Positions 1 through 64,000 of a DNA stretch of 64,000 bases are shown here, piece by piece. The stretch is from NCBI GenBank assembly GCA_950097015.1, contig CATNEN010000038.1, positions 19,034,001-19,098,000 of the forward strand, written 5' to 3'. Numbering within the stretch: the first letter of the stretch is position 1; the number at the start of each line of letters is the position of its first letter. The translations under genes were made by a program, and so were the position numbers. The stretch is from Macrostomum hystrix. Lineage: Eukaryota > Animalia > Platyhelminthes. The notes under the pieces are model-generated. The model saw only the letters and a program-made list of their open reading frames with translations, had not been told where the DNA came from and made no database searches.

Positions 1-1128
1 CGATAAAGTGACTGACCAGTAAGATCAGTTCTCAAAAAAGCAGTTTTTAGCTGCGTATCTAAGGCTTAACACCTGGTTGCTAAGTGACAGTCGATTGAAA
101 ATATTTTTTGGTTTTAAACCTCCGCTGGCTCCATCTGCTCTTTAACAAGGTTATACTATATCTAAATTTTATACTCAATGTTGTCTAACTTTTTACAGGC
201 TTCGTTTCTACTCGTCATTCGTTATCTGTTCAACAAATGTGTTGTGTTGTGCACAATGTTGTTGTTATACTACTAACTCACTCACATAAGTAGCATGAAA
301 TGCGTGCGCAGTGTAAATAGTTGGGTGGAGCTGTTGGCCTCCCAACAGTATTTTGGTGACTTGGGAAATGTATAATAATTGATGTTGAATGCGTGTCTGC
401 AACGTTTAGTTTGAGAATCAAATATAAATGTCATTTTTATATATTATTATTTTACTTGCATATATGCATATATACGAGCTATATATAATCTCACAGCACC
501 ATATTGCGAAACGCAAAATTAGCATGCCGCAAGCCTAAATTTTAATCTTTTTCCTTTTTGCTTTTTTTCATTTAAAACTTACCTTGAAAAGAAGATTGAA
601 ACATTTGGCCCATTTTTGGCAGGGGTCGCGGGTTCGAACCCTTTAATTGTTGCAAACCACTTCAATAGCGTATCTGGAACTCCAGGTGTATTGGAGGCTC
701 AAATCAAATAACAAAACTGTAAAACTTGAAGATCTAGGCACGGTTCGCTTAGAGGTTTTTCCTTGTTAGATAGGGAATCTTACCTGTTATGCAGGCTCAT
801 TTATCTACTAAATAAGGCCTTTAAGCTAAATTAATGTGGCTAAGCCGCTACGAGATTATGACTCACCTGCTATGGGATCGTGCTCACCTGCCATGAGATT
901 ATGACAAAGCTGGTGTGAGATAATCAAACAGCAGCTATGAGATTTGTTACGATCGGGTGCTGTAAGTTTATTGCATGGATGTTATTTAAATGTTGCTATG
1001 TGATGTTTTCAAAGCAGCAATCTCATTGTTGCATTGAAATTAGACTGAGCAATGAGATGAGATTATATCATCATTATTGAGACAATTTTTTCAGCTTTGG
1101 CGGATTCGGCCTTGCTTTTGACCTAGAC

Positions 1129-1371
1129 CAGGGGTAGGCAATCTTATTTGCTGGCGGGCCAAAGAGAGAACCTAAAAGACGACAGCGGGCCGCATTGACT
1201 GTATAAATATGAGATAGGGGAGAGATGAAACACGGGAGAGATTAGACACGGGAGATATTAGACACGAGATAGATGAAACAGGACACTGCAGATGTCAGAA
1301 GGGGCAACGGGCCGGATTCGGGAGCTTCGAGGGTCGCATCTGGCCCGCGGGCCGGAGTTTGCCGACCCCTG
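1129..1371. mobile_element. Non-autonomous hAT-like MITE
   Basis: Imperfect TIRs CAGGGGTAGGCAA / TTGCCGACCCCTG, flanked by a perfect 8-bp target-site duplication ACCTAGAC (1121-1128, 1372-1379). An 8-bp TSD is typical of hAT elements. Confidence 0.85.
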
Positions 1372-1407
1372 ACCTAGACCTTTACGATTAGTATCGTGCT
1401 ATGGCCC

Positions 1408-1683
1408 AGCGGTTGTGGTCCAGTGGTTAGAGCGTCGAATTCACGACTTGAAGTTCGGGGGTTCGATTCCACTCCACTGGACTCCACTGGAACAATGTGT
1501 AATTGACTCTTAAACTCTGCGTTGCTTCAGTTCACCCAGTTGTTAAATGGGTACCAGCATCTGCTGGGGTAATTGAGGTGGGTGTAGCGCTCCCCAGTCC
1601 ATGGACTGAACAGCCGTACGCAGCCTTCAGATGCGCCGCGCAATAGCTGTAATAAATTATTAGTGTTATTATATTATTATTAT
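1408..1683 (+). mobile_element. tRNA-derived SINE, family 1
   Basis: A-box-like TGGTCCAGTGG, B-box GGTTCGATTCC, central motif GCTTCAGTTCACCCAGTTGTTAAATGGGTACC, CAGTCCATGGACTGAACAG motif and an AT-rich (TTA)n tail. Homologous copies lie on the - strand at ~3585-3745, ~31826-32030 and ~45505-45745. Confidence 0.75.
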
Positions 1684-3093
1684 GCGCTATGGTCAGAAAT
1701 AGACGGTTTTAGTAAACAATGAATAAGGATTTCTAACTTTTAATTGGATTTATTTTTGAAGATTAAGAGGCAGTGAATTTTATTTACGAATTAATATTGA
1801 TAATAATAATAATTAATAATGACTCAACACACAAGTGATCCCAGTTTGAAAACACCTGCTGCCTATTTATTCTATGCTATAACTAATTATTTATTCGAAT
1901 ATAATGTAGGTAAACTAAAACAAAATATTTTAATGATCTACCCATTCATATTATCTACCCGGAATGAGCAAGCATAAATTGTCCGTCTATTTCTCTCGCA
2001 AAAAATGATTTGAATGCATAAGACAGACAGACTTGGTGTGGCATCATAAAAGCGCTTGTAGATGTACATATAAAATTGATAGAAATGTGCGCAAGTCCTT
2101 CAATGTACATTTCAAAGCGTACAGAGTCTATCAGAGAAGGGAAAGGCAGCAAGGCTTTACTTGGCCTTTTCTCTCTAACTCTCCGCTGTCAATCTCTCTC
2201 CCTCTCTTTCTACTCTAGCACCGGGGCGTTATATTGAATTGAAGATTTACATTGAGCGATTACGTAATACCCCTCCAATCCTGCTAGCTGAAGCCAGGCC
2301 CGGGGTATGGGCTGCATGGTATCGGAGAGAGACAGTGAGGGTCCCTCCCTGTAAAGAGGCAAAAGCTGTTCCGAGCCCTCCGCGGGCCTAGACCAATAAT
2401 TTTTTGTAGGGAAGGCGGAGCGATGAGTCATCGCTATGGCAGCAAAACACGCTCTTTGGACTTAGCTAGGGTTTGTGGGTTTGTGGAGTGGGGAGCGGGC
2501 GTTAAGAAGGAGCCTCCACGCAACTGTTCACTGGAGCCGCTCTGCGAATTTCTTCCCCCCACTCCTGTGCTAAGCCTGTCTTTCGTCCCCTGCCTACTAT
2601 CCCCCTGTTCATAGTTCGCGCAGCCACCCCAGCCCGCTGCCCTGGGAGCTGAGGTCAAGGCTATTCCCTCCTACGCCCACCGTAAACCCACCCACGCACG
2701 CGCAAAAACAGTGGAAGGCATTCACTCCTCTTGCTCTCTCGGAATTGCAGCCAACCAATAGGATGAGAGAGAGACGTAGCTATTAGTTTATTGCCCAGCC
2801 TTCGATAGCTGTTTGTCCCCTGAGCAACCAAAGATAGGCCTTTTTACATAGGAAAGTGTAAGAGAACGAGGCCAGGACTCTAAGCCATACATATTTTAAT
2901 ACTTTATAATACTTTATACCATATTGAATAGCTTACAATTGTCCAGCACTAAACAGAAATAAATCACTATTGTTAGATTTCCCAAAAAATTGCTAATACG
3001 AAAAGCTAGCTGTCCACTTCAAGCAAAAGCATGCCAAGCGTTTAGACTGCACCTAACAGCAACGCGAAAGCAGAAGACCAAGCAAGCCGACTA

Positions 3094-4320
3094 ATGTCTT
3101 CGTCCCAGCCAACGTGCCGACTGGGCAGCTCCGTGAAGCTCGAACCCGGTGGAGGCAGCGGGCCGGACTCGCTGCTCATGCTTGAGTCGGACTATTTTTC
3201 TGCAGCCGGCCTGGACTCTGTTGAGCCCAATTCGATGGTTATCGCGACAGCCTACGCTGACGATGTCGACGAGTCTATGGCTGACGACGGCATGGGCGAG
3301 CTGCCGTTGATTTCATCAGCGTTGGTGGCTGATTATGGGCAGGTGAGTTCGAATTTGCATCGCCTTCCTGAGACACCCGAGGCGGCGGAGGCCTACGGGG
3401 CGTCAGCTGAAACACCTGAAGCATGTCCGCAGGCACCCACAGAATGTCTGCTGAGAAACGTACTCCCTTTTCGCAGACACATACAGGATAAATAACAACA
3501 TTGGTAATAATGTATTACACCTGTCACAATCGGAACAGTCAGACGTGCAGGCGACAGCAAAGCCGCGTCTGAAAGCTATGTACAGCTGTTCAGTCCATGG
3601 ACATGGAGGTGCGCCACACCCACTCTCAGGTACCCCTGCCAATATTCAACAGCTGGGTGAACTGAAGCAATGCAGAGAAAATGTCTCGCAAAAGGACAAA
3701 AATTGTGCATCTTCATGTCGTGAGTCCAACCCTCTAAACACTACAACCTCCTAGGCTACAGGATGTTCGCAGACAGCTACAGGTTGTCAGCATAGACAGC
3801 TACAGGTTGTCAGCATACACAGCTACAGGTTGTCAGCACACACCTACAGAATGCCAGAAGACACCACTTGAGGGTTGCAACATCATAGCATGCATAACAA
3901 CAATGGTTTTGCTTACAAACGCATTGTCATTAAAATTTACAGACAAATCTTTCCTGCGGACAGCAGCAGCAGCAGCAGCAGCAGCTCCACCACTACATGC
4001 AGCAGCCAGCCAGTTCATTCTACGCCATGCCATCTGGAATGCAGCCCGTGCCGCTGCCACATCAGCAATCTCTGCTCAGCAGTCATCACCAGAATTATCT
4101 TCAGCAGCCACAGCAGCAACCCAGTCAGCACCATCAGGCTCTGCATCAGCAGGTGCCGTTGCCACAGCCACTCTACACGCACGACACAACCTTGGCGGCA
4201 GTCGCCTCCGTTCCGGCCACGCTTTCCTCCTCGTCCAGCTGCTTCCTGCCGGCTTCACCACCAAACTCCTCCGTTTCATCAACCACCTCGCCAACGACAA
4301 CGCCGCTAACGCCGATGCAT

Positions 4321-4351
<31 letters not shown>

Positions 4352-7300
4352 AGCAACAGGGGATGTTGTTTCAACAGCAGAGGTTGTCAACGGCACAGTC
4401 CATCTACTTGCAGCCAGCTCAGCAGCCGCTGCCGCCGCTGGCGCCACCGCCGCCTCCGTCACTTTTACAGCCGACTCGAAGCCAAACCGTCTATTTGACA
4501 GCCGCTGCTTTACCTTCTGGCGCGTCTGCGAGCCGCCAGCGCAGCCAAACCATCAGCGGCGACAGCGCCGGTGGTGGCGGAAGCAGCAGCGGCGGAAAGA
4601 GCCCTTGCCAGAAGCAGCAGCAGCAGCAGCTTCCTAGCACCACTACTCAAGAAGACATCGGTGGCAAAAGTGGACGTCGTGGAAAAGCGAGGAGCGGAAG
4701 TAAGAGCATTTCCGGTCATTTGAGAATGTCTGTCCTGTCATTAAGATTGTTTTTCGGTCATTGAGATAGCTTTTCCAGTTATTGATAATAGATCTCGGGC
4801 CAACGGGTATTAACCCTTGTCTTTCATCACGTGTCCAGTTCTAATTAAAGTTTTCAGTGGAATCGATTGAAAAAAATAGTAGCTGGAGAAGAAGCTAGAA
4901 TCATAGCTGGAGAAGAAGCTAGAATCATATGTTGCGTATGTTGCGTAATCAATCGACTAATTCGATAAACCCTGCGATAGGCAAGCAACCGGGTGGGAGG
5001 GCCTACTCCGCCCTCAACCGTAAAGTGGAGCTGCATTCCTATCATTCGCTCGTATTAAGAGTTTCGCCTGCGAAAATTGTCAGCTGTCCTGGGCCATTGG
5101 GAGCGGGATCGGTCATTGGTGGGGCTGCAATTCTGAAGCTAAGCAATAATTCATGCGATCTTGGTGATATCACGGGACAGGAAAGCTTGTAAGGGCCTGG
5201 AAAAGCTTCGTTCATAGCAATGTGGCTATACTCCCTTGCATTGTTTCTGACAGGTTTCTAAGAAAAGTGAAAAACTATCTAACAGGGGTTTGTCTCACTT
5301 CTCTGGTGTCCATTGTCCACTAGTCAGGACAGCTTCTGTTATTTTTTGTTTTAATCCAGATCCAGACTATGAAAATTTCTGAGTGCAAAAAAAGAACTCC
5401 GAAAATTCTTTTTTTATTTCGCGACATTTTGTAGCTTGAGATCAAATTTACAACGACTGATGCGTCAATTTTTGTTGCAGGCACACCGTACATTCCCAGC
5501 TACATGGACCTGTCCAATGGTCCCGAGCCGTGTATTGTGTGTAACGACGCTGCCACCGGCTATCACTACCGATGCATGACCTGCGAGGGCTGCAAGGTAA
5601 GGTCCCGATTTGTGTCAGGTGTCCAGAGTAGAGGATGCTCACATGTTGCACTGTCTGCTCACCTGTTGTACTATGGGAGATTGGGGTCTGCTCACCTGTT
5701 TCACTATGGGAGATTGGGGTCTGCTTACCTGTCGTACTATGGGAGATTGGGGTCTGCTCACCTGTTTCACTATGGGAGATTGGGGTCTGCTTACCTGTCG
5801 TACTATGGGAGATTGGGGTCTGCTCACCTGTTTCACTATGGGAGATTGGGGTCTGCTTACCTGTTCTACTATGGGAGATTGGGGTCTGCTCACCTGTTTC
5901 ACTATGGGAGATTGGGGTCTGATTTCCTGTCGTACTATGGGAGATTGGGGTCTGCTCACCTGTTTCACTATGGGAGATTGGGGTCTGCTTACCTGTTCTA
6001 CTATGGGAGATTGGGGTCTGCTCACCTGTTTCACTATGGGAGATTGGGGTCTGCTTTCCTGTTGTACTATGGGAGATTGGGGTCTGCTCACCTGTTTCAC
6101 TATGGGAGATTGGGGTCTGCTTTCCTGTTGTACTATGGGAGATTGGGGTCTGCTCACCTGTTTCACTATGGGAGATTGGGGTCTGCTTACCTGTTCTACT
6201 ATGGGAGATTGGGGTCCGCTCACCTGTTTCACTATGGGAGATTGGGGTCCGCTCACCTGTTTCACTATGGGAGATTGGGGTCTGCTTTCCTGTTGTACTA
6301 TGGGAGATTGGGGTCTGCTCACCTGTTTCACTATGGGAGATTGGGGTCTGCTTACCTGTTCTACTATGGGAGATTGGGGTCCGCTCACCTGTTTCACTAT
6401 GGGAGATTGGGGTCCGCTCACCTGTTTCACTATGGGAGATTAAGGTCTGCTCTCCTGTTGTACTATGGGAGATTGGGGTCTGCTCTCCTGTTGTACTATG
6501 GGAGATTAAGGTCCGCTCACCTGTTTCACTATGGGAGTTTGGGGTCTGCTCACCTGTTGTACTATGGGAGATTGTGGTCTGCTCACCTGTTGTATGTACT
6601 ATGGCTCTAGTAGCAACGATATTATCTAATATCACCTGGATATTACTAGCGAATCAGCGATTCACAATTCTTATTCTTTCATATGAATCGGGACAGTATA
6701 GCATGCATGTATTTTTCCTACAGAAAAATAAATAAACTGCAGGAGGGCTGCAGGCAATGGCACCTCATTTGGTGACACTTGACCTAGGCAATTCTGCCCA
6801 TTTCGCTGACTCCTGAGCACACACTCACACTGATACCGTACTCAGGCACACACTCACACAGGTATGAACACCTGCCCTAAATTTCTTATCGTCAGGCAGT
6901 GTACACTGTCACTGTGCGTTGGAGGTTGGCCTTTTGAGGTGTTAACTAAACTACCAGCCCCCAAGCCTTCTCTCCCAGGTTGCGCCCCAAATGAATGTGG
7001 CCTCGCCGCGGAATCGAGCTCAGGGACCTTAGTGCGAGGGGCAGACGCGTTAGGCCGCTCTGCCACTCATCCCCAATTCCTACAGTTTATGAACAAGTTT
7101 AAACCTGCTGTAAATATGCCCATTACGTAATCAACTTTATCGCGCAACTGGCTGCTGCAGTTCGGCGCTGGCAGTGCTTTGCACTTGCTAGACTAAAGAC
7201 AAGACCAATTATTCCAAGCACCTGACAGACCTAAAGGTGATGTACAGTAATTGAATGAGCGACCTTCAGTCTCTGTACCACTGCACCCTCTGCTTCTGTG

Positions 7301-10300
7301 CTCTAGCCGCTAAAGCGCTGCCCAAGCCTCCCTATTTTTTACCTGGGGTTTGACCCGACGTGGCCCGCCAGTAGGGCTTGGGTGGACCGCCGGCGACCTC
7401 GAGCTAACATTGTTTTTGTTTTGTAGTTCATTGTGTAATGCAAATGTTAATTATGTGTTAGACTTGTTATTGGTCTACTATAGGCTGAAAGGAGCCAGCG
7501 ACCTTCGTATTTAATATGGTAGGTTTGACAACTAATTTGCAATTATAATTCACCTGCACTGTCCGGTGCCCTCTGCGACCGCGATGTCAATATCAGCTGT
7601 TTTAAGTGTTTTCAATAGTACTGGGCATCGTTTAATTAATGAATTGTTTGCAAGGCAGTTTGAAACCGTATATTACATCGATTAAATAAGGCTGCTTTCA
7701 TTAAATAACGATTAAGAAGAATTTTGCGACAGGACGACCCACAGACAGCGAGGAGGAGTGGAGCTGCAGACCCGTTAACGGCTACAGGTCTTAAAACAGT
7801 GGCCTGAACTAAGACCATGCACTGTATTGTATTCTTGTTTTATTGAGATATCTCGCGGCCCTTATATTAAAAAGCCATCCAGTCGTAAAATTTAATTTAT
7901 GGCTTTTTATGTCAGAGTTAAAAGGCTTATTGCATGTATTTTTATTTAAGATAATTTGGTTAATTAAATGGTCGATTTGATAAAAAATGCTCCACTTAGA
8001 TAAGCGCACCTTGTGAAATACCTGGAGTACATCACTATCTTAACTGAATGAGGAAAATTGTTTCAAAACGGCCTCAGAAAAGACGCGTAAAGTTTTATTA
8101 GGAAATTACTAAAATTCATAGGACAAAATTCTTAAACGATATACAAGTGTAATAGTCACATTTTTATATTACTCTGTGAACTCATAAAAACGCATAACCC
8201 GTCACCCAGGGCTTCTTCCGGCGTACCATTCAGAAGAACCTGCAGTATCACTGCAAGTGGAACGAGAACTGCCAAATTGATAAGAACACTCGTAACCAAT
8301 GCCAACAGTGCCGCTTCAAGAAATGTCTGGCGGTTGGAATGGCCGCTGACCGTAAGTCGAGTTTGCATTTGTTTCGTGAGCAGACCATCATTCACGCCGA
8401 TTCAAACCTGTATTTTCATTCACTCCAAAAATTTACACCTGTCAGTCATTCAGTCAGTCAATCTGCGTTTACACCTGGAAATCACCCACTTACATTTTTA
8501 CCTGCCAATCACCCACTTACAATCATACCTGCCAATTACCACTTACAATCATACCTGCCAATTACCACTTACAATCATACCTGCCAATTACCACTTACAA
8601 TCATACCTGTAGATCACCCACTTACATTCACACCTGCCAATCATCCACTTACATTCACACCTGCCAATCACCCACTTAAATTCACACCTGCCAATCACCC
8701 ACTTAAATTCACACCTGTAAATCACCCACATACATTCATACCTGAAAATCACCCACTTACATTCACACCTGTAAATTTCACTCCTTCAATCAACTCCAGT
8801 GGTGCTGAATGAAAAGCAGCGAGTAGCCAAGCGCAAGCTAATTGAAGAAAATCGTCAACGCCGCTGTGCCGGAGACACCTGCAAGCGTTCATCGGCCAAG
8901 GAGGAAATTGGCTGTGGCAGCGGCGGCGGCGGCGGCAGCGGCAGCGGCGGAGGCTTCGAGGGCCCCAGCTGCTGCGGCTCGGAGGACTCCGTTGACATCT
9001 CGGACGACGAGCGGGCCATCATTGATGGCGTGACCGCCTCCTACTGTCTGGCCTGGCCAGAGCGGCTGGAGGCCCCGTCCGAGGATTCGAACCCAGGGAT
9101 CTTCGGGGTAAGTGCAGCTTCTAGTGAATACTGATTGTAGGCATGTATTAAATCTGTGTAGACATCACAGCTTTGTGTCCTACTTAAAGCAGTCGAGCAG
9201 TTGAAATAATTCGTGTTATAATAACTTTGTTGGACTGAGTTCAAATTGCAGCAACATTTGGCCTTGAGCAAGACTATGTCCAGTTGCTTTAGTTCACCCA
9301 ACTATCTATCAACTAGCTATTTATAGCTATCCGCAATATACACTTGACAGAACGGCGGCAGTGCCTACAATCGTTCGCATCCTCAGCGGCGGGTGTCGTC
9401 GCCCTGTCCGGATCTGGTTGATAAGCTTTCGCGCCACGTGGTGTGCTCATTGATGAGCAAGGTAAAATGGGATTTATGATTTGACTTGTAGTTTCTGAGC
9501 TCAACTTTATATCGAGAGATTTGCAGGCTACAAAGAAGAATATTTTTCAACCTCCAGACAGAGCAGGTTGAAGACGAAGACATTGCTATGAACAGGCAGG
9601 ATTGGCCTACAGTTTTCGATAGTCTCACCCAGGTTCTGTCGGGCGCTGCAGCCAGCGTGGTGAAGTTTGCCAGCGGAGTTACGGGTTTCCGATCGGTGAG
9701 AAAATATTTTCAGAGCTGACTCATTTCTTCGGTCCTAATCTTTGATTTGAAAGGGGTCTTGGCTTGTACGCCATTGTCAGGGATGGGATAATCGTGTTAG
9801 TTATGCCATTTTCTGGGATATCAGAATCGTGTCAGTATCCAATTGCCGGGAATGGGAGGATCGTGTCAGTATCCCATTGCCGGGAATGGGAGGATCGTGT
9901 CAGTATCCCATTGCCGGGAATGGGAGGATCGTATCAGTATCCCGTTGTCACGGATGGGAGAATCGTGTCAGTATCCCATTGTCACGGATGGGAGGATCGT
10001 GTCAGTATCCCATTGTCACGGATGGGAGAATCGTGTCAGTATCCCATTGTCACGGATGGGAGAATCGTGTCAGTATCCCATTGCCGGGAATGGGAGGATC
10101 GTGTCAGTATCCCGTTGTCACGGATGGGAGAATCGTGTCAGTATCCCATTGTCACGGATGGGAGGATCGTGTCAGTATCCCATTGTCACGGATGGGAGGA
10201 TCGTGTCAGTATCCCATTGCCGGGAATGGGAGGATCGTGTCAGTATCCCATTGCCGGGAATGGGAGGATCGTGTCAGTATCCCGTTGTCACGGATGGGAG

Positions 10301-11975
10301 AATCGTGTCAGTATCCCGTTGTCACGGATGGGAGAATCGTGTCAGTATCCCATTGTCACGGATGGGAGAATCGTGTCAGTATCCCATTGTCACGGATGGG
10401 AGAATCGTGTCAGTATCCCGTTGTCACGGATGGGAGAATCGTGTCAGTATCCCATTGTCACGGATGGGAGGATCGTGTCAGTATCATTGCCGGGAATGGG
10501 AGGATCGTGTCAGTATCCCATTGTCAGGGATGAGAGAATTGTGCCCATCTGCCAGTGTCAGTAACGTCAATCCTCCCTGATCTTTCCTCGGCTTCGCCAG
10601 CTGAGCGAGCGCGACCAGTTCCAGCTACTAAAGTGCAGCTGCATGGAGATCCTCTGCCTGCGAGCCGCCTGCCGTCACAATCAGCAGAGAGCCGACGGAG
10701 TCCCCGATGAGGCTTCGGCATCTGCGGCTGCCGCTGCAGTGGGCAGCGGCAACCGGCTGCTAGGAGATTTTCTCGAGCCGCTCTGGGACTTCGCTGCCAG
10801 CCTTGCTCGACTGGAGCTGGACCAGCAGGAAGTGGCGATGCTGGCTGGTGAGCTTCGCTTCGGATCCACTCCGATGCCTGTTCTTGACGAATCGCGCATG
10901 TTCAAATCCAAATCGGATTTGTGCCTGTCTCTGTTGTCTGCTCTCTATTCACTCTTTCGTTCTCTGCATTTTTTGTTTAAATTGTCTAGTTTTAGTTCTA
11001 GTACTTTCTCTCTTGTTATCTCTGCCCGCGGCTGATCTCTCATTCTGGCAAATCTGGAAATCTCCCTTCCTCCTTTCTCATTGGTCACCATCTCACCCCA
11101 AATGCTAAACATTTTTATTCTACAACCCTCTGTCTTATCCCATCTGTCTGGGAATTGACTCCGTATTCACTCTATCTAGACTGCTCGGCTACCTGCAAGC
11201 CAGCGACAATTATTTAAAAGTTGTTTTCGCCAGTGCATGAAGACTTACTTGAAACTTGGATTGCCTCAAATAGGCGTGCTGCTGATGCAAAGCGACCGCA
11301 TGGGTCTACAACAGCCGGACCGGATCGAGTCAGTACAGGACGGCATTCTGAGCGCTTTCAAGCGATACGTCACTGAGAAGCGCTGCCGGCAGTGTGTAGA
11401 CTGGGCCAAAATCTTGATGAAGGTGAGCAAAGGTATTTTTTTCATAAATAAGGAACATATAACCTCAGACATAAGATATCAAACATTTTATGATTCTAGC
11501 ATCCCTATACTAACTGATACTGCTCGAATGAAAACAACTGCACCCGATTCCAGTAGAAATAACGGGCCGTCGAAATTAGCTCGTAATTTGACGATGCGAA
11601 TTTTGTTATTGCTATTTTTAGAACAGCAAGACAGTCATAACACGCCATGCCTTACATTTATCTGTCTTTGTCCTATAAATAATTCAATGAATTCGTGGGG
11701 TTTATCAGCTAGTCTACTATACTAAAATCATTTTTCTTAAGGTCACGGATCTGCGCACGATAGTAACTCGCCAGGGCGACGCGGTTTTGTCAATGCGCTT
11801 TGAAGCGCCATCAGGCACGGACGCGGTGCCAGCTCTGTTCCGTAGAGTGTTCTGCGAGCCAGACAGCGACAGCGCCTCCGCCGTTTTGTCCGCCGCACCC
11901 GCAGTCGCCAGCACCGTAGGCACTGAAAGCGACGAGTGCCTGGCCGGACTGCGACTCAAATCTGAGCTTGACTGA
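3094..11975 (+). CDS. THR: Thyroid hormone receptor-like nuclear receptor (NR1A), ~816 aa, 10 coding exons
   Basis: Phase-consistent GT-AG exons 3094-3342, 3943-4699, 5481-5596, 8210-8351, 8800-9107, 9351-9461, 9558-9695, 10601-10847, 11274-11422, 11742-11975. Motifs: PYIPSYM before the DBD; CIVCND...[21 protein letters not shown] (P-box EGCKG); second finger to [11 protein letters not shown]; TR hinge [19 protein letters not shown]; LBD motifs [37 protein letters not shown]-terminal exons are less certain. Confidence 0.9.
5650..6600. repeat. Intronic 33-bp minisatellite (ctgctcacctgtttcactatgggagattggggt)
   Basis: About 28 tandem units; explains the repetitive ORFs at 5448-6635. Confidence 0.95.
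6737..7069 (-). mobile_element. tRNA-derived SINE, family 2
   Basis: Reverse-complement homologue of the copy at 30000-30366 (GTGGCAGAGCGG A-box, degenerate B-box, CACATTCATTTGGGGCGC core). Confidence 0.8.
8480..8780. repeat. Intronic ~24-28-bp degenerate minisatellite (cacttacattcacacctgccaatcacc)
   Basis: Tandem units are visible. Confidence 0.85.
9825..10530. repeat. Intronic 32-bp minisatellite (atcgtgtcagtatcccattgtcacggatggga)
   Basis: About 22 tandem units. Confidence 0.95.
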
Positions 11976-14124
11976 TGTTCATAACACCTGGGCATTATTC
12001 TGCAGGGCTGATTCTACCATTGTGACGATTGTTGAGGAAATTTCTAAATCTTATTTTTAAGTGATAATTTTTTATTGTGTACATATTTTTTAAGATTTTA
12101 AACAGTCTTGTAAAGTTAAAAAGTATGCTGTGAGCTAAGCTTAGAATGTCACTCAGGGATGCACAATAGGAGGTCCTGTAGTATTTTTTAAAACTATTAT
12201 TATTCGCTACTTAACGTAGTTTTTTGGTGTTTTTCTTTCAAACGGTAACTTTTTCATTGTTTTTATAGACGTTGATTCACTATTTAATTTAATAGCAAAG
12301 CTTTTACGAAGTCTAATTTTAAGACTAAACGGTGGGAGTTGTGTCTATCGTCGATCGTACCCGTTGATTTGAAATCGTATGATTTAATATCTCCGGTTCA
12401 ATTTTAACAGTTTAAATTTGCATATTTTTTTAACCTGCTTTAATCTAAAAGTCTTTTTCAGAGGGTACTGCTATGACTATTGCTAACTGATTGAAAGATT
12501 TTTGTTTCTGTAAAGTTATAAAATTACTATTTTTTATCATTTACGTTGCAACCTGGTGTAAAAATGCTACCTGGTTATTTAGTTCATTGTTTTACAGTTA
12601 GATTTTCTGTTTACCATATATAGATTAATCATAAGAACTATTAACTTAGCTTCTTAGAATATTTAACACTGTACACGCGTCATGAAACTACTTTCATTTG
12701 CGTATGTTTAGATTTCCTAAACAATTTTGTTTTAATTATTTTTAAATTCAAAACACTTTTACAGTCGTCAAAGCTGTCAGCAAATTAGTTAAAAATCTCG
12801 TTTTATAAGAAAAATGTCTGTAAGTTGAAACAACTCATTTTCGTTTTTGACCCGCGATTTCGAGCTTGCACAGACAGTAGTTTTTAATGACAAGTGCAGG
12901 CTATTCTGTTTTCCCCTAGTAAAAATTGTTCTGCCGCGAGTTATCATGTTGCTTTAGATAAATTAGCACTGCCTCATTTTTTGCTGATGCTTTCTTCGTG
13001 ACTTTTTTATGGCTTGCGACTTTCGATTCAAGACTTGTTGCTTAAAATAACACTTACTTGTCTTGAAGCCTGCTTCGATGTCTCGCTTTGATTTTTTTCG
13101 GCTCTTGTGTGCACAACTCACTTGTACAAATACCGCGGAAAAGTTAAAGCAGAGCCTCATTGTTGTTGAGGAACTGTTACGTCATACGCTTGACTATAAA
13201 TGTTAAGTAATGAAATTCTATAAAAAATATTCGCTTTTTTGACTCGGTGACCTTTAGCCAGTGATTGACGATCTTATTAGAATCGATGATTTGTTAAAAC
13301 CGTCAACTTTAATTTAAATATTAGACTTTTAAATGTCGCGACTTATTAGAATCGCAGACTTTTTAATTCGGTGATTTGTTTGAATATTCGAATTCCAAAA
13401 ATGTAACTTTTTATTTGCAGGTTTTGTCAACGGAATTATCTCTAGAATGTGGGCGTGACTTTCAGGGAGAAATTTAACTTTTTTACCTCAAATTTTCTTT
13501 TGACCCGACTGTGTCAATTGGCTTGCTGTGTTTTATCTGTAGTATTAAAACGATTGCCGGTAGTAAAAAATGCGGTTTACGATTTTTGATATGCTCATCT
13601 GAAAACACATATATAGCTCGTAGATTGCGAAACTAATTTGTGCTTTGTCAATTGCAATTTTACTTACCTCAGCACCCCGTCTCACTGATCGTAATGCCCG
13701 GTAGAAATGAATTTGTCTAACTGAACCGATTCACGTTTTGAAACCGCGTAAGTTAAAAGTTATACTACTTTTTTACAAACGGACCTACTGACAGTAGCGT
13801 GTAGCAGATGGCTTATTTATTTATTGAGGTCTGGCTTGGAGACAGTTTTTTTATCGTAGTAACTCTTTAATGAGAAAATTCATGTCTCTATTGGTTTATG
13901 TCTTATTATTTTAATAGAAACACAAATAAATAGTAGTAGAATTTGAATACGTTATAAAATATCGCTTTTTTTCTTGTGCAAGATTAACACTTTAACCTGA
14001 AACTGCTGCACTTTCATTATTTAGAAACTTTTTTCTCAAAACAATTGAACAGCCTCAGTCAACAGACTACTAGTCTCAGAAATTGAACATGACAGAGAGA
14101 GAGATGGGATAAAAGGCAGCCTCC

Positions 14125-14910
14125 CTTAACTGGGGAGAGCGGATGGAAGGCCACTTGCGTTAACTATGGAGAGCGGGTGGGAGGCCACTTCCGTTAACTA
14201 TGGAGAGCGGGTGGAAGGCCACTTCCGTTAACTATGGAGAGCGGGTGGGAGGCCACTTCCGTTAACTATGGAGAGCGGGTGGGAGGCCACTTCCGTTAAC
14301 TATGGAGAGCGGGTGGAAGGCCACTTCCGTTAACTATGGAGAGCGGGTGGAAGGCCACTTGCGTTAACTATGGAGAGCGGGTGGGAGGCCACTTCCGTTA
14401 ACTATGGAGAGCGGGTGGAAGGCCAATTGCGTTAACTATGGAGAGCGGGTGGGAGGCCACTTCCGTTAACTATGGAGAGCGGGTGGAAGGCCACTTCCGT
14501 TAACTATGGAGAGCGGGTGGGAGGCCACTTCCGTTAACTATGGAGAGCGGGTGGATGGCCACTTGCGTTAACTATGGAGAGCGGGTGGAAGGCCACTTCC
14601 GTTAACTATGGAGAGCGGGTGGAAGGCCACTTGCGTTAACTATGGAGAGCGGGTGGGAGGCCACTTCCGTTAACTATGGAGAGCGGGTGGAAGGCCAATT
14701 GCGTTAACTATGGAGAGCGGGTGGAAGGCCACTTGCGTTAACTATGGAGAGCGGGTGGAAGGCCACTTCCGTTAACTATGGAGAGCGGGTGGAAGGCCAC
14801 TTCCGTTAACTATGGAGAGCGGGTGGGAGGCCACTTCCGTTAACTATGGAGAGCGGGTGGAAGGCCACTTCGTTAACTGTGGAGAGCGGATGGATGGCAA
14901 CTTCCGTTAA
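14125..14910. repeat. Intergenic ~34-bp minisatellite (ggccacttccgttaactatggagagcgggtggaa)
   Basis: About 23 head-to-tail units with no spacers. Confidence 0.95.
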
Positions 14911-15554
14911 AAATTCAAAGTGGTAAACAATACGATCTCGCTTTAAAATGCATCGACTTCTGCATCAGTAGCCTGTTACGATCGTAAACTTCTACTCGTA
15001 CGAGTTTTAATATTTGCAGCTACAATAACCAAGGTATTTTTGGCACTTCCAGAACATCTTGACTAAAAAAGGAATGCACAGAAAGCATTGGATGGCCCTA
15101 TAAGCGCTGGGGTGTGTCAAACCACAATGACCCTGTATGATGCTTTATTCATGTTTATTTAGTCTTTTTTTCTGAACTCGTCCACTTTATGAGCAATGAG
15201 CAGTCTCTAAAAATATAGTTTTTCTTTAGCAAAATGAACAATTTTCTCACGCATACTGTACGCTAGGGTTTAAATATGAATACATATGTGTAAGAGACAA
15301 GTTTGAATAGATAAATCTGTGCTATTATTTCGCTTTAAGCCAGCTAGCAAGCTTATAGCAATTAAGAGGTCCATTATTTTACTGCCGCAAAACAGCTTAC
15401 TGGCTTTTACTTTAAACTCTGGCTTTCAATAATCAGTTAAGGCTGTTATGGTAAGTGCACTGCATGTTTCCATTGCGTATGTAGATTTATTGTTTGGCTA
15501 AACCAAGCCACGGAACTATATAGAGTGGTACAGGGTGACAGGGGGACATTTGGC

Positions 15555-15658
15555 TCAGCCAATCAGCGAATAAATAGAAATAATAGTCATGTGACTCGGC
15601 CAGCCAATCAGTGGAAATACATAGTTATGGCTACTGGTGGCCTGGCTCAGCCAATCAA
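15555..15658 (+). promoter_or_regulatory. Three CAGCCAATCA (CCAAT/NF-Y-like) boxes upstream of ATG 15733
   Basis: CAGCCAATCA at ~15556, 15601 and 15648, same orientation, spaced about 45-47 bp. Confidence 0.4.
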
Positions 15659-15732
15659 CGGTGAGATAGAACGACAGGCTGATACTAACTTGCCTCCTGA
15701 TTTCTCTGTTCCCAGACCAGAGGGCAGTCAGC

Positions 15733-16499
15733 ATGGAACAGTCAAAGAGGAACAAAGGAGGCAACAAATGCAGCCAATGTCTGAACGCCATGGCAGAGGC
15801 TGAAGCAGACAAACTCAAGGAGATCTACAGCGAGCGATACGGCCAGTGGTACAAAGTCAATGGCAAGCCGAACGTGCGATTAGTGGCCGCTTTCTTAATC
15901 AGCAGGGGCCAGATTGTCAGCTGTCATGTCTTTGACAGGTGAGGAAGCTGATTTGCCAGGAGAGTGATAAAATCAGAATTAGCAAACTGGCCATTGCTAA
16001 TTCTGGTGATTTGGCCAGATAATTGGCAGAATGGCAGATAATTGGCAGAATGGCAGATAATTGGCAGAATGGTAGATAAGTGGCAGAATGGCAGAATGGC
16101 AGATAAGTGGCAGAATGGCAGATAAGTGGCAGAATGGCAGATAATTGGCAGAATGGCAGATAATTGGCAGAATGGCAGATAAGTGGCAGAATGGCAGATA
16201 AGTGGCGGAATGGCAGATAAGTGGCAGAATGGCAGATAGCTAAAAGCGACCCCATGCTGTGTCCCCAATGTCTCAGGACTAGACCGTTTGCAATGACTGA
16301 ACGCAGACGCAACCTGCTGGCCAAGTACTACAAGTCGCCGCGTGATAAATACGTGCTGATGTACTGCGTGTTGGCTAGCGACACGGAGTTCTATCACCCT
16401 GTAAACATCAGAGACTTTGCCGCCTGGCCCAATCTGGAGAATAGAAGCAAAAAAAGTCCTTTGCAAATTCTGCGAGAGGTCTGGTTCGCACCGGCCTGA
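15733..16499 (+). CDS. Hypothetical ~152-aa protein with two CxxC motifs
   Basis: Exon 15733-15938 ends at an AG|GTGAGG donor; a minisatellite-filled intron follows; the only phase-compatible acceptor is a weak AAG giving exon 16247-16499. Motifs CSQC and CPQC. No family recognised. Confidence 0.4.
16015..16238. repeat. Intronic ~21-bp minisatellite (tggcagaatggcagataa(g/t))
   Basis: Tandem units are visible. Confidence 0.9.
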
Positions 16500-17027
16500 C
16501 AGCTCTCAAGATGTAACAAAAAATGTTATGCGCGCTACTTGCAGTACAGTAGTGAAGATAGTATTGCCCAAAAAAGTAAAATGTAACGCTTAAGTGCGCA
16601 TGACGTTAAAAGTTAAGCTACAATGTCTAATTTATTTTGTTTTTTTGACAGGAAACATTTTTATAACGAAAAAACACGGTGAATTCTAAATAAAGCGCGA
16701 ACCCTACAGCTGAAACGATTGCACAGAAAATGAAAACTGTAATGCTAAAGTACAAAAGACAGTAAATTATAAGCTACGATGTCTTATTCGTTCTATTTTT
16801 AACTATGAAAATAAGAAAATATTAGTTCTAGAGCTGGGTGGACAATCCCCTGAGCTGGGTGCGTAAAAGTGCAACAACTGAAAATGACTGGGTAGGACAA
16901 ATATTACCGAAAATGATAGTTGCTAGGAAGCTGCTAAGGAACTGTCAGAAATAAAATCAAAGCTGCTAAAAGCTCGCTAGCTGACGAGAAAAAGAAAGCC
17001 AAGGTGAGCACTCTCAGGTGTGGGTCG

Positions 17028-20000
17028 TCAGTAGTCAAGAGGCCTGGAGTTGTCGACGAATGCAGTCAGCGGTTTGTAGTTGTGAGGCAACTGCATAGCC
17101 AGGTGAAATGCGCAGTACTTCACCCGCTCGCCGATGGTCGCAGGTCCGACAATCTCGCAGATCATTCGCATCGCTGCGTTGGCCCGTCCGTGGCTCAGCT
17201 CAGGCCGAACAATCAAGCTGAAGGTCGGCCTCTGACCGTTGACAGTCAACTGCGGCTTTCGTCGGACGCCCGGTGTGAGGGCGCCGTCAGATGCGATGGC
17301 AGGCGAGCAGGCGGTGGCGCCGCAGGTGGCCGTGTCGGATGCGGGGCCGGAGCTGCCAGGCTGAAGGACCTCGATGGTGCATTGGCAGCACTTCTCTATT
17401 TTTCTCAAGGTCCTGATCTTCAACAGCTGGTTGGTCTTCTCAGTCACGGGCGCCCTCGCCTCAAATGACAGAACCCGCAGGTCCTTCATGTGCTGGTCAA
17501 ACTTCCTGTAGTCGCTCAGCGGAACGCAGATGGTCAGATTGAGCGGGCTGAAGGCAGGGCCATTAGGGTAGGCATCTCTGTTCAGCACTCGGTGCATTTG
17601 CGCCAGCTCGCCAATCAGACAGCCCTGCGGGTGGGGCCTCATTAGGTCAGAGAACTGGCGCTCCCGCAGGTAGCCGAGGCGCAGACGCAGCAGGCCAAAC
17701 ATCGGCACTGGGCCGCAGTCCACCAGGCGGTTGCAAAGTCGCTGAAGGTGGCAGCGAAGCCTGGTGGACAACACGCTGGCATCCTGTGCAGATTGGTACA
17801 GGTAAAGAGTAGCCAGCGCTGAGTCCACAAGGCTGAGCACGGCTTCACGCCACTCCGCAGCCGTGTGCACCTCTGCCATGCAGGCGGTTCGTTCCTCAGA
17901 CGGTACCATCAGCTTGGCCACATCGATGAGGTCCCACACGGTCTGTGCCTCGCTGTACAGCCGTCTCACACCGTTGCTAACCGCTCTCAGCTGCTGCGCT
18001 TGGTCAAACTTCTCCCGGATGCTCGACATTCGGCGGTCCCAGACGTTACCGGCGCAGTCCGCAGAGCTGACGGCTCGACGCCACCACTCGAACATTGCGT
18101 TGAGTGCGGTCTTGAAGTCCTGGTTGTTGACGCGCTCGTTTGGGAGAAAGCTGCTCAACAGGGCCTCCGTGTGCTCAACGAACTGCAGGGCCATCGCCTC
18201 CTGTGGCTCAACCGCGCCAGACGCTGCTTCAGCTGCGGGCTCGCCTTTGCGGTCGCTGTTGCATTCGCCAGCCTCGCCTCCTGAGTCTGCGTCCTCTGCG
18301 ACGGCCGGCTCCTCGTACGGCTGCAGGAAGGCGGGCGGCGGCGGTGGCAGCTGGGACAGAGTGTCGCCTCGACCGAAGCTTCTGGAGCAGACGTCGTCTT
18401 CGCTGATGTTCAGCAAGTCTCCAGCGGCTGACGAACCAGCAGCTTGACCTTCGGTGACAGCGACTCCGACGCCGTTGACGCTGTTGAGGCTCGCGAAGCA
18501 GGCCAGCATGTCGTCGAGGAGCGCCATCACCGACTTGTGGAAGCCTCCGTCGCCTTTAGCGGGGCAGCGGGCCACGAAGGACATGACTGTGTTGGCGAGA
18601 CTCTGCATCCGGGAATGGATCAACCGGCGCCGCTGCTCAGCCGTCTGCGCGTAGCGACCGACCGCGGCTGCCAGGGCGACTGCCCGGCGCCGGGCGAACC
18701 CCGAAGAGCTGGAGTGCGGCGCGGTATGCCGGAGGTCCTCGTCCACCTGCTCGGCGAAGACCAACAGCAGACTGGACAGCGTGGCGTCATCGGCCTCGCC
18801 AAGAGCGGCTTCGGGCCATAGGAAGAGCCGCATTTGCCAGTGAATTGTGCGCAGGTCGTTCAGGGCTTCCCGGAGCTCCAACGGAGCCTGCGGGTCATTG
18901 GAAGGGCTGCCAGTTCAATAAGAAGGCTGTGGCAGCAAATGGAAGGTTGTGGCAGCCATTGGAAGGTTGGGACAGCCAATGGAGGGTTGTGGCAGCCAAT
19001 CGAATGCTGTGGCAGCCAATGGAAGGTTGGGACAGCCAATGGAGGGATGTGGCAGCTATTGGAAGGTTGGGGCAGCCAATGGAGGGTTGTGGCAGCCAAT
19101 GGAAGGTTGTAGCAGCCATTGGAAGGTTGGGACAGCGAATGGAGGGTTGGGGCAGCCATTGGAGGGTTGGGACAGCCAATGGAGGGTTGGGGCAGCCAAT
19201 GGAAGTTTGTCGCAGCCAATGGAGGGATGTGGCAGCTATTGGAAGGTTGGGGCAGCCAATGGAGGGTTGTGGCAGCCAATGGAGGGTTGTGGCGGCCAAT
19301 GGAGGGTTCGGGCAGCCAATGGAGGGTTAAAGGAACTGCTACCGACTCTCAAACGCCTCTCAAGCAGCAAGCCGGGACACAATGACCCAGCAGCAATAAC
19401 ACAATGACCCAGTGCTCACGGAACTGCTGGCAGTCAGAAGGTTCAGCAGAACCTGCAGCTCGGGCTGGTTGAATGGGAAAGCTCCGGGAAGCCGCAGACG
19501 GGCGCTCCGCTCGCCGAATTCGTCGGCAAAGTGGCGAAGCGCGGTTGCCGCGGCCTCGAGGTCCCAGTAGCCCGAAGGCGTTCGCTTCCCTGCGCGGTCC
19601 GCCTGAGCGAGCATCGACGACACGACCTGGCACAGACGCCGCTCTTCAAAGAAATCATCCGCAGCTGTGGCAGCTGATGGCGACATTGACTGACTGTCTG
19701 TCAACCTTCGAGACGCCAGGCGGACGTCCGTGTCATCGCCAGAGTTGCTGACCTGATCCTGCCGGGATGATGATGATTTTGGTGAAGCTTATGATTTGGA
19801 GACTGTGCTCACAGACAATGAGTTGGTGACTGTGCTCACAGACAATGAGTTGGTGACTGTGCTCACAGACAATGAGTTGGTGACTGTGCTCACAGACAAT
19901 GAGTTGGTGACTCTGCTCACAGACAATGAGTTGGAGACTGTGCTCACAGATACTGAGTTGGTGACTGTGCTCACAGACAATGAGTTGGTGACTCTGCTCA

Positions 20001-21765
20001 CAGACAATGAGTTGGAGACTGTGCTCACAGATACTGAGTTGGAGACTGCATGTGCTCACAGACAATAAGTTGGAGACTGCTCACAGACAATGAGTTGGTG
20101 ACTGTGCTCACAGACAATGAGTTGGTGACTGTGCTCACAGACAATGAGTTGGAGACTGTGCTCACAGATACTGAGTTGGTGACTGTGCTCACAGATACTG
20201 AGTTGGTGACTGTGCTCACAGACAATGAGTTGGTGACTCTGCTCACAGACAATGAGTTGGAGACTGTGCTCACAGATACTGAGTTGGTGACTGTGCTCAC
20301 AGATACTGAGTTGGTGACTGTGCTCACAGACAATGAGTTGGTGACTCTGCTCACAGACAATGAGTTGGAGACTGCTCACAGATACTGAGTTGGAGACTGC
20401 ATGTGCTCACAGACAATAAGTTGGAGACTGCTCACAGACAATGAGTTGGTGACTGTGCTCACAGACAATGAGTTGGAGACTGTGCTCACAGATACTGAGT
20501 TGGAGACTGCATGTGCTCACAGACAATAAGTTGGAGACTGCTCACAGACAATGAGTTGGTGACTGTGCTCACAGACAATGAGTTGGAGACTGTGCTCACA
20601 GATACTGAGTTGGAGACTGTGCTCACAGACACTGAGTTGGAGACTGCATGTGCTCACAGACACTGAGTTGGAGACTGTGCTCACTGACAATGAGTTGGAG
20701 ACTGTGCTCACAGATACTGAGTTGGAGACTGTGCTCACAGATACTGAGTTGGTGACTGTGCTCACAGACAATGAGTTGGTGACTGTGCTCACAGACAATG
20801 AGTTGGTGACTGTGCTCACAGACAATGAGTTGGAGACTGTGCTCACAGATACTGAGTTGGAGACTGCATGTGCTCACAGACAATGAGTTGGTGACTGTGC
20901 TCACAGACAATGAGTTGGAGACTGCATGTGCTCACAGACACTGAGTTGGAGACTGTGCTCACTGACAATGAGTTGGAGACTGTGCTCACAGACAATGAGT
21001 TGGAGACTGTGCTCACAGACAACGAGTTAGAGACTGTGCTCACTGACAATGAGTTGGAGACTGTGCTCACAGACAATGAGTTAGAGACTGTGCTCACTGA
21101 CAATGAGTTGGAGACTGTACTCACAGACAATGAGTTGGAGACTGTGCTCACAGACAACGAGTTAGAGACTGTGCTCACTGACAATGAGTTGGAGACTGTG
21201 CTAACAGACAATGAGTTAGAGACTGTGCTCACAGACAATGAGTTAGAGACTGTGCTCACTGACAATGAGTTGGAGACTGTGCTCACTGACAATGAGTTGG
21301 AGACTGTGCTCACAGTGAGTCAATCGTTACAAACCATCATAATGAGCTCACCATATGCTGATTCTCAGGTGTCTGAGAGCCCCTTTTTTGTTTGTCCTCA
21401 GGTGCACCGGCATCGGTGATGCCCAGGTATTTTATGAAGTCTTCAAAGTCGGCGCCCTTTGCCTCCAGCTTCTGCTGCTGCTTCCGCTGCTTGTGCCTCG
21501 TTGGCAGCGGCTGCGGCAGCCTGCTCGGCGCCAGGGCTCCGAGTCCTTCGTTGGAAACGCCAAAGTCGCTGCAGCTTGCATTTTTCGTGTCGGACACCAG
21601 CTCCTGAAGAGCCCGCAGTCCCGACTTGCCTCCGCGACTGCCGCCGCCTCCGCAGGATCTGGCGTCCTCTGAAGTAGAGCCCGGCTCCCAGTGCCTGCTG
21701 TGCGAACTTGAGCACTTTCTCCGTGCTGAGCTATGCTCAGGCAGAGGCCCAGTGCGTGCGTCCAT
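17028..21765 (-). CDS. ~870-aa protein with a C-terminal divergent STAR-type (QUA1-KH-QUA2-like) domain
   Basis: Three phase-0 GT-AG exons 21765-21352, 19758-19420, 18887-17028. C-terminal ICVPLSDYRKFD, TLRKIEKCCQCTIEVLQPGS and AAMRMICEIVGPATIGERVKYCAFHLAMQL align by eye with Quaking/GLD-1 KH-QUA2 motifs. The gene is solid; the domain call is moderate. Confidence 0.65.
18925..19328. repeat. Intronic 20-bp minisatellite (ggcagccaatggagggttgt)
   Basis: About 20 tandem units. Confidence 0.95.
19797..21315. repeat. Intronic 27-bp minisatellite (gactgtgctcacagacaatgagttgga)
   Basis: About 55 tandem units filling intron 1 of the STAR-like gene. Confidence 0.95.
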
Positions 21766-22209
21766 TGCTCACCGCTATCGGATGTTGGCTATTATTTTTG
21801 TGCTTTTCTCTGCTGGTTTTGGCTGCTGCCTTGCAGGCCTGTCTGCGCACTCACTTGCGGCCATAGACTATTCGACTAAGCGCTTAGCGTTCGGCTAAGC
21901 TTCGGTCTGCTGTGATTGATTCACATGTTCTTTTCTATAAATAAATCTAGATAGTTAAAACTGCTCAAATATGGGAATGCATATAAAGTTTATTATTCTT
22001 TATATGATAGCAACCCTTACCCGGTAAGTTCTTGGGTCAGAAATACTGGAAAAATTATACTCTTTATTTCCATATTGGTTAACGACCTTAAACGCACGTT
22101 ATTTAACAGAATTCTGGATTAATTGACGATCCCAGGCTTTCGATTAGAGGCTCATAAATCGATTATAGGAGACTCAAATTCAGGATTAGAGACTTTCAAT
22201 TTTATGATT

Positions 22210-23985
22210 TGAGTCTCTCACCTTGATGCTGATTAGAGGCTCTCACCTTCATGATGATCAGAGGCTCTCACCTTCATGATAATTAGAGGCTCTCACCTTC
22301 ATCATGATTAGAGGCTCTCACCTTCATGTTGATTAGAGGCTCTCACCTTGATGATGATTAGAGGCTCTCACCTTCATGATAATTAGAGGCTCTCACCTAC
22401 ATCATGATTAGAGGCTCTCACCTTCATGATGATTAGAGGCTCTCACCTTCATGATAATTAGAGGCTCTCACCTACATCATGATAAGAGGCTCTCACCTTC
22501 ATGTTGATTAGAGGCTCTCACCTTGATGATGATTAGAGGCTCTCACCTTGATGATGATTAGAGGCTCTCACCTTCATGATGATCAGATCGAGGCTCTCAC
22601 CTTGATGATGATTAGAGGCTCTCACCTTCATGATGATCAGAGGCTCTCACCTTCATGATGATCAGAGGCTCTCACCTTCCTGATGATCAGAGGCTCTCAC
22701 CTTGATGATGATTAGAGGCTCTCACCTTGATGCTGATTAGAGGCTCTCACCTTCATGATAATTAGAGGCTCTCACCTACATCATGATTAGAGGCTCTCAC
22801 CTTCATGTTGATTAGAGGCTCTCACCTTGATGATGATTAGAGGCTCTCACCTTCATGATAATTAGAGGCTCTCACCTACATCATGATTAGAGGCTCTCAC
22901 CTTCATGATGATTAGAGGCTCTCACCTTCATGATAATTAGAGGCTCTCACCTACATCATGATAAGAGGCTCTCACCTTCATGTTGATTAGAGGCTCTCAC
23001 CTTGATGATGATTAGAGGCTCTCACCTTCATGATGATCAGATCGAGGCTCTCACCTTGATGATGATTAGAGGCTCTCACCTTCATGATGATCAGAGGCTC
23101 TCACCTTCATGATGATCAGAGGCTCTCACCTTCATGATGATCAGAGGCTCTCACCTTCATGATGATCAGAGGCTCTCACCTTCATGATGATCAGAGGCTC
23201 TCACCTTCATGATGATCAGAGGCTCTCACCTTCCTGATGATCAGAGGCTCTCACCTTGATGATGATCAGAGGCTCTCACCTTCATGATGATTAGAGGCTC
23301 TCACCTTCATGATGATTAGAGGCTCTCACCTTCATGATGATTAGAGGCTCTCACCTTCATGTTGATTAGAGGCTCTCACCTTCATGATAATTAGAGGCTC
23401 TCACCTTCATGATGATTAGAGGCTCTCACCTTCATGATGATCAGATCGAGGCTCTCACCTTGATGATGATTAGAGGCTCTCACCTTCATGATGATCAGAG
23501 GCTCTCACCTTCATGATGATCAGAGGCTCTCACCTTCATGATGATCAGAGGCTCTCACCTTCATGATGATTAGAGGCTCTCACCTTCATGATGATTAGAG
23601 GCTCTCACCTTCATGATGATTAGAGGCTCTCACCTTCATGATGATTAGAGGCTCTCACCTTCATGATGATTAGAGGCTCTCACCTTGATGATGATTAGAG
23701 GCTCTCACCTTGATGATGATCAGAGGCTCTCACATTCATGATGATCAGAGGCTCTTACCTTGATTACCAGAGGCTCTCAGCTTGATGATTAGAGGCTCTC
23801 ACCTTGATGATCAGAGGCTCTCACCTTGATTACCAGAGGCTCTCACCTTGATGATCAGAGGCTTTCACCTTGATGATCAGAGGCTTTCACCTTGATGATC
23901 AGAGGCTCTCACCTTGATTACCAGAGGCTCTCACCTTGATGATCAGAGGCTTTCACCTTGATGATCGGAGGCTCTCACCTTAATG
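22210..23985. repeat. 25-bp minisatellite (agaggctctcaccttcatgatgatt), shortening to 22 bp at the 3' end
   Basis: About 70 tandem units with higher-order blocks. Confidence 0.95.
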
Positions 23986-24856
23986 TGCCCGATTTCACTT
24001 GATACATCTGGTGTGTATAAAATAAACAAAGCGCGTTTAAACCTTGACTGAGGCCAACACTTGTAGCAGTCAAATGACAAGAAAAAATCACAACAAGATC
24101 AATTGTAGATAACAATAAAGAGAGTATTTATTGAAGAGCAATTTTTAGCTTAAAAATACGCCAGTAATTCTTTCGTGCAGCAATCTTTTGCATGAATGCG
24201 GACTTCGGAATAAATATTATCTAACCAAGGTCTTTAAAAAAACATGGTGGAACAGGTTATAAAAATGTATTGTATCCTAATAAAAACGCAACGCCAAGTG
24301 CAGAATCTCAGATTCACTAAGTGAAATAGATAAAAAATTAGAAATTCTGTTAATCGAAAAATTCGACCAGTATTAAAAAGCCAAATTAAGGCGGTACACA
24401 GCGGCTGTAGCGTTTTTATGGCTTTCCGAACCTTACTTTAGCAGCCACATGTCAACTAGCGTACAAGAAAGAGACTGGAATATATTCTATGGGCTATTTT
24501 TAGCATTCAAGGTCAAGTAGCACGCGCGCTGGTGATGATAGTGGCTTCGTGAGCTATTTTTAGCTATAAACGTCATATAGCTGGCACGGAAATGAGTTTT
24601 TAATATGCGCGTCTCTACCAAAGAAATCGTTGGGCAATTCACAAGGTCGTTCCAATCGTTAGTAGGATTTGTAGCAAAAATAAAACAACGCACAAAACGC
24701 AGAACAAAAGCCATGGCCCTGGTAAAAATGTTTTTTGATCGCTTCAAATTTGCAGCCATAGCTGGTAAAATCACAGGATATGAGAAAGACTTAAATATAG
24801 TAAACAACTGATCAGATACTGACTGGCCAGTCATCATCGATTGAAAGTCAAGTGGG

Positions 24857-25393
24857 TCAAATCCGAACCGAGCCATCAGTGGGATCAGTTGGCACGATCC
24901 TCTGCAGTCTGCGCATCTGCTCTTCGAACGCCTTGTCGCTAAGGAGGTTTCTAGCGACGCCGATGTTGCAGCCAGGCCGGCCAACCACGGTTACAATGAG
25001 CGGCTGGCAGTTTAGCTGGACCACCTGATGGTTTATCACAGGCGTGACAGTTGCTATTCACACAAATCTCAACACCTACTGACGCAAAACTACAGTAGCG
25101 ATTCACACAAATCCATAGGACAATCTAGAAAAATAGCGGCCAAAACACACCGTCATCTGGTCGAACTGGCACACACAGCAGCTGGCAGTCCCTAGGCCGG
25201 CTTTGCTGGCGTGCTCGCCGACCTGACAGAAGCTGGGCACGAGGCCTCGCTTCAGCACTAGATCCACGGTCCACTGGCGCTCCGGCAGGGCCGCGGTGAT
25301 CAACGGCACCCCGCAACGGTCGGACAGCACGATTGCGTCGATTCCGTCCACAATGGACAGGTAGGTTTCCAGGAAACGCCTCACAGATTCCAT
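24857..25393 (-). CDS. LAMTOR3: Ragulator complex subunit LAMTOR3 (MP1/MAPKSP1), 136 aa
   Basis: Exons 25393-25151 and 25024-24857 (phase 0). Sequence MESVRRFL...VDGIDAIVLSDRCGVPLI...ASKAGLG...QMT|VVQLNCQPLIVTVVG...NIG matches the roadblock-fold LAMTOR3 pattern. Confidence 0.88.
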
Positions 25394-25559
25394 TGTAAAT
25401 TGAGATTGTTTTCCAATTGGCAAGTGTTAGGTGAACTGAAAAAACAAACATATACACTACTATTTATGTACTACTATTTATGTATATTTTCTACAAAAGA
25501 AGCTAATATAAAAATTCAACTGGGCAACATTGTCAACTAGGCATCATCATCAATGGGGA

Positions 25560-26143
25560 GTCATCATCAACTGGGGGATCATTGTCAACTGGGGGATCAT
25601 TGTCAACTGGGTGATCATTGTCAACTGGGGGATCATGGTCAACTGGGGGACCATTTTCAACTGGGGGATCATTGTCAACTGGGGGACCATTTTCAACTGG
25701 GGGATCATTGTCAACTGGGGGATCATTGTCAACTGGGGGATCATTGTCAACTGGGGGACCATTTTCAACTGGGGGATCATTGTCAACTGGGGGACCATTT
25801 TCAACTGGGGGATCATTGTCAACTGGGGGACCATTTTCAACTGGGGGATCATTGTCAACTGGGGGACCATTTTCAACTGGGGGATCATTGTCAACTGGGT
25901 GATCATTGTCAACTGGGGGATCATTGTCAACTGGGTGATCATTGTCAACTGGGGGATCATTGTAAACTGGCGGATCATTGTCAACTTGGGGAACATTGTC
26001 AACTGGGGGATCATTGTCAACTGGGGGATCATTGTCAACTGGGGGATCATTGTCAACTTGGGGAACATTGTCAACTGGGGGATCATGGTCAACTGGGGGA
26101 TCGTTGTCAACTGGGGGATCATCGTCAACTGGGTGATCATTGT
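25560..26143. repeat. 18-bp minisatellite (tcaactgggggatcattg)
   Basis: About 32 tandem units. Confidence 0.95.
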
Positions 26144-26251
26144 AGCTTAAAAAGCTGAAAATACAGCTGCTAAAAAGTATATACAAGACGAATTAAAAAT
26201 ATTTCTGCTCCCCGAAGGGGGGCAAAACATGCTAGTCTGCTCTGAATTTTA

Positions 26252-26438
26252 CATCATCAAGCAGTGTACAGTCTCACCGTGCCTTGGAGGTTGGCCCTCA
26301 AAAAGGGTGCAAATTTCGCGACAAGCCCCCACGCCTTCTCTACGCGTCTGCGCCCCAAATGAATGTGGCCTCGCCGCAGAATCGAGCTCAGGGACCTTAG
26401 TGCGAAAGGCAAAACGCGTTAACCGCTCTGCCACTCAC
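26252..26438 (-). mobile_element. tRNA-derived SINE, family 2 (partial)
   Basis: Homologous to 6737-7069 and 30000-30366. Confidence 0.75.
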
Positions 26439-27004
26439 TAGCAGTCTAGTAGTTATCTTAATTAAAAGACCTTAACAAACTAAAAACTCGTATTCTTAAA
26501 GGCGGTGCATTGCAAAATCACCAGCAAAAGTCTATTTATATTTGTTTTCTTGAAGCCAAATAAGGTGTCGCAAACCAAGCAAAACAGGAGGAACAAGGCA
26601 AATAAGTAAAAACTAAAAAATAAATGAGCATTCGTTTTCTGAGGAATTTATTATTCTTGCTTTAGAGTAAGAAAACGTATCACAGAACACAAAAAATAAA
26701 CTGTGATAAACATTTACCTATTTAATGGACTACAATAATGGATATGTTTATTTAAGCAGCACAAAACGTTTAAATTAAGAACAGTTTAATCGAATAATTG
26801 TTGCTCTTTATAAACAAAATCGAATGTTTTAATCGATGCCAAGACGCAAAATGAAAGAGTAATATTATAAAAAAAGAATTGTTTCGATATGAAAAGAAAG
26901 CCATAATAAAAAAAGATAAGTTATTTCAATATTCAAGTTCGATAACGTGCTGGCAAATATAAAAACGGGCTTAAAAACCAAAAAAGAAAAGCAAGTTAAG
27001 GAGT

Positions 27005-27570
27005 TTGGGGGTTGGCAGAGATCGGTTGAATATTGATGGTGAGGAGTTGGGGGTTGGCGGAGATCGAGTGTACATTGAAGGTGAGGAGTTGGGGGTCGGC
27101 AGAGATCGAGTGTACATTGAGGGTGAGGAGTTGGGGGTTGGCGGAGATCGAGTGTACATTGAAGGTGAGGAGTTGGGGGTCGGCAGAGATCGAGTGTACA
27201 TTGAGGGTGAGGAGTTGGGGGGTTGGCGGAGATCGAGTGTACATTGAGGGTGAGGAGTTGGGGGGTTGGCGGAGATCGAGTGTACATTGAGGGTGAGGAG
27301 TTCGGGGTTGGCGGAGATCGAGTGTACATTGAGGGTGAGGAGTTGGGGGGTTGGCGGAGATCGAGTGTACATTGAGGGTGAGGAGTTCGGGGTTGGCGGA
27401 GATCGAGTGTACATTGAGGGTGAGGAGTTGGGGGGTTGGCGGAGATCGAGTGTACATTGAGGGTGAGGAGTTCGGGGTTGGCGGAGAATGCGTGTACACT
27501 GAGAGTGTGGAGTTAAGGGTTGGCAGAGATTGAGTGTACATTGAGCGTGATGAGTTAAGGATTGGCGGAG
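27005..27570. repeat. 47-48-bp G-rich minisatellite
   Basis: About 12 units of gagatcgagtgtacattgagggtgaggagttggggggttggcg. Confidence 0.95.
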
Positions 27571-28133
27571 AACGATTGTTCACGCTAAAGGATGGTTGTT
27601 TTGGCATTGTTGGCTTTAACAAAAGTACGAGTGGATGTTGTAGTGTTAATCAGCAGTGGCCGATAAAAGTATGCAGGCTTTGAAATAAAGAAACAGTTAG
27701 AATCTAGCGATAAGTGAAAGTAAAACAGTGAAAACTCATGGAATGCTTACACAGGAATCAGTTTGAAAGGACGAAACACCTGGTTGCAGAAACAGCGAAT
27801 AGAACTAGAATAGGACGCCATTGAGGAGTCGGATTAAGGCTAATGTAATTGTGTTTGTGACACAAACCATACTCAACTATTTAACATAATCTAGTGAGTT
27901 TAGCAAAGTCAAGAAAACTTACGTGCGAAAAACAGCAAAAATCAAAGAAAAAAAGCAATTTCTACACAGGAAATAAACACAGATTCCAATAAGCAACAAT
28001 ACGCCCACACAGGAAATGCAAGCAGCTTAAACAAAAAAATCTTCAAAAGAGGAAACAATTAGCTTGAGTCACATTTAAATGAGAGTTTGAGGATCTGTGA
28101 ATAATAAATTGGAAATCCAATATCAAGCTTATA

Positions 28134-31100
28134 TTAGATGGCGGAGTCGCCACTGACGCTATTGCAGTGAGCCTCATCTGGATCATCGCTGGCTGGCACC
28201 TTGCTGTAGCGCAGGTCGCCGCGATGACTGAAAGCTGAAGCGCTCGAACCGGCGGCTCCCCGATTGGCGGAGCCGAGGAATCGCGACTGGCGGTCCAGGC
28301 TGTCATTGAAGCAGTAGCAGCAGCGGCAGCGGATTATCAAAGCTGTGACGACAAGCAGGCAGAGCATCAACACTGCGGACGCATCGGGGTGAGCCAGTGG
28401 TCAAGCTAACTCAAAAGCCTTGTCAATGAGTGAGTGGCAAATTAATAACCTCAAAAGCTTACCAACAATAGTAGCGATAATACCGCCAGCTGGGTATTGC
28501 TTTCTGATGGCGGAGAAATGCTTCGCCTCCTTACTAGCAATGTCCATAGCTGAACTGGAAACTCGCAAACGATCAACCTGGCTAGCGAAGCCATTGGCTG
28601 TTAGTCGAATAGTGTAGACACCAGGCGACAGCAGATAGTAGAATTCGCCATTTCTATCAGTTTTACGACTGTACGGGACGCCGTCAATGCTGACGGTTGC
28701 TAACGGAATCGGAGCACCACTGGACGAGTCGATTAGGCGGCCGCGAACGCCAACTAGAAGCTGCCAGCGAGAACAACGGACAGGAAATTGCCATCAGAGT
28801 CGAGTAAAAAAATAACGCTTTTAGATTGCATCTGACATATTTTTGGCAATACTGTGAGAGATACAATTCAGACTACTGACAACAGTAGAAAAGCAAAGAC
28901 CTGGCTGCAAAACTCTCACATAACACTAAAAAAGTATCGCCATAAAAATGGCAAGCTTAAAAGAGACTTCTGTGCACACTGAGAGTGGTGGGAGAGGACG
29001 GCGTGTGGCTATGGCTGACTGACGAAGGCAAACAAGCCAGAAACCGGTCTCGGTCTGCCAGCGCGAGGTTCGTTCCCCACTTTTAGTGTGTTACAAATAC
29101 TAACGGATTGCAGCGAATTCAGGTTATAATCAAATGATTTAGGTAAGAATTTAACTTGTGATGATAAGAAACAAACTAATAAACACATAAGCAAATTAAT
29201 TTTTTTTAAATATGAAAAACGGATAAGAGCAAAAAGGAATAAAAACTATTAATATAAGTACACACAGATTGAAATAAGAAACAACGGATTATGAAAAGAA
29301 CAAACGGATTAAGAAAAGAACAAACGGATTAAGAAAAGAACAAACGGATTATGAAAAGAACAAACGGATTATGAAAAGAACAAACGGATTATGAAAAGAA
29401 CAAACGGATTAAGAAAAGAACAAACGGATTAAGAAAAGAACAAACGGATGAGGAGAAAAGAACAAACGGATTAAGAAAAGAACAAACGGATTATGAAAAG
29501 AACAAACGGATTAATAAAAAAAACAAACGGATTATGAAAAGAACAAACGGATTAATAAAAGAACAAATGGAATTAGATTAAAACAAACGGATTAAGAAAA
29601 GAAGAAACGGATTAAGATAAGAAGAAACAGATTAAGAAAAGAAGAAACGGATTTAGATAAGAAGAAACGGATTTATATAAGAACAAACGGATTAAGAAAA
29701 GAACAAACGGATTATGAAAAGAACAAACGGATTAAGAAAAGAACAAACGGATTATGAAAAGAACAAACGGATTATGAAAAGAACAAACGGATTAAGAAAA
29801 GAACAAACGGATTATGAAAAGAACAAACGGATTAAGAAAAGAACAAACGGATTATGAAAAGAACAAACGGATTTATATAAGAACAAACGGATTAAGAAAA
29901 GAACAAACGGATTATGAAAAGAACAAACGGATTATGAAAAGAACAAACGGATTAATAAAAGAACAAACAGATTTAGATAAGAACAAACGGATTAAGAGGG
30001 GGGTCGGTGGCAGAGCGGTTACCGCGTTTGCCACTCGCACCACAGTCCCTAAGTTCGATTCCACGGCGAGGCCACATTCATTTGGGGCGCAGCCGCGGAG
30101 AGAAGGCTTGGGGGCTTGTCGTGCAATTTACGCCCTTGAGGGCCAACCTCCAAGGCACAGGGAAAGTGTACACTGCCTGACGATGAGAAAGTCAGGGCAG
30201 ATGTACACACCTGTGTGAGCGTATGCCTGCGTACAGTATCTGTGTGTGTGTGCTCAGGAGTCAGCGAAATGGGCAGAATTGCCTCCTCGCTGGCTGCGGG
30301 TCTAGTGTCACCAAATTATGTGTCATTGCCCGCAGCCCTCCTGCAATTATTATTATTATTATTATTAACGGATTAAAAAAACGGATTAAGAAAAAAACAA
30401 ACGGATTAAGAAAAGATAAGAACAAACGGATTAAGAAAAATTCGAACGGGTTTATAAAAAATTAACGGATTAATAAAAGAACAAATGGATTTAGATAAGA
30501 ATAAACGGATTTAGATAAGAACAAACGGATTTAGATAAGAACAAACGGATTTAGATAAGAACAAACGGATTAAATAAAAAACCGAACGGATTAAGGCAAG
30601 CGCTCACAGCGGCAGAGAGGGCATGCAGCAGAGCATCAGTGTTGGCTGCCCAGGCGCTGGCAGCTCGGCTTTGCTGCTGGGCGCAGCACTGCGGGGTGGC
30701 CGCGGCCAGCTGAAAATCCAGCGCGCTCTCACTCAGCCTGGCCGCTCCGAGGCAGCGCAGGATGGGCGCCGATTCGGTGGCGCAGGCGGCTCTCGGCTTC
30801 AATGTAGGAGGCCCGGAGCCAGACAGACGATGACAGCGTTCTACAGAGTGTCTACGGCTGTCCACAGGCGGAGCGCGGGCGTCGGCAACGGCGGCGGCAG
30901 TTGAAGCCGCCGGACCGGCTGGAACAATGCCAATACGAAGGTCGTCGTTGGCATTATCCGGATCAGCCACATCAAAGACAGCCGCCGATGCTGCCAGTGT
31001 GGAATTATTGCACAGAGAGGCGGTTGGCAGGCCAGTCAGCAGCAGGCGAAGTCGATGAACACCGACAGCTAGCCGGGCGAGGCGAAAGTCGCCCGCAGGG

Positions 31101-34100
31101 TCGGGACGGCACAATTGCAAGGCCAGGCCCAGCAGAAGCTGATGGTGAGATCGGGTGGCGAGAGTGGCACTGGGTCGGGACACGCCGCCATCAGAAGCGG
31201 AGTTGCCAAACAAGTCCAGACGAATGCGAGTTGAATCTGACGAGCTAAGAAAATGGTGTAATCGTATGTGAGATGCTTGAGAAGCTGAATCTATACAATC
31301 CTACTAACAGTAGCACAATATGAAAACTATAACAGCAGAACTACCAAGGGGGAATTCCCCCCCACAGACAATTTTTGCTGCACCCGATCGGAGCAACGCA
31401 AGCACACGAAACTCAAGAACTCGCGCCAACTTTTTGTCGCGCATCTTCTGAAATAAGAATCAAGTCGCCAGCTCTTCAGACCATGGAGATATTCAACGTT
31501 CTGGTCGGACTTTTCCATAAGTGCTAGTGTACGTCATGCAACCTTATACACAAATTAGCACTGCGCCTCAGTGCGGCCTTGCCAGGCCTTCAAAATTCAT
31601 CAGCACGTCACCCGAATGTGCCTGCATCATCTCCGTCTTCGGCGGTCAAATACCTTTATCTAGACGGACTACTGGACCTTCAGGGGCTACAACAGGTGGA
31701 AATAGGCCACTATGGACACCCTGACGCGAATTTCTTCGATTTCGCTAATCAAGCCTAAATATTAGGCGCAGCTCAACCGCAGGACACCATCGCCTAGTCT
31801 GTCAACCAATCAGTCACCACCCAACGCTGTTCAGTCCATGGACTGGGAAGGGGACGCCACACCCAACCATTTATCCCCGCGGCTAATGCTGTTACCCAAT
31901 CGACTGCTGGATGAACTGAAGCAACGCAGAGTTAAGTGTCTTGCTAAAGGACACAAATTGTTCCAGTAGAGCCAGGAATCGAACCCCCGACCTTCAAGTT
32001 GAGTCCGACAATTTAACTACCAGGCTTAGAGGCAGATTGAAATACAATCCAGCAAATATGTAACTTACACATCGAATTCAGTTCGCAAAGAGCAATTCCT
32101 ATGGTTGAAAAGTGCATCTAGCCTATGCAGAACATCTGAACGACTTCGGGCTGTTAATAAACCAGCTAGTTGAGCTTCGGTTGTGGCATCTAATAAGGCC
32201 GCCAGACCGCCGCGTTGCAACCGGAACTCCAGTCTGATTGGCGCAATTGCACCGTTTGAAACGGTGGACAGCGTTGAACAGGCGTAGCCTTTGGCGCAAG
32301 CTGTCATCACAGAGGCGTAACTGGAGCGGTCAACGGCTAAGCAAAATTCTCCTTTATTTGTTTGCCAAGCGGCTGGTAAAACCAATCGACTAGTTGAAAT
32401 TCGATCAAGGCCGAGCCAAAGACTGGCGCCGTTGGATTTCTCCGCCAAGGAGATTGGCAAACCGGTGCCGGCGTCAACAATGCGACCGCAGGCCACTGCG
32501 AAATTTGCGATGGTTCAGTTAATTGTGAGTTAATTTGGGTTTGACTCATAAATTATTAGATTCAAGGATTATAAGGATCACAAGGATTATTTATGACTTA
32601 TACGGTCACTCTTTGTAGACTCATTGAGTCACTCTTTGTGGACTCATTCAGTCAGTCTTTGTAGACTCATTCAGTCACTCTTTGTAGACTCATTCAGTCA
32701 CTCTGTGTAGACTCATTCAGTCACTCTTTGTAGACTCATTCAGTCACTCTGTGTAGACTCATTCAGTCACTCTTTGTAGACTCATTCAGTCACTCTTTGT
32801 AGACTCATTCAGTCAGTCTTTGTAGACTCATTCAGTCACTCTTTGTAGACTCATTCAGTCACTCTGTGTAGACTCATTCAGTCACTCTTTGTAGACTCAT
32901 TCAGTCACTCTTTGTAGACTCATTCAGTCACTCTTTGTAGACTCATTCAGCCACTCTTTGTAGACTCATTCAGTCACTCTTTGTAGACTCATTCATCCAT
33001 TCACAGACGACAATACGACTTGTCGGCTTGCAGATAATTTTTTTAACATTTTTGACACATTTATTACATATTTGATTGACAATGATTAATTTTTAGTACG
33101 ATCATTCGAGCTAGAATAAAATCAGTTATTGGAGACATTAATGACGCAATGCTTTAACAAATTGTTCATGCTGGTTACTGGGAGTTTTAGCTCTTTAGGA
33201 TTTTTCTTTGAAGCTGAACATTTCTATAGCTTGATTCCGATGCAGCGAATGAACAATAATATTCAAAGCGAGGTATCAATCACCAAGAATACTAAGAAAT
33301 TAAATAGATCTTACGTTTCACGAAAAAAAGCAAATCTGATTACATACTCGCGCATATTGAAGCATTAGAATTGTTGGAAAACACGAGCTTATTACACTGT
33401 ACAGGATGCATCCAAGACAGAATAAAGAAATTCAATAATGCACCACAGATTTCAACAATGAACACAACCATGCCCACAGAGATTGATAAAACCTTATACT
33501 CTATTGATTATAAATCAAACACTGGAAAGGCAAGCAAATAATGTTTTGTAATGCTGACATGCTGCATACAAAGAAAGCTATGTTTATGCAGTGAAGACGC
33601 TAAAAGCATTTAAATCCCACAACGACGTTCACGAGCTCGATTCCACGGCGAGGCTACATTTATTCGGGGCGCAGCAGCGGAGAGAAGGCTTATAGGGGCT
33701 GGTCTCGCAATTCACTCCTTTAAGAGCCAACCTCAAAGGCAGAGTGTACACTGCCTGACGAGTGCGTGGGGCTGTATCAATCTACATTCTACTACTGGAT
33801 TCTACAATCTCAGGAAAAGATTAATGGATCTACAAAGAAATTAGCGTTTAAGCCAACATGATAGTTAAATTAGTTTAAAGTCTTAACAATTGTATTGTCC
33901 CCATCGAAAAAAAGTTTTGCATTGAATCAGAACAAGAACGGCGAAAAGTTAAGGCACATAAAGTAGCAAATTAGATGAAATAGCAATGTAAAGTTATACT
34001 GAAGTATATTATAGTCACAAAAATAGACGAATAACAGATTGCACACTACTTGAAGAGAAAGGAAATCTAGGAAAATGTTAAAACAACTAAAAACTGTGGT

Positions 34101-37100
34101 GAGGCCACAGGTAAAAAAACTGGAGTCTGGACATTGCGAATTTGGACTAGTACACATTCAACAGCTGGGCGAATTGAATTTATTTACTGCTAACTGTTAA
34201 GTGATTTGCAAAAGGAATCGAACCCTTGACCTCCAAGGTCGCGAGTCCGACGCTACAACGCCTAGTTTTGAATGTTGAACTACACCATTTTAGATGTTTA
34301 ATTGTTAATTACGCCCACCACAGTTCATTTAACAACTAGCAAAGTAGGGAAATAAAAATGACTAGATAGCAGATTAGCATTAATAGAAATAGTGCTGAGA
34401 GAATTCAAGGTTCAGTGTGTAAAAAAGAAATAATAAAATAATCAAGAGGCAAGCTGAGGCAATAAAAAGTAAAGCTAAAAACCAGATACCATTTATAATC
34501 GTAGAAGCGCACACAGACTGGACTTGACCGATAAACAGTCAAAACAGAATTACTGCATATATGAATGAAAAATTTTCTACCAAGCAAAAAATCCGATTTC
34601 ACAAACAGGAATGAAGATGGCCGAAGCAGTTTTTATAAGCATTTATTGCACCAACCCAATTAACACTGCTTGGACAGTTAATAAACACAAGCTAAGAAAG
34701 CAAAACAATAGCACATGGAGTAGAAACAATGTATGCGACTGCTACCACTGCTAGTATATTTGTTGGACTTTTGAATATCGTCATAATAAGTGTTTTTAGC
34801 TTCATTATTAGCGCCAGAATTTTCTAGCTTATTACCGTATCGACTGTAGAATGCCGACATGGTGCTAACCAGAGCGGCCTGATGGTCCCGATACAGATAG
34901 GGCAGCCAGGCAGCAGCTGGTGTCAGGCAGGCGTTCACGCGTATGACCATCTGGAATCAGTAGGCACTCCTGCTAGACCAAGTCTGTACCGGTTCGACTG
35001 GGCCTCTACCAGGTCGACTAACTATCTACCTGTTAGACTGGGTATCTACCTGTTAGACTAGGTATCTACCTGTTCGACTGGGTATCTACCTGTTCGACTG
35101 GGTATCTACCTGTTAGACTGGGTATCTACCTGTTCGACTGGGTATCTACGTGTTAGACTGGGTCTCTACCTATTAGACTGGGTATCTAACTGTTCGACTG
35201 GGTCTCTACCTGTTCGACTGGGTATCTACCTGTTAGACTGGGTATCTACCTGTTCGACTGGGTATCTACCTGTTCGACTGGGTATCTACCTGTTAGACTG
35301 GGTCTCTACCTATTAGACTGGGTATCTACGTGTTAGACTGGGTCTCTACCTATTAGACTGGGTATCTACAATCTACCTGTTCGACTGGGTCTCTACATGT
35401 TAGACTGGGTCTCTACCTGTTAGACTGGGTCTCTACCTGTTAGACTGGGCCTCTACCTGGTCGACTGGGTATCTACCTGTTCGACTGGGTCTCTACCTGT
35501 TAGACTGGGTATCTACCTGTTAGACTGGGCCTCTACCTGGTCGACTGGGTATCTACCTGTTAGACTGGGTATCTACCTGTTAGACTGGGTATCTACCTGT
35601 TAGACTGGGTATCTACCTGTTAGACTGGGTATCTACCTGTTAGACTGGGTATCTACCTGTTAGACTGGGTATCTACCTGTTAGACTGGGTATCTACCTGT
35701 TAGACTGGGTATCTACCTGTTAGACTGGGTCTCTACATATTTAACATATTAGACCTTTTAGACAGATCTAGGTCTCAAAGCTTGGTCTTCAAGCCTAATT
35801 TTGCAAGCATAATACGCCATAGCTCACCGAGGCAGCGCCAAGCCGGTGCTGAAAGTAGTTCAACAGTCGCAGCTCAGCATTGTCGACGCCGCCGCCGCTG
35901 ACAACGCCGCCGGCGACTCGATCGAAATTTCTAGCCACGCTGCCGCCAACGCGAGCAGACGGCGGCGACGAAGAGAGTAGTATCGAGGACAGGTAGAGTC
36001 GACTCAAATTTTCAGTAACCTCAATACCATTAGCCCTAGCTGTTAGTACCGGCGAATTGGATGAGTCATTGGTGGCGGCTAGCCTAATTTGAGCAGCATC
36101 ACCTGTGGTACCAGTGCGCAGTGCCATAAACAGAACCGGTTGACTACTGGCTTGTACTCTCATGACGGAGAGCAGTGATTCAACAGCTGATTGTGAGGCT
36201 GCTCCAATGCTGTCAGATTGAGCACTACAAATCGGAGTTGTTGATAGATTACTACTACTAGAAGCAGTATTGGCTGAGTCTATTAGAACTGGTGCAATGA
36301 TAATGCGCAGATTGTCTAGTAGAGTACGCAGCTCCATTGATTGGTTGTAGCCTGCGAGAATGGCAAAATTAGGTAGAGTAGATTGTTAGAAGTGAGTATA
36401 ATAAAATTTTAGGCAAGAGCACAATTGTCAGTTAGACATGAGCACAATAACCAGTTAGACATGAGCACAATAACCAGTTAGACATGAGCACAATAACCAG
36501 TTAGACATGAGCACAATAACCAGTTAGACATGAGCAAAATTGTCAGTTAGATATGAGCACAATAGCCAGTTAGACATGAGTACAATAGCCAGTTAGACAT
36601 GAGCACAATAACCAGTTAGACATGAGCACAATAACCAGTTAGACATGAGCAAAATTGTCAGTTAGATATGAGCACAATAGCCAGTTAGACATGAGCACAA
36701 TAACCAGTTAGACATGAGCACAATAATAAGTTAGACATGAGTACAATAGCCAGTTAGACATGAACACAATTTTCAGTTAGACATGAGCACAATTTTCAGT
36801 TAGACATGAGCACAATTGTCAGTTAAACATGAGCACAATAACCAGTTAGACATGAGCACAATTGTCAGTTAAACATGAGCACAATAACCAGTTAGACATG
36901 AGCAAAATTGTCAGTTAAACATGAGCACAATAACCAGTTAGACATGAGCACAATAGCCAGTTAGACATGAGCACAATAACCAGTTAGACATGAGCACAAT
37001 AGCCAGTTGGACATGAGCACAATAGCCAGTTAGACATGAGCACAATAACCAGTTAGACATGTGCACAATAGCCAGTTAGACACATGAGCACAATAACGAG

Positions 37101-40100
37101 TTACATATGAGCACAATAGTTGGCTAGACTCACCAACAAGCAGATGTCTGGCCAGTCGCAGCAGTAATTCGCCAGTGGCACTCTCCCACCTGCTCAGTGT
37201 GCCAACTAGCAGAGCAGTTGGCAATCTGGCAATACTTTCAGCACTAGCCAGCTGACCGCAGATGGTGAGGGCCGTTATTGCAGAATTGTTAAAACGGTTA
37301 GCAATCGCCAGATTGGGAAATTTGACCGCCAGATCCGTGGCCAGTCGTTGAAAATCGGCCGGACTAGCCAGATACTTGGTTGCTAGGTTGGCTTCTATAT
37401 TGAAGTCGCGCTGGATGGACCAGTCGGTTATGGGGCGCCAAATTAGGGTGGCGTTCAGCTCAACAGCTGGACCGTCTGTCACTGTTACATTAGCGGAGAC
37501 AGATGAGTACCTGCAATGTAGGAATAGGATTAGTGATGACTGATGACCCCCATAGACACTCACTGATGACCCATAGACACTCACTGATGACCCCCATAGA
37601 CACTCACTAATGACCCCCATAGACACTCACTGAGAACCCCAATAGACACTCACTGAGGACCACCATAGACACTCACTGTTGACCCCCTAGACCCACTGAT
37701 GACACCCATAGACAATCACTGATGACACCCATAGACAATCACCGATGACACCCATAGACAATCACCGATGACACCCATAGACAATTACCGATGACACCCA
37801 TAGACAATCACTGATGACACTCATAGACAACACTGATGACACTCATAGAAAATCATTGATGGCCCCCTATACTTGCTGAATGATGATCCTATTAGGGACT
37901 CACTGATACACACAGTGAGTGTATCACTCTATACTCACCCGGGTTTCCTAAACGTTAGTCGATAGTCGCCGGGCGCCAACAGACGCCAGTAATCACCATC
38001 AGCAGCCGTCACCAGATTGTGATTCACGCCTTCAACTATGATGCTGGCGCCAGCAAGCGGTGCGCCAAAGCTGTCCATAACAAAGCCTTTAACACCCTTG
38101 TGTACAGAGGACATAAACACTAATAAAGGATAGAAATTCTCCGACCAATACCTAGGAAGGCTATCCGGCATAGGATGCTTAACACAGCTCAACTCTAGGG
38201 TTAGCTCGAAGCAATTACTATTGAGATAATTGTAGTCTTGCATGCCGCCATAGAGACTGTACCATTGCGCTCCATTGGTGATGCCGTCAGTGAAATGCTC
38301 ATCGAAACCGATGTCTGGACAACTGTGCTGGCTAGTCATTCGAGGATGACTGGACGAGTAGGCTTTAGCCAGGTAGCGAAATGTGGCATCGTCTGGCGAT
38401 CTAAACATTATCAGACACAAACAGTTTTATCTTTAGCTAGTGGTGCCAAATTAAGGCGACAACATCCGGTTTTTACTACTAACCAGCTGTGTGAGTAGCA
38501 GTATGCTAATATTAAATCTAAATAGCCATTCAAACTAACCTGGAGTAGGTGTTAGAACCATCGGGGCTGCCATCGAACGGATAATTGACAACTACGGCAC
38601 CGCCGTGCAAATTGGCGCTAAGAACAAACGGCCACCTGAGTAGTTTAACACAAAATTTGTAGATTTAAAAAACGAATTATTACTGACCGAAGTGGAACAG
38701 ACGAGCTACCAAGGGGAATCCCCCTGACCATTTTTGTACTGCACCCGATCGGAGCAACGCAAGCACACAAAACTCAAGAACACGGGCCAACTTTTTGTTG
38801 CGCATCTTCAGAGTTTTCTCATAAGCGATAGGGTATTTCATACACCCCTATACACGAATTAGCACCGCGACTCGATGGAGGCACATTAGGGTGACATGCT
38901 GATAAATTTTGAAGGCCTGGCAAGTCTGCACTATCTCTGTCTTCGGTGGTCACCTACCTTTATCTAGACGGACTGCTTGACCTTCAGGGGCTACAACAGG
39001 TGGAAATAGGCCACTATGGACACCCTATGGCAGCTCAACCGCAGGACACCATCGCCTAGTCTGTCCACCACGTAACGCTGTTAGCGTTCAGAAACTGTCA
39101 AAAAATTCTGGCGGAGGTGGGAAATCCTCCCTTGGTATAAAACAGGCGGCAAAATGGCTTGGCAGTCCTACTATTAAGTACACAAATGGTTTCCTCGGGA
39201 CAGAAATTTCGGAATTCTAAACCACTAGACACTGGGTCAATAATTTGGCAATTAACCTGGCAATCCAAGCTCGCACAGCGGTAGTCTCCGGTTGCTCCGG
39301 CGTTTTCTGGCTTCGAAATTGATCGGGAAAATTGCGATTTAAATCGATATCATAGGCATTGCCTCGGCCAATAACTCCGTCGGCTACCCCTAATCTAGAA
39401 TTCTCATAGCCGTCCGGATTCAGGCTGGGCAGAATGTGTATCCGGGTGCTGCTAATCAGGTCGGTGATGAATGGTGTTCGACCGTAGTTGCGGCACAGAA
39501 AATCGGCTAAATAGAGCAGCACTTCGCGACTGACCACCTCATTGCCGTGCATATTGCCGATGTATTTGAACTCGGGAACGCCTGAACACGGGCAAAGCAA
39601 ATGTAATTCGATTACAATATTTTTTCAGCTAGGCATTGCCTAAATATCAAGAAGATTCTAAGCGAGGGATAGCCTAAACATTGGGAAGATTCTAGGCGAG
39701 GGATAGCCTAAACATTGGGAAGATTCTAGGCGAGGGATAGCCTAAACATTGGGAAGATTCTAGGCGAGGGATAGCCTAAACATTGGGAAGATTCTAGGCG
39801 AGGGATAGCCTAAACATTGGGAAGATTCTAGGCGAGGGATAGCCTAAACATTGGGAAGATTCTAGGCGAGGGATAGCCTAAACATTGGGAAGATTCTAGG
39901 CGAGGGATAGCCTAAACATTGGGAAGATTCTAGGCGAGGGATAGCCTAAACATTGGGAAGATTCTAGGCGAGGGATAGCCTAAACATTGGGAAGATTCTA
40001 GGCGAGGGATAGCCTAAACATTGGGAAGATTCTAGGCGAGGGATAGCCTAAACATTGGGAAGATTCTAGGCGAGGGATAGCCTAAACATTGGGAAGATTC

Positions 40101-41399
40101 TCAGCCAGGGATTTCCAAGTGAGCGAGTCATTTGAAAAGAAATCATTTTTTTACAAATCGGTTCAATCTCACCTGGCCGATGAGAACCGGGCAATCGGCC
40201 AGCAAATTCAATAACCCAAAGCTGTTTGTTCTGCACCGATCGTCCAATAGAATAGAGTCTGGTCACATTTGGACAAGCTGCGTGGATTTTCCGCAAGTAG
40301 TTTGTTAGAGCGTCGTAGTGGTGATGTCTGAGGTGTTTGAGATGAAATTCAAGCGTGAAAACAAATTACTATTATACTACTCATCCCTGTTCAACTGGTC
40401 ATTCCTGTTGACCTAAAACATCTGACTTACACAAGAGACTCGCTTGGAACAGCAATGTACTGCTTAAAAACATTTCGTCCTCGATCAGCCAGCATTCGAT
40501 TTGCGAAGCTAACAATGCGGTCTATTGGCGAGGTCTTGCTGATTGGATATTGGTCACCTGACCTGAAATGGTTATCAGTTCGATAATATGATAAAATCAT
40601 CAAGATAAGATTAGGACTATGCTGAAGAGAACTGTCACACTCACTCGCTACTTCTTTTCAGTCTCAGCTTGTCACTGGTGGTCGGCCCAACAGCGGCGGT
40701 GGACCAGCCCCACTCTTCAAAGATAAGTCCGCCTCGAGCTAAATCATCGTTAGTCAAATTTAATTTGAACTGCGATCGCAAATGATTTGTCAAATTAAAC
40801 TTTCGATGCTGAAAACCGCGCGAAAGTTTTAAAGTCTGACTAGTAGCTTGGTAGGCGCCGCAATTGTCTATGGTAAAAATAGCATCAACTGGACAGTTAC
40901 TAGCTGACAGGAAGTTGGACAATCTATCCACAGAATCAAGGCTGTTAACATTATCGCAAACTAGAATTCTGCAAACTCGTTTAGGCTTGAACATATTCGA
41001 ACCATGGACCTCGGTCATGAATAATTGGCTCAATGAATCAATAACTGATTGAGTAGCATCGTGAGATTCTTCAGCTGAAGGCAAAATAAACTCTGCAACA
41101 ATGCCTGTCAATGGCGTCTGGATACTGTTGGCTTCGCTCAGGTCAATTAGTTGCTTAGCAACCGAATTCCATTCCAAACCAGTTGGCGATGCGTAGGTTA
41201 ATAAAAGCCTGGGCTGATGACCGCTCACTGACGATAACTTGTAGACGCTAGTGTTGCCAATGTGCCTAATTTTCAAGCTTAATCCATTGCATCCATTATT
41301 CAATAGCAGCAACAGAAGCAGCAGCAGAAATCTGTATCCTCTTGTGCAGCCATGATTACAACTTAAAACAAAACTATTAGAACACATTAAGAGTCTCAT
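28134..41399 (-). CDS. CPD: Carboxypeptidase D-like (M14B metallocarboxypeptidase) type-I membrane protein
   Basis: Exons at approximately 41399-40645, 40562-40430, 40327-40173, 39581-39257, 38635-38540, 38400-37939, 37510-37133, 36351-35815, ~34950-34860, ~32495-32068, ~31245-30605, ~28770-28442, ~28374-28134. One domain has all catalytic motifs ([56 protein letters not shown]) followed by a transthyretin-like domain ([18 protein letters not shown]). Hydrophobic N-terminus; C-terminal TM plus cytosolic tail. Downstream exon boundaries are approximate. Confidence 0.85.
29280..30595. repeat. 20-bp minisatellite (aaacggattaagaaaagaac) interrupted by a SINE
   Basis: Tandem units on both sides of 30000-30366. 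Confidence 0.93.
30000..30366 (+). mobile_element. tRNA-derived SINE, family 2 (full length)
   Basis: A-box GTGGCAGAGCGG, B-box GTTCGATTCC, (ATT)n tail; four copies in the window. Confidence 0.85.
31342..31812. mobile_element. MITE copy (3'-truncated), homologous to 38707-39137
   Basis: Starts with TACCAAGGGGGAATTCCCC and shares long internal blocks with the 38.7-kb copy; followed by a family-1 SINE. Confidence 0.7.
31826..32030 (-). mobile_element. tRNA-derived SINE, family 1
   Basis: Reverse-complement homologue of 1408-1683 (GGAATCGAACC, CAGTCCATGGACTG). Confidence 0.75.
32600..33000. repeat. 24-bp minisatellite (cactctttgtagactcattcagt)
   Basis: Tandem units. Confidence 0.95.
33620..33760 (+). 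mobile_element. SINE family 2 fragment
   Basis: GAGCTCGATTCCACGGCGAGGCTACATT...GTGTACACTGCCTGACG homologous to the 30000 copy. Confidence 0.7.
34990..35740. repeat. 20-bp minisatellite (tctacctgttagactgggta)
   Basis: Tandem units. Confidence 0.95.
36418..37110. repeat. 24-bp minisatellite (cagttagacatgagcacaataac)
   Basis: Tandem units. Confidence 0.95.
37535..37860. repeat. ~24-bp degenerate minisatellite (cactgatgacccccatagacact)
   Basis: Tandem units. Confidence 0.88.
38707..39137. mobile_element. MITE with TACCAAGGG...CCCTTGGTA termini (possible TA TSD)
   Basis: Imperfect TIRs TACCAAGGGGAATCCCCC / GGGAAATCCTCCCTTGGTA; second copy at 31342. Confidence 0.7.
39640..40100. repeat. Near-perfect ~35-bp minisatellite (gcctaaacattgggaagattctaggcgagggata)
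   Basis: About 12 near-identical units. Confidence 0.95.
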
Positions 41400-41584
41400 C
41401 AGATGCCGATGTCAAACAGCTTTCGTGGTATTTTTACGTTAAGTTGAGGTAAAACAGCGATGGAATGTATAATTTTATTGTAGGCTGAAATACAGAGCAG
41501 AACCAGGTGTCAAAGATTTTATAACGGAAAAACTTCATTCACCAAAGCAAACAGCTAGTACAAATACAAAAATACGACACACTA

Positions 41585-42190
41585 AATCTACTCTCCCAAA
41601 CTATCAGGCTGGCACATCTACTCTCCCAAACTATCAGACTGGCACAACTACTCTCCCAAACTATCAGACTGGCACATCTACTCTCCCAGTGCATCAGACT
41701 GCACATCTACTCTCCCAGTGCATCAGACTGGCACATCTACTCTCCCAGTGCATCAGACTGGCACATCTACTCTCCCAGTGCATCAGACTGGCACATCTAC
41801 TCTCCCAGTGCATCAGACTGGCACATCTACTCTCCCAGTGCATCAGACTGGCACATCTACTCTCCCAGTGCATCAGACTGGCACATCTACTCTCCCAAAC
41901 TATCAGACTGGCACATCTACTCTCCCAGTGCATCAGACTGCACATCTACTCTCCCAAGCTATCAGACTGCACATCTACTCTCCCAAACTATCAGACTGCC
42001 ATCTACTCTCCCAAACTATCAGACTGGCACATCTACTCTCCCAAACAATCAGACTGCACATCTACTCTCCCAAACTATCAGACTGCACATCTACTCTCCC
42101 AAACTATCAGACCGGCACATCTACTCTCCCAAACTATCAGACTGGCACATCTACTCTCCCAAACTATCAGACTGGCACATCTACTCTCCA
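41585..42190. repeat. 30-bp minisatellite (cacatctactctcccaaactatcagactgg)
   Basis: Tandem units. Confidence 0.95.
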
Positions 42191-43188
42191 AAGAAAACGA
42201 ATAGAATAATAAAAAATGAAATAAACAAGCTTGCGATAAAGGGGACCATTGTGCTGTGCATTACTTAACAGACTATATTTTTAGTTGAGATTTCAATTGT
42301 TTCACAATATTAAAAATGAAACGAAACCTGCGGTATTTTTTAAAGAGAACTGCGTCAATTATATGTGACGAAAACTGGAGTAAAAGAGTTAGCGGCGATA
42401 AAAAATATAATATAGATAGACAGCGCTTTTATATTTTGGATGATAAAAATAATTAGAAAAATACATCGACAAAAATAGTCCAGACTTAGGTAATTTTGAA
42501 AGAATGCAATCACTCGAGTATGATGGAATAGCTTCGACGTAGCAAAGAACGTTCCTATCGCTCATAGTACTCATAGTATATTAGAAGACAAAAATGCCAA
42601 ATCCATGCTATAAAAAACGATAATCGCAAATGCTGACTAACTCTAATAATTGAAGAGAAACCATGATGACAGTTGTTACAAAAAATCATATGCCTAGCTA
42701 GTTTTATATATTTTGGCCTAGCCAAGTACAAACGAGTGCTGACTAATTCACCGAAAAAATAAATACAAGTAGATATGAATTGACGTTTGACGTTTTAATT
42801 ATTAGAAATCTTGTTAAGCTTAATAAAATAATTTAATTGTAATTTTTTTACATTAGCTCGTATATTTTAAGCTAAATTTATTGATCAGAATCTTCTGAAT
42901 ATTTGGCCAATCCCTCGCTAAGACTTTTTTAAATCTCTTTTTAACCCCACGCAATGTTTTTCTTCATCCTCAGCAAATCCCTAGGCTTAGAACCTTCTTC
43001 ATAGTTACCAAGCGTAATAAAGCATAACTTGAAGTTACCAGAAAGCTTAAAAGCATTCGAACAAAATTAATCAACAAATAGAGGAGAAAATAGTTGCACA
43101 CAATAGGGTTCATGATTTCAGACATAAAAAAGAACTGTACTTTAGAAAAGTTGCTCGTCACACAGCACAAGCCAAAAGAGTCCTATAG

Positions 43189-46100
43189 TCAGTGAGTGAT
43201 CTCGGGCACAGGGTTTTCGTACAACGGATCGAAATGCAGCAGGAGGAAGACAGCCACACCTAGCAATGCCAGCACCAGACCGCAGGTTACCAAAGATGGA
43301 CGGAATCGACTTGGTGCAGCCGCCGGGCCAGCCTGTTGTTGCCTAGCAACATTCGGCGAAGCCGGATTGCCATAGTAACCGCCGCTGCCGCTGATGCCGC
43401 TATCTAGATCCTGATCGTGCAGCGGTCGTCGGCGATAGGTTTCGCGGAAAACCGACCCACCGGCCGGTGTGTTAGCAGCAGCAGCGGCAGCAGCTCCGGG
43501 ATGAATTGGCGTGGAATCGAATCGTCGGCCGCTAGACGGACTGGAAGAGGCTGCAGCAGCTGATGCGACCGCAGCAACCGGGGAGCCGAGCGAGGAGTCG
43601 TGGAAGCCAGGGCTGTCAGCGAGTAAGAAGGCTTTAACATGAGTAAACAGAAATATCTTTTCTAAGTAAAACTTTTCATACGCAATTTTATTATTATTGT
43701 ATTAACAACTTTCATGAAAGCAGGACAATACAAAAGAGTAGTCCTGTAGGATCAAAGAAACTGGACTGTTGGGATCAGAGAAATCCCAACTCTTTCTACT
43801 CTTTCCCCCAGTTCTTCAGGGAACCAAAGCTACTCTTTCCCCCAGTTCTTCAGGGAATCAAAGCTACTCTTTCCCCCAGTTCTTCAGGGAATCAAAGCTA
43901 CTCTTTCCCCCAGTTCTTCAGGGAACCAAAGCCACTCTTTCCCCCAGTTCTTCAGGGAATCAAAGCTACTCTATCCCCCAGTTCTTCAGGGAACCAAAGC
44001 TACTGTTTCCCCCAGTTCTTCAGGGAACCAAAAGCTACTCTTTCCCCCAGTTCTTCAGGGAACCAAAGCTACTGTTTCCCCAAGTTCTTCAGGGAACCAA
44101 AGCTACTCTTTCCCCAGTTCTTCAGGGAACCAAAGCTACTCTTTCCCCCAGTTCTTCAGGGAACCAAAGCTACTCTTTCCCCCAGTTCTTCAGGGAATCA
44201 AAGCTACTCTATCCCCCAGTTCTTCAGGGAATCAAAGCTACTCTTTCCCCCAGTTCTTCAGGGAACCAAAGCCACTCTTTCCCCCAGTTCTTCAGGGAAT
44301 CAAAGCTACTCTATCCCCCAGTTCTTCATGGAACCAAAGCTACTCTTTCCCCCAGTTCTTCAGGGAATCAAAGCTACTGTTTCCCCCAGTTCTTCAGGGA
44401 ACCAAAGCCACTCTTTCCCCCAGTTCTTCAGGAAACCAAAGCTACTCTTTCCCCCAGTTCTTCAGGAAACCAAAGCTACTCTTTCCCCCAGTTCTTCAGG
44501 GAATCAAAGCTACTCTTTCCCCCAGTTCTTCAGGGAATCAAAGCTACTGTTTCCCCCAGTTCTTCAGGAAACCAAAGCTACTGTTTCCCCCAGTTCTTCA
44601 GGAAACCAAAGCCACTCTTTCCCCCAGTTCTTCAGGGAACCAAAGCCACTCTTTCCCCCAGTTCTTCAGGAAACCAAAGCTACTCTTTCCCCCAGTTCTT
44701 CAGGAAACCAAAGCCACTCTTTCCCCCAGTTCTTCATGGAACCAAAGCTACTCTTTCCCCCAGTTCTTCAGGGAATCAAAGCTACTGTTTCCCCCAGTTC
44801 TTCAGGGAACCAAAGCCACTCTTTCCCCCAGTTCTTCAGGAAACCAAAGCTACTCTTTCCCCCAGTTCTTCAGGAAACCAAAGCCACTCTTTCCCCCAGT
44901 TCTTCAGGGAACCAAAGCCACTCTTTCCCCCAGTTCTTCAGGAAACCAAAGCTACTCTTTCCCCAGTTTTTCAGGGCATGAAGTATAGTTTAGCCAGTTC
45001 TCAGTGCACTTTACTCGATATCAGACAAATGCCTCATTACAATTCATATAAAAACCTGCTAAGTTCAATAGCAAGCTTGAAGTCATTCTCGTCATCTAGT
45101 TTGTCATCACTATCGAGTTATTTTTCTATCGCCATTAGAAATGTTTATAAAAATTCAGACGGACGAATAGAAAACGGTGTTTAATAATCATACCTAGTAG
45201 CGAGACGTTTGGACTGACCGTGATCACCATCGTCGCTCTCGCTGCAATTATAAAAAATGTTTGAATTTGAGTTTGAATAATAACGATATCAGACAAATGC
45301 CTCCTAAATTCATTCTTAGGGCCCGCTAGATTTATTAGCGAGTAAAGTCTTTTTTGTCATCATTAGCGAGATATTTGTCATATAAAAATTGTTCTACAGG
45401 GTTGTCAGCAAATTTTTAATATATAGAAAGCCCAAATTTCTTGCTTAAACAGCAAGATGACAGAAAACGACCGGAGCACAGTTGGGCCACCTGTACAGCC
45501 ATTGGCGCAGCTGCAGCTACACAACCGCGAATAACTGTCTACAGCTGTTCAGTCCATGGACAGGGGAAGCCGGCACACACATCTAAATTTCAACCTTAGC
45601 CAATGCTGGTATCCATTTTACAGCTGGCTGAACAGAAAGGCTGTAGGAAATGAGGAATGAATTGTATTGCTCAAGGGCACAAGTAGGCTGAGATTCGAAC
45701 TCACGATCTCTTGCTCAGTCAGAAGCTCTAACCACAAGGCCAGAAGCCTTTCTTGCAAACTCGAGTACATGAAAGCTTAACATTGTTAGATTCTAAGAAG
45801 CATTCAATCATCAAAATGAAATTTCCCTAACGTGAAATAGTTGCAAAATATATACAAAGATACTATTTCGCCATCAGACAAATGCCTCATTTCCATTCAT
45901 GCCCGACAAAAATATATCGCTTTGCAATAACTCTGTCAAGTTCATTCTCGTCATCTATTGTCATCATCAGCGAGATCTCATATAAAAATAATGAAAATAT
46001 CTTCAGATGAAAGCCAGAGTTAACATCCGCCAGCAGCTAAGCAAGCATTGATGTGCTGCAGCGGTGTGCTATAGCCAGCTTGAGCATTGCCATGCCCTTA

Positions 46101-49100
46101 ATCTAGCACCAGTATTAAACTTGACCAGACTCTATCACGAAGTTCTGCGAGAGTACTTCATTGGATGGGTCCTTTGGTCAAGGGATCAAATATGGTGCGA
46201 GAACTTATTGAAGTTTTTTGATTACCTAGATTCTAGGCCTTAGAAACATTTTCGTGACAGTTTAGGGCTGTCGATAAAAATGATTTTATACATATGGAAA
46301 GTAAGAGTATGAAATGTGAATGAGAGACGTGTTTTTTATTTAATTAGGAATGGATATAACTGATCTTCCTATAAGGTATTTTTTCACTTTTAGAGGACCT
46401 TGTTCTTCTTCTTCTTAATATACTAAAAATGAAAATTTATTGCTAAAACTATATTTGCATACAAAAAGTAAAGTTGAGGGGATCTATTCATGTGAATGCA
46501 CTGAAAACTCACTACTATCGTCTTCAAGAACAAGCCTCTCAGACAAATGCCTCATTAAAAGTCATTATAGTATAGACACTAATATTTGTGTCTAAATCAG
46601 ATCGTCATCTAAAATTGTCATCATATGGGCAAGCAGTGCAAAGACGATAGCAGCTGAAATTCTAGAAAATCATTACTTTAACTACCGTTTTAGAACAAGA
46701 AGTTTACACAATTTATTTTTTAGTAAAACTCTTCAACTGACAACCTGTGTTCATAACATCATTTACATATTTAAATAAAGAAAATTTTACTTTACTGCAA
46801 ATAAAACAATTTTTGTACATAACATAACTCGATGTCAGACAAATGCCTCGTTAAAATTCATGTTTTTGGCCTGCTAGAATTGTAGCGAACCCTGTCATTC
46901 TCGTCATCTATTGTCATCATTATCGAGTTAACAAAGTTACTAACAAAAAGCAATTTGTTTTTTGCCAATGTTTTTTTGGCAAAAAACAATTTGCCAACAA
47001 AAAGCGACTGAAAAAATACTCTGAATCACACGAGGGACCAAGTATCATCCAACTTCATAGGTAATTTTCCACTTTCTTGCACCCATGTATCTTCTTAAAT
47101 ATAGTAAACAATTGTACTTCAGTATATAATCTCGCAATCAGACAAATGCCTCGTTAAAATTCATGCCCAGGTTAGTTTTGTTTCACGAAAACTAAATCAA
47201 GGTCATTCTCGTCATCTATTTTGTCATCATCATCGAGATATCATAAGGAAGTGGAACTAATAAAGTTATAAATCTATAAGCCAGAGTTAACATCCGCCAG
47301 CAGCTAAGCAAGCATTGATGTGCTGCAGCGGTGTGCTATAGCCAGCTTGAGCATTGCCATGCCCTTAATCTAGCACCAGTATTAAACTTGACCAGACTCT
47401 ATCACGAAGTTCTGCGAGAGTACTTAATTGGATGGGTCCTTTGGTCAAGGGATCAAATATAGTGCGAAACACAATTTTTCACAGCCTATTCACAGTCATG
47501 GTGTACTATCAGCGGTGCCTCGAATATGCCGATATCTTCCAGTGACGTACGCCAAGTACGGCAAAGCTAACTTTATAATTTTCATGACCCGCATGACCCG
47601 AAACCAACCTGGTTATTTGTTCATTCTTTGTTACATTGTTTCATTTGTTACATAGGTTGATGACCTCTGTTCTCTTGTACATGCCAGATTTGCGCTGTAG
47701 GCAAAGACTATGAATCCTCGATTTCGACCACAGACAACGGAATGAAACAACTCCAATCGATTTCCCCGGAGAGTATGCTTAGAACACATTGAATTGAGGG
47801 AAATCAATTGGACTTAAGGGAATTCATTTTGACTTATCTATGGTCGAGAAGGCTGGTTGGGCCCTCGCTTTCGACTTCAGGTAAACTCCACTTGCACCAA
47901 AAAAGCTCGTATATTGGTCAGCTTATTTTTAGGGAATGGTCTTGTCTATGGTCAAACCGAAGTATCACTGGCCCATTATCTGTATAATGGTTGGTTATTC
48001 CTAAAGTCTCACTTACGAATAACCGCATTGTCGAATTTCAGTGGGGCCAAAGACAAAAAGGGCATCGAAAGGAGAGGGGGTTACCGAGGAGAGAGAGACA
48101 AAAAGACTGACGTGGTTTACTGGAGTTTGGGCCATAGACAACGAAGTTGCAAACAGGCCGGGGGTTAAGAGGGTGGAAAGGAAGGAGATGTGGAGAGAAA
48201 GAGAGAATAAAACGTAAATAGCTACAATCGCTTGACCACGGAGAACCGGACGTCATATCCGATCAACTGGGGCAATCTGCCTGTCGAAAGTTTAGCCAAC
48301 GTATCTAGCAGCGAACTCAATTGGATCCCAAGACTTTCCACATCTCAGAAGGACATGCAGGATAACGAAGACTTTTTGAACTTCTTGCACTTTATTGAGA
48401 GCGGTGATACTGCCGATGATTTGCCTCTGCTACCGGCCGAGGATGATGCTGCAGCTGAAGAGGATGGAGAGAATGAAACTGAGCCGAAACGAGTTCCTTT
48501 GGATATGCAAGAGGCAATGACGAAAGATGAAATAGTGAGCCTACCAACCAAGACGCGAGAGCAGATGATTGCTCATGGTAACGGTTTTGTGCAGTTCCTT
48601 CGCGAACATGGAGCTGCTGTTCAGGAATTGAGTCGTGTTGAGATGTGTGAGTTTCTTAGGTATTACTACTACCAATTGCGTCGCCATGATGGCGGTACAT
48701 ACTTGCCTGCAAGTCTTGTGTGCATCCGCGCCGGGATACAGCGCTTTCTGACTATGGTGGCTGGATTAACGATCAACATTATCGATGGTGAGGAATTCGT
48801 CCTAGCGAATAGAATGCTCCGAATGAAAATCAGGGAATGGCACAACTCCGGCGGTCAGGTTCGATCATATCCGCCAGTCGAGGAGGGTGATATGGAGAAG
48901 CTACGGACGTATTTCGACAGATCAAGTGCAGAGACCACTCAGGATGAGTTTCTATTTCGCGTTATGTACGGCCTAGGAGAACGAGGAAGGGAACATCTGG
49001 AGTCGATTGAATCCAAGAAGTGGTTGGTGAAGCGCGAAGACTCGGATGGAAGACCGTACTACGCATTGCCTGTACTGAATTCCAAAAACAAGTCTGCCGA

Positions 49101-52100
49101 TCCCAATCGAGCCAAGCGTGACATCGACGTAAAGCAGGCGAGAATCTACGATGTTGGAATTGTGGACGACTACATGGCTATATTACCAACGGAGACGAAG
49201 AACGACTCACTGTTTCCCAGGCCACTGAAGAATGCAGGAGGCACCAGACGATTTTGCTCGTAGTAGATACGAGGAATAAATTACCTGAGGACTTTCATGA
49301 AAGCGCTGAGCAAAAAGCGAAGCTTTCTAAGGAATACACCAATCACAGCATTCGGTGAGTCAGTTGGTCGGGGAAGTGCATATGATGTTTTCAACTTGTG
49401 TCTGATTGAGTCTAATTTACAGTTCAATTGCTCAATTGCTCTAGAGTTACCAGAGTGTGTGACCTGGAATCGGCTGGGCATTCGATGAACGATATTATGG
49501 CTATCATGGGTCAAAAGTCCGAGAGCACAGTCCGGCGCTTTCTGGCAGTTAAACGGGACAAGTCCCTGCAACAATGCAGCGATGCAGTGTCGCGTGCGCT
49601 GAACATAGGACAAAGCGCCGCGATCCACGGTCAAGTAACAATGCCTGCTGACATCAGCATCCAGAGCTCCATCGTGCAAGAAGCAGTGAGCGTGTCTGAT
49701 GGTCATCAGATGAACGGTCGGAGTATCTTTATTATGAACAACTGCACTTTCAACAATTGCAATATGTAATGGTCTTCGGCACTATATTGACAATTGCGCC
49801 ATATTGATACTGCACTATTAACTTTCCATAGCGCTCTTTTGTTGTTGGTGTTTGCTGTTTTGTTCTAAAAATAGGCATCCATTATCCCGAGTTAAAAATT
49901 GTTATCCTGAAGTTTAAGTGAAGAAATAAATTGAATGTGCTCAAGGTTTAACCATAGACGATTACATTATCCTACACTGATTATTGACAATGGGCTCGCT
50001 AGCAGGACCATTATATAGATAATGGGCTCGCTAGTATATTAGAACAGCTATATTATACCTTTTGTTCAACTGATTTCGCAAAAAGCCAATTGATTTCCCC
50101 ATTAGATGGTGATAGTATATTTGAAAGAACTAACGCATGAGATTTAGTCTTTGGTCATAATTACTTTCAGACAAATGCCTCATACAGATCAGCTTAGAAA
50201 AGACACTTCAATGTGTCTAAATCAGATCGTCATCTTAATTGTCATCATTTCAATTAATTATTGACGCAAAGACGCTAGCCGTTTTGTACAATATTATCAA
50301 CTTATGAGCTAAAAGCTGACTTTATATGAAGGTCAAAAAATTCAAATGGGCGAATAAAGATGTCGCTGAGTTTATGCACAAAATAACTCGACTTCAGACA
50401 AATGCCTCGATAAAATTCATTCCGACGCCAAGCCAGATGAACTAGCGAGCCAGGTCATTCTCGTCATCTATTTTGTCATCATTATCGAGATTCTATAACG
50501 GAGTACACTGATCGAATCTTTAGGTCTGTGCTCTAGTGCAATTTAGTTTCTTGAATCGCTAAATAATTATCAGTTCTCACAGTACTCAAAGGCGTTAAAC
50601 GAGGATGATATTGATTATTAATCATCATATAAGAGCATCTTTTCATTGATGAGAAAGTTATATGAAAGTCATGAAAATGCTATCGAAATCAGACAAGTAT
50701 GAATCTTGACAAACGTATAAAATGGTCTTGGTCTTTCTCGTCTCGTTTCTCGGCTTGAATATAGTCTTGTTTTTCATTAGCAGCCAGTCGTTGACTCGTA
50801 GTTAGTTGATAAAAACAAGTAATTATGAAAATAACATTAAACGATTATAAAATGTAACAGCTTAACAGTCAGACATATGCCTTATAAACATCATATTAGT
50901 ACAGACATGTTAATATCTGTATCAAATTCAGATTTTCATCTAGAAAATTGTCATCATTTGAGAAAGAGACATAATATGAATAATGTGGTCGGAATTATTT
51001 AACTAGAAACCTGTTTGTAGTTCTCATGATATGAAGATTAAACTAGCTTGCCTCGATTTCACACAAATGCCTCGTTAAATTTCATTCGTAACACCTGCTA
51101 GATTGTTAGCAAGAGCAGATCATTCTCGTTATCTATTTCGTATATCAACGGTATACGATATTCTATCCCGTATATCAACGGCGGCTTTTAATATAGTAAC
51201 TTAGGCGGTCACATTTTTCCCTTCTAAATTTGTAACAATGAAAGTGTTGTTTTAGAATTACAATCGTCTACTGTGATTTTAAAAGTAAGCGTTTTCGCCA
51301 TCAGACAAATGCCTCATTTCAATTCATGCCCGACAAAAATATATCGCTTTGCAATAACTCTGTCAAGTTCATTCTCGTCATCTATTGTCATCATCAGCGA
51401 GATCTCATATAAAAATAATGAAAATATCTTCAGATGAAAGCCAGAATTAACATCCGCCAGCAGCTAAGCAAGCATTGATGTGCTGCAGCGGTGTGCTATA
51501 GCCAGCTTGAGCATTGCCATGCCCTTAATTTAGCACCAGTATTAAACTTGACCAGACTCTATCACACAGTTCTATGAGAGTGCTTCATTGGATGGGTCAT
51601 TTGGCTGAGGGATCAAATCTGTTGTGAGATTATTTATTATAAAAGTTCTTTGATTACCTAAATTCTAGGCCTTAGAAACTATCTTATGACAGTTTAGGTC
51701 TTTCAATAAAAATGATTTCATGCTCATTGAAAGTAAAAGTATGAAATGTGAATGAGAGACGTGTTTTTTATTTAATTAGGAATGGATATAACTGATCTTC
51801 CTATAAGGTATTTTTTCACTTTTAGAGGACCTTGTTCTTCTTCTTTAATATACTAAAAATGAAAATTTATAGCTAAAACTATATTTGCATACAAAAAGTA
51901 AAGTTGAGGGGATTTATTCATGTGAATGCACTGAAAATTCACTACTATCGTCTTCAAGAACAAGCCTCTCAGACAAATGCCTCATTAAAAGTCATTATAG
52001 TATAGACACTAATATTTGTGTCTAAATCAGATCGTCATCTAAAATTGTCATCATATGGGCAAGCAGTGCAAAGACGATAGCAGCTGAAATTCTAGAAAAT

Positions 52101-54959
52101 CATTACTTTAACTACCGTTTTAAAAAAAAGTTTACACAATTTATTTTTTAGTAAAACTCTTCAACTGACTACCTGTGTTCATAACATCATTTACATATTT
52201 AAATAAATAAAAATTTACTTTACTGCAAATAAAACAATTTTTGTACATAACATAACTCGATGTCAGACAAATGCCTCGTTAAAATTCATGTTTTTGGCCT
52301 GCTAGAATTGTAGCGAACCCTGTCATTCTCGTCATCTATTGTCATCATTATCGAGTTAACAAAGTTACCAACAAAAAGCAATTTGTTTTTTGCCAATGTT
52401 TTTTTGGCAAAAAACAATTTGCCAACAAAAAGCGACTGAAAAAATACTCTGAATCACACGAGGGACCAAGTATCATCCAACTTCATAGGTAATTTTCCAC
52501 TTTCTTGCACCCATGTATCTTCTTAAATATAGTAAATAAATGTACTTCAGTATATCATCTCGCAATCAGACAAATGCCTCGTTAAAATTCATGCCCAGGT
52601 TAGTTTTGTTTCACGAAAACTAAATCAAGGTCATTCTCGTCATCTATTTTGTCATCATCATCGAGATATCATAAGGAAGTGGAACTAATAAAGTTATAAA
52701 TCTATAAGCCAGAGTTAACATCCGCCAGCAGCTAAGCAAGCATTGATGTGCTGCAGCGGTGTGCTATAGCCAGCTTGAGCATTGCCATGCCCTTAATCTA
52801 GCACCAGTATTAAACTTGACCAGACTCTATCACGAAGTTCTGCGAGAGTACTTCATTGGATGGGTCCTTTGGTCAAGGGATCAAACATGGTGCGAGATTC
52901 CTAACCTTGAATTGTATTTTAGAGCTATTCATAATTAAAAAGTTTTCATAATATACTGTAGTTATTCTTTTTTTTTTATCATGGTATTTAAGGAATTGGA
53001 CCGTGCTGTTTAATAGTTTAATAGTTTAATAATACACGAAAAATGAACTTCCTTTATGTTTATGTTTATGTTTATCCTTTATGAACACAAAACGAAGACC
53101 ATAGATTAAAAGTTTTTAAGACATGTCTAGTTTCACTTTTAACAAAGACGTCTTTTATCACAAAATTTCAGACAAATGCCTCATAAAGATCAGTTTAGTA
53201 TGGAAATTGCAATATGATTGTCCAAATCAGATCGTCATCTAAAGTTGTCATCATTTAATTTAGTGACAAAAGACAATATTACTTAGCAACAAGTTTTAAA
53301 TACGGCTTGCAATCCCTGGCGCGGCCAGGAACGATCAACCCGCTATGTCGACCGTCTTTTTAAAGACGCGCCAGCACCCAGCCAGGCGGCCGGTGTGAAG
53401 CGTGTTAGACACCTGGCTCTGAAACGCGCGATTTGACACTCCCCCTCTTGGCCATTACGGCTTGGGGCGTAACTATTATTATCACAACTTATTAAAAACG
53501 ACTCGATGTCAGACAAATGCCTCATTACAATTCATGGTTTAAACCCACTAGATAATTAGAGAGTTCAGTTCATTCTCGTCATCTATTTTGTCATCATTAT
53601 CGAGTTTTTATTGAATAATTTGTCCTTGGGCAAAACTATATAACTTTGTATTGTCTTTTTATGCAGCGATAAAATGGGTACCAGCGATTACCCAGTTCAT
53701 GGAAAGAACAGCTGAACGAAGCTTTCTAGAGTCAATCAATTTCGTAATAATTAAGCTTACAAGGAGAGAAAATCATGTATGTTTCGTTGAAACTCACAGG
53801 TAAATCCAACCCCCAAAAAACCACTTAATTTCAGTAATCATACAAAATAGTTGTCTGTCTTTGTCCAGGATAAATCAGACAAATGCGCTATAACGATCAC
53901 TCCTAATATAGATATGTGGGATAAAATTATCAATTACTTGCATTCAGACAATTGCATGAAATATAAAATTTCAGATCTTTAACAAGACATTTAATAATAT
54001 ACAAACGCCAGGGCGCCTTGTTGAAATTCATACTAAGGACAAGCTTTACTCTTAGCAAGTAATGCCAGTCATTCTCGTCATCCTTTTGTTATCATTGTCG
54101 AGACACTATGATATAAAAAATAATTATTTATGGGATAATATTATGTTAGAAATAGATACTGCACTAGAAAGGAGTAAGATTGTAAATGCATTCTATGCAA
54201 TAAGAGTTTACCTCACAAACAGATTTTAAGTAACCGATTTTCTGAATGGCCGCTCCATTTGTTTCAGGCTAATATAAGAAACAACTAAACTATTGAAAGT
54301 GACATTCAATATTTTGCACTACATGTTAACTGTATGAAAAATATGGTAGATATCAGTTTTTGAACACGATTCGGCAGCACAATTATAGGATTGCTATTAA
54401 GACAAATGCCTCATTAAAGATCTTGACATATCTTGACAGATCTTGACAAAGATCGTGACATAAAATAGTCACGAAAAATATTCAATGTCTTTATCAGTTC
54501 GTCATCTAAATTTGTCATCATAATATCATGCTCCTATGGTACATATTCAAGCATACTTTTAAGGCTTAGTGGCGTCACTTTCTAAACAATTAGCAAAATT
54601 TACAATTCTGTTTTCCGCTACAACTTTTTGTTGTAAAAATTGTCAAAACTGAATTTGAAAATCTATCCTTTACTTTTTCCGTCATCCTTCGTGTTCTTAT
54701 ATCAACTACTCAGGATCTTAAGCTAGGTTGATAAATAACATTTTAAAATATATAATTATAAAAGAGTCACAGAAACTAACCCCTCAACTGGATCATTGCT
54801 GCACACTGAGAGAAACTCCTGACCAGATTGTAGCCTATAAAGCTTTCGCCGCATCAGTTGTCGAGTTGTATCAGTCACTGGTGGCACATTGCTGCTACCC
54901 ATATGCAGGGCTAGTTCTTCGCGTAGTTCAACATCTGTCAACTGATTGATTTCATCCAT
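43189..54959 (-). CDS. LEM-domain inner nuclear membrane protein (emerin/LAP2beta/Otefin-like), 216 aa; snoRNA host gene
   Basis: Phase-2 GT-AG exons 54959-54781, 45241-45194, 43612-43189. N-terminal LEM domain MDEINQLTDVELREELALHMGSSNVPPVTDTTRQLMRRKLYRL, low-complexity middle, C-terminal TM (LVTCGLVLALLGVAVFLLL) and short tail (YENPVPEITH). An acceptor at ~54979 implies a further upstream non-coding exon. Confidence 0.85.
43797..44975. repeat. ~37-bp minisatellite (ctactctttcccccagttcttcagggaaccaaag)
   Basis: About 31 units; explains ORFs 43769-45184 and 44328-44981. Confidence 0.95.
45021..45110 (-). ncRNA. C/D snoRNA copy 1 (type A)
   Basis: C GTGATGA, D' ATGA, D CTGA, both guides, perfect 8-bp terminal stem ACTCGATA/TATCGAGT. 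Confidence 0.88.
45289..45363 (-). ncRNA. C/D snoRNA copy 2 (D' guide lost)
   Basis: C and D boxes and D guide present; the AGATGACGA guide is absent. Confidence 0.6.
45505..45745 (-). mobile_element. SINE family 1 (degenerate)
   Basis: GATTCGAACTC head and CAGTCCATGGACAG motif, as in 1408-1683. Confidence 0.65.
45874..45967 (-). ncRNA. C/D snoRNA copy 3 (type A)
   Basis: C/D'/D boxes and both guides intact. Confidence 0.85.
46006..46198 (-). ncRNA. Candidate ~190-nt three-hairpin H/ACA-like RNA, copy 1 of 5
   Basis: 5' hairpin GCACCA/TGGTGC and CTTGACCA/TGGTCAAG; H-box-like AGATTA; small hairpin; 3' hairpin AAGCTGG/CTGGCTT, TAGCA/TGTTA, CCGCTGCAGC/GCTGCTGGCGG. G-U pairs favour the - strand. 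No exact ACA box. Confidence 0.45.
46539..46624 (-). ncRNA. C/D snoRNA copy 4 (type B, D'=CTGA)
   Basis: Both guides, internal TAGACAC/GTGTCTA stem, external stem CTATCGTCTT/AAGACGATAG. Confidence 0.85.
46835..46920 (-). ncRNA. C/D snoRNA copy 5 (type A)
   Basis: Boxes and guides intact; terminal stem TAACTCGAT/ATCGAGTTA. Confidence 0.88.
47138..47230 (-). ncRNA. C/D snoRNA copy 6 (type A)
   Basis: Boxes and guides intact. Confidence 0.85.
47273..47465 (-). ncRNA. Candidate H/ACA-like RNA, copy 2
   Basis: Near-identical to 46006-46198; ATA follows the 3' hairpin. Confidence 0.45.
47498..50111 (+). mobile_element. Crypton-like tyrosine-recombinase transposon (decayed)
   Basis: Bounded by ATGGTG direct repeats (47498-47503, 50106-50111). 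The paralogous empty site at ~57619 has a single ATGGTG. Motif CCAATYGATTTCCC occurs at 47753 and 50086 and inverted at 47798. Encodes a YR/DUF3504-like ORF. Confidence 0.75.
48232..49769 (+). pseudogene. Tyrosine recombinase (Crypton/DUF3504-like) pseudogene with one intron
   Basis: YYYYQLRRHDGGTYLPASLVCIRAGIQRFL and GERGREHL motifs, then TAG TAG at 49261-49266 and a frameshift at ~49311. Correcting it restores KAKLSKEYTNHSIR|GT-intron-AG|VTRVCDLESAGHSMNDIMAIMGQKSESTVRRF, in which the expected His and Tyr appear as Q and F. Confidence 0.75.
50167..50248 (-). ncRNA. C/D snoRNA copy 7 (type B)
   Basis: Boxes and guides intact; long external stem. Confidence 0.85.
50394..50482 (-). ncRNA. C/D snoRNA copy 8 (type A)
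   Basis: Boxes, guides and CTCGA/TCGAG stem. Confidence 0.87.
50869..50957 (-). pseudogene. C/D snoRNA copy 9 (type B, both guides mutated)
   Basis: C and D boxes present; guides are AAGGCATATG and AGATGAAAA. Confidence 0.55.
51059..51140 (-). pseudogene. C/D snoRNA copy 10 (D box mutated, C box lost)
   Basis: Paralogue of 58512-58598; D reads GTGA and the 5' end is replaced. Confidence 0.6.
51301..51394 (-). ncRNA. C/D snoRNA copy 11 (type A)
   Basis: Near-identical to copy 3. Confidence 0.85.
51433..51626 (-). ncRNA. Candidate H/ACA-like RNA, copy 3
   Basis: Homologue of 46006-46198; H-box-like AAATTA. Confidence 0.4.
51969..52054 (-). ncRNA. C/D snoRNA copy 12 (type B)
   Basis: Matches copy 4. 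Confidence 0.85.
52263..52348 (-). ncRNA. C/D snoRNA copy 13 (type A)
   Basis: Matches copy 5. Confidence 0.87.
52566..52658 (-). ncRNA. C/D snoRNA copy 14 (type A)
   Basis: Matches copy 6. Confidence 0.85.
52701..52893 (-). ncRNA. Candidate H/ACA-like RNA, copy 4
   Basis: Homologue of 46006-46198; AGATTA H-like box; ATA after the 3' hairpin. Confidence 0.45.
53168..53254 (-). ncRNA. C/D snoRNA copy 15 (type B)
   Basis: Boxes and guides intact; unique internal sequence; external stem GTCTTTT..TCAC / GTGA..AAAAGAC. Confidence 0.85.
53509..53597 (-). ncRNA. C/D snoRNA copy 16 (type A)
   Basis: Boxes, guides and ACTCGAT/ATCGAGT stem. Confidence 0.87.
53875..54100 (-). pseudogene. Two decayed C/D snoRNA copies (17, 18)
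   Basis: TCAGACAAATGC remnant at 53875; TCATTCTCGTCATC guide with mutated C box at ~54069-54095. Confidence 0.5.
54398..54521 (-). pseudogene. C/D snoRNA copy 19 (type B, D box mutated to CTTA, expanded loop)
   Basis: Both guides and C box present; internal GATCTTGACA triplication. Confidence 0.6.
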
Positions 54960-55374
54960 ATCACTGGTTGCTAAGGAGCTGAAAACCAAAAATAACTTTA
55001 TGATATCAAATTTTACTAAAATTGCAAATTTACTTTCAGGTATTGTCTGTAATTACAGTAAATCTAAATCCAAGCAAAATGATAAAGCAGTCAAACAAGG
55101 ATTTACAAAAAATGCACAATGCAATAAATTTAATGACAATAAAAAGCCCTATTATTAAAATAATAAATTATTATCCTACTATACTATGGCTTGAGTTTAT
55201 ACTATGTCTTGACTATACTAAATGTTGTGGCGCTCTACCGTTTAGAACCATTTGACGAAATTTTATCGTTTTTTCAACAAAAAGTGCCAAATGATCCAAG
55301 GATTAGACTGATCCAATTTTATCATTCTGTCTCAATGCTAAGGGAATTAAATCTAATAATGTGAAAAAAAATTA

Positions 55375-56150
55375 AGCATGCATCAATAATATCAAGGTGG
55401 AAGCATGAATTATCGATTGTAAAACATGACTTATCGAGAGGGTAGCATGAATTATCAAGGGCGAAGCATGAGTTATCGATGGGGAGCATGAATTATCGAT
55501 TGTAAAACATGACTTATCGAGAGGGTAGCATGAATTATCAAGGGCGAAGCATGAGTTATCGATGGGAAGCATGAATTATCGACAAACTTGCATGATTTAT
55601 CGGCGGGAGGGTTGAATAAATTATATAGAGGGGTAGCATGTATTAACGAGGGGAAGCATGAATTAACGTGGTAAATGTATGAATTATCAACGGGGTAGCC
55701 TTAATTATCGTGATAAAAGCATAAATTAAATGGGTAGCATAAATTATTAAGCGGGCAGCAAGATTTGTACAGTGATAGCATGATATAACAAAGTGGTAGC
55801 ATGAATTATTGAGGGGATAGCATAGATTATCGAAGAGAAAGCATGAAATATCGACGATGTGCCGATTCGATAATTATTAAAGAAAAAACAATTATTATCA
55901 ATTAAGAAGCATGAATTATCGAGGGAAAAGAGTTAAATATCGAGGAGCTAGGATGAATTATTGAGGGGGAAGCCTGAATTATCGAGGTGGAAGCATAACT
56001 TATTATGGGGGTAGAATGATTTATCAACTGGCTTGCATAAATTATCTAGGGGATAGCATTATTTATCAAAAGGGTTAAAGTGTATTATCGAAAGGGTTGC
56101 ATTATTTACCGAGGGGTCCCATGGCTTATCGAGTGGCAGCATGATATACT
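55375..56150. repeat. Degenerate ~21-bp tandem repeat (agcatgaattatcgaggggg); related tract at ~57120-57420
   Basis: Recurring GCATGAATTATC. Confidence 0.8.
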
Positions 56151-57677
56151 GAGTAATCTTCTATCATTAACGGTTAAAAGCATAAGTTCAAGTTTTTTAT
56201 CATTCTTTTTTTAGATTTTTTGGGTACAACTAACTGTTATTGGTAAGAGCTATTGATTGACTGTCAAAGCAAATAGCTACTTAGATCTTTTGCTTTATTG
56301 CTCTTCTCGCTCTGAGGAAAAAAATTGAGTGCAGCAGCAAGTTTAATTCGATACAAAACTGAGTAAAGAATTTTTTAGCATTTCTGTCTGCATTTTTAGA
56401 TTCGAAAATATAAGAAAAGACTTTGAGTATATAAGAAAAGCTATTAGCATAGTTCATTTTAAATTGTAACTTCTTTAAGCATTATTGCAAGCAGTATTCA
56501 ATAGGATTAAAAAATGAAGATATAAAAAAGTTATATATACAACAATTTTTCAGAACAGCTGCAAGTGTAATTAGATTCAGAACTAGAAAAAAATTGTTGA
56601 GCATAGCTAAACTCGGTATTATTTTTTATTTCAACTTTTCTTCAAACATTTCTTTAAGCAGTTTTGATTAAAAAATTAATGAAACTGTTCGAGCATACCT
56701 AACTGTTAGCATTCTTTTATTATTAAAACAAAAGAAAATTGTTTCGAGTGTAGCTGTAATCATTATTAGATTCAAAACTAAGGCAAATATTTTAATGCTG
56801 GCTAATAGCATTACTCTAAAAAAGCTTAGGGGTTTTTCATGTAGGGAAGCAATCACAGTTTTTATGCATTTTGAAAGCATAATAAAATAATTCGAATGAG
56901 AACATGAAACTTAGGAATATAGTGCTAGATTTCAATGGACAGCAGCATGGTATATCAAATAATTAGCATGTAATTTGTGGAGAAAAGCATTTGATACGCA
57001 GTGAATATCTTGATTTCTTGAAAGGATTGCATAAGAATTCCAGGAGAAAGAATGAGATTTTTAGGCAATTGCATAATGGTTTCAGGGAATTTTTTAAGAC
57101 TATAGACTGACTTTTTAAATAGGGTAGCTTGATTTATCAAAGGGGTAGCCTGAATTATTAAGGAGAAAGCATAAATTGTCATGGGGAAGCATGAAATGAT
57201 GAGGGAAAATAATGAAGAATAAAATCAGGAAGAAAGCATGACATATCAAGGGGAGCATGAACTATCAAGGGGGAAGCATAAACTATTGTTATGAAAACAT
57301 GACTTATTAAGAGTGTAGCATGAATTATTGAGGAGGTGGCATGATTTATCGAGGTATAGCCCTGGTTTTGGGGATAGCATAATTTACTAAGGGGTAGAAT
57401 AAGTTATTGAAGGGGAAACACGATTTCTTGCTTAAAACATGAGGGAGAAATACTATTATTACACAGCCTATTGATGTCTACAACAAACAAAAATATTATT
57501 CTTTACTGAAGGCTCTTATAACTGAGAAATGGTACAGTTTACTCATATAACAATACTTGCATAGGCGAACAGCTCAAGCTCTATTCCTATACAGTGCTTG
57601 CTCTATTGGCTCTACTACATGGTGATAGTATTTGAAAGAACTAATGCACAAGATTTAGTCTTTGGTCATAATTACTT

Positions 57678-57759
57678 TCAGACAAATGCCTCATACAGAT
57701 CAGCTTAGAAAAGACACTTCAATGTGTCTAAATCAGATCGTCATCTTAATTGTCATCAT
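57678..57759 (-). ncRNA. C/D snoRNA copy 20 (type B)
   Basis: Matches copy 7. Confidence 0.85.
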
Positions 57760-57905
57760 TTCAATTAATTATTGACGCAAAGACGCTAGCCGTTTTGTAC
57801 AATATTATCAACTTATGAGCTAAAAGCTGACTTTTTATGAAAGCCCTAAAATTTATAATTGGCAAATAAAGATGTCGCTGAGCTTATACACAAAATAACT
57901 CAACT

Positions 57906-57994
57906 TCAGACAAATGCCTTGATAAAATTCATTCCAACGCCAAGCCAGATAAAATAGCAAGCCAGGTCATTCTCGTCATCTATTTGGTCATCAT
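57906..57994 (-). ncRNA. C/D snoRNA copy 21 (type A)
   Basis: Paralogue of copy 8; boxes intact. Confidence 0.8.
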
Positions 57995-58338
57995 TATCGA
58001 GATTCTATAAAAGTACACTGATCAAATATTTAGGTGGAATTAGTGGAATGCTCTAGTGGAATTAGGTATCTCTAAATGATAAGAAGCTTAATAAGATAAT
58101 TATCATTGATCTTCTTAAAAGCAGATTTTGTCATTGATGAAAAAGTTATATAAATGTCAAAATAAAATTAGTATCCAAATCTGACTAACAGAAAACTGAA
58201 ATACATTCATTTTTTCTTAGTCATTCTGGTCATAGATTGAATATAGTCTTTGATTTTTTATAATAACTAGTCATAGACTCGTAGTTTACTAAAACAAGAA
58301 ATAATGAAAATAACTTAAACACATATCAAATGGAAGAG

Positions 58339-58419
58339 TCAGACAAATGCCTTACTAACCTCATATTAGTGTAGGCACATTAATATCCATATCAAATTCA
58401 GATACAGAATTATCATCAT
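58339..58419 (-). ncRNA. C/D snoRNA copy 22 (D' guide lost)
   Basis: C, D' and D boxes and the AGGCATTTG guide are present. Confidence 0.55.
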
Positions 58420-58511
58420 TTGATTAAGACATAATATCAAAAATGGGGTCAGTTTTATTTAACTAGAAGTATGTTTGTATGATATAAAGAAAAAACAAGC
58501 TTACCTTGACT

Positions 58512-58598
58512 TCAGACAAATGCCTTGTTAAATTTCATTTGTAACACCTGCTAGATTGTTAGCAAGAGTAGATCATTCTCGTCATCTATTGTCATCAT
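58512..58598 (-). ncRNA. C/D snoRNA copy 23 (type A)
   Basis: Boxes and guides present. Confidence 0.8.
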
Positions 58599-58635
58599 CA
58601 GCGAGATCTCATATAAAACTACTGAAAATATCTGC

Positions 58636-58797
58636 AGATGAAAGCCAGAATTAACGGCCGCTAGCAGCTAAGCAAGCATCTGCATTGCTGTTCCCTTGAT
58701 CTAGCACAAGAATTCAACTTGACCAGACTCTATCACACAGTTCTATGAGAGTGCTTCATTGGATGGGTCATTTGGCTGAGGGATCAAATCTGTTGTG
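58636..58797 (-). ncRNA. Candidate H/ACA-like RNA, copy 5 (internal deletion)
   Basis: Basal stem changed to CACAA/TTGTG (pairing retained); H-like AGATCA; 3' hairpin partly deleted. Confidence 0.35.
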
Positions 58798-59142
58798 AGA
58801 TTATTTATTATAAAAGTTCTTTGATTACCTAAATTCTAGGCCTTAGAAACTATCTTATGACAGTTTAGGGCTTTCAATAAAAATGATTTCATGCTCATTG
58901 AAAGTAAAAGTATGAAATGTGAATGAGAGACGTGTTTTTTATTTAATTAGGAATGGATATAACTGATCTTCCTATAAGGTATTTTTTCACTTTTGAGAGG
59001 ACCTTGTTCTTCTTCTTCTTAATATACTAAAAATGAAAATTTATTGCTAAAACTATATTTGCATACAAAAAGTAAAGTTGAGGGGATTTATTCATGTGAA
59101 TGCACTGAGAACTCACTACTATCGTCTTCAACAACAAGCCTC

Positions 59143-59228
59143 TCAGACAAATGCCTCATTAAAAGTCATTATAGTATAGACACTAATATTTGTGTCTAAA
59201 TCAGATCGTCATCTAAAATTGTCATCAT
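59143..59228 (-). ncRNA. C/D snoRNA copy 24 (type B)
   Basis: Matches copies 4 and 12. Confidence 0.85.
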
Positions 59229-59441
59229 ATGGGCAAGCAGTGCAAAGATGATAGCAGCTGAAATTCTAGAAAATCATTACTTTAACTACCATTTTAGAAC
59301 AAAAAGTTTACATAATAATGTATTTTTTAGTAAAAATCTTAAACTGACAACCTGTGTTCATAACATCATTTACATATTTAAATAAAGAAAATTTTACTTT
59401 ACTGTGAAAAAAAAATTTTTTGTACATAACATAACTCAATG

Positions 59442-59527
59442 TCAGACAAATGCCTCATTAAAATTCATGTGTTTGGCCTGCTAGAATTGTAGCGAACCCT
59501 GTCATTCACGTCATCTATTGTCATCAT
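59442..59527 (-). ncRNA. C/D snoRNA copy 25 (type A)
   Basis: Paralogue of copies 5 and 13; one substitution in the D' guide. Confidence 0.8.
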
Positions 59528-59710
59528 TATCGAGTTAACAAAGTTACCAAGTTCACATTTGCCAACAAAAAGTGACTGTTAAGTAAGAATACTCTGAATC
59601 ACACGAGGGACCAAGTATCATCCAACTTCATAGGTAATTTTCTACTTTCTTGTACCCATGTATCTTCTAAAATATAGTAAATAAATGAACTACAGTATAT
59701 AATCTCGCAA

Positions 59711-59803
59711 TCAGACAAATGCCTCGTTTAATTTCATGCCCAGGTTAGTTTTGTTTCACAAAAACTAAATCAAGGTCATTCTCGTCATCTATTTTGTCAT
59801 CAT
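59711..59803 (-). ncRNA. C/D snoRNA copy 26 (type A)
   Basis: Paralogue of copies 6 and 14. Confidence 0.85.
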
Positions 59804-59834
59804 CATCGAGATATCATAAGGAAGTGGAACTAAT

Positions 59835-60090
59835 GAATGTGTTTAACAGATTTCTAAATGTGTGTAACAGTTTTATAAATCTTTTTAATATTTTTCTGAA
59901 TGTGTTTAAAAGGTTTCAAAAAGGTTTTAATAGTTTTCTAAATGTGTTGAACAGTTTTCTAAATTTGTTTAACAGCTTTCTAAATGTGTCTATTAATTGC
60001 TTTTTTTAAATGCATCTAAAACTTTAAAATATGTTGAACAGTTAATATTGCAGTCTAATAGTTTTCAAAGGAGTCTAACAGTTTTCCAAT
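59835..60090. repeat. Degenerate 21-bp AT-rich tandem repeat (aaatgtgtttaacagttttct)
   Basis: Tandem units. Confidence 0.75.
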
Positions 60091-63000
60091 GAGTTTTCAT
60101 TAATGAGTTTCTGAGGGGGGAATTAGTTCTCTGCTGCTGGGGGACATTAGTTTTAGGTGTGTTTTGTCATTCTGCATGGCACAAGATTATTTGTCTAAAT
60201 AGTAGTATTTTAATACGTAATTGTGCCAAAGAGCAGTAATAAAAAGAAATGCCACAAATTGTCAATAAAACTTTTAGTTTAGACTAAAAGAAATAATAGA
60301 ATGTTTATAAAATAATACTTTCATGAATTATTTCATGAAATAAATAAACCCAGTCTAGGTGGGCTAGACAAGGTAGCTAAACTTGAGAATTTCAGCAGTT
60401 TTAGAAACTAGAAACTGGTTAGGACACCTAAGCCAAAGGAGGGTCAAAGTCAAAGCCAAAACTTGATAGGATCTGGAGTGGTAAAGAAGGCAGAGTATTC
60501 TAGTTGTGTTAGTTATAATGTTAAGTTAGCAGCCTAGGTCTACTGGATTAGACTAGAATATGAAGACCTGCATACACTGTGGACTAAAAGAAAAAAGAAA
60601 CATTAGTGTGGATATCAATTAAGTGCCTAGCCTTGGATAGAATCAAATATACTTGTTTGGCATAACTAAGATGTATAATCTAGATCATCTGGTATACTAG
60701 GGTAATGTATCATCAACCGAACAGTGTATCTTCAAAACTGAACAAGAATTTTGACTTTTTCCTTGGTCTCATGCAAGACAGAAACAAGCTATTGTGTTTC
60801 ACAGAACAACTAATTTAAAAGTTGAAGAAATTTCCTACAAGCTGAGGCATGATCTGCAATGAAGCATTAAGAGGAACGAAAGATATTGATGTTTCAGTAT
60901 AAATTTTTATTGCAAAAGCATACTTTTAAAAAACATTTTTTCAGTATATACTTTAGACGAAGATTGTATGTGTTTGCTTGCCAATTAACTGACCATAAAT
61001 GTAGTTATTAATAGAGCATGAAAATGCTTTCAAATTACATAATTCATCATAGTTCACTCCTTAAAATAAGATTAAACCACTCACTCAAATTGTAAAACCA
61101 AACATCAAATTCTCTGTTTGGTTTGAAGATACATGAAAATCATTGTTTGGTTTTAGATAAAAAGCAGGAATAACATTTTTCTATTTGATAAAATAGCAAA
61201 AACAGATACTTTTTAGAAAGATTTAACTGTTTTCTATAACTTGGCTTTTGATTTATCATATCTTAAATAGAAAATCTGTAGCTTAGGTTTGAAATTAAAA
61301 AAATACACATTCTTGTATGGTTGATGATACATTACCCTAAGAAATACTAAAAAGCCACTAAATCAAGGAAAGAGCCACTTTTTGTCAAAAGACTTTTTAG
61401 TTCTAGACTGTTTGTCAACTAGAAAATATGGCATATTTAATGAAATTAGGAATTCATAACACATCTTAAAACAATGACTAAATTTAGCTTTAATCCATAA
61501 TTATATGTTAGTATGCTTGATATGCTTACCATCATAGCCACGCCACTAAGCCTAATTTAAACAATATCTCTTAATAAATAAATAAAATACAAGATTTTTA
61601 CATTGCCTAGTTTTTAACCAGTCACTTCAAGTCTACAAGCTAACAAGCTTTGAATATGTGACACTAATATGACCCTGGGGAGTATTAAGAAATATTCAAA
61701 TATATCAAAACATTGACTCATATCTGGATGTGCTCACATTGTAACGAAAACATTGCAAGCCAATTGTAGTAAGAAGACAAGGCCTTAAACAAAAAAATTT
61801 ACATTATTCATAGTAATGTAAATGCGAACGCAAAATTAACTGTTGGAATATACAGAAAATTTTGAGTAAGAATAACTGTCTAAGAGTGTATTTAAACAGT
61901 TGACTTTTGAGTCAGAATATTCCAACAGTTTATTTCAAGTCGGAATAACTGTCTGAGAGCATATTAGATGTATGCATGTAATTTCTAGTCAGAATAACAG
62001 TCTGAGAGTGTATTTAAACAAACTGACTTTCGAGTTGGAATAATTGTTGGAATAACTAGGAATATGCCAACAGGCAACAGGTAGGAACACAATAACTGTC
62101 GGAATAAGTGTTGGAATATTCCAAGTTGGACAAAGTTTCTAAGCTTATTATTATTAAGTTTCTCAGATTGTATGTCAAGTAAATAGCCTGTCATAGGCAG
62201 CAGATAAGAACAGGTCACCAGCTGCAGCAGAGAGTTTTGTAAGCAGCTGATGGCATTTATCTACTTTCTAGCTGAACAAATATACACTGCACTTGGCGCC
62301 CTTGATGACAAAGCTAACACAGAGGCACAGTTTTGCTTTGTTGAAATGACCTAGCTGTACAGTAAGGGCAACCAGAATTTCTGTCTTAGCTAATCTACTT
62401 GTCAAACAAAAGTCAATTTTAATTATTTACTCGATAAAATCAAGTAAATCAAAATTAACAAAAGTTGTGTTGTTATGAATACAACAGCAACTTTTAAAGG
62501 CACGAAATCTAAAAAAAGTTTAAACAGAAAGGAGATTTAAGCATTGGATATCTTGCCAAAAACAAAATAATATGTCAGAATTCATGAAAAGAAATGTTGA
62601 GGGCGAAAACTTAACAAAACACATAGACGCAGGACATTATCTGCATTGCGGCGAGTTTATATTTAAAAGTTGTCACGCTTTTTAACTTTTATTAAAGAAA
62701 AACAGTATTTATATAATTTTTATACATTTTTAATGTATCCTAAATTTTTTAGTTGTGTCTGTTCAAAAAGTGCTATAATATTTTTAAACGTTTGTTAAAC
62801 ATTCTATTTAAAGCCGGGAAATTTTCTTTGTTTTGTTTAACATTTCTATGTTTTGAAAACCCATCCAAACTCCTCTTCCTTTCGTTTCTTATCAACATAG
62901 CAGAGCTTTCAACAAAGTAGCTAGCTTGTAGTAGGTATCGTACATAGTGGTATGTGGTACATGGCTTTGATAAATAGCTAGGCCTGGCGTATAGCTATGA

Positions 63001-63239
63001 CTATACACTAGCTTCTATTCACTATGCCTTTATACACCATGTCGAAATAGCCACACGTCATAGAGGCCACAAATAGTTGGCCTTAAGCAACTAGGCTATA
63101 GTCACCGAAGTTTAAATATTAGGACTATGAAATAATGCGAAAGTTTTAAGTCTGATAGGCTGGGCTGTAGACTGTAATAATACAATCCTTAGCATAATGC
63201 CAAAATAGCATGTTTGGACAATCCCAATCGTTTGCCATT

Positions 63240-63990
63240 TTAATAGCCTAGGCCTAATAGGTTACTAATACAATAGTAGGCCTAGCTAACTGTCCATGTA
63301 GAAGCTGTTCACCCTTAAGCCATAAATAAGCCTCTGTCTCTTAAGGGCGATAGAACTGTAAATTTGCTAGGCCTACAAAATATGTTACTAGGCCAGTCAA
63401 TTAATTTGTATATTAGGCCTAGGGGCCTACCTCTGTAGGCCTATGTTGTAGGCCTAATGAAAGGTTAGGCTATACCTAATTTCTTAGTTGTAGCTAGGCC
63501 TTGGGGAGCTAAGTCTCCCCTCATGCAACACAAGTTAGCTACAAGGGCCTAATCCTAATGCATTAGTTGGGTGCATTTTCTATTTTATAGGGCCTAAGGG
63601 ATATTTTATTTATTTGTTAGGCCCTACCAGTGACCAAGGCCTAGGCTATCTGTTACCAGTATTGGTGATTAAGTTTGTGCCAACCAGACAAAAGCACAAT
63701 GGCTAGTAAATAGCTATCAATTGCTCCTAATTTTTTAATAGCCCTTGTACTATCTTTAAGCAAGATAATATTCTTGCTAGCACCTATCACTAGTAGGCCC
63801 CTACATATAAGTATAAACATAGCACAAGCACAATATGTTTAAATTATTGTGCCTGTGGCTGTCTTTAGGACTAGCCTATACCTCTGCTAGTTTCTGAATG
63901 TGGCCTATAGGTTCAGATAAAAAAAACAAAGTTTGGTCTTAGGCCTATCTAATGAATATTTTTTGTGAAAAACTTTTCTAGCTAGGCCCT
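63240..63990. repeat. Region enriched in the palindrome TAGGCCTA/AGGCCT
   Basis: More than 10 dispersed occurrences; no ORF. Confidence 0.5.
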
Positions 63991-64000
63991 AACTCAATGA

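Follow-up and report, generated by a model that had tools for sequence, protein, structure and literature searches.

The only locus in the Macrostomum hystrix genome with guide RNAs of the U15/SNORD15 type appears, with a probability of about 65%, to consist of 25 sense-strand snoRNA copies lying within the transcription unit of a LEM-domain gene. A U15/SNORD15-type RNA is ordinary in itself; what is unusual for an animal is the number of copies of an rRNA guide in the long introns of a protein-coding gene. The array of double-guide box C/D snoRNA genes is real. We analysed a window of 64,000 nucleotides (contig CATNEN010000038.1), in which the box D plus D-guide motif, reverse-complemented and searched on the plus strand, had 24 matches with at most 2 mismatches, where 0.24 were expected and shuffled sequence never yielded more than 2. 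A sequence model trained on 21 copies, with copies counted at E<1e-6, found 25 copies between 45014 and 59810 and also 4 marginal fragments. All 25 lie on the minus strand, 16 being fully intact, 4 partly impaired or single-guide and 5 decayed. Genome-wide, every match of the model falls inside the LEM locus, as do all 21 exact matches to the D guide plus box D, so this locus is the genome's sole source of the U15-type guide. The pattern of box C plus guide 1 matched three times outside the locus, and these matches are minisatellite or chance.

The host gene and the anatomy of the copies

The host is predicted to be a three-exon gene for a LEM-domain, tail-anchored nuclear-envelope protein, orthologous to one in Macrostomum lignano. 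All three exons are on the minus strand. In the coding model, exon 1 (54781..54978) has its acceptor before 54978, its ATG at 54959 and its donor after 54781, and encodes the LEM domain (PF03020, 34.8 bits with a cut-off of 24, E=1.3e-8). It is followed by a 48-nt exon 2 (45194..45241) and by the last coding exon (43189..43612), which encodes an Ala/Gly-rich linker and a C-terminal transmembrane tail with the stop. Against the M. lignano LEM protein, the host exons have identities of 80% and 62%, and the hydrophobic C-terminal tail is also conserved in M. lignano P0001. These matches bear out the LEM-domain host that had been proposed from the sequence-only reading.

The copies are all on the strand of this gene, as had been claimed, and their distribution is close to the one first described (7 upstream, about 18 in the middle intron, 1 in the last). 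Seven lie upstream of the LEM exon, 17 lie in the 9,539-nt intron that, in the homology-supported gene model, runs from the donor of exon 1 (54780) to the acceptor of exon 2 (45242), and one, the intact type A copy A-7 (45021..45110; box C, GUGAUGA), is the sole copy in intron 2. Because a strong acceptor is found 19 nt upstream of the LEM ATG, we assign the seven upstream copies provisionally to the LEM transcript, where they would sit in a 5′ intron or an outron.

In 21 of the 25 copies a box C of the form RUGAUGA lies close to the 5′ end and a box D, CUGA, close to the 3′ end; both form invariant columns in the copy alignment, and the five decayed copies fail in this respect. The order originally read from the sequence, namely box C, guide 1, D′, C′, guide 2 and box D, is seen in the copies. 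Most copies were also said to have closing stems, and this holds best for type A, in which 12 of 13 copies have a terminal stem of 6–9 bp with compensatory or wobble changes; the stems of type B are weaker (3–6 bp). A terminal stem of at least 5 bp was found in 15 of 21 copies versus 15% of shuffles.

Guides, predicted rRNA targets and related families

Both guides are complementary to one unique site in the genome's own 28S rRNA, in agreement with the earlier claim that they are aimed at a eukaryotic LSU rRNA segment, and the guide:rRNA duplexes are perfect Watson–Crick helices of 11–12 bp. As the target rule we used complementarity of at least 10 nt that ends beside box D or D′, the target pairing with the fifth nucleotide upstream of the box. 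In a duplex scan of the genome's own LSU rRNA, the fifth position from box D falls on A2604 and the fifth from the D′ of type B on U2612; counted likewise from the AUGA D′ box of type A, the D′ target of that type is G2611. The D′ box of type B is one nucleotide closer to the guide and the predicted target therefore moves to the adjacent U2612. Type A is thus a predicted guide for A2604 and G2611, and type B a predicted guide for A2604 and U2612.

The predicted targets coincide with yeast Am2281 and Gm2288, the equivalents that had been named at the outset. In yeast LSU rRNA, Am2280/Am2281 are guided by snR13 and Gm2288 by snR75 (PMC4174444), and in human 28S rRNA A3764 and G3771 are both assigned to SNORD15A, with its D and D′ guides (PMC5027482). 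At the H70/H71 sites of the SNORD15/snR13/snR75 clan (Rfam CL00045), type A fits both positions; type B fits the A site and has its D′ register at the U beside the G.

An Rfam scan of the window gave no family at its gathering score, the best sub-threshold matches being TtnuCD10, snoR21, snR75, SNOR75, SNORD15 and Me28S-Am2589. Of SNORD15, snR13 and snR75, the families put forward for comparison, none was therefore recovered at threshold, but SNORD15 and snR75 are among these best matches. Human SNORD15A/B (U15; RF00067, CL00045) resembles type A in that its D target is the third A of CCAAAU and its D′ target the G of CUCGU, whereas the array copies score 17–21 bits where the Rfam cut-off is 75. 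Human U15 is about 146 nt long and has two copies, one per intron of the ribosomal-protein gene RPS3; the flatworm RNAs are 82–96 nt long, number 25 and have a LEM gene as host. Yeast snR13 and snR75 (RF01185) address the same rRNA segment and sites, and type B aligns along the snR75 consensus, but type B is one nucleotide short ahead of CUGA, so that its predicted target is the U following the G, and the snR75 score reaches 26 bits where the cut-off is 40. This 1-nt deletion is seen in the consensus alignment of B-4 (53168..53254), an intact type B copy of a single-copy lineage. In yeast the snR13 and snR75 guides are on two separate RNAs, each independently transcribed.

Tetrahymena TtnuCD10 (RF02287) and Plasmodium snoR21 (RF01864), on the other hand, have the same double guide on one RNA, with an AUGA-type D′ box after GAUGACGAGA, although their loops are longer and the scores remain far from the cut-offs (32 against 85 and 27 against 90, respectively). 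To our knowledge, no array has been described for either of them. Sharing of the double guide with these two RNAs shows that the design is ancient; it is the ancestral U15 design and is not particular to the array at the LEM locus.

Intron layout and proposed release of the snoRNAs

SNORD115/116 guides are orphans, placed one per intron of a repeated exon–intron unit in a non-coding, imprinted host. The array was at first likened to these loci, and it does share with SNORD115/SNORD116 (and SNORD113/114) tens of same-strand tandem C/D copies, subfamilies, the gain and loss of copies through non-allelic recombination, and decayed members (PMC11028025). The organisation is nevertheless different: the guides of the LEM locus match a canonical rRNA target, their host gene codes for a conserved LEM protein and no exons were detected between copies. 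In a splice-site scan with limited power to detect weak sites (exon 2, a real exon, scores ~17–18, the shuffled 95th percentile being 20.2), none of the 22 spacers had a micro-exon candidate above that percentile. Applied to L024, a snoRNA array of this chromosome that served as control, the same scan found micro-exons beyond the 95th percentile of shuffled sequence in 5 of the 8 spacers; these are 51–65 nt long and flanked by ttttag| and |gtaag. The L024 array has a conserved micro-exon between its copies and as a locus looks non-coding, whereas the copies studied here occupy long introns of a gene that codes for a conserved protein. Since micro-exons are detectable in the control array and none were found here, the locus looks like a many-per-intron cluster.

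From sequence, the layout looks nearer to the intronic gene clusters of rice and Drosophila than to a SNORD115/116-style repeat. In those clusters a single host-gene intron holds several snoRNA genes, on the host strand (cited in PMC2780460). The present array is similar in having at least two snoRNA genes in one intron on the host strand (17 here). No described case known to us has as many as 17 members of one snoRNA family within a single intron.

It is conceivable, though unlikely, that each snoRNA does have an intron of its own in a non-coding or alternatively spliced host isoform with weak, unconserved micro-exons, as in UHG/GAS5 or SNORD116, and is released by splicing-dependent trimming. 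The control locus shows that this genome can have such micro-exons, exon 2 itself has weak sites below the calling level of the scan, and the spacers (145–570 nt) are mostly long enough. Several copies have T-rich AG sites 38–47 nt past box D, and the copy that adjoins a real exon, a single-guide snoRNA that lost its D′ guide but kept a 10-bp D guide (45289..45366), has a box D that ends 47 nt before the acceptor of exon 2. However, acceptors after box D are not enriched (7 of 25 copies versus 17% expected at random anchors), GTRAG donors are almost absent from the spacers, and two spacers of just 89 and 101 nt are without a candidate. The sole spacer block conserved among the old lineages is a 185-nt element, and its borders are not splice-like.

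For the many-per-intron cluster that we favor, we infer the following route. The copies would be transcribed as part of the host pre-mRNA; the box C/D core proteins would package them during transcription, and nucleases would then release them. RNAs of the box C/D class are stable, about 70–120 nt long and bound by fibrillarin, Nop56, Nop58 and Snu13. The standard animal snoRNA route is debranching followed by exonucleolytic trimming, and if 17 snoRNAs share one intron it would release the outermost only. With no exons between them, internal copies would have to be freed by endonucleolytic cleavage of the spacers, as happens in the intronic clusters of plants and Drosophila; hence either there is a putative endonucleolytic step or many copies are poorly expressed. 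The mature RNAs, predicted at ~82–96 nt, would direct fibrillarin to methylate LSU A2604 via the D guide (all types) and G2611 via the D′ guide of type A, the D′ guide of type B predicting the adjacent U2612.

Duplication history and constraint

The 25 copies fall into 12 old lineages, in which types A and B are interleaved along the array, and these were then multiplied by recent segmental duplication. An 8-snoRNA higher-order unit was copied ~2.5 times, giving three blocks that are 90–99% identical. Block II (50118..52897, minus strand) contains A-1 (52566..52661), A-2 (52263..52348), B-1 (51969..52054), A-6 (51301..51394, with a compensatory stem change, UCGC/GCGA), A-3 (51059..51141), B-5 (50869..50957), A-4 (50394..50482) and B-2 (50167..50248), all intact except for A-3, a pseudogene that lost box C and has GUGA as box D, and B-5, which is decaying and has both guides mutated.

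Block III (57629–59840) is a second copy of the unit with one fusion. Its A-1 (59711..59806; 80.6 bits, 6-bp terminal stem), B-1 (59143..59228) and B-2 (57678..57759) are intact; A-2 (59442..59527) has one mismatch in the D′ guide (GACGUG) and an intact D guide, and in A-4 (57906..57994) the D guide is cut to 9 bp (AAGGC). The fusion is a recombinant type A chimera (58512..58598) that, in the three-block alignment, joins the 5′ half of A-6 to the 3′ half of A-3; its D guide is shortened (AAGGC) and it is without a terminal stem. Next to it is a decayed type B copy of the B-5 lineage (58339..58422; 25.6 bits) that lost the D′ guide. Block I (45866–47467) is incomplete, having just the first four snoRNAs of the unit, all intact: A-1 (47138..47233), A-2 (46835..46920), B-1 (46539..46624) and A-6 (45874..45967). 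Outside the blocks are also A-5 (53509..53597), an intact type A copy of a single-copy lineage, the type B copy B-3 (54398..54521), a probable pseudogene with CUUA for box D and a long insert, and a decayed type A-like copy (54015..54102; 32.1 bits) whose D guide is destroyed.

The array grew by old tandem duplications that gave the 12 lineages, followed by segmental duplication of the 8-snoRNA unit and unequal recombination between its copies. The sequence-only reading had described about 26 copies of an rRNA guide, usually present in few, amplified into a cluster. A count of 25 stands, but the number overstates independent amplification, because it includes block duplicates of the 12 lineages and 5 decayed copies.

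It had also been noted that boxes and guides are conserved while loops diverged, and this is what we find: among 11 lineage representatives, the boxes and guides are 95–97% identical and the internal loop 27%. In the core common to the three blocks, 6 of 268 columns are variable in snoRNA versus 89 of 944 in spacer (p=2.8e-5), a 4-fold reduction in the snoRNA bodies. Divergence between blocks is patchy. This patchiness suggests gene conversion, and the rate test is partly confounded by it.

Gene conversion can mimic constraint, and one alternative is that the amplification is mostly neutral, one or a few copies (e.g., those nearest the exons) being functional and the rest decaying by-products of unequal crossing-over and segmental duplication. 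The impaired or decayed state of 9 of the 25 copies, which implies that selection is not maintaining each copy, fits this alternative, as do the chimera, the truncated block and the recency of the duplications (1–10% divergence). As a full account we hold it to be doubtful, to about the same degree as the one-snoRNA-per-intron layout, because the 12 old lineages keep their boxes and both guides despite randomised loops, which requires long-term selection on many separate copies; the compensatory changes that preserve terminal stems and the lower variation of snoRNA bodies argue in the same direction.

The GC-richer 185-nt element occurs in 5 copies, at the LEM locus only; it precedes A-1 and A-6 in the blocks and always heads a run of 3–5 snoRNAs. 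This position would suit an intronic promoter, from which polycistronic units could be transcribed apart from the LEM gene. Such independent transcription seems improbable, more so than the alternatives above, as no promoter motif was found, there is no similarity to the upstream region of the genome's U1 gene, the individual copies have no common upstream motif, and placement of all copies on the host strand is expected under co-transcription. Lastly, the high identity of the blocks might suggest collapsed or expanded versions of one real unit, but an assembly artefact is very improbable, given the many fixed substitutions, indels, one fusion and one truncation that distinguish the blocks, the unique sequence between them (a transposon ORF, the LEM exon and satellites), and genome statistics that agree with those published for an inbred line assembled from PacBio reads (PMC10468722). 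The transposable element whose ORF (48232..49263, plus strand; 343 aa) separates block I from block II was inserted into intron 1; the ORF hit no Pfam family and has at least 119 matches genome-wide.

The U15-type array and its LEM-domain host gene

The box D and D guide motif, read in reverse complement on the plus strand, occurred 24 times when up to two mismatches were allowed, against 0.24 expected by chance, so the recurrence noticed in the sequence-only reading is borne out. On the minus strand the unit runs in the order box C (RUGAUGA), guide 1, D′ box, a degenerate C′ box, guide 2 and box D. A sequence model of the snoRNA built from 21 aligned copies placed 25 copies (E<1e-6) within 45014-59810, every one of them on the minus strand, and also picked up 4 marginal fragments. 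When the 220-Mb genome was searched with this model (220,453,370 bases in 42 contigs), 25 of 25 matches fell inside the LEM-gene locus; an exhaustive search for the exact D-guide and box-D pattern gave 21 sites, likewise all inside it. The pattern of box C and guide 1 matched three times outside the locus; the first proved to be a 20-bp minisatellite, the second is a chance hit that lacks box D, and the third, a GAC/GAT-rich run, was put down to chance on the basis of just its 27 matching nucleotides. Because all the model and exact-pattern matches fall there, the array is the only source of a U15-type guide in this genome. No other snoRNA family was found within the 64-kb window under strict criteria, and a whole-genome search with Rfam SNORD14 and SNORD18 gave no matches, but as it gave none in the control genomes either, it carries no weight. 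One DNA run of about 0.23x coverage was placed on 54000-59990 and gave short contigs, with cross-mapping among the paralogous blocks of the array.

The assignment of the host as a LEM-domain gene held. A LEM domain (Pfam E=1.3e-8) is encoded by an ORF at 54756-54989 (minus strand), whose ATG stands 19 nt downstream of a strong acceptor. The LEM protein predicted from a three-exon model (54959-54781, 45241-45194 and 43612-43192) is 216 aa long and ends in a membrane anchor at its C terminus. Compared exon by exon with a 207-aa LEM protein of Macrostomum lignano, exon 1 was 80% and exon 3 was 62% identical; the joined CDS was translated solely for a check of the reading frame. Intron 1 (9,539 nt) holds 17 snoRNA copies, intron 2 (1,581 nt) holds one copy and a minisatellite (34 bp x 35, 43796-44976), and a further 7 copies precede exon 1. 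The distribution first proposed was therefore right for the last intron and the upstream region, and its figure of about 18 for the middle intron is corrected to 17. In the PacBio assembly of an inbred M. hystrix line, mean intron length is 692 nt and 20% of genes are SL trans-spliced; the genome paper does not mention snoRNAs, so that the description of the array fills an annotation gap (PMC10468722). On its 3′ side the LEM gene is bounded by the next gene on the same strand (40066-41399, minus), which begins downstream and has a signal-peptide-like first exon (40641-41399) and an M14 zinc-carboxypeptidase exon (Pfam E=1.1e-5). A minisatellite (30 bp x 20, 41586-42189) also lies downstream of the LEM gene.

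Guides, predicted targets and the two subfamilies

The proposed double guide at one LSU rRNA segment was confirmed in the rDNA of the same genome, which has a single occurrence of the 20-nt target (LSU 2600-2619, Rfam-delimited numbering). In all types the D guide forms 11-12 perfect base pairs and brings A2604, the third A of CCAAAU, to the fifth position from box D. The subfamilies part at guide 1. In type A (13 copies) it is followed by an AUGA-type D′ box and the fifth position is G2611, the G of CUCGU. The 8 type B copies have a canonical CUGA as D′ box, placed 1 nt nearer the guide, so that the fifth position, and with it the predicted target, is U2612 instead of G2611; against the snR75 consensus, a type B copy aligns with a single-nucleotide deletion directly before CUGA. 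Both the A and the G site belong to the well-known methylations of H70/H71. The yeast counterparts are Am2280/2281, guided by snR13, and Gm2288, guided by snR75 (PMC4174444), and in human a single RNA, SNORD15A, is credited with A3764 and G3771 through its D and D′ guides (PMC5027482).

The double guide is, however, not peculiar to the array. No Rfam family was reached by the array copies at gathering thresholds, and the best sub-threshold matches were Tetrahymena TtnuCD10, Plasmodium snoR21, snR75, plant SNOR75, SNORD15 and Drosophila Me28S-Am2589, among which TtnuCD10 and snoR21 resemble the array RNA in that each contains both of its guides. As SNORD15A, TtnuCD10 and snoR21 all carry the pair, the double guide is the ancestral U15 design. 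Type A-like snoRNAs were also found, one copy each, in three unrelated public contigs (L018:52-150, L019:365-461 and L020:1162-1241); their guide and box pattern is exactly that of type A, so the design with an AUGA-type D′ box extends widely beyond flatworms. Type A is the U15 counterpart in flatworms, and type B is a derived variant. With the array RNA, a very well known family gains a new member.

Duplication, constraint and decay

The array is built on a higher-order unit of eight snoRNAs (~2.7 kb) present in about 2.5 copies with 81-99% identity, which form blocks III (57629-59840), II (50118-52897) and I (45866-47467) in host-strand order. Block III, with a minisatellite upstream of it (21 bp x 7, 59836-59989), carries A-1, A-2, B-1, an A-6/A-3 chimera, B-5′, A-4 and B-2; satellites and then LEM exon 1 follow, and a degenerate 21-bp repeat with an 83-bp higher-order period occupies 55390-57400 between the block and the exon. 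Between exon 1 and block II lie B-3 (a pseudogene), a decayed A-like copy, A-5 and B-4. Block II carries A-1, A-2, B-1, A-6, A-3 (a pseudogene), B-5, A-4 and B-2, and is separated by a transposon insertion from block I, which carries A-1, A-2, B-1 and A-6 and is followed on its 3′ side by a single-guide copy, exon 2 and then A-7. A 343-aa ORF at 48232-49263 (plus strand) matches no Pfam family and has at least 119 genomic matches, several of them intact at 96-97% identity; with a family of this size it is the protein of a young transposable element inserted in the array intron. The copy at 58512-58598 is a recombinant of the 5′ half of A-6 and the 3′ half of A-3, with the junction inside the conserved D′ guide, and has lost its terminal stem because the two halves were joined. 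This chimera is direct evidence of unequal recombination or crossing-over between neighbouring copies.

The 21 two-guide copies represent 12 lineages (7 type A and 5 type B). Within type A, identity ranges over 55-80%; within type B it is mostly 69-78%, with ~45-49% for the decayed B-3 copy, and across the two types it stays under 53%. Across the lineage representatives, identity reaches 95-97% in box C, both guides and box D but drops to 27% in the D′-C′ loop, which is essentially randomised, in line with the selection that the sequence-only reading had suggested. Terminal stems of 6-9 bp are present in 12 of 13 type A copies, and their pairing is kept through wobble and compensatory changes (e.g., CUCGAU/AUCGAG vs UCGC/GCGA). 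A substitution-rate test on block pairs was dropped because non-homologous ends and patchy divergence partly confounded it, and a test on the core common to the three recently duplicated blocks was used instead. In this core, variable columns numbered 6/268 in the snoRNAs and 89/944 in the spacers (p=2.8e-5), which is supportive but not clean, since divergence among blocks I-III is patchy, suggesting gene conversion. Maintenance is also not universal: fully intact copies number 16, ten of type A and six of type B; a guide or the stem is weakened in 3 others, 1 lacks the D′ guide, and 5 are pseudogenes in which box C or box D is lost or the guides are mutated.

One snoRNA per intron or many

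Whether there is one snoRNA per intron or many decides the processing mechanism. For comparison, a control array on the same chromosome (L024; G000:C38:6337500-6347300, minus strand) has 11 box C/D copies whose D guide is directed at SSU G560, separated by conserved 51-65-nt micro-exons with the canonical sites ttttag/ and /gtaag (the slash marking the exon border). By one simple splice-site score applied to both arrays, 5 of 8 spacers in L024 exceeded the shuffled 95th percentile, compared with 0 of 22 in the LEM-gene array, in which the spacers of 89 and 101 nt gave no micro-exon candidate at all. The alternative that micro-exons nevertheless divide the LEM-gene array into introns of one snoRNA each is retained as a rival because the scan has limited power: the real exon 2 scores ~17-18, below the shuffled 95th percentile, and similarly weak sites would go undetected. 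Against it stands not only the contrast with L024. Canonical GTRAG donors are almost absent from the array, acceptors show no enrichment on the 3′ side of box D, and no conserved spacer blocks were found among the old lineages. Taken together, these features favour a true many-per-intron cluster.

The organisation like SNORD115/116 that had been proposed was not borne out by the spacer scores: the array differs from such exon-intron repeats in that no exons were detected between copies, and it is clearly unlike the micro-exon layout of L024. It resembles instead the clusters of snoRNA genes within introns of rice and Drosophila, as these are outlined in PMC2780460. Internal copies of a many-per-intron cluster would need endonucleolytic cuts for release, and without such cuts snoRNA-capped long RNAs would accumulate (cf. 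PMC11028025). We give a chance of roughly one in four to the reading that up to 17 canonical rRNA-guide snoRNAs are freed, in an animal, from one long intron of a protein-coding gene endonucleolytically and independently of splicing, and that a 1-nt deletion within the array gave rise to type B as a second subfamily, which directs a lineage-specific Um beside the Gm at the base of helix 71. Splicing-independent endonucleolytic release of snoRNAs is otherwise known from plants and yeast, and the Gm at the base of helix 71 is, to our knowledge, universally conserved. If this reading is true, tandem duplication would have given rise to an rRNA modification that is new, and perhaps to heterogeneous ribosomes. 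Yeast that lacks Gm2288 is less fit, and its 60S subunits are less stable (PMC4174444).

Large tandem repeats of box C/D snoRNAs have been reviewed as eutherian-specific, orphan and imprinted, with the remark that others might exist in understudied genomes (PMC11028025). The flatworm array shares with them tens of copies, subfamilies, and recombinant and decayed members, but consists of an ordinary ancient rRNA guide in a protein-coding gene, and thereby extends this picture. Its arrangement is a new variant of known ones, with 25 canonical rRNA-guide copies, the sole genomic source, in the long introns of a conserved protein-coding gene, and two register-shifted subfamilies as part of it. It raises the questions of how animals process many snoRNAs out of one intron, how snoRNA dosage is controlled when the sole U15 source is a 25-copy array, and whether a duplicated guide whose register has shifted by 1 nt can bring methylation to a further residue where the rRNA is functionally sensitive.

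A GC-richer element of ~185 nt, found only in the LEM-gene locus, occurs in five copies that are 81-99% identical (46020-46230, 47287-47467, 51447-51660, 52715-52897 and 58667-58831, all minus strand). It always lies ~50 nt upstream of A-1 or A-6, at the head of a run of 3-5 snoRNAs, and folds well, at -67.7 kcal/mol (z=-3.5). It was rejected as an H/ACA or other guide RNA, having no Rfam match and no rRNA complementarity of ≥10 nt, and as an exon, its borders not being splice-like; as a promoter it showed no similarity to the U1 upstream region of the same genome. Candidate roles for it are those of a promoter, of a processing element or of another kind of RNA. A tRNA-like stretch with a T-arm-like GGTTCGAATC motif (~45690-45780, minus strand) is seen in the spacer after A-6 in block I only; ARAGORN made no tRNA call there, and the stretch is probably a SINE or a tRNA-derived fragment. 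A full-length U1 snRNA gene (151.7 bits) was found at L015:9068-9230 (G000:C15, minus strand), within the intergenic spacer of the 11.6-kb rDNA repeat and on the strand of the rRNA genes.

What the first reader, a model, noticed from the sequence alone, without database searches (positions are those of the whole stretch)
46539..59228. Two interleaved snoRNA subfamilies with a one-nucleotide shift in D' register: predicted methylation of adjacent rRNA residues
Seen: type A copies read TAGATGACGAGA-ATGA(D'). Type B copies (46539, 50167, 51969, 53168, 57678, 59143; 54398 similar) read AGATGACGAT-CTGA(D'). The same guide therefore sits one base closer to a canonical D' box in type B. By the established D+5 rule, type A targets the G of CUCGUC (yeast G2288 equivalent) and type B the next U (yeast U2289 equivalent), a site I do not know to be methylated in yeast or human. 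Type B comprises several internally unrelated variants that all keep the shifted register. Inference: paralogue neofunctionalisation creating a new 2'-O-methyl site next to helix 69/70 of the large subunit.
Basis: partly seen in the sequence, partly recalled or inferred. Interest (0 to 1): 0.8.

Follow-up and report, generated by a model that had tools for sequence, protein, structure and literature searches.

The report
Shifted U15 snoRNA guide in flatworm
An animal genome, likely a Macrostomum flatworm, holds about 25 copies of the small guide RNA U15 in and just upstream of one gene, and in one subgroup the guide sits one base closer to the box that sets the target, so that subgroup is predicted to methylate the ribosomal RNA base next to the usual one, though this methylation is unmeasured.

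Summary
The region is an expanded cluster of U15/SNORD15-type box C/D snoRNAs: 25 copies on the minus strand, 45021-59803, in and upstream of a trans-spliced LEM-domain gene of a Macrostomum-like flatworm. By the D+5 rule all intact copies guide Am2281 (yeast numbering). Type A's D' guide gives Gm2288; type B's (7 copies, 4 lineages) gives U2289. Type B is the SNORD15/snR75 consensus minus one base. Its guide and D' box are invariant while loops and flanks have diverged, three lineages extend the duplex at the far end, and B1-B3 keep strong flanking stems. Of 109 distinct U15 homologues from metagenomes, 105 keep the old register and one has the same shift. U2289 is unmethylated or unlisted in eight mapped species. 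Against: no methylation or mature RNA was measured, and a similar adjacent-site prediction in Arabidopsis (SnoR20.2) failed RiboMeth-seq. Verdict: new variant of a known kind; about 0.55 that B writes Um2289.

The parts
46539..46624 (-). Type B1 U15 copy: C box, shifted D' guide (11 bp, D+5 = U2289), D' CTGA, D guide (A2281), D box
   Evidence: flank stem z -4.1
51969..52054 (-). Type B1 copy (segmental duplicate)
   Evidence: covered by a contig of run X4 with no difference in the D' region
59143..59228 (-). Type B1 copy, upstream of the trans-splice site
50167..50248 (-). Type B2 copy: 9 bp guide plus 4 bp beyond a one-base bulge
   Evidence: contig of run X1 50077-50288 with 0 differences
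57678..57759 (-). Type B2 copy (segmental duplicate)
53168..53254 (-). Type B3 copy, 11 bp shifted guide
   Evidence: flank stem z -4.6
54398..54521 (-). Type B4 copy: shifted guide, D box mutated to CTTA, internal expansion; likely defective
   Evidence: contig of run X3 54341-54614 with 0 differences
50869..50957 (-). B-related lineage C: same D' spacing, both guides decayed (7 and 6 bp)
58339..58419 (-). Lineage C copy: D' guide lost, D guide shortened
45021..45110 (-). Type A copy in intron 2 (A2281 + G2288)
45289..45363 (-). A-clade copy without a D' guide
45874..47230 (-). Type A copies at 45874, 46835, 47138
50394..54094 (-). Type A copies at 50394, 51059 (C box lost), 51301, 52263, 52566, 53509 and about 54008-54094 (3' end broken)
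57906..59803 (-). Type A copies at 57906, 58512, 59442, 59711, upstream of the trans-splice site
54781..54978 (-). Host gene first exon, LEM domain, joined at its 5' side to a spliced leader
   Evidence: Pfam LEM E 6e-9; contig with loose ends; leader matches the M. lignano SL in PMC8629364
45194..45241 (-). Host gene second exon (48 nt); intron 1 (45242-54780) holds 17 copies
   Evidence: loose end of the exon-1 contig located at 45212-45241; 3' border read from the GT in the sequence

Best explanation
This is an expanded U15 box C/D snoRNA cluster in which type B has one base fewer between its D' guide and D' box, so type B likely directs fibrillarin to 2'-O-methylate U2289 (yeast numbering) while type A is predicted to methylate the neighbouring G2288 and both are predicted to methylate A2281. 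Shown by the sequence and calls: boxes, guides, the register difference, host gene layout, conservation of the shifted guide. Inferred: the copies are cut from the LEM-gene pre-mRNA (intron and outron) with help from flanking stems; the B snoRNP pairs with 2286-2296 and Nop56 sets the enzyme five bases from the C of CUGA; type A kept Gm2288, which freed B to shift. A plausible route is loss of the guide G facing C2285, compensated by a 5' TTA extension, then a one-base deletion.
For: Register. B equals the snR75, SNORD15 and Plasmodium snoR21 consensus with one base missing. In yeast, inserting a U between guide and a consensus D' moved the site by one, and the 5' C of D' sets the position; the non-canonical cases read lie further from the box (D+6 and beyond), none nearer (PMC5389607). 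B has the canonical U-CUGA. Selection: the 9-nt guide core is invariant in 4 of 4 lineages, while 10 of 24 ungapped loop columns are (rough p 4e-4; the four box-proximal bases alone 0.03). B-to-B identity over loops and flanks is 0.617 against 0.581 shuffled. The duplex stays 11 bp in B1, B3, B4 by a TTA extension that 0 of 15 type A copies carry; among metagenome homologues that extension goes with loss of the same G (7 of 7 against 10 of 98; sequences not independent). Flank stems in 6 of 6 B1-B3 copies have z -3.3 to -4.6, against -0.9 and +0.2 in decayed lineage C. A C'6:D'1 mismatch like B's is common (29 of 66 homologues with C at D'1), and divergent C'/D' motifs worked in yeast (PMC3116282). 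One unrelated contig (L084) has the same spacing with the TTA extension.
Against: No methylation map or mature small RNA was seen for this organism; the planarian RiboMeth-seq covers only 1626 nt of 28S and lists this region as unknown. The position is unmethylated in Arabidopsis (U2290 scores 0.06, 0.11, -0.02) and absent from site tables for human, mouse, yeast, Xenopus, zebrafish, Dictyostelium and Drosophila. 105 of 109 homologues keep the old register. Arabidopsis SnoR20.2, assigned to C1014 next to SnoR20.1's U1013, was scored unmethylated, reason unknown. B1-B3 have no Watson-Crick pair in C'/D' stem II, whereas most type A have three. No extra-pairing element was found in any copy, though 52 of 109 homologues carry one and yeast snR75 needs it. 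B2 has only 9 contiguous pairs and B4 a broken D box. The organism's own 28S was not seen; a proxy LSU was used. Gene conversion between copies could also preserve the guide.
Confidence: 0.55

Rival explanations
1. Type B is expressed but its C'/D' site is catalytically idle. It methylates only A2281, and the D' guide is kept as an accessory pairing that helps open helix 71.
For: Mismatched stem II in B1-B3. Conserved C'/D' motifs can be inactive, e.g. snR39 (PMC3116282). No CCATT extra-pairing element is present, so a substitute helper is plausible. SnoR20.2 is a failed adjacent-site prediction.
Against: With the D guide bound to 2278-2289, only the 5' part of the D' guide could pair, yet the box-proximal ACGA is invariant in 4 of 4 lineages and decayed in lineage C. 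Stem II mismatches are common among homologues.
Confidence: 0.25
2. Type B still methylates G2288 through a non-canonical D+4 register, so A and B are redundant.
For: Gm2288 is listed in every site table read and 105 of 109 homologues keep that register. C'/D' motifs can depart from the five-base rule (PMC5389607).
Against: The departures read (yeast U18, snR13, snR48, U24; Arabidopsis U24, SnoR58Y, SnoR29, SnoR10) lie further from the box, not nearer. B has a consensus CUGA with U before it, the configuration that followed the rule in yeast.
Confidence: 0.1
3. Type B copies are unexpressed or decaying relics whose guide is kept by recent duplication or gene conversion, or they act on some other RNA.
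For: Five of seven B copies are recent segmental duplicates. B4 and lineage C are damaged. The full rRNA and snRNA set was not searched for other targets.
Against: B1, B2 and B3 are near saturation in flanks yet keep guides, boxes and lineage-specific flank stems. The D guide of the same RNAs pairs next to the same rRNA site.
Confidence: 0.1

Closest known systems
U15 / SNORD15 (Rfam RF00067; clan CL00045 with snR75 RF01185); Arabidopsis U15; Plasmodium snoR21; Tetrahymena TtnuCD10
   Same: Same two guides. Arabidopsis U15 targets A2282 with D and G2289 with D' (yeast 2281 and 2288; PMC8053127). Type A's guide plus D' is letter for letter the TtnuCD10 consensus.
   Different: Type B has one base fewer before D'. 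There are 25 copies, 17 in one intron, hosted by a LEM-domain gene. No extra-pairing element. No copy reaches an Rfam gathering score.
Arabidopsis SnoR20.1 / SnoR20.2 (variants assigned to adjacent 18S residues U1013 and C1014)
   Same: Variants of one snoRNA assigned to neighbouring residues.
   Different: C1014 was not methylated in RiboMeth-seq. The case here concerns a conserved LSU site and four diverged lineages.
Dual-specificity C'/D' snoRNAs (yeast snR13, U18, U24, snR48; Arabidopsis SnoR58Y, SnoR29, SnoR10)
   Same: Produce methylation of adjacent residues from one guide sequence.
   Different: They use two conformations of one RNA (D+5 and D+6); here two gene subfamilies each follow D+5.
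Euglena snoRNA paralogues with adjacent targets (recalled; the papers were not held)
   Same: Tandem duplication and divergence are said to give new neighbouring sites.
   Different: Not checked; whether Euglena or trypanosomes carry Um at this position could not be read.

Membership tests
Box C/D snoRNA | Terminal C (RUGAUGA) and D (CUGA) boxes 70-130 nt apart | tested here: met
   B1-B3 and the intact A copies; B4, 51059 and 54000 are damaged
Box C/D snoRNA | Internal D' and C' boxes | tested here: met
   D' CTGA with C' ATGACTT or CTGATCT in B; D' ATGA with complementary C' ATGAATT in most A; same covariation in 9 of 9 homologues with A at D'1
Box C/D snoRNA | 9-21 nt guide complementary to rRNA upstream of D or D' | tested here: met
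   9-12 bp against proxy LSU L129; the organism's own 28S was not seen
Box C/D snoRNA | Accumulates as a mature RNA bound by fibrillarin, Nop56/58 and Snu13 | not testable with these tools
   Only assembled contigs were available
U15/SNORD15 | D guide for LSU A2281 | tested here: met
   D+5 = A2281 in all intact A and B copies
U15/SNORD15 | D' guide in register for LSU G2288 | tested here: met
   Type A only
U15/SNORD15 (type B) | D' guide in register for LSU G2288 | tested here: not met
   D+5 = U2289 in 7 of 7; B is a U15 homologue with a changed predicted target, not a standard member
U15/SNORD15 | Rfam gathering score | tested here: not met
   Best scores 17-32 bits to SNORD15, snR75, TtnuCD10 and related models, all under threshold; these models are lineage-specific
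Dual-specificity (D+5/D+6) C'/D' snoRNAs | D' lacking its 5' C, C before D', or inserted C' box | tested here: inconclusive
   Type B: not met (U-CUGA). Type A: D' AUGA lacks the C, as in U18, but C' has no insertion

The most novel reading that the evidence does not exclude
Macrostomum-like flatworms evolved a dedicated U15 subfamily that writes a 2'-O-methyl-U at position 2289, beside the near-universal Gm2288 at the base of helix 71, a site unmodified in every mapped species checked; the same one-base shift arose independently in a second eukaryote (L084), so the site is a repeatedly reachable gain and the A:B ratio could tune ribosome heterogeneity.
Probability: 0.45. Interest if true: 0.65.

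Novelty: new variant of a known kind. Interest (0 to 1): 0.45.

Why it matters
How new rRNA modification sites arise is usually argued from predictions. This locus gives a natural pair, old register and shifted register, in one host transcript of a tractable animal group, with a single-nucleotide yes/no readout. If Um2289 exists it is a lineage-specific mark in a very conserved helix of the large subunit (helix 71 lies at an intersubunit bridge; recalled). If it does not, it shows a guide held under selection without its predicted methylation, which matters for the D+5 rule. Seventeen copies in one intron also imply polycistronic processing of intronic snoRNAs in an animal.

Tried and rejected
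No genome is held for this window, so other U15 loci and the organism's rDNA could not be searched. Rfam at gathering score: 0 hits. Sequencing runs: no RNA holder listed; four runs of one study were laid. They are contigs and cannot show ends, strand or level; B3 had no cover, which is no evidence. The rRNA motif gave 0 hits in viral contigs; in genome contigs 4 of 86 loci were eukaryotic LSU by context (L129, L131, L147, L195), two confirmed by Rfam. Planarian RiboMeth-seq does not reach this region. Trees: A versus B+C split 100/99 with all columns, but this includes the diagnostic columns. Without guides and boxes, 7 of 8 B/C rows group weakly (78/83), B4 sits on a long branch with A, two rows were left out, and one clade is not rejected (AU p 0.206), so single origin is likely but not shown. 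Extra-pairing search: none above shuffles in 23 copies. A G2288 target for B through D' = TGAT was rejected as not an NNGA box. L084 had no informative Rfam hit. One row of alignment A1 (L016) had wrong coordinates and was ignored. The ORF at 48214-49260 had no significant Pfam or PDB hit. Literature: searches found no report of this cluster or of Um at this position; none of the 20 papers listed mentions Macrostomum. The Euglena supplement was too large to read and three papers on trypanosome, Euglena and nematode snoRNAs were not held, so Um at this position in those lineages is not excluded.
Full report
What is there. The minus strand between 45021 and 59803 carries 25 related elements of 75-124 nt. 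Each intact one has a C box, a first guide, a D' box, a hairpin loop, a C' box, a second guide and a D box. The 8-mer GATGACGA occurs 20 times, all minus, against 1.31 expected, and a pattern with both guides 16 times against 0. There are 15 type A copies plus one A-clade copy without a D' guide, 7 type B and 2 decayed B-related copies (lineage C). Segmental duplications account for much of the number: 45866-47467 repeats at 51293-52895 (96.6%) and parts again at 57616-59834 (80-95%). The seven B copies are therefore four lineages: B1 (three), B2 (two), B3 and B4.

Family. Rfam gives no hit at gathering score, but nearly all the weak snoRNA hits are U15-type models: snR75, SNORD15, TtnuCD10, Me28S-Am2589, SNOR75, Plasmodium snoR21. 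Type A's guide and D' box equal the Tetrahymena TtnuCD10 consensus. Type B aligns to the snR75, snoR21 and SNORD15 consensus with a single gap before the D' box. Arabidopsis U15 targets A2282 and G2289, yeast 2281 and 2288, with its D and D' guides (PMC8053127, passages). So this is U15, type A is the ordinary form, and type B is the variant.

Host and organism. Contigs from four coded runs of one study join 54781-54978 to a stretch located at 45212-45241, with AG and GT borders in the sequence. That exon encodes a LEM domain (E 6e-9). Its other loose end is not in the window and matches the 3' part of the Macrostomum lignano spliced leader (PMC8629364, passages). The organism is thus likely a Macrostomum-type flatworm, in line with two unreviewed notes on this genome. 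Seventeen copies lie in intron 1, one in intron 2 and seven upstream of the trans-splice site. The same contigs reproduce the B1, B2 and B4 D' regions without differences there, so the missing base is no assembly error. They cannot show mature RNA.

Register. I paired guides to a eukaryotic LSU sequence (L129; the same segment matches the Rfam LSU consensus in L131 and L195), numbered from the Am2281 and Gm2288 entries of a published table (PMC11649923, supplement 4 part 1). D guides give A2281. Type A D' guides give G2288 (mostly 11 bp) and type B U2289 (11 bp in B1, B3, B4; 9 bp plus 4 beyond a bulge in B2). In the Rfam structure these two residues open a 6-bp hairpin, helix 71 by recalled naming. 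The box calls are sound: most type A have C' ATGAATT, complementary to A-ATGA, and 9 of 9 homologues with A at D'1 show the same pairing.

Does the rule apply? In yeast, inserting a U between guide and a consensus D' moved the methyl by one base, the 5' C of D' set the position, and the exceptions lie further from the box (PMC5389607, parts 2, 4, 5 of 6). Arabidopsis exceptions are likewise at position 6. Type B has U-CUGA, the configuration that obeyed the rule, and would need D+4 to reach G2288. One caveat: type A's D+6 is U2289 and its D' lacks the C, as in U18, so Um2289 alone would not identify B as the writer.

How unusual. A metagenome scan that allowed 2-5 bases of spacing returned 145 matches in 126 loci, 109 distinct. 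The scan stopped at 30 of 64 parts, needs both guides exact and 28-58 nt apart, and many hits are close kin. Of the 109, 105 keep the old register, one (L084) has the B spacing with a CAGA box and a TTA extension, and three are other: two mis-parsed copies that read as the old register by eye, and one with a degenerate D'. Seven old-register homologues have lost the G facing C2285 and all seven carry TTA, against 10 of 98 others. This suggests a two-step path to B. L084 could be a one-base assembly error. No Um at this position appears for human, mouse, yeast, Xenopus or zebrafish, Dictyostelium (PMC8817022, table passage) or Drosophila (PMC11014333, table passage), and Arabidopsis U2290 scores about zero (supplement row). 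Euglena and trypanosome maps could not be read.

Is B under selection? B lineages are 0.617 identical over loops and flanks against 0.581 for shuffles, yet the 9-nt guide core and CTGA are invariant in all four. Only 10 of 24 ungapped loop columns are invariant, giving a rough 4e-4 for nine sites and 0.03 for the four box-proximal ones. Lineage C shows what decay looks like. All six B1-B3 copies have flank-to-flank stems at z -3.3 to -4.6, each pairing best with its own partner; B4 is -1.7 and C -0.9 and +0.2. A single origin of B+C is supported 100/99 with all columns, weakly without guides and not rejected (AU p 0.206).

Against. Nothing here measures methylation. The closest precedent with data failed: SnoR20.2 was assigned to C1014 beside SnoR20.1's U1013, and RiboMeth-seq scored it unmethylated. 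In Drosophila 31 of 75 predicted sites were not found, which the authors tie to unexpressed snoRNAs. B1-B3 have no Watson-Crick pair in C'/D' stem II, although a mismatch at that key pair occurs in 29 of 66 comparable homologues (27 had no clear C') and most divergent motifs worked in yeast (PMC3116282, passages). No copy has the extra-pairing element found in 52 of 109 homologues and needed by snR75. The organism's own 28S was not seen.

Verdict. The feature is real. The best reading, at about 0.55, is that B1-B3 are functional U15 variants that add Um2289. An idle D' site (0.25), retained G2288 targeting (0.1) and relic or other-target readings (0.1) remain. Paralogues gaining new targets through indels is an established idea (PMC2653536, passages; SnoR20; Euglena recalled), so this is a new variant of a known kind. 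Searches found no report of this cluster or site, within a library that lacks most subscription papers. Other papers opened for passages gave nothing that bears on the claim (PMC8522698, PMC7672448, PMC2780460, PMC6461891, PMC2875012, PMC8393311).

Noticed in passing
window 47470-50050: A GC-richer insertion inside the cluster, with ORFs 48214-49260 and 49419-49766 on the plus strand broken by stops. It looks like a tyrosine-recombinase (Crypton-type) element by recalled motifs; the only hit is a weak QRICH1 domain (E 0.022). Its left junction is present in run contigs.
   Followed up: partly
L084:278-375: A U15 homologue in an unrelated GC-rich eukaryotic contig with the same one-base shift and TTA extension: possible convergence or an assembly error.
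   Followed up: partly
window 45242-54780: Seventeen snoRNA copies in a single intron, implying polycistronic processing rather than one snoRNA per intron.
   Followed up: partly
window 57616-59834: Seven copies lie upstream of the trans-splice acceptor, in a block duplicated from intron 1; whether they sit in the outron of the same transcript is not shown.
   Followed up: partly
window 46010-46200, 47280-47460, 51436-51630, 52708-52890, 58640-58800: A conserved 170-190 nt GC-richer segment repeated five times between snoRNA copies, with no Rfam hit; could be another small RNA or a carried fragment.
   Followed up: no
window 5435-11700 (+): Exons of a nuclear receptor with a C4 zinc finger (Pfam zf-C4), resembling thyroid hormone receptor by recalled sequence features.
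   Followed up: partly
window 28400-41400 (-): Exons resembling a metallocarboxypeptidase (M14) gene by eye in the ORF list.
   Followed up: no
window 5500-44980 and 55378-57400: Many different minisatellite arrays (18-42 nt units), apparently in introns.
   Followed up: no
window 60698-61340: A dispersed repeat with high contig depth and many different flanks in all four runs.
   Followed up: no
L129, L131, L147, L195: Eukaryotic LSU rRNA sequence inside bacterial genome records, likely contamination.
   Followed up: partly
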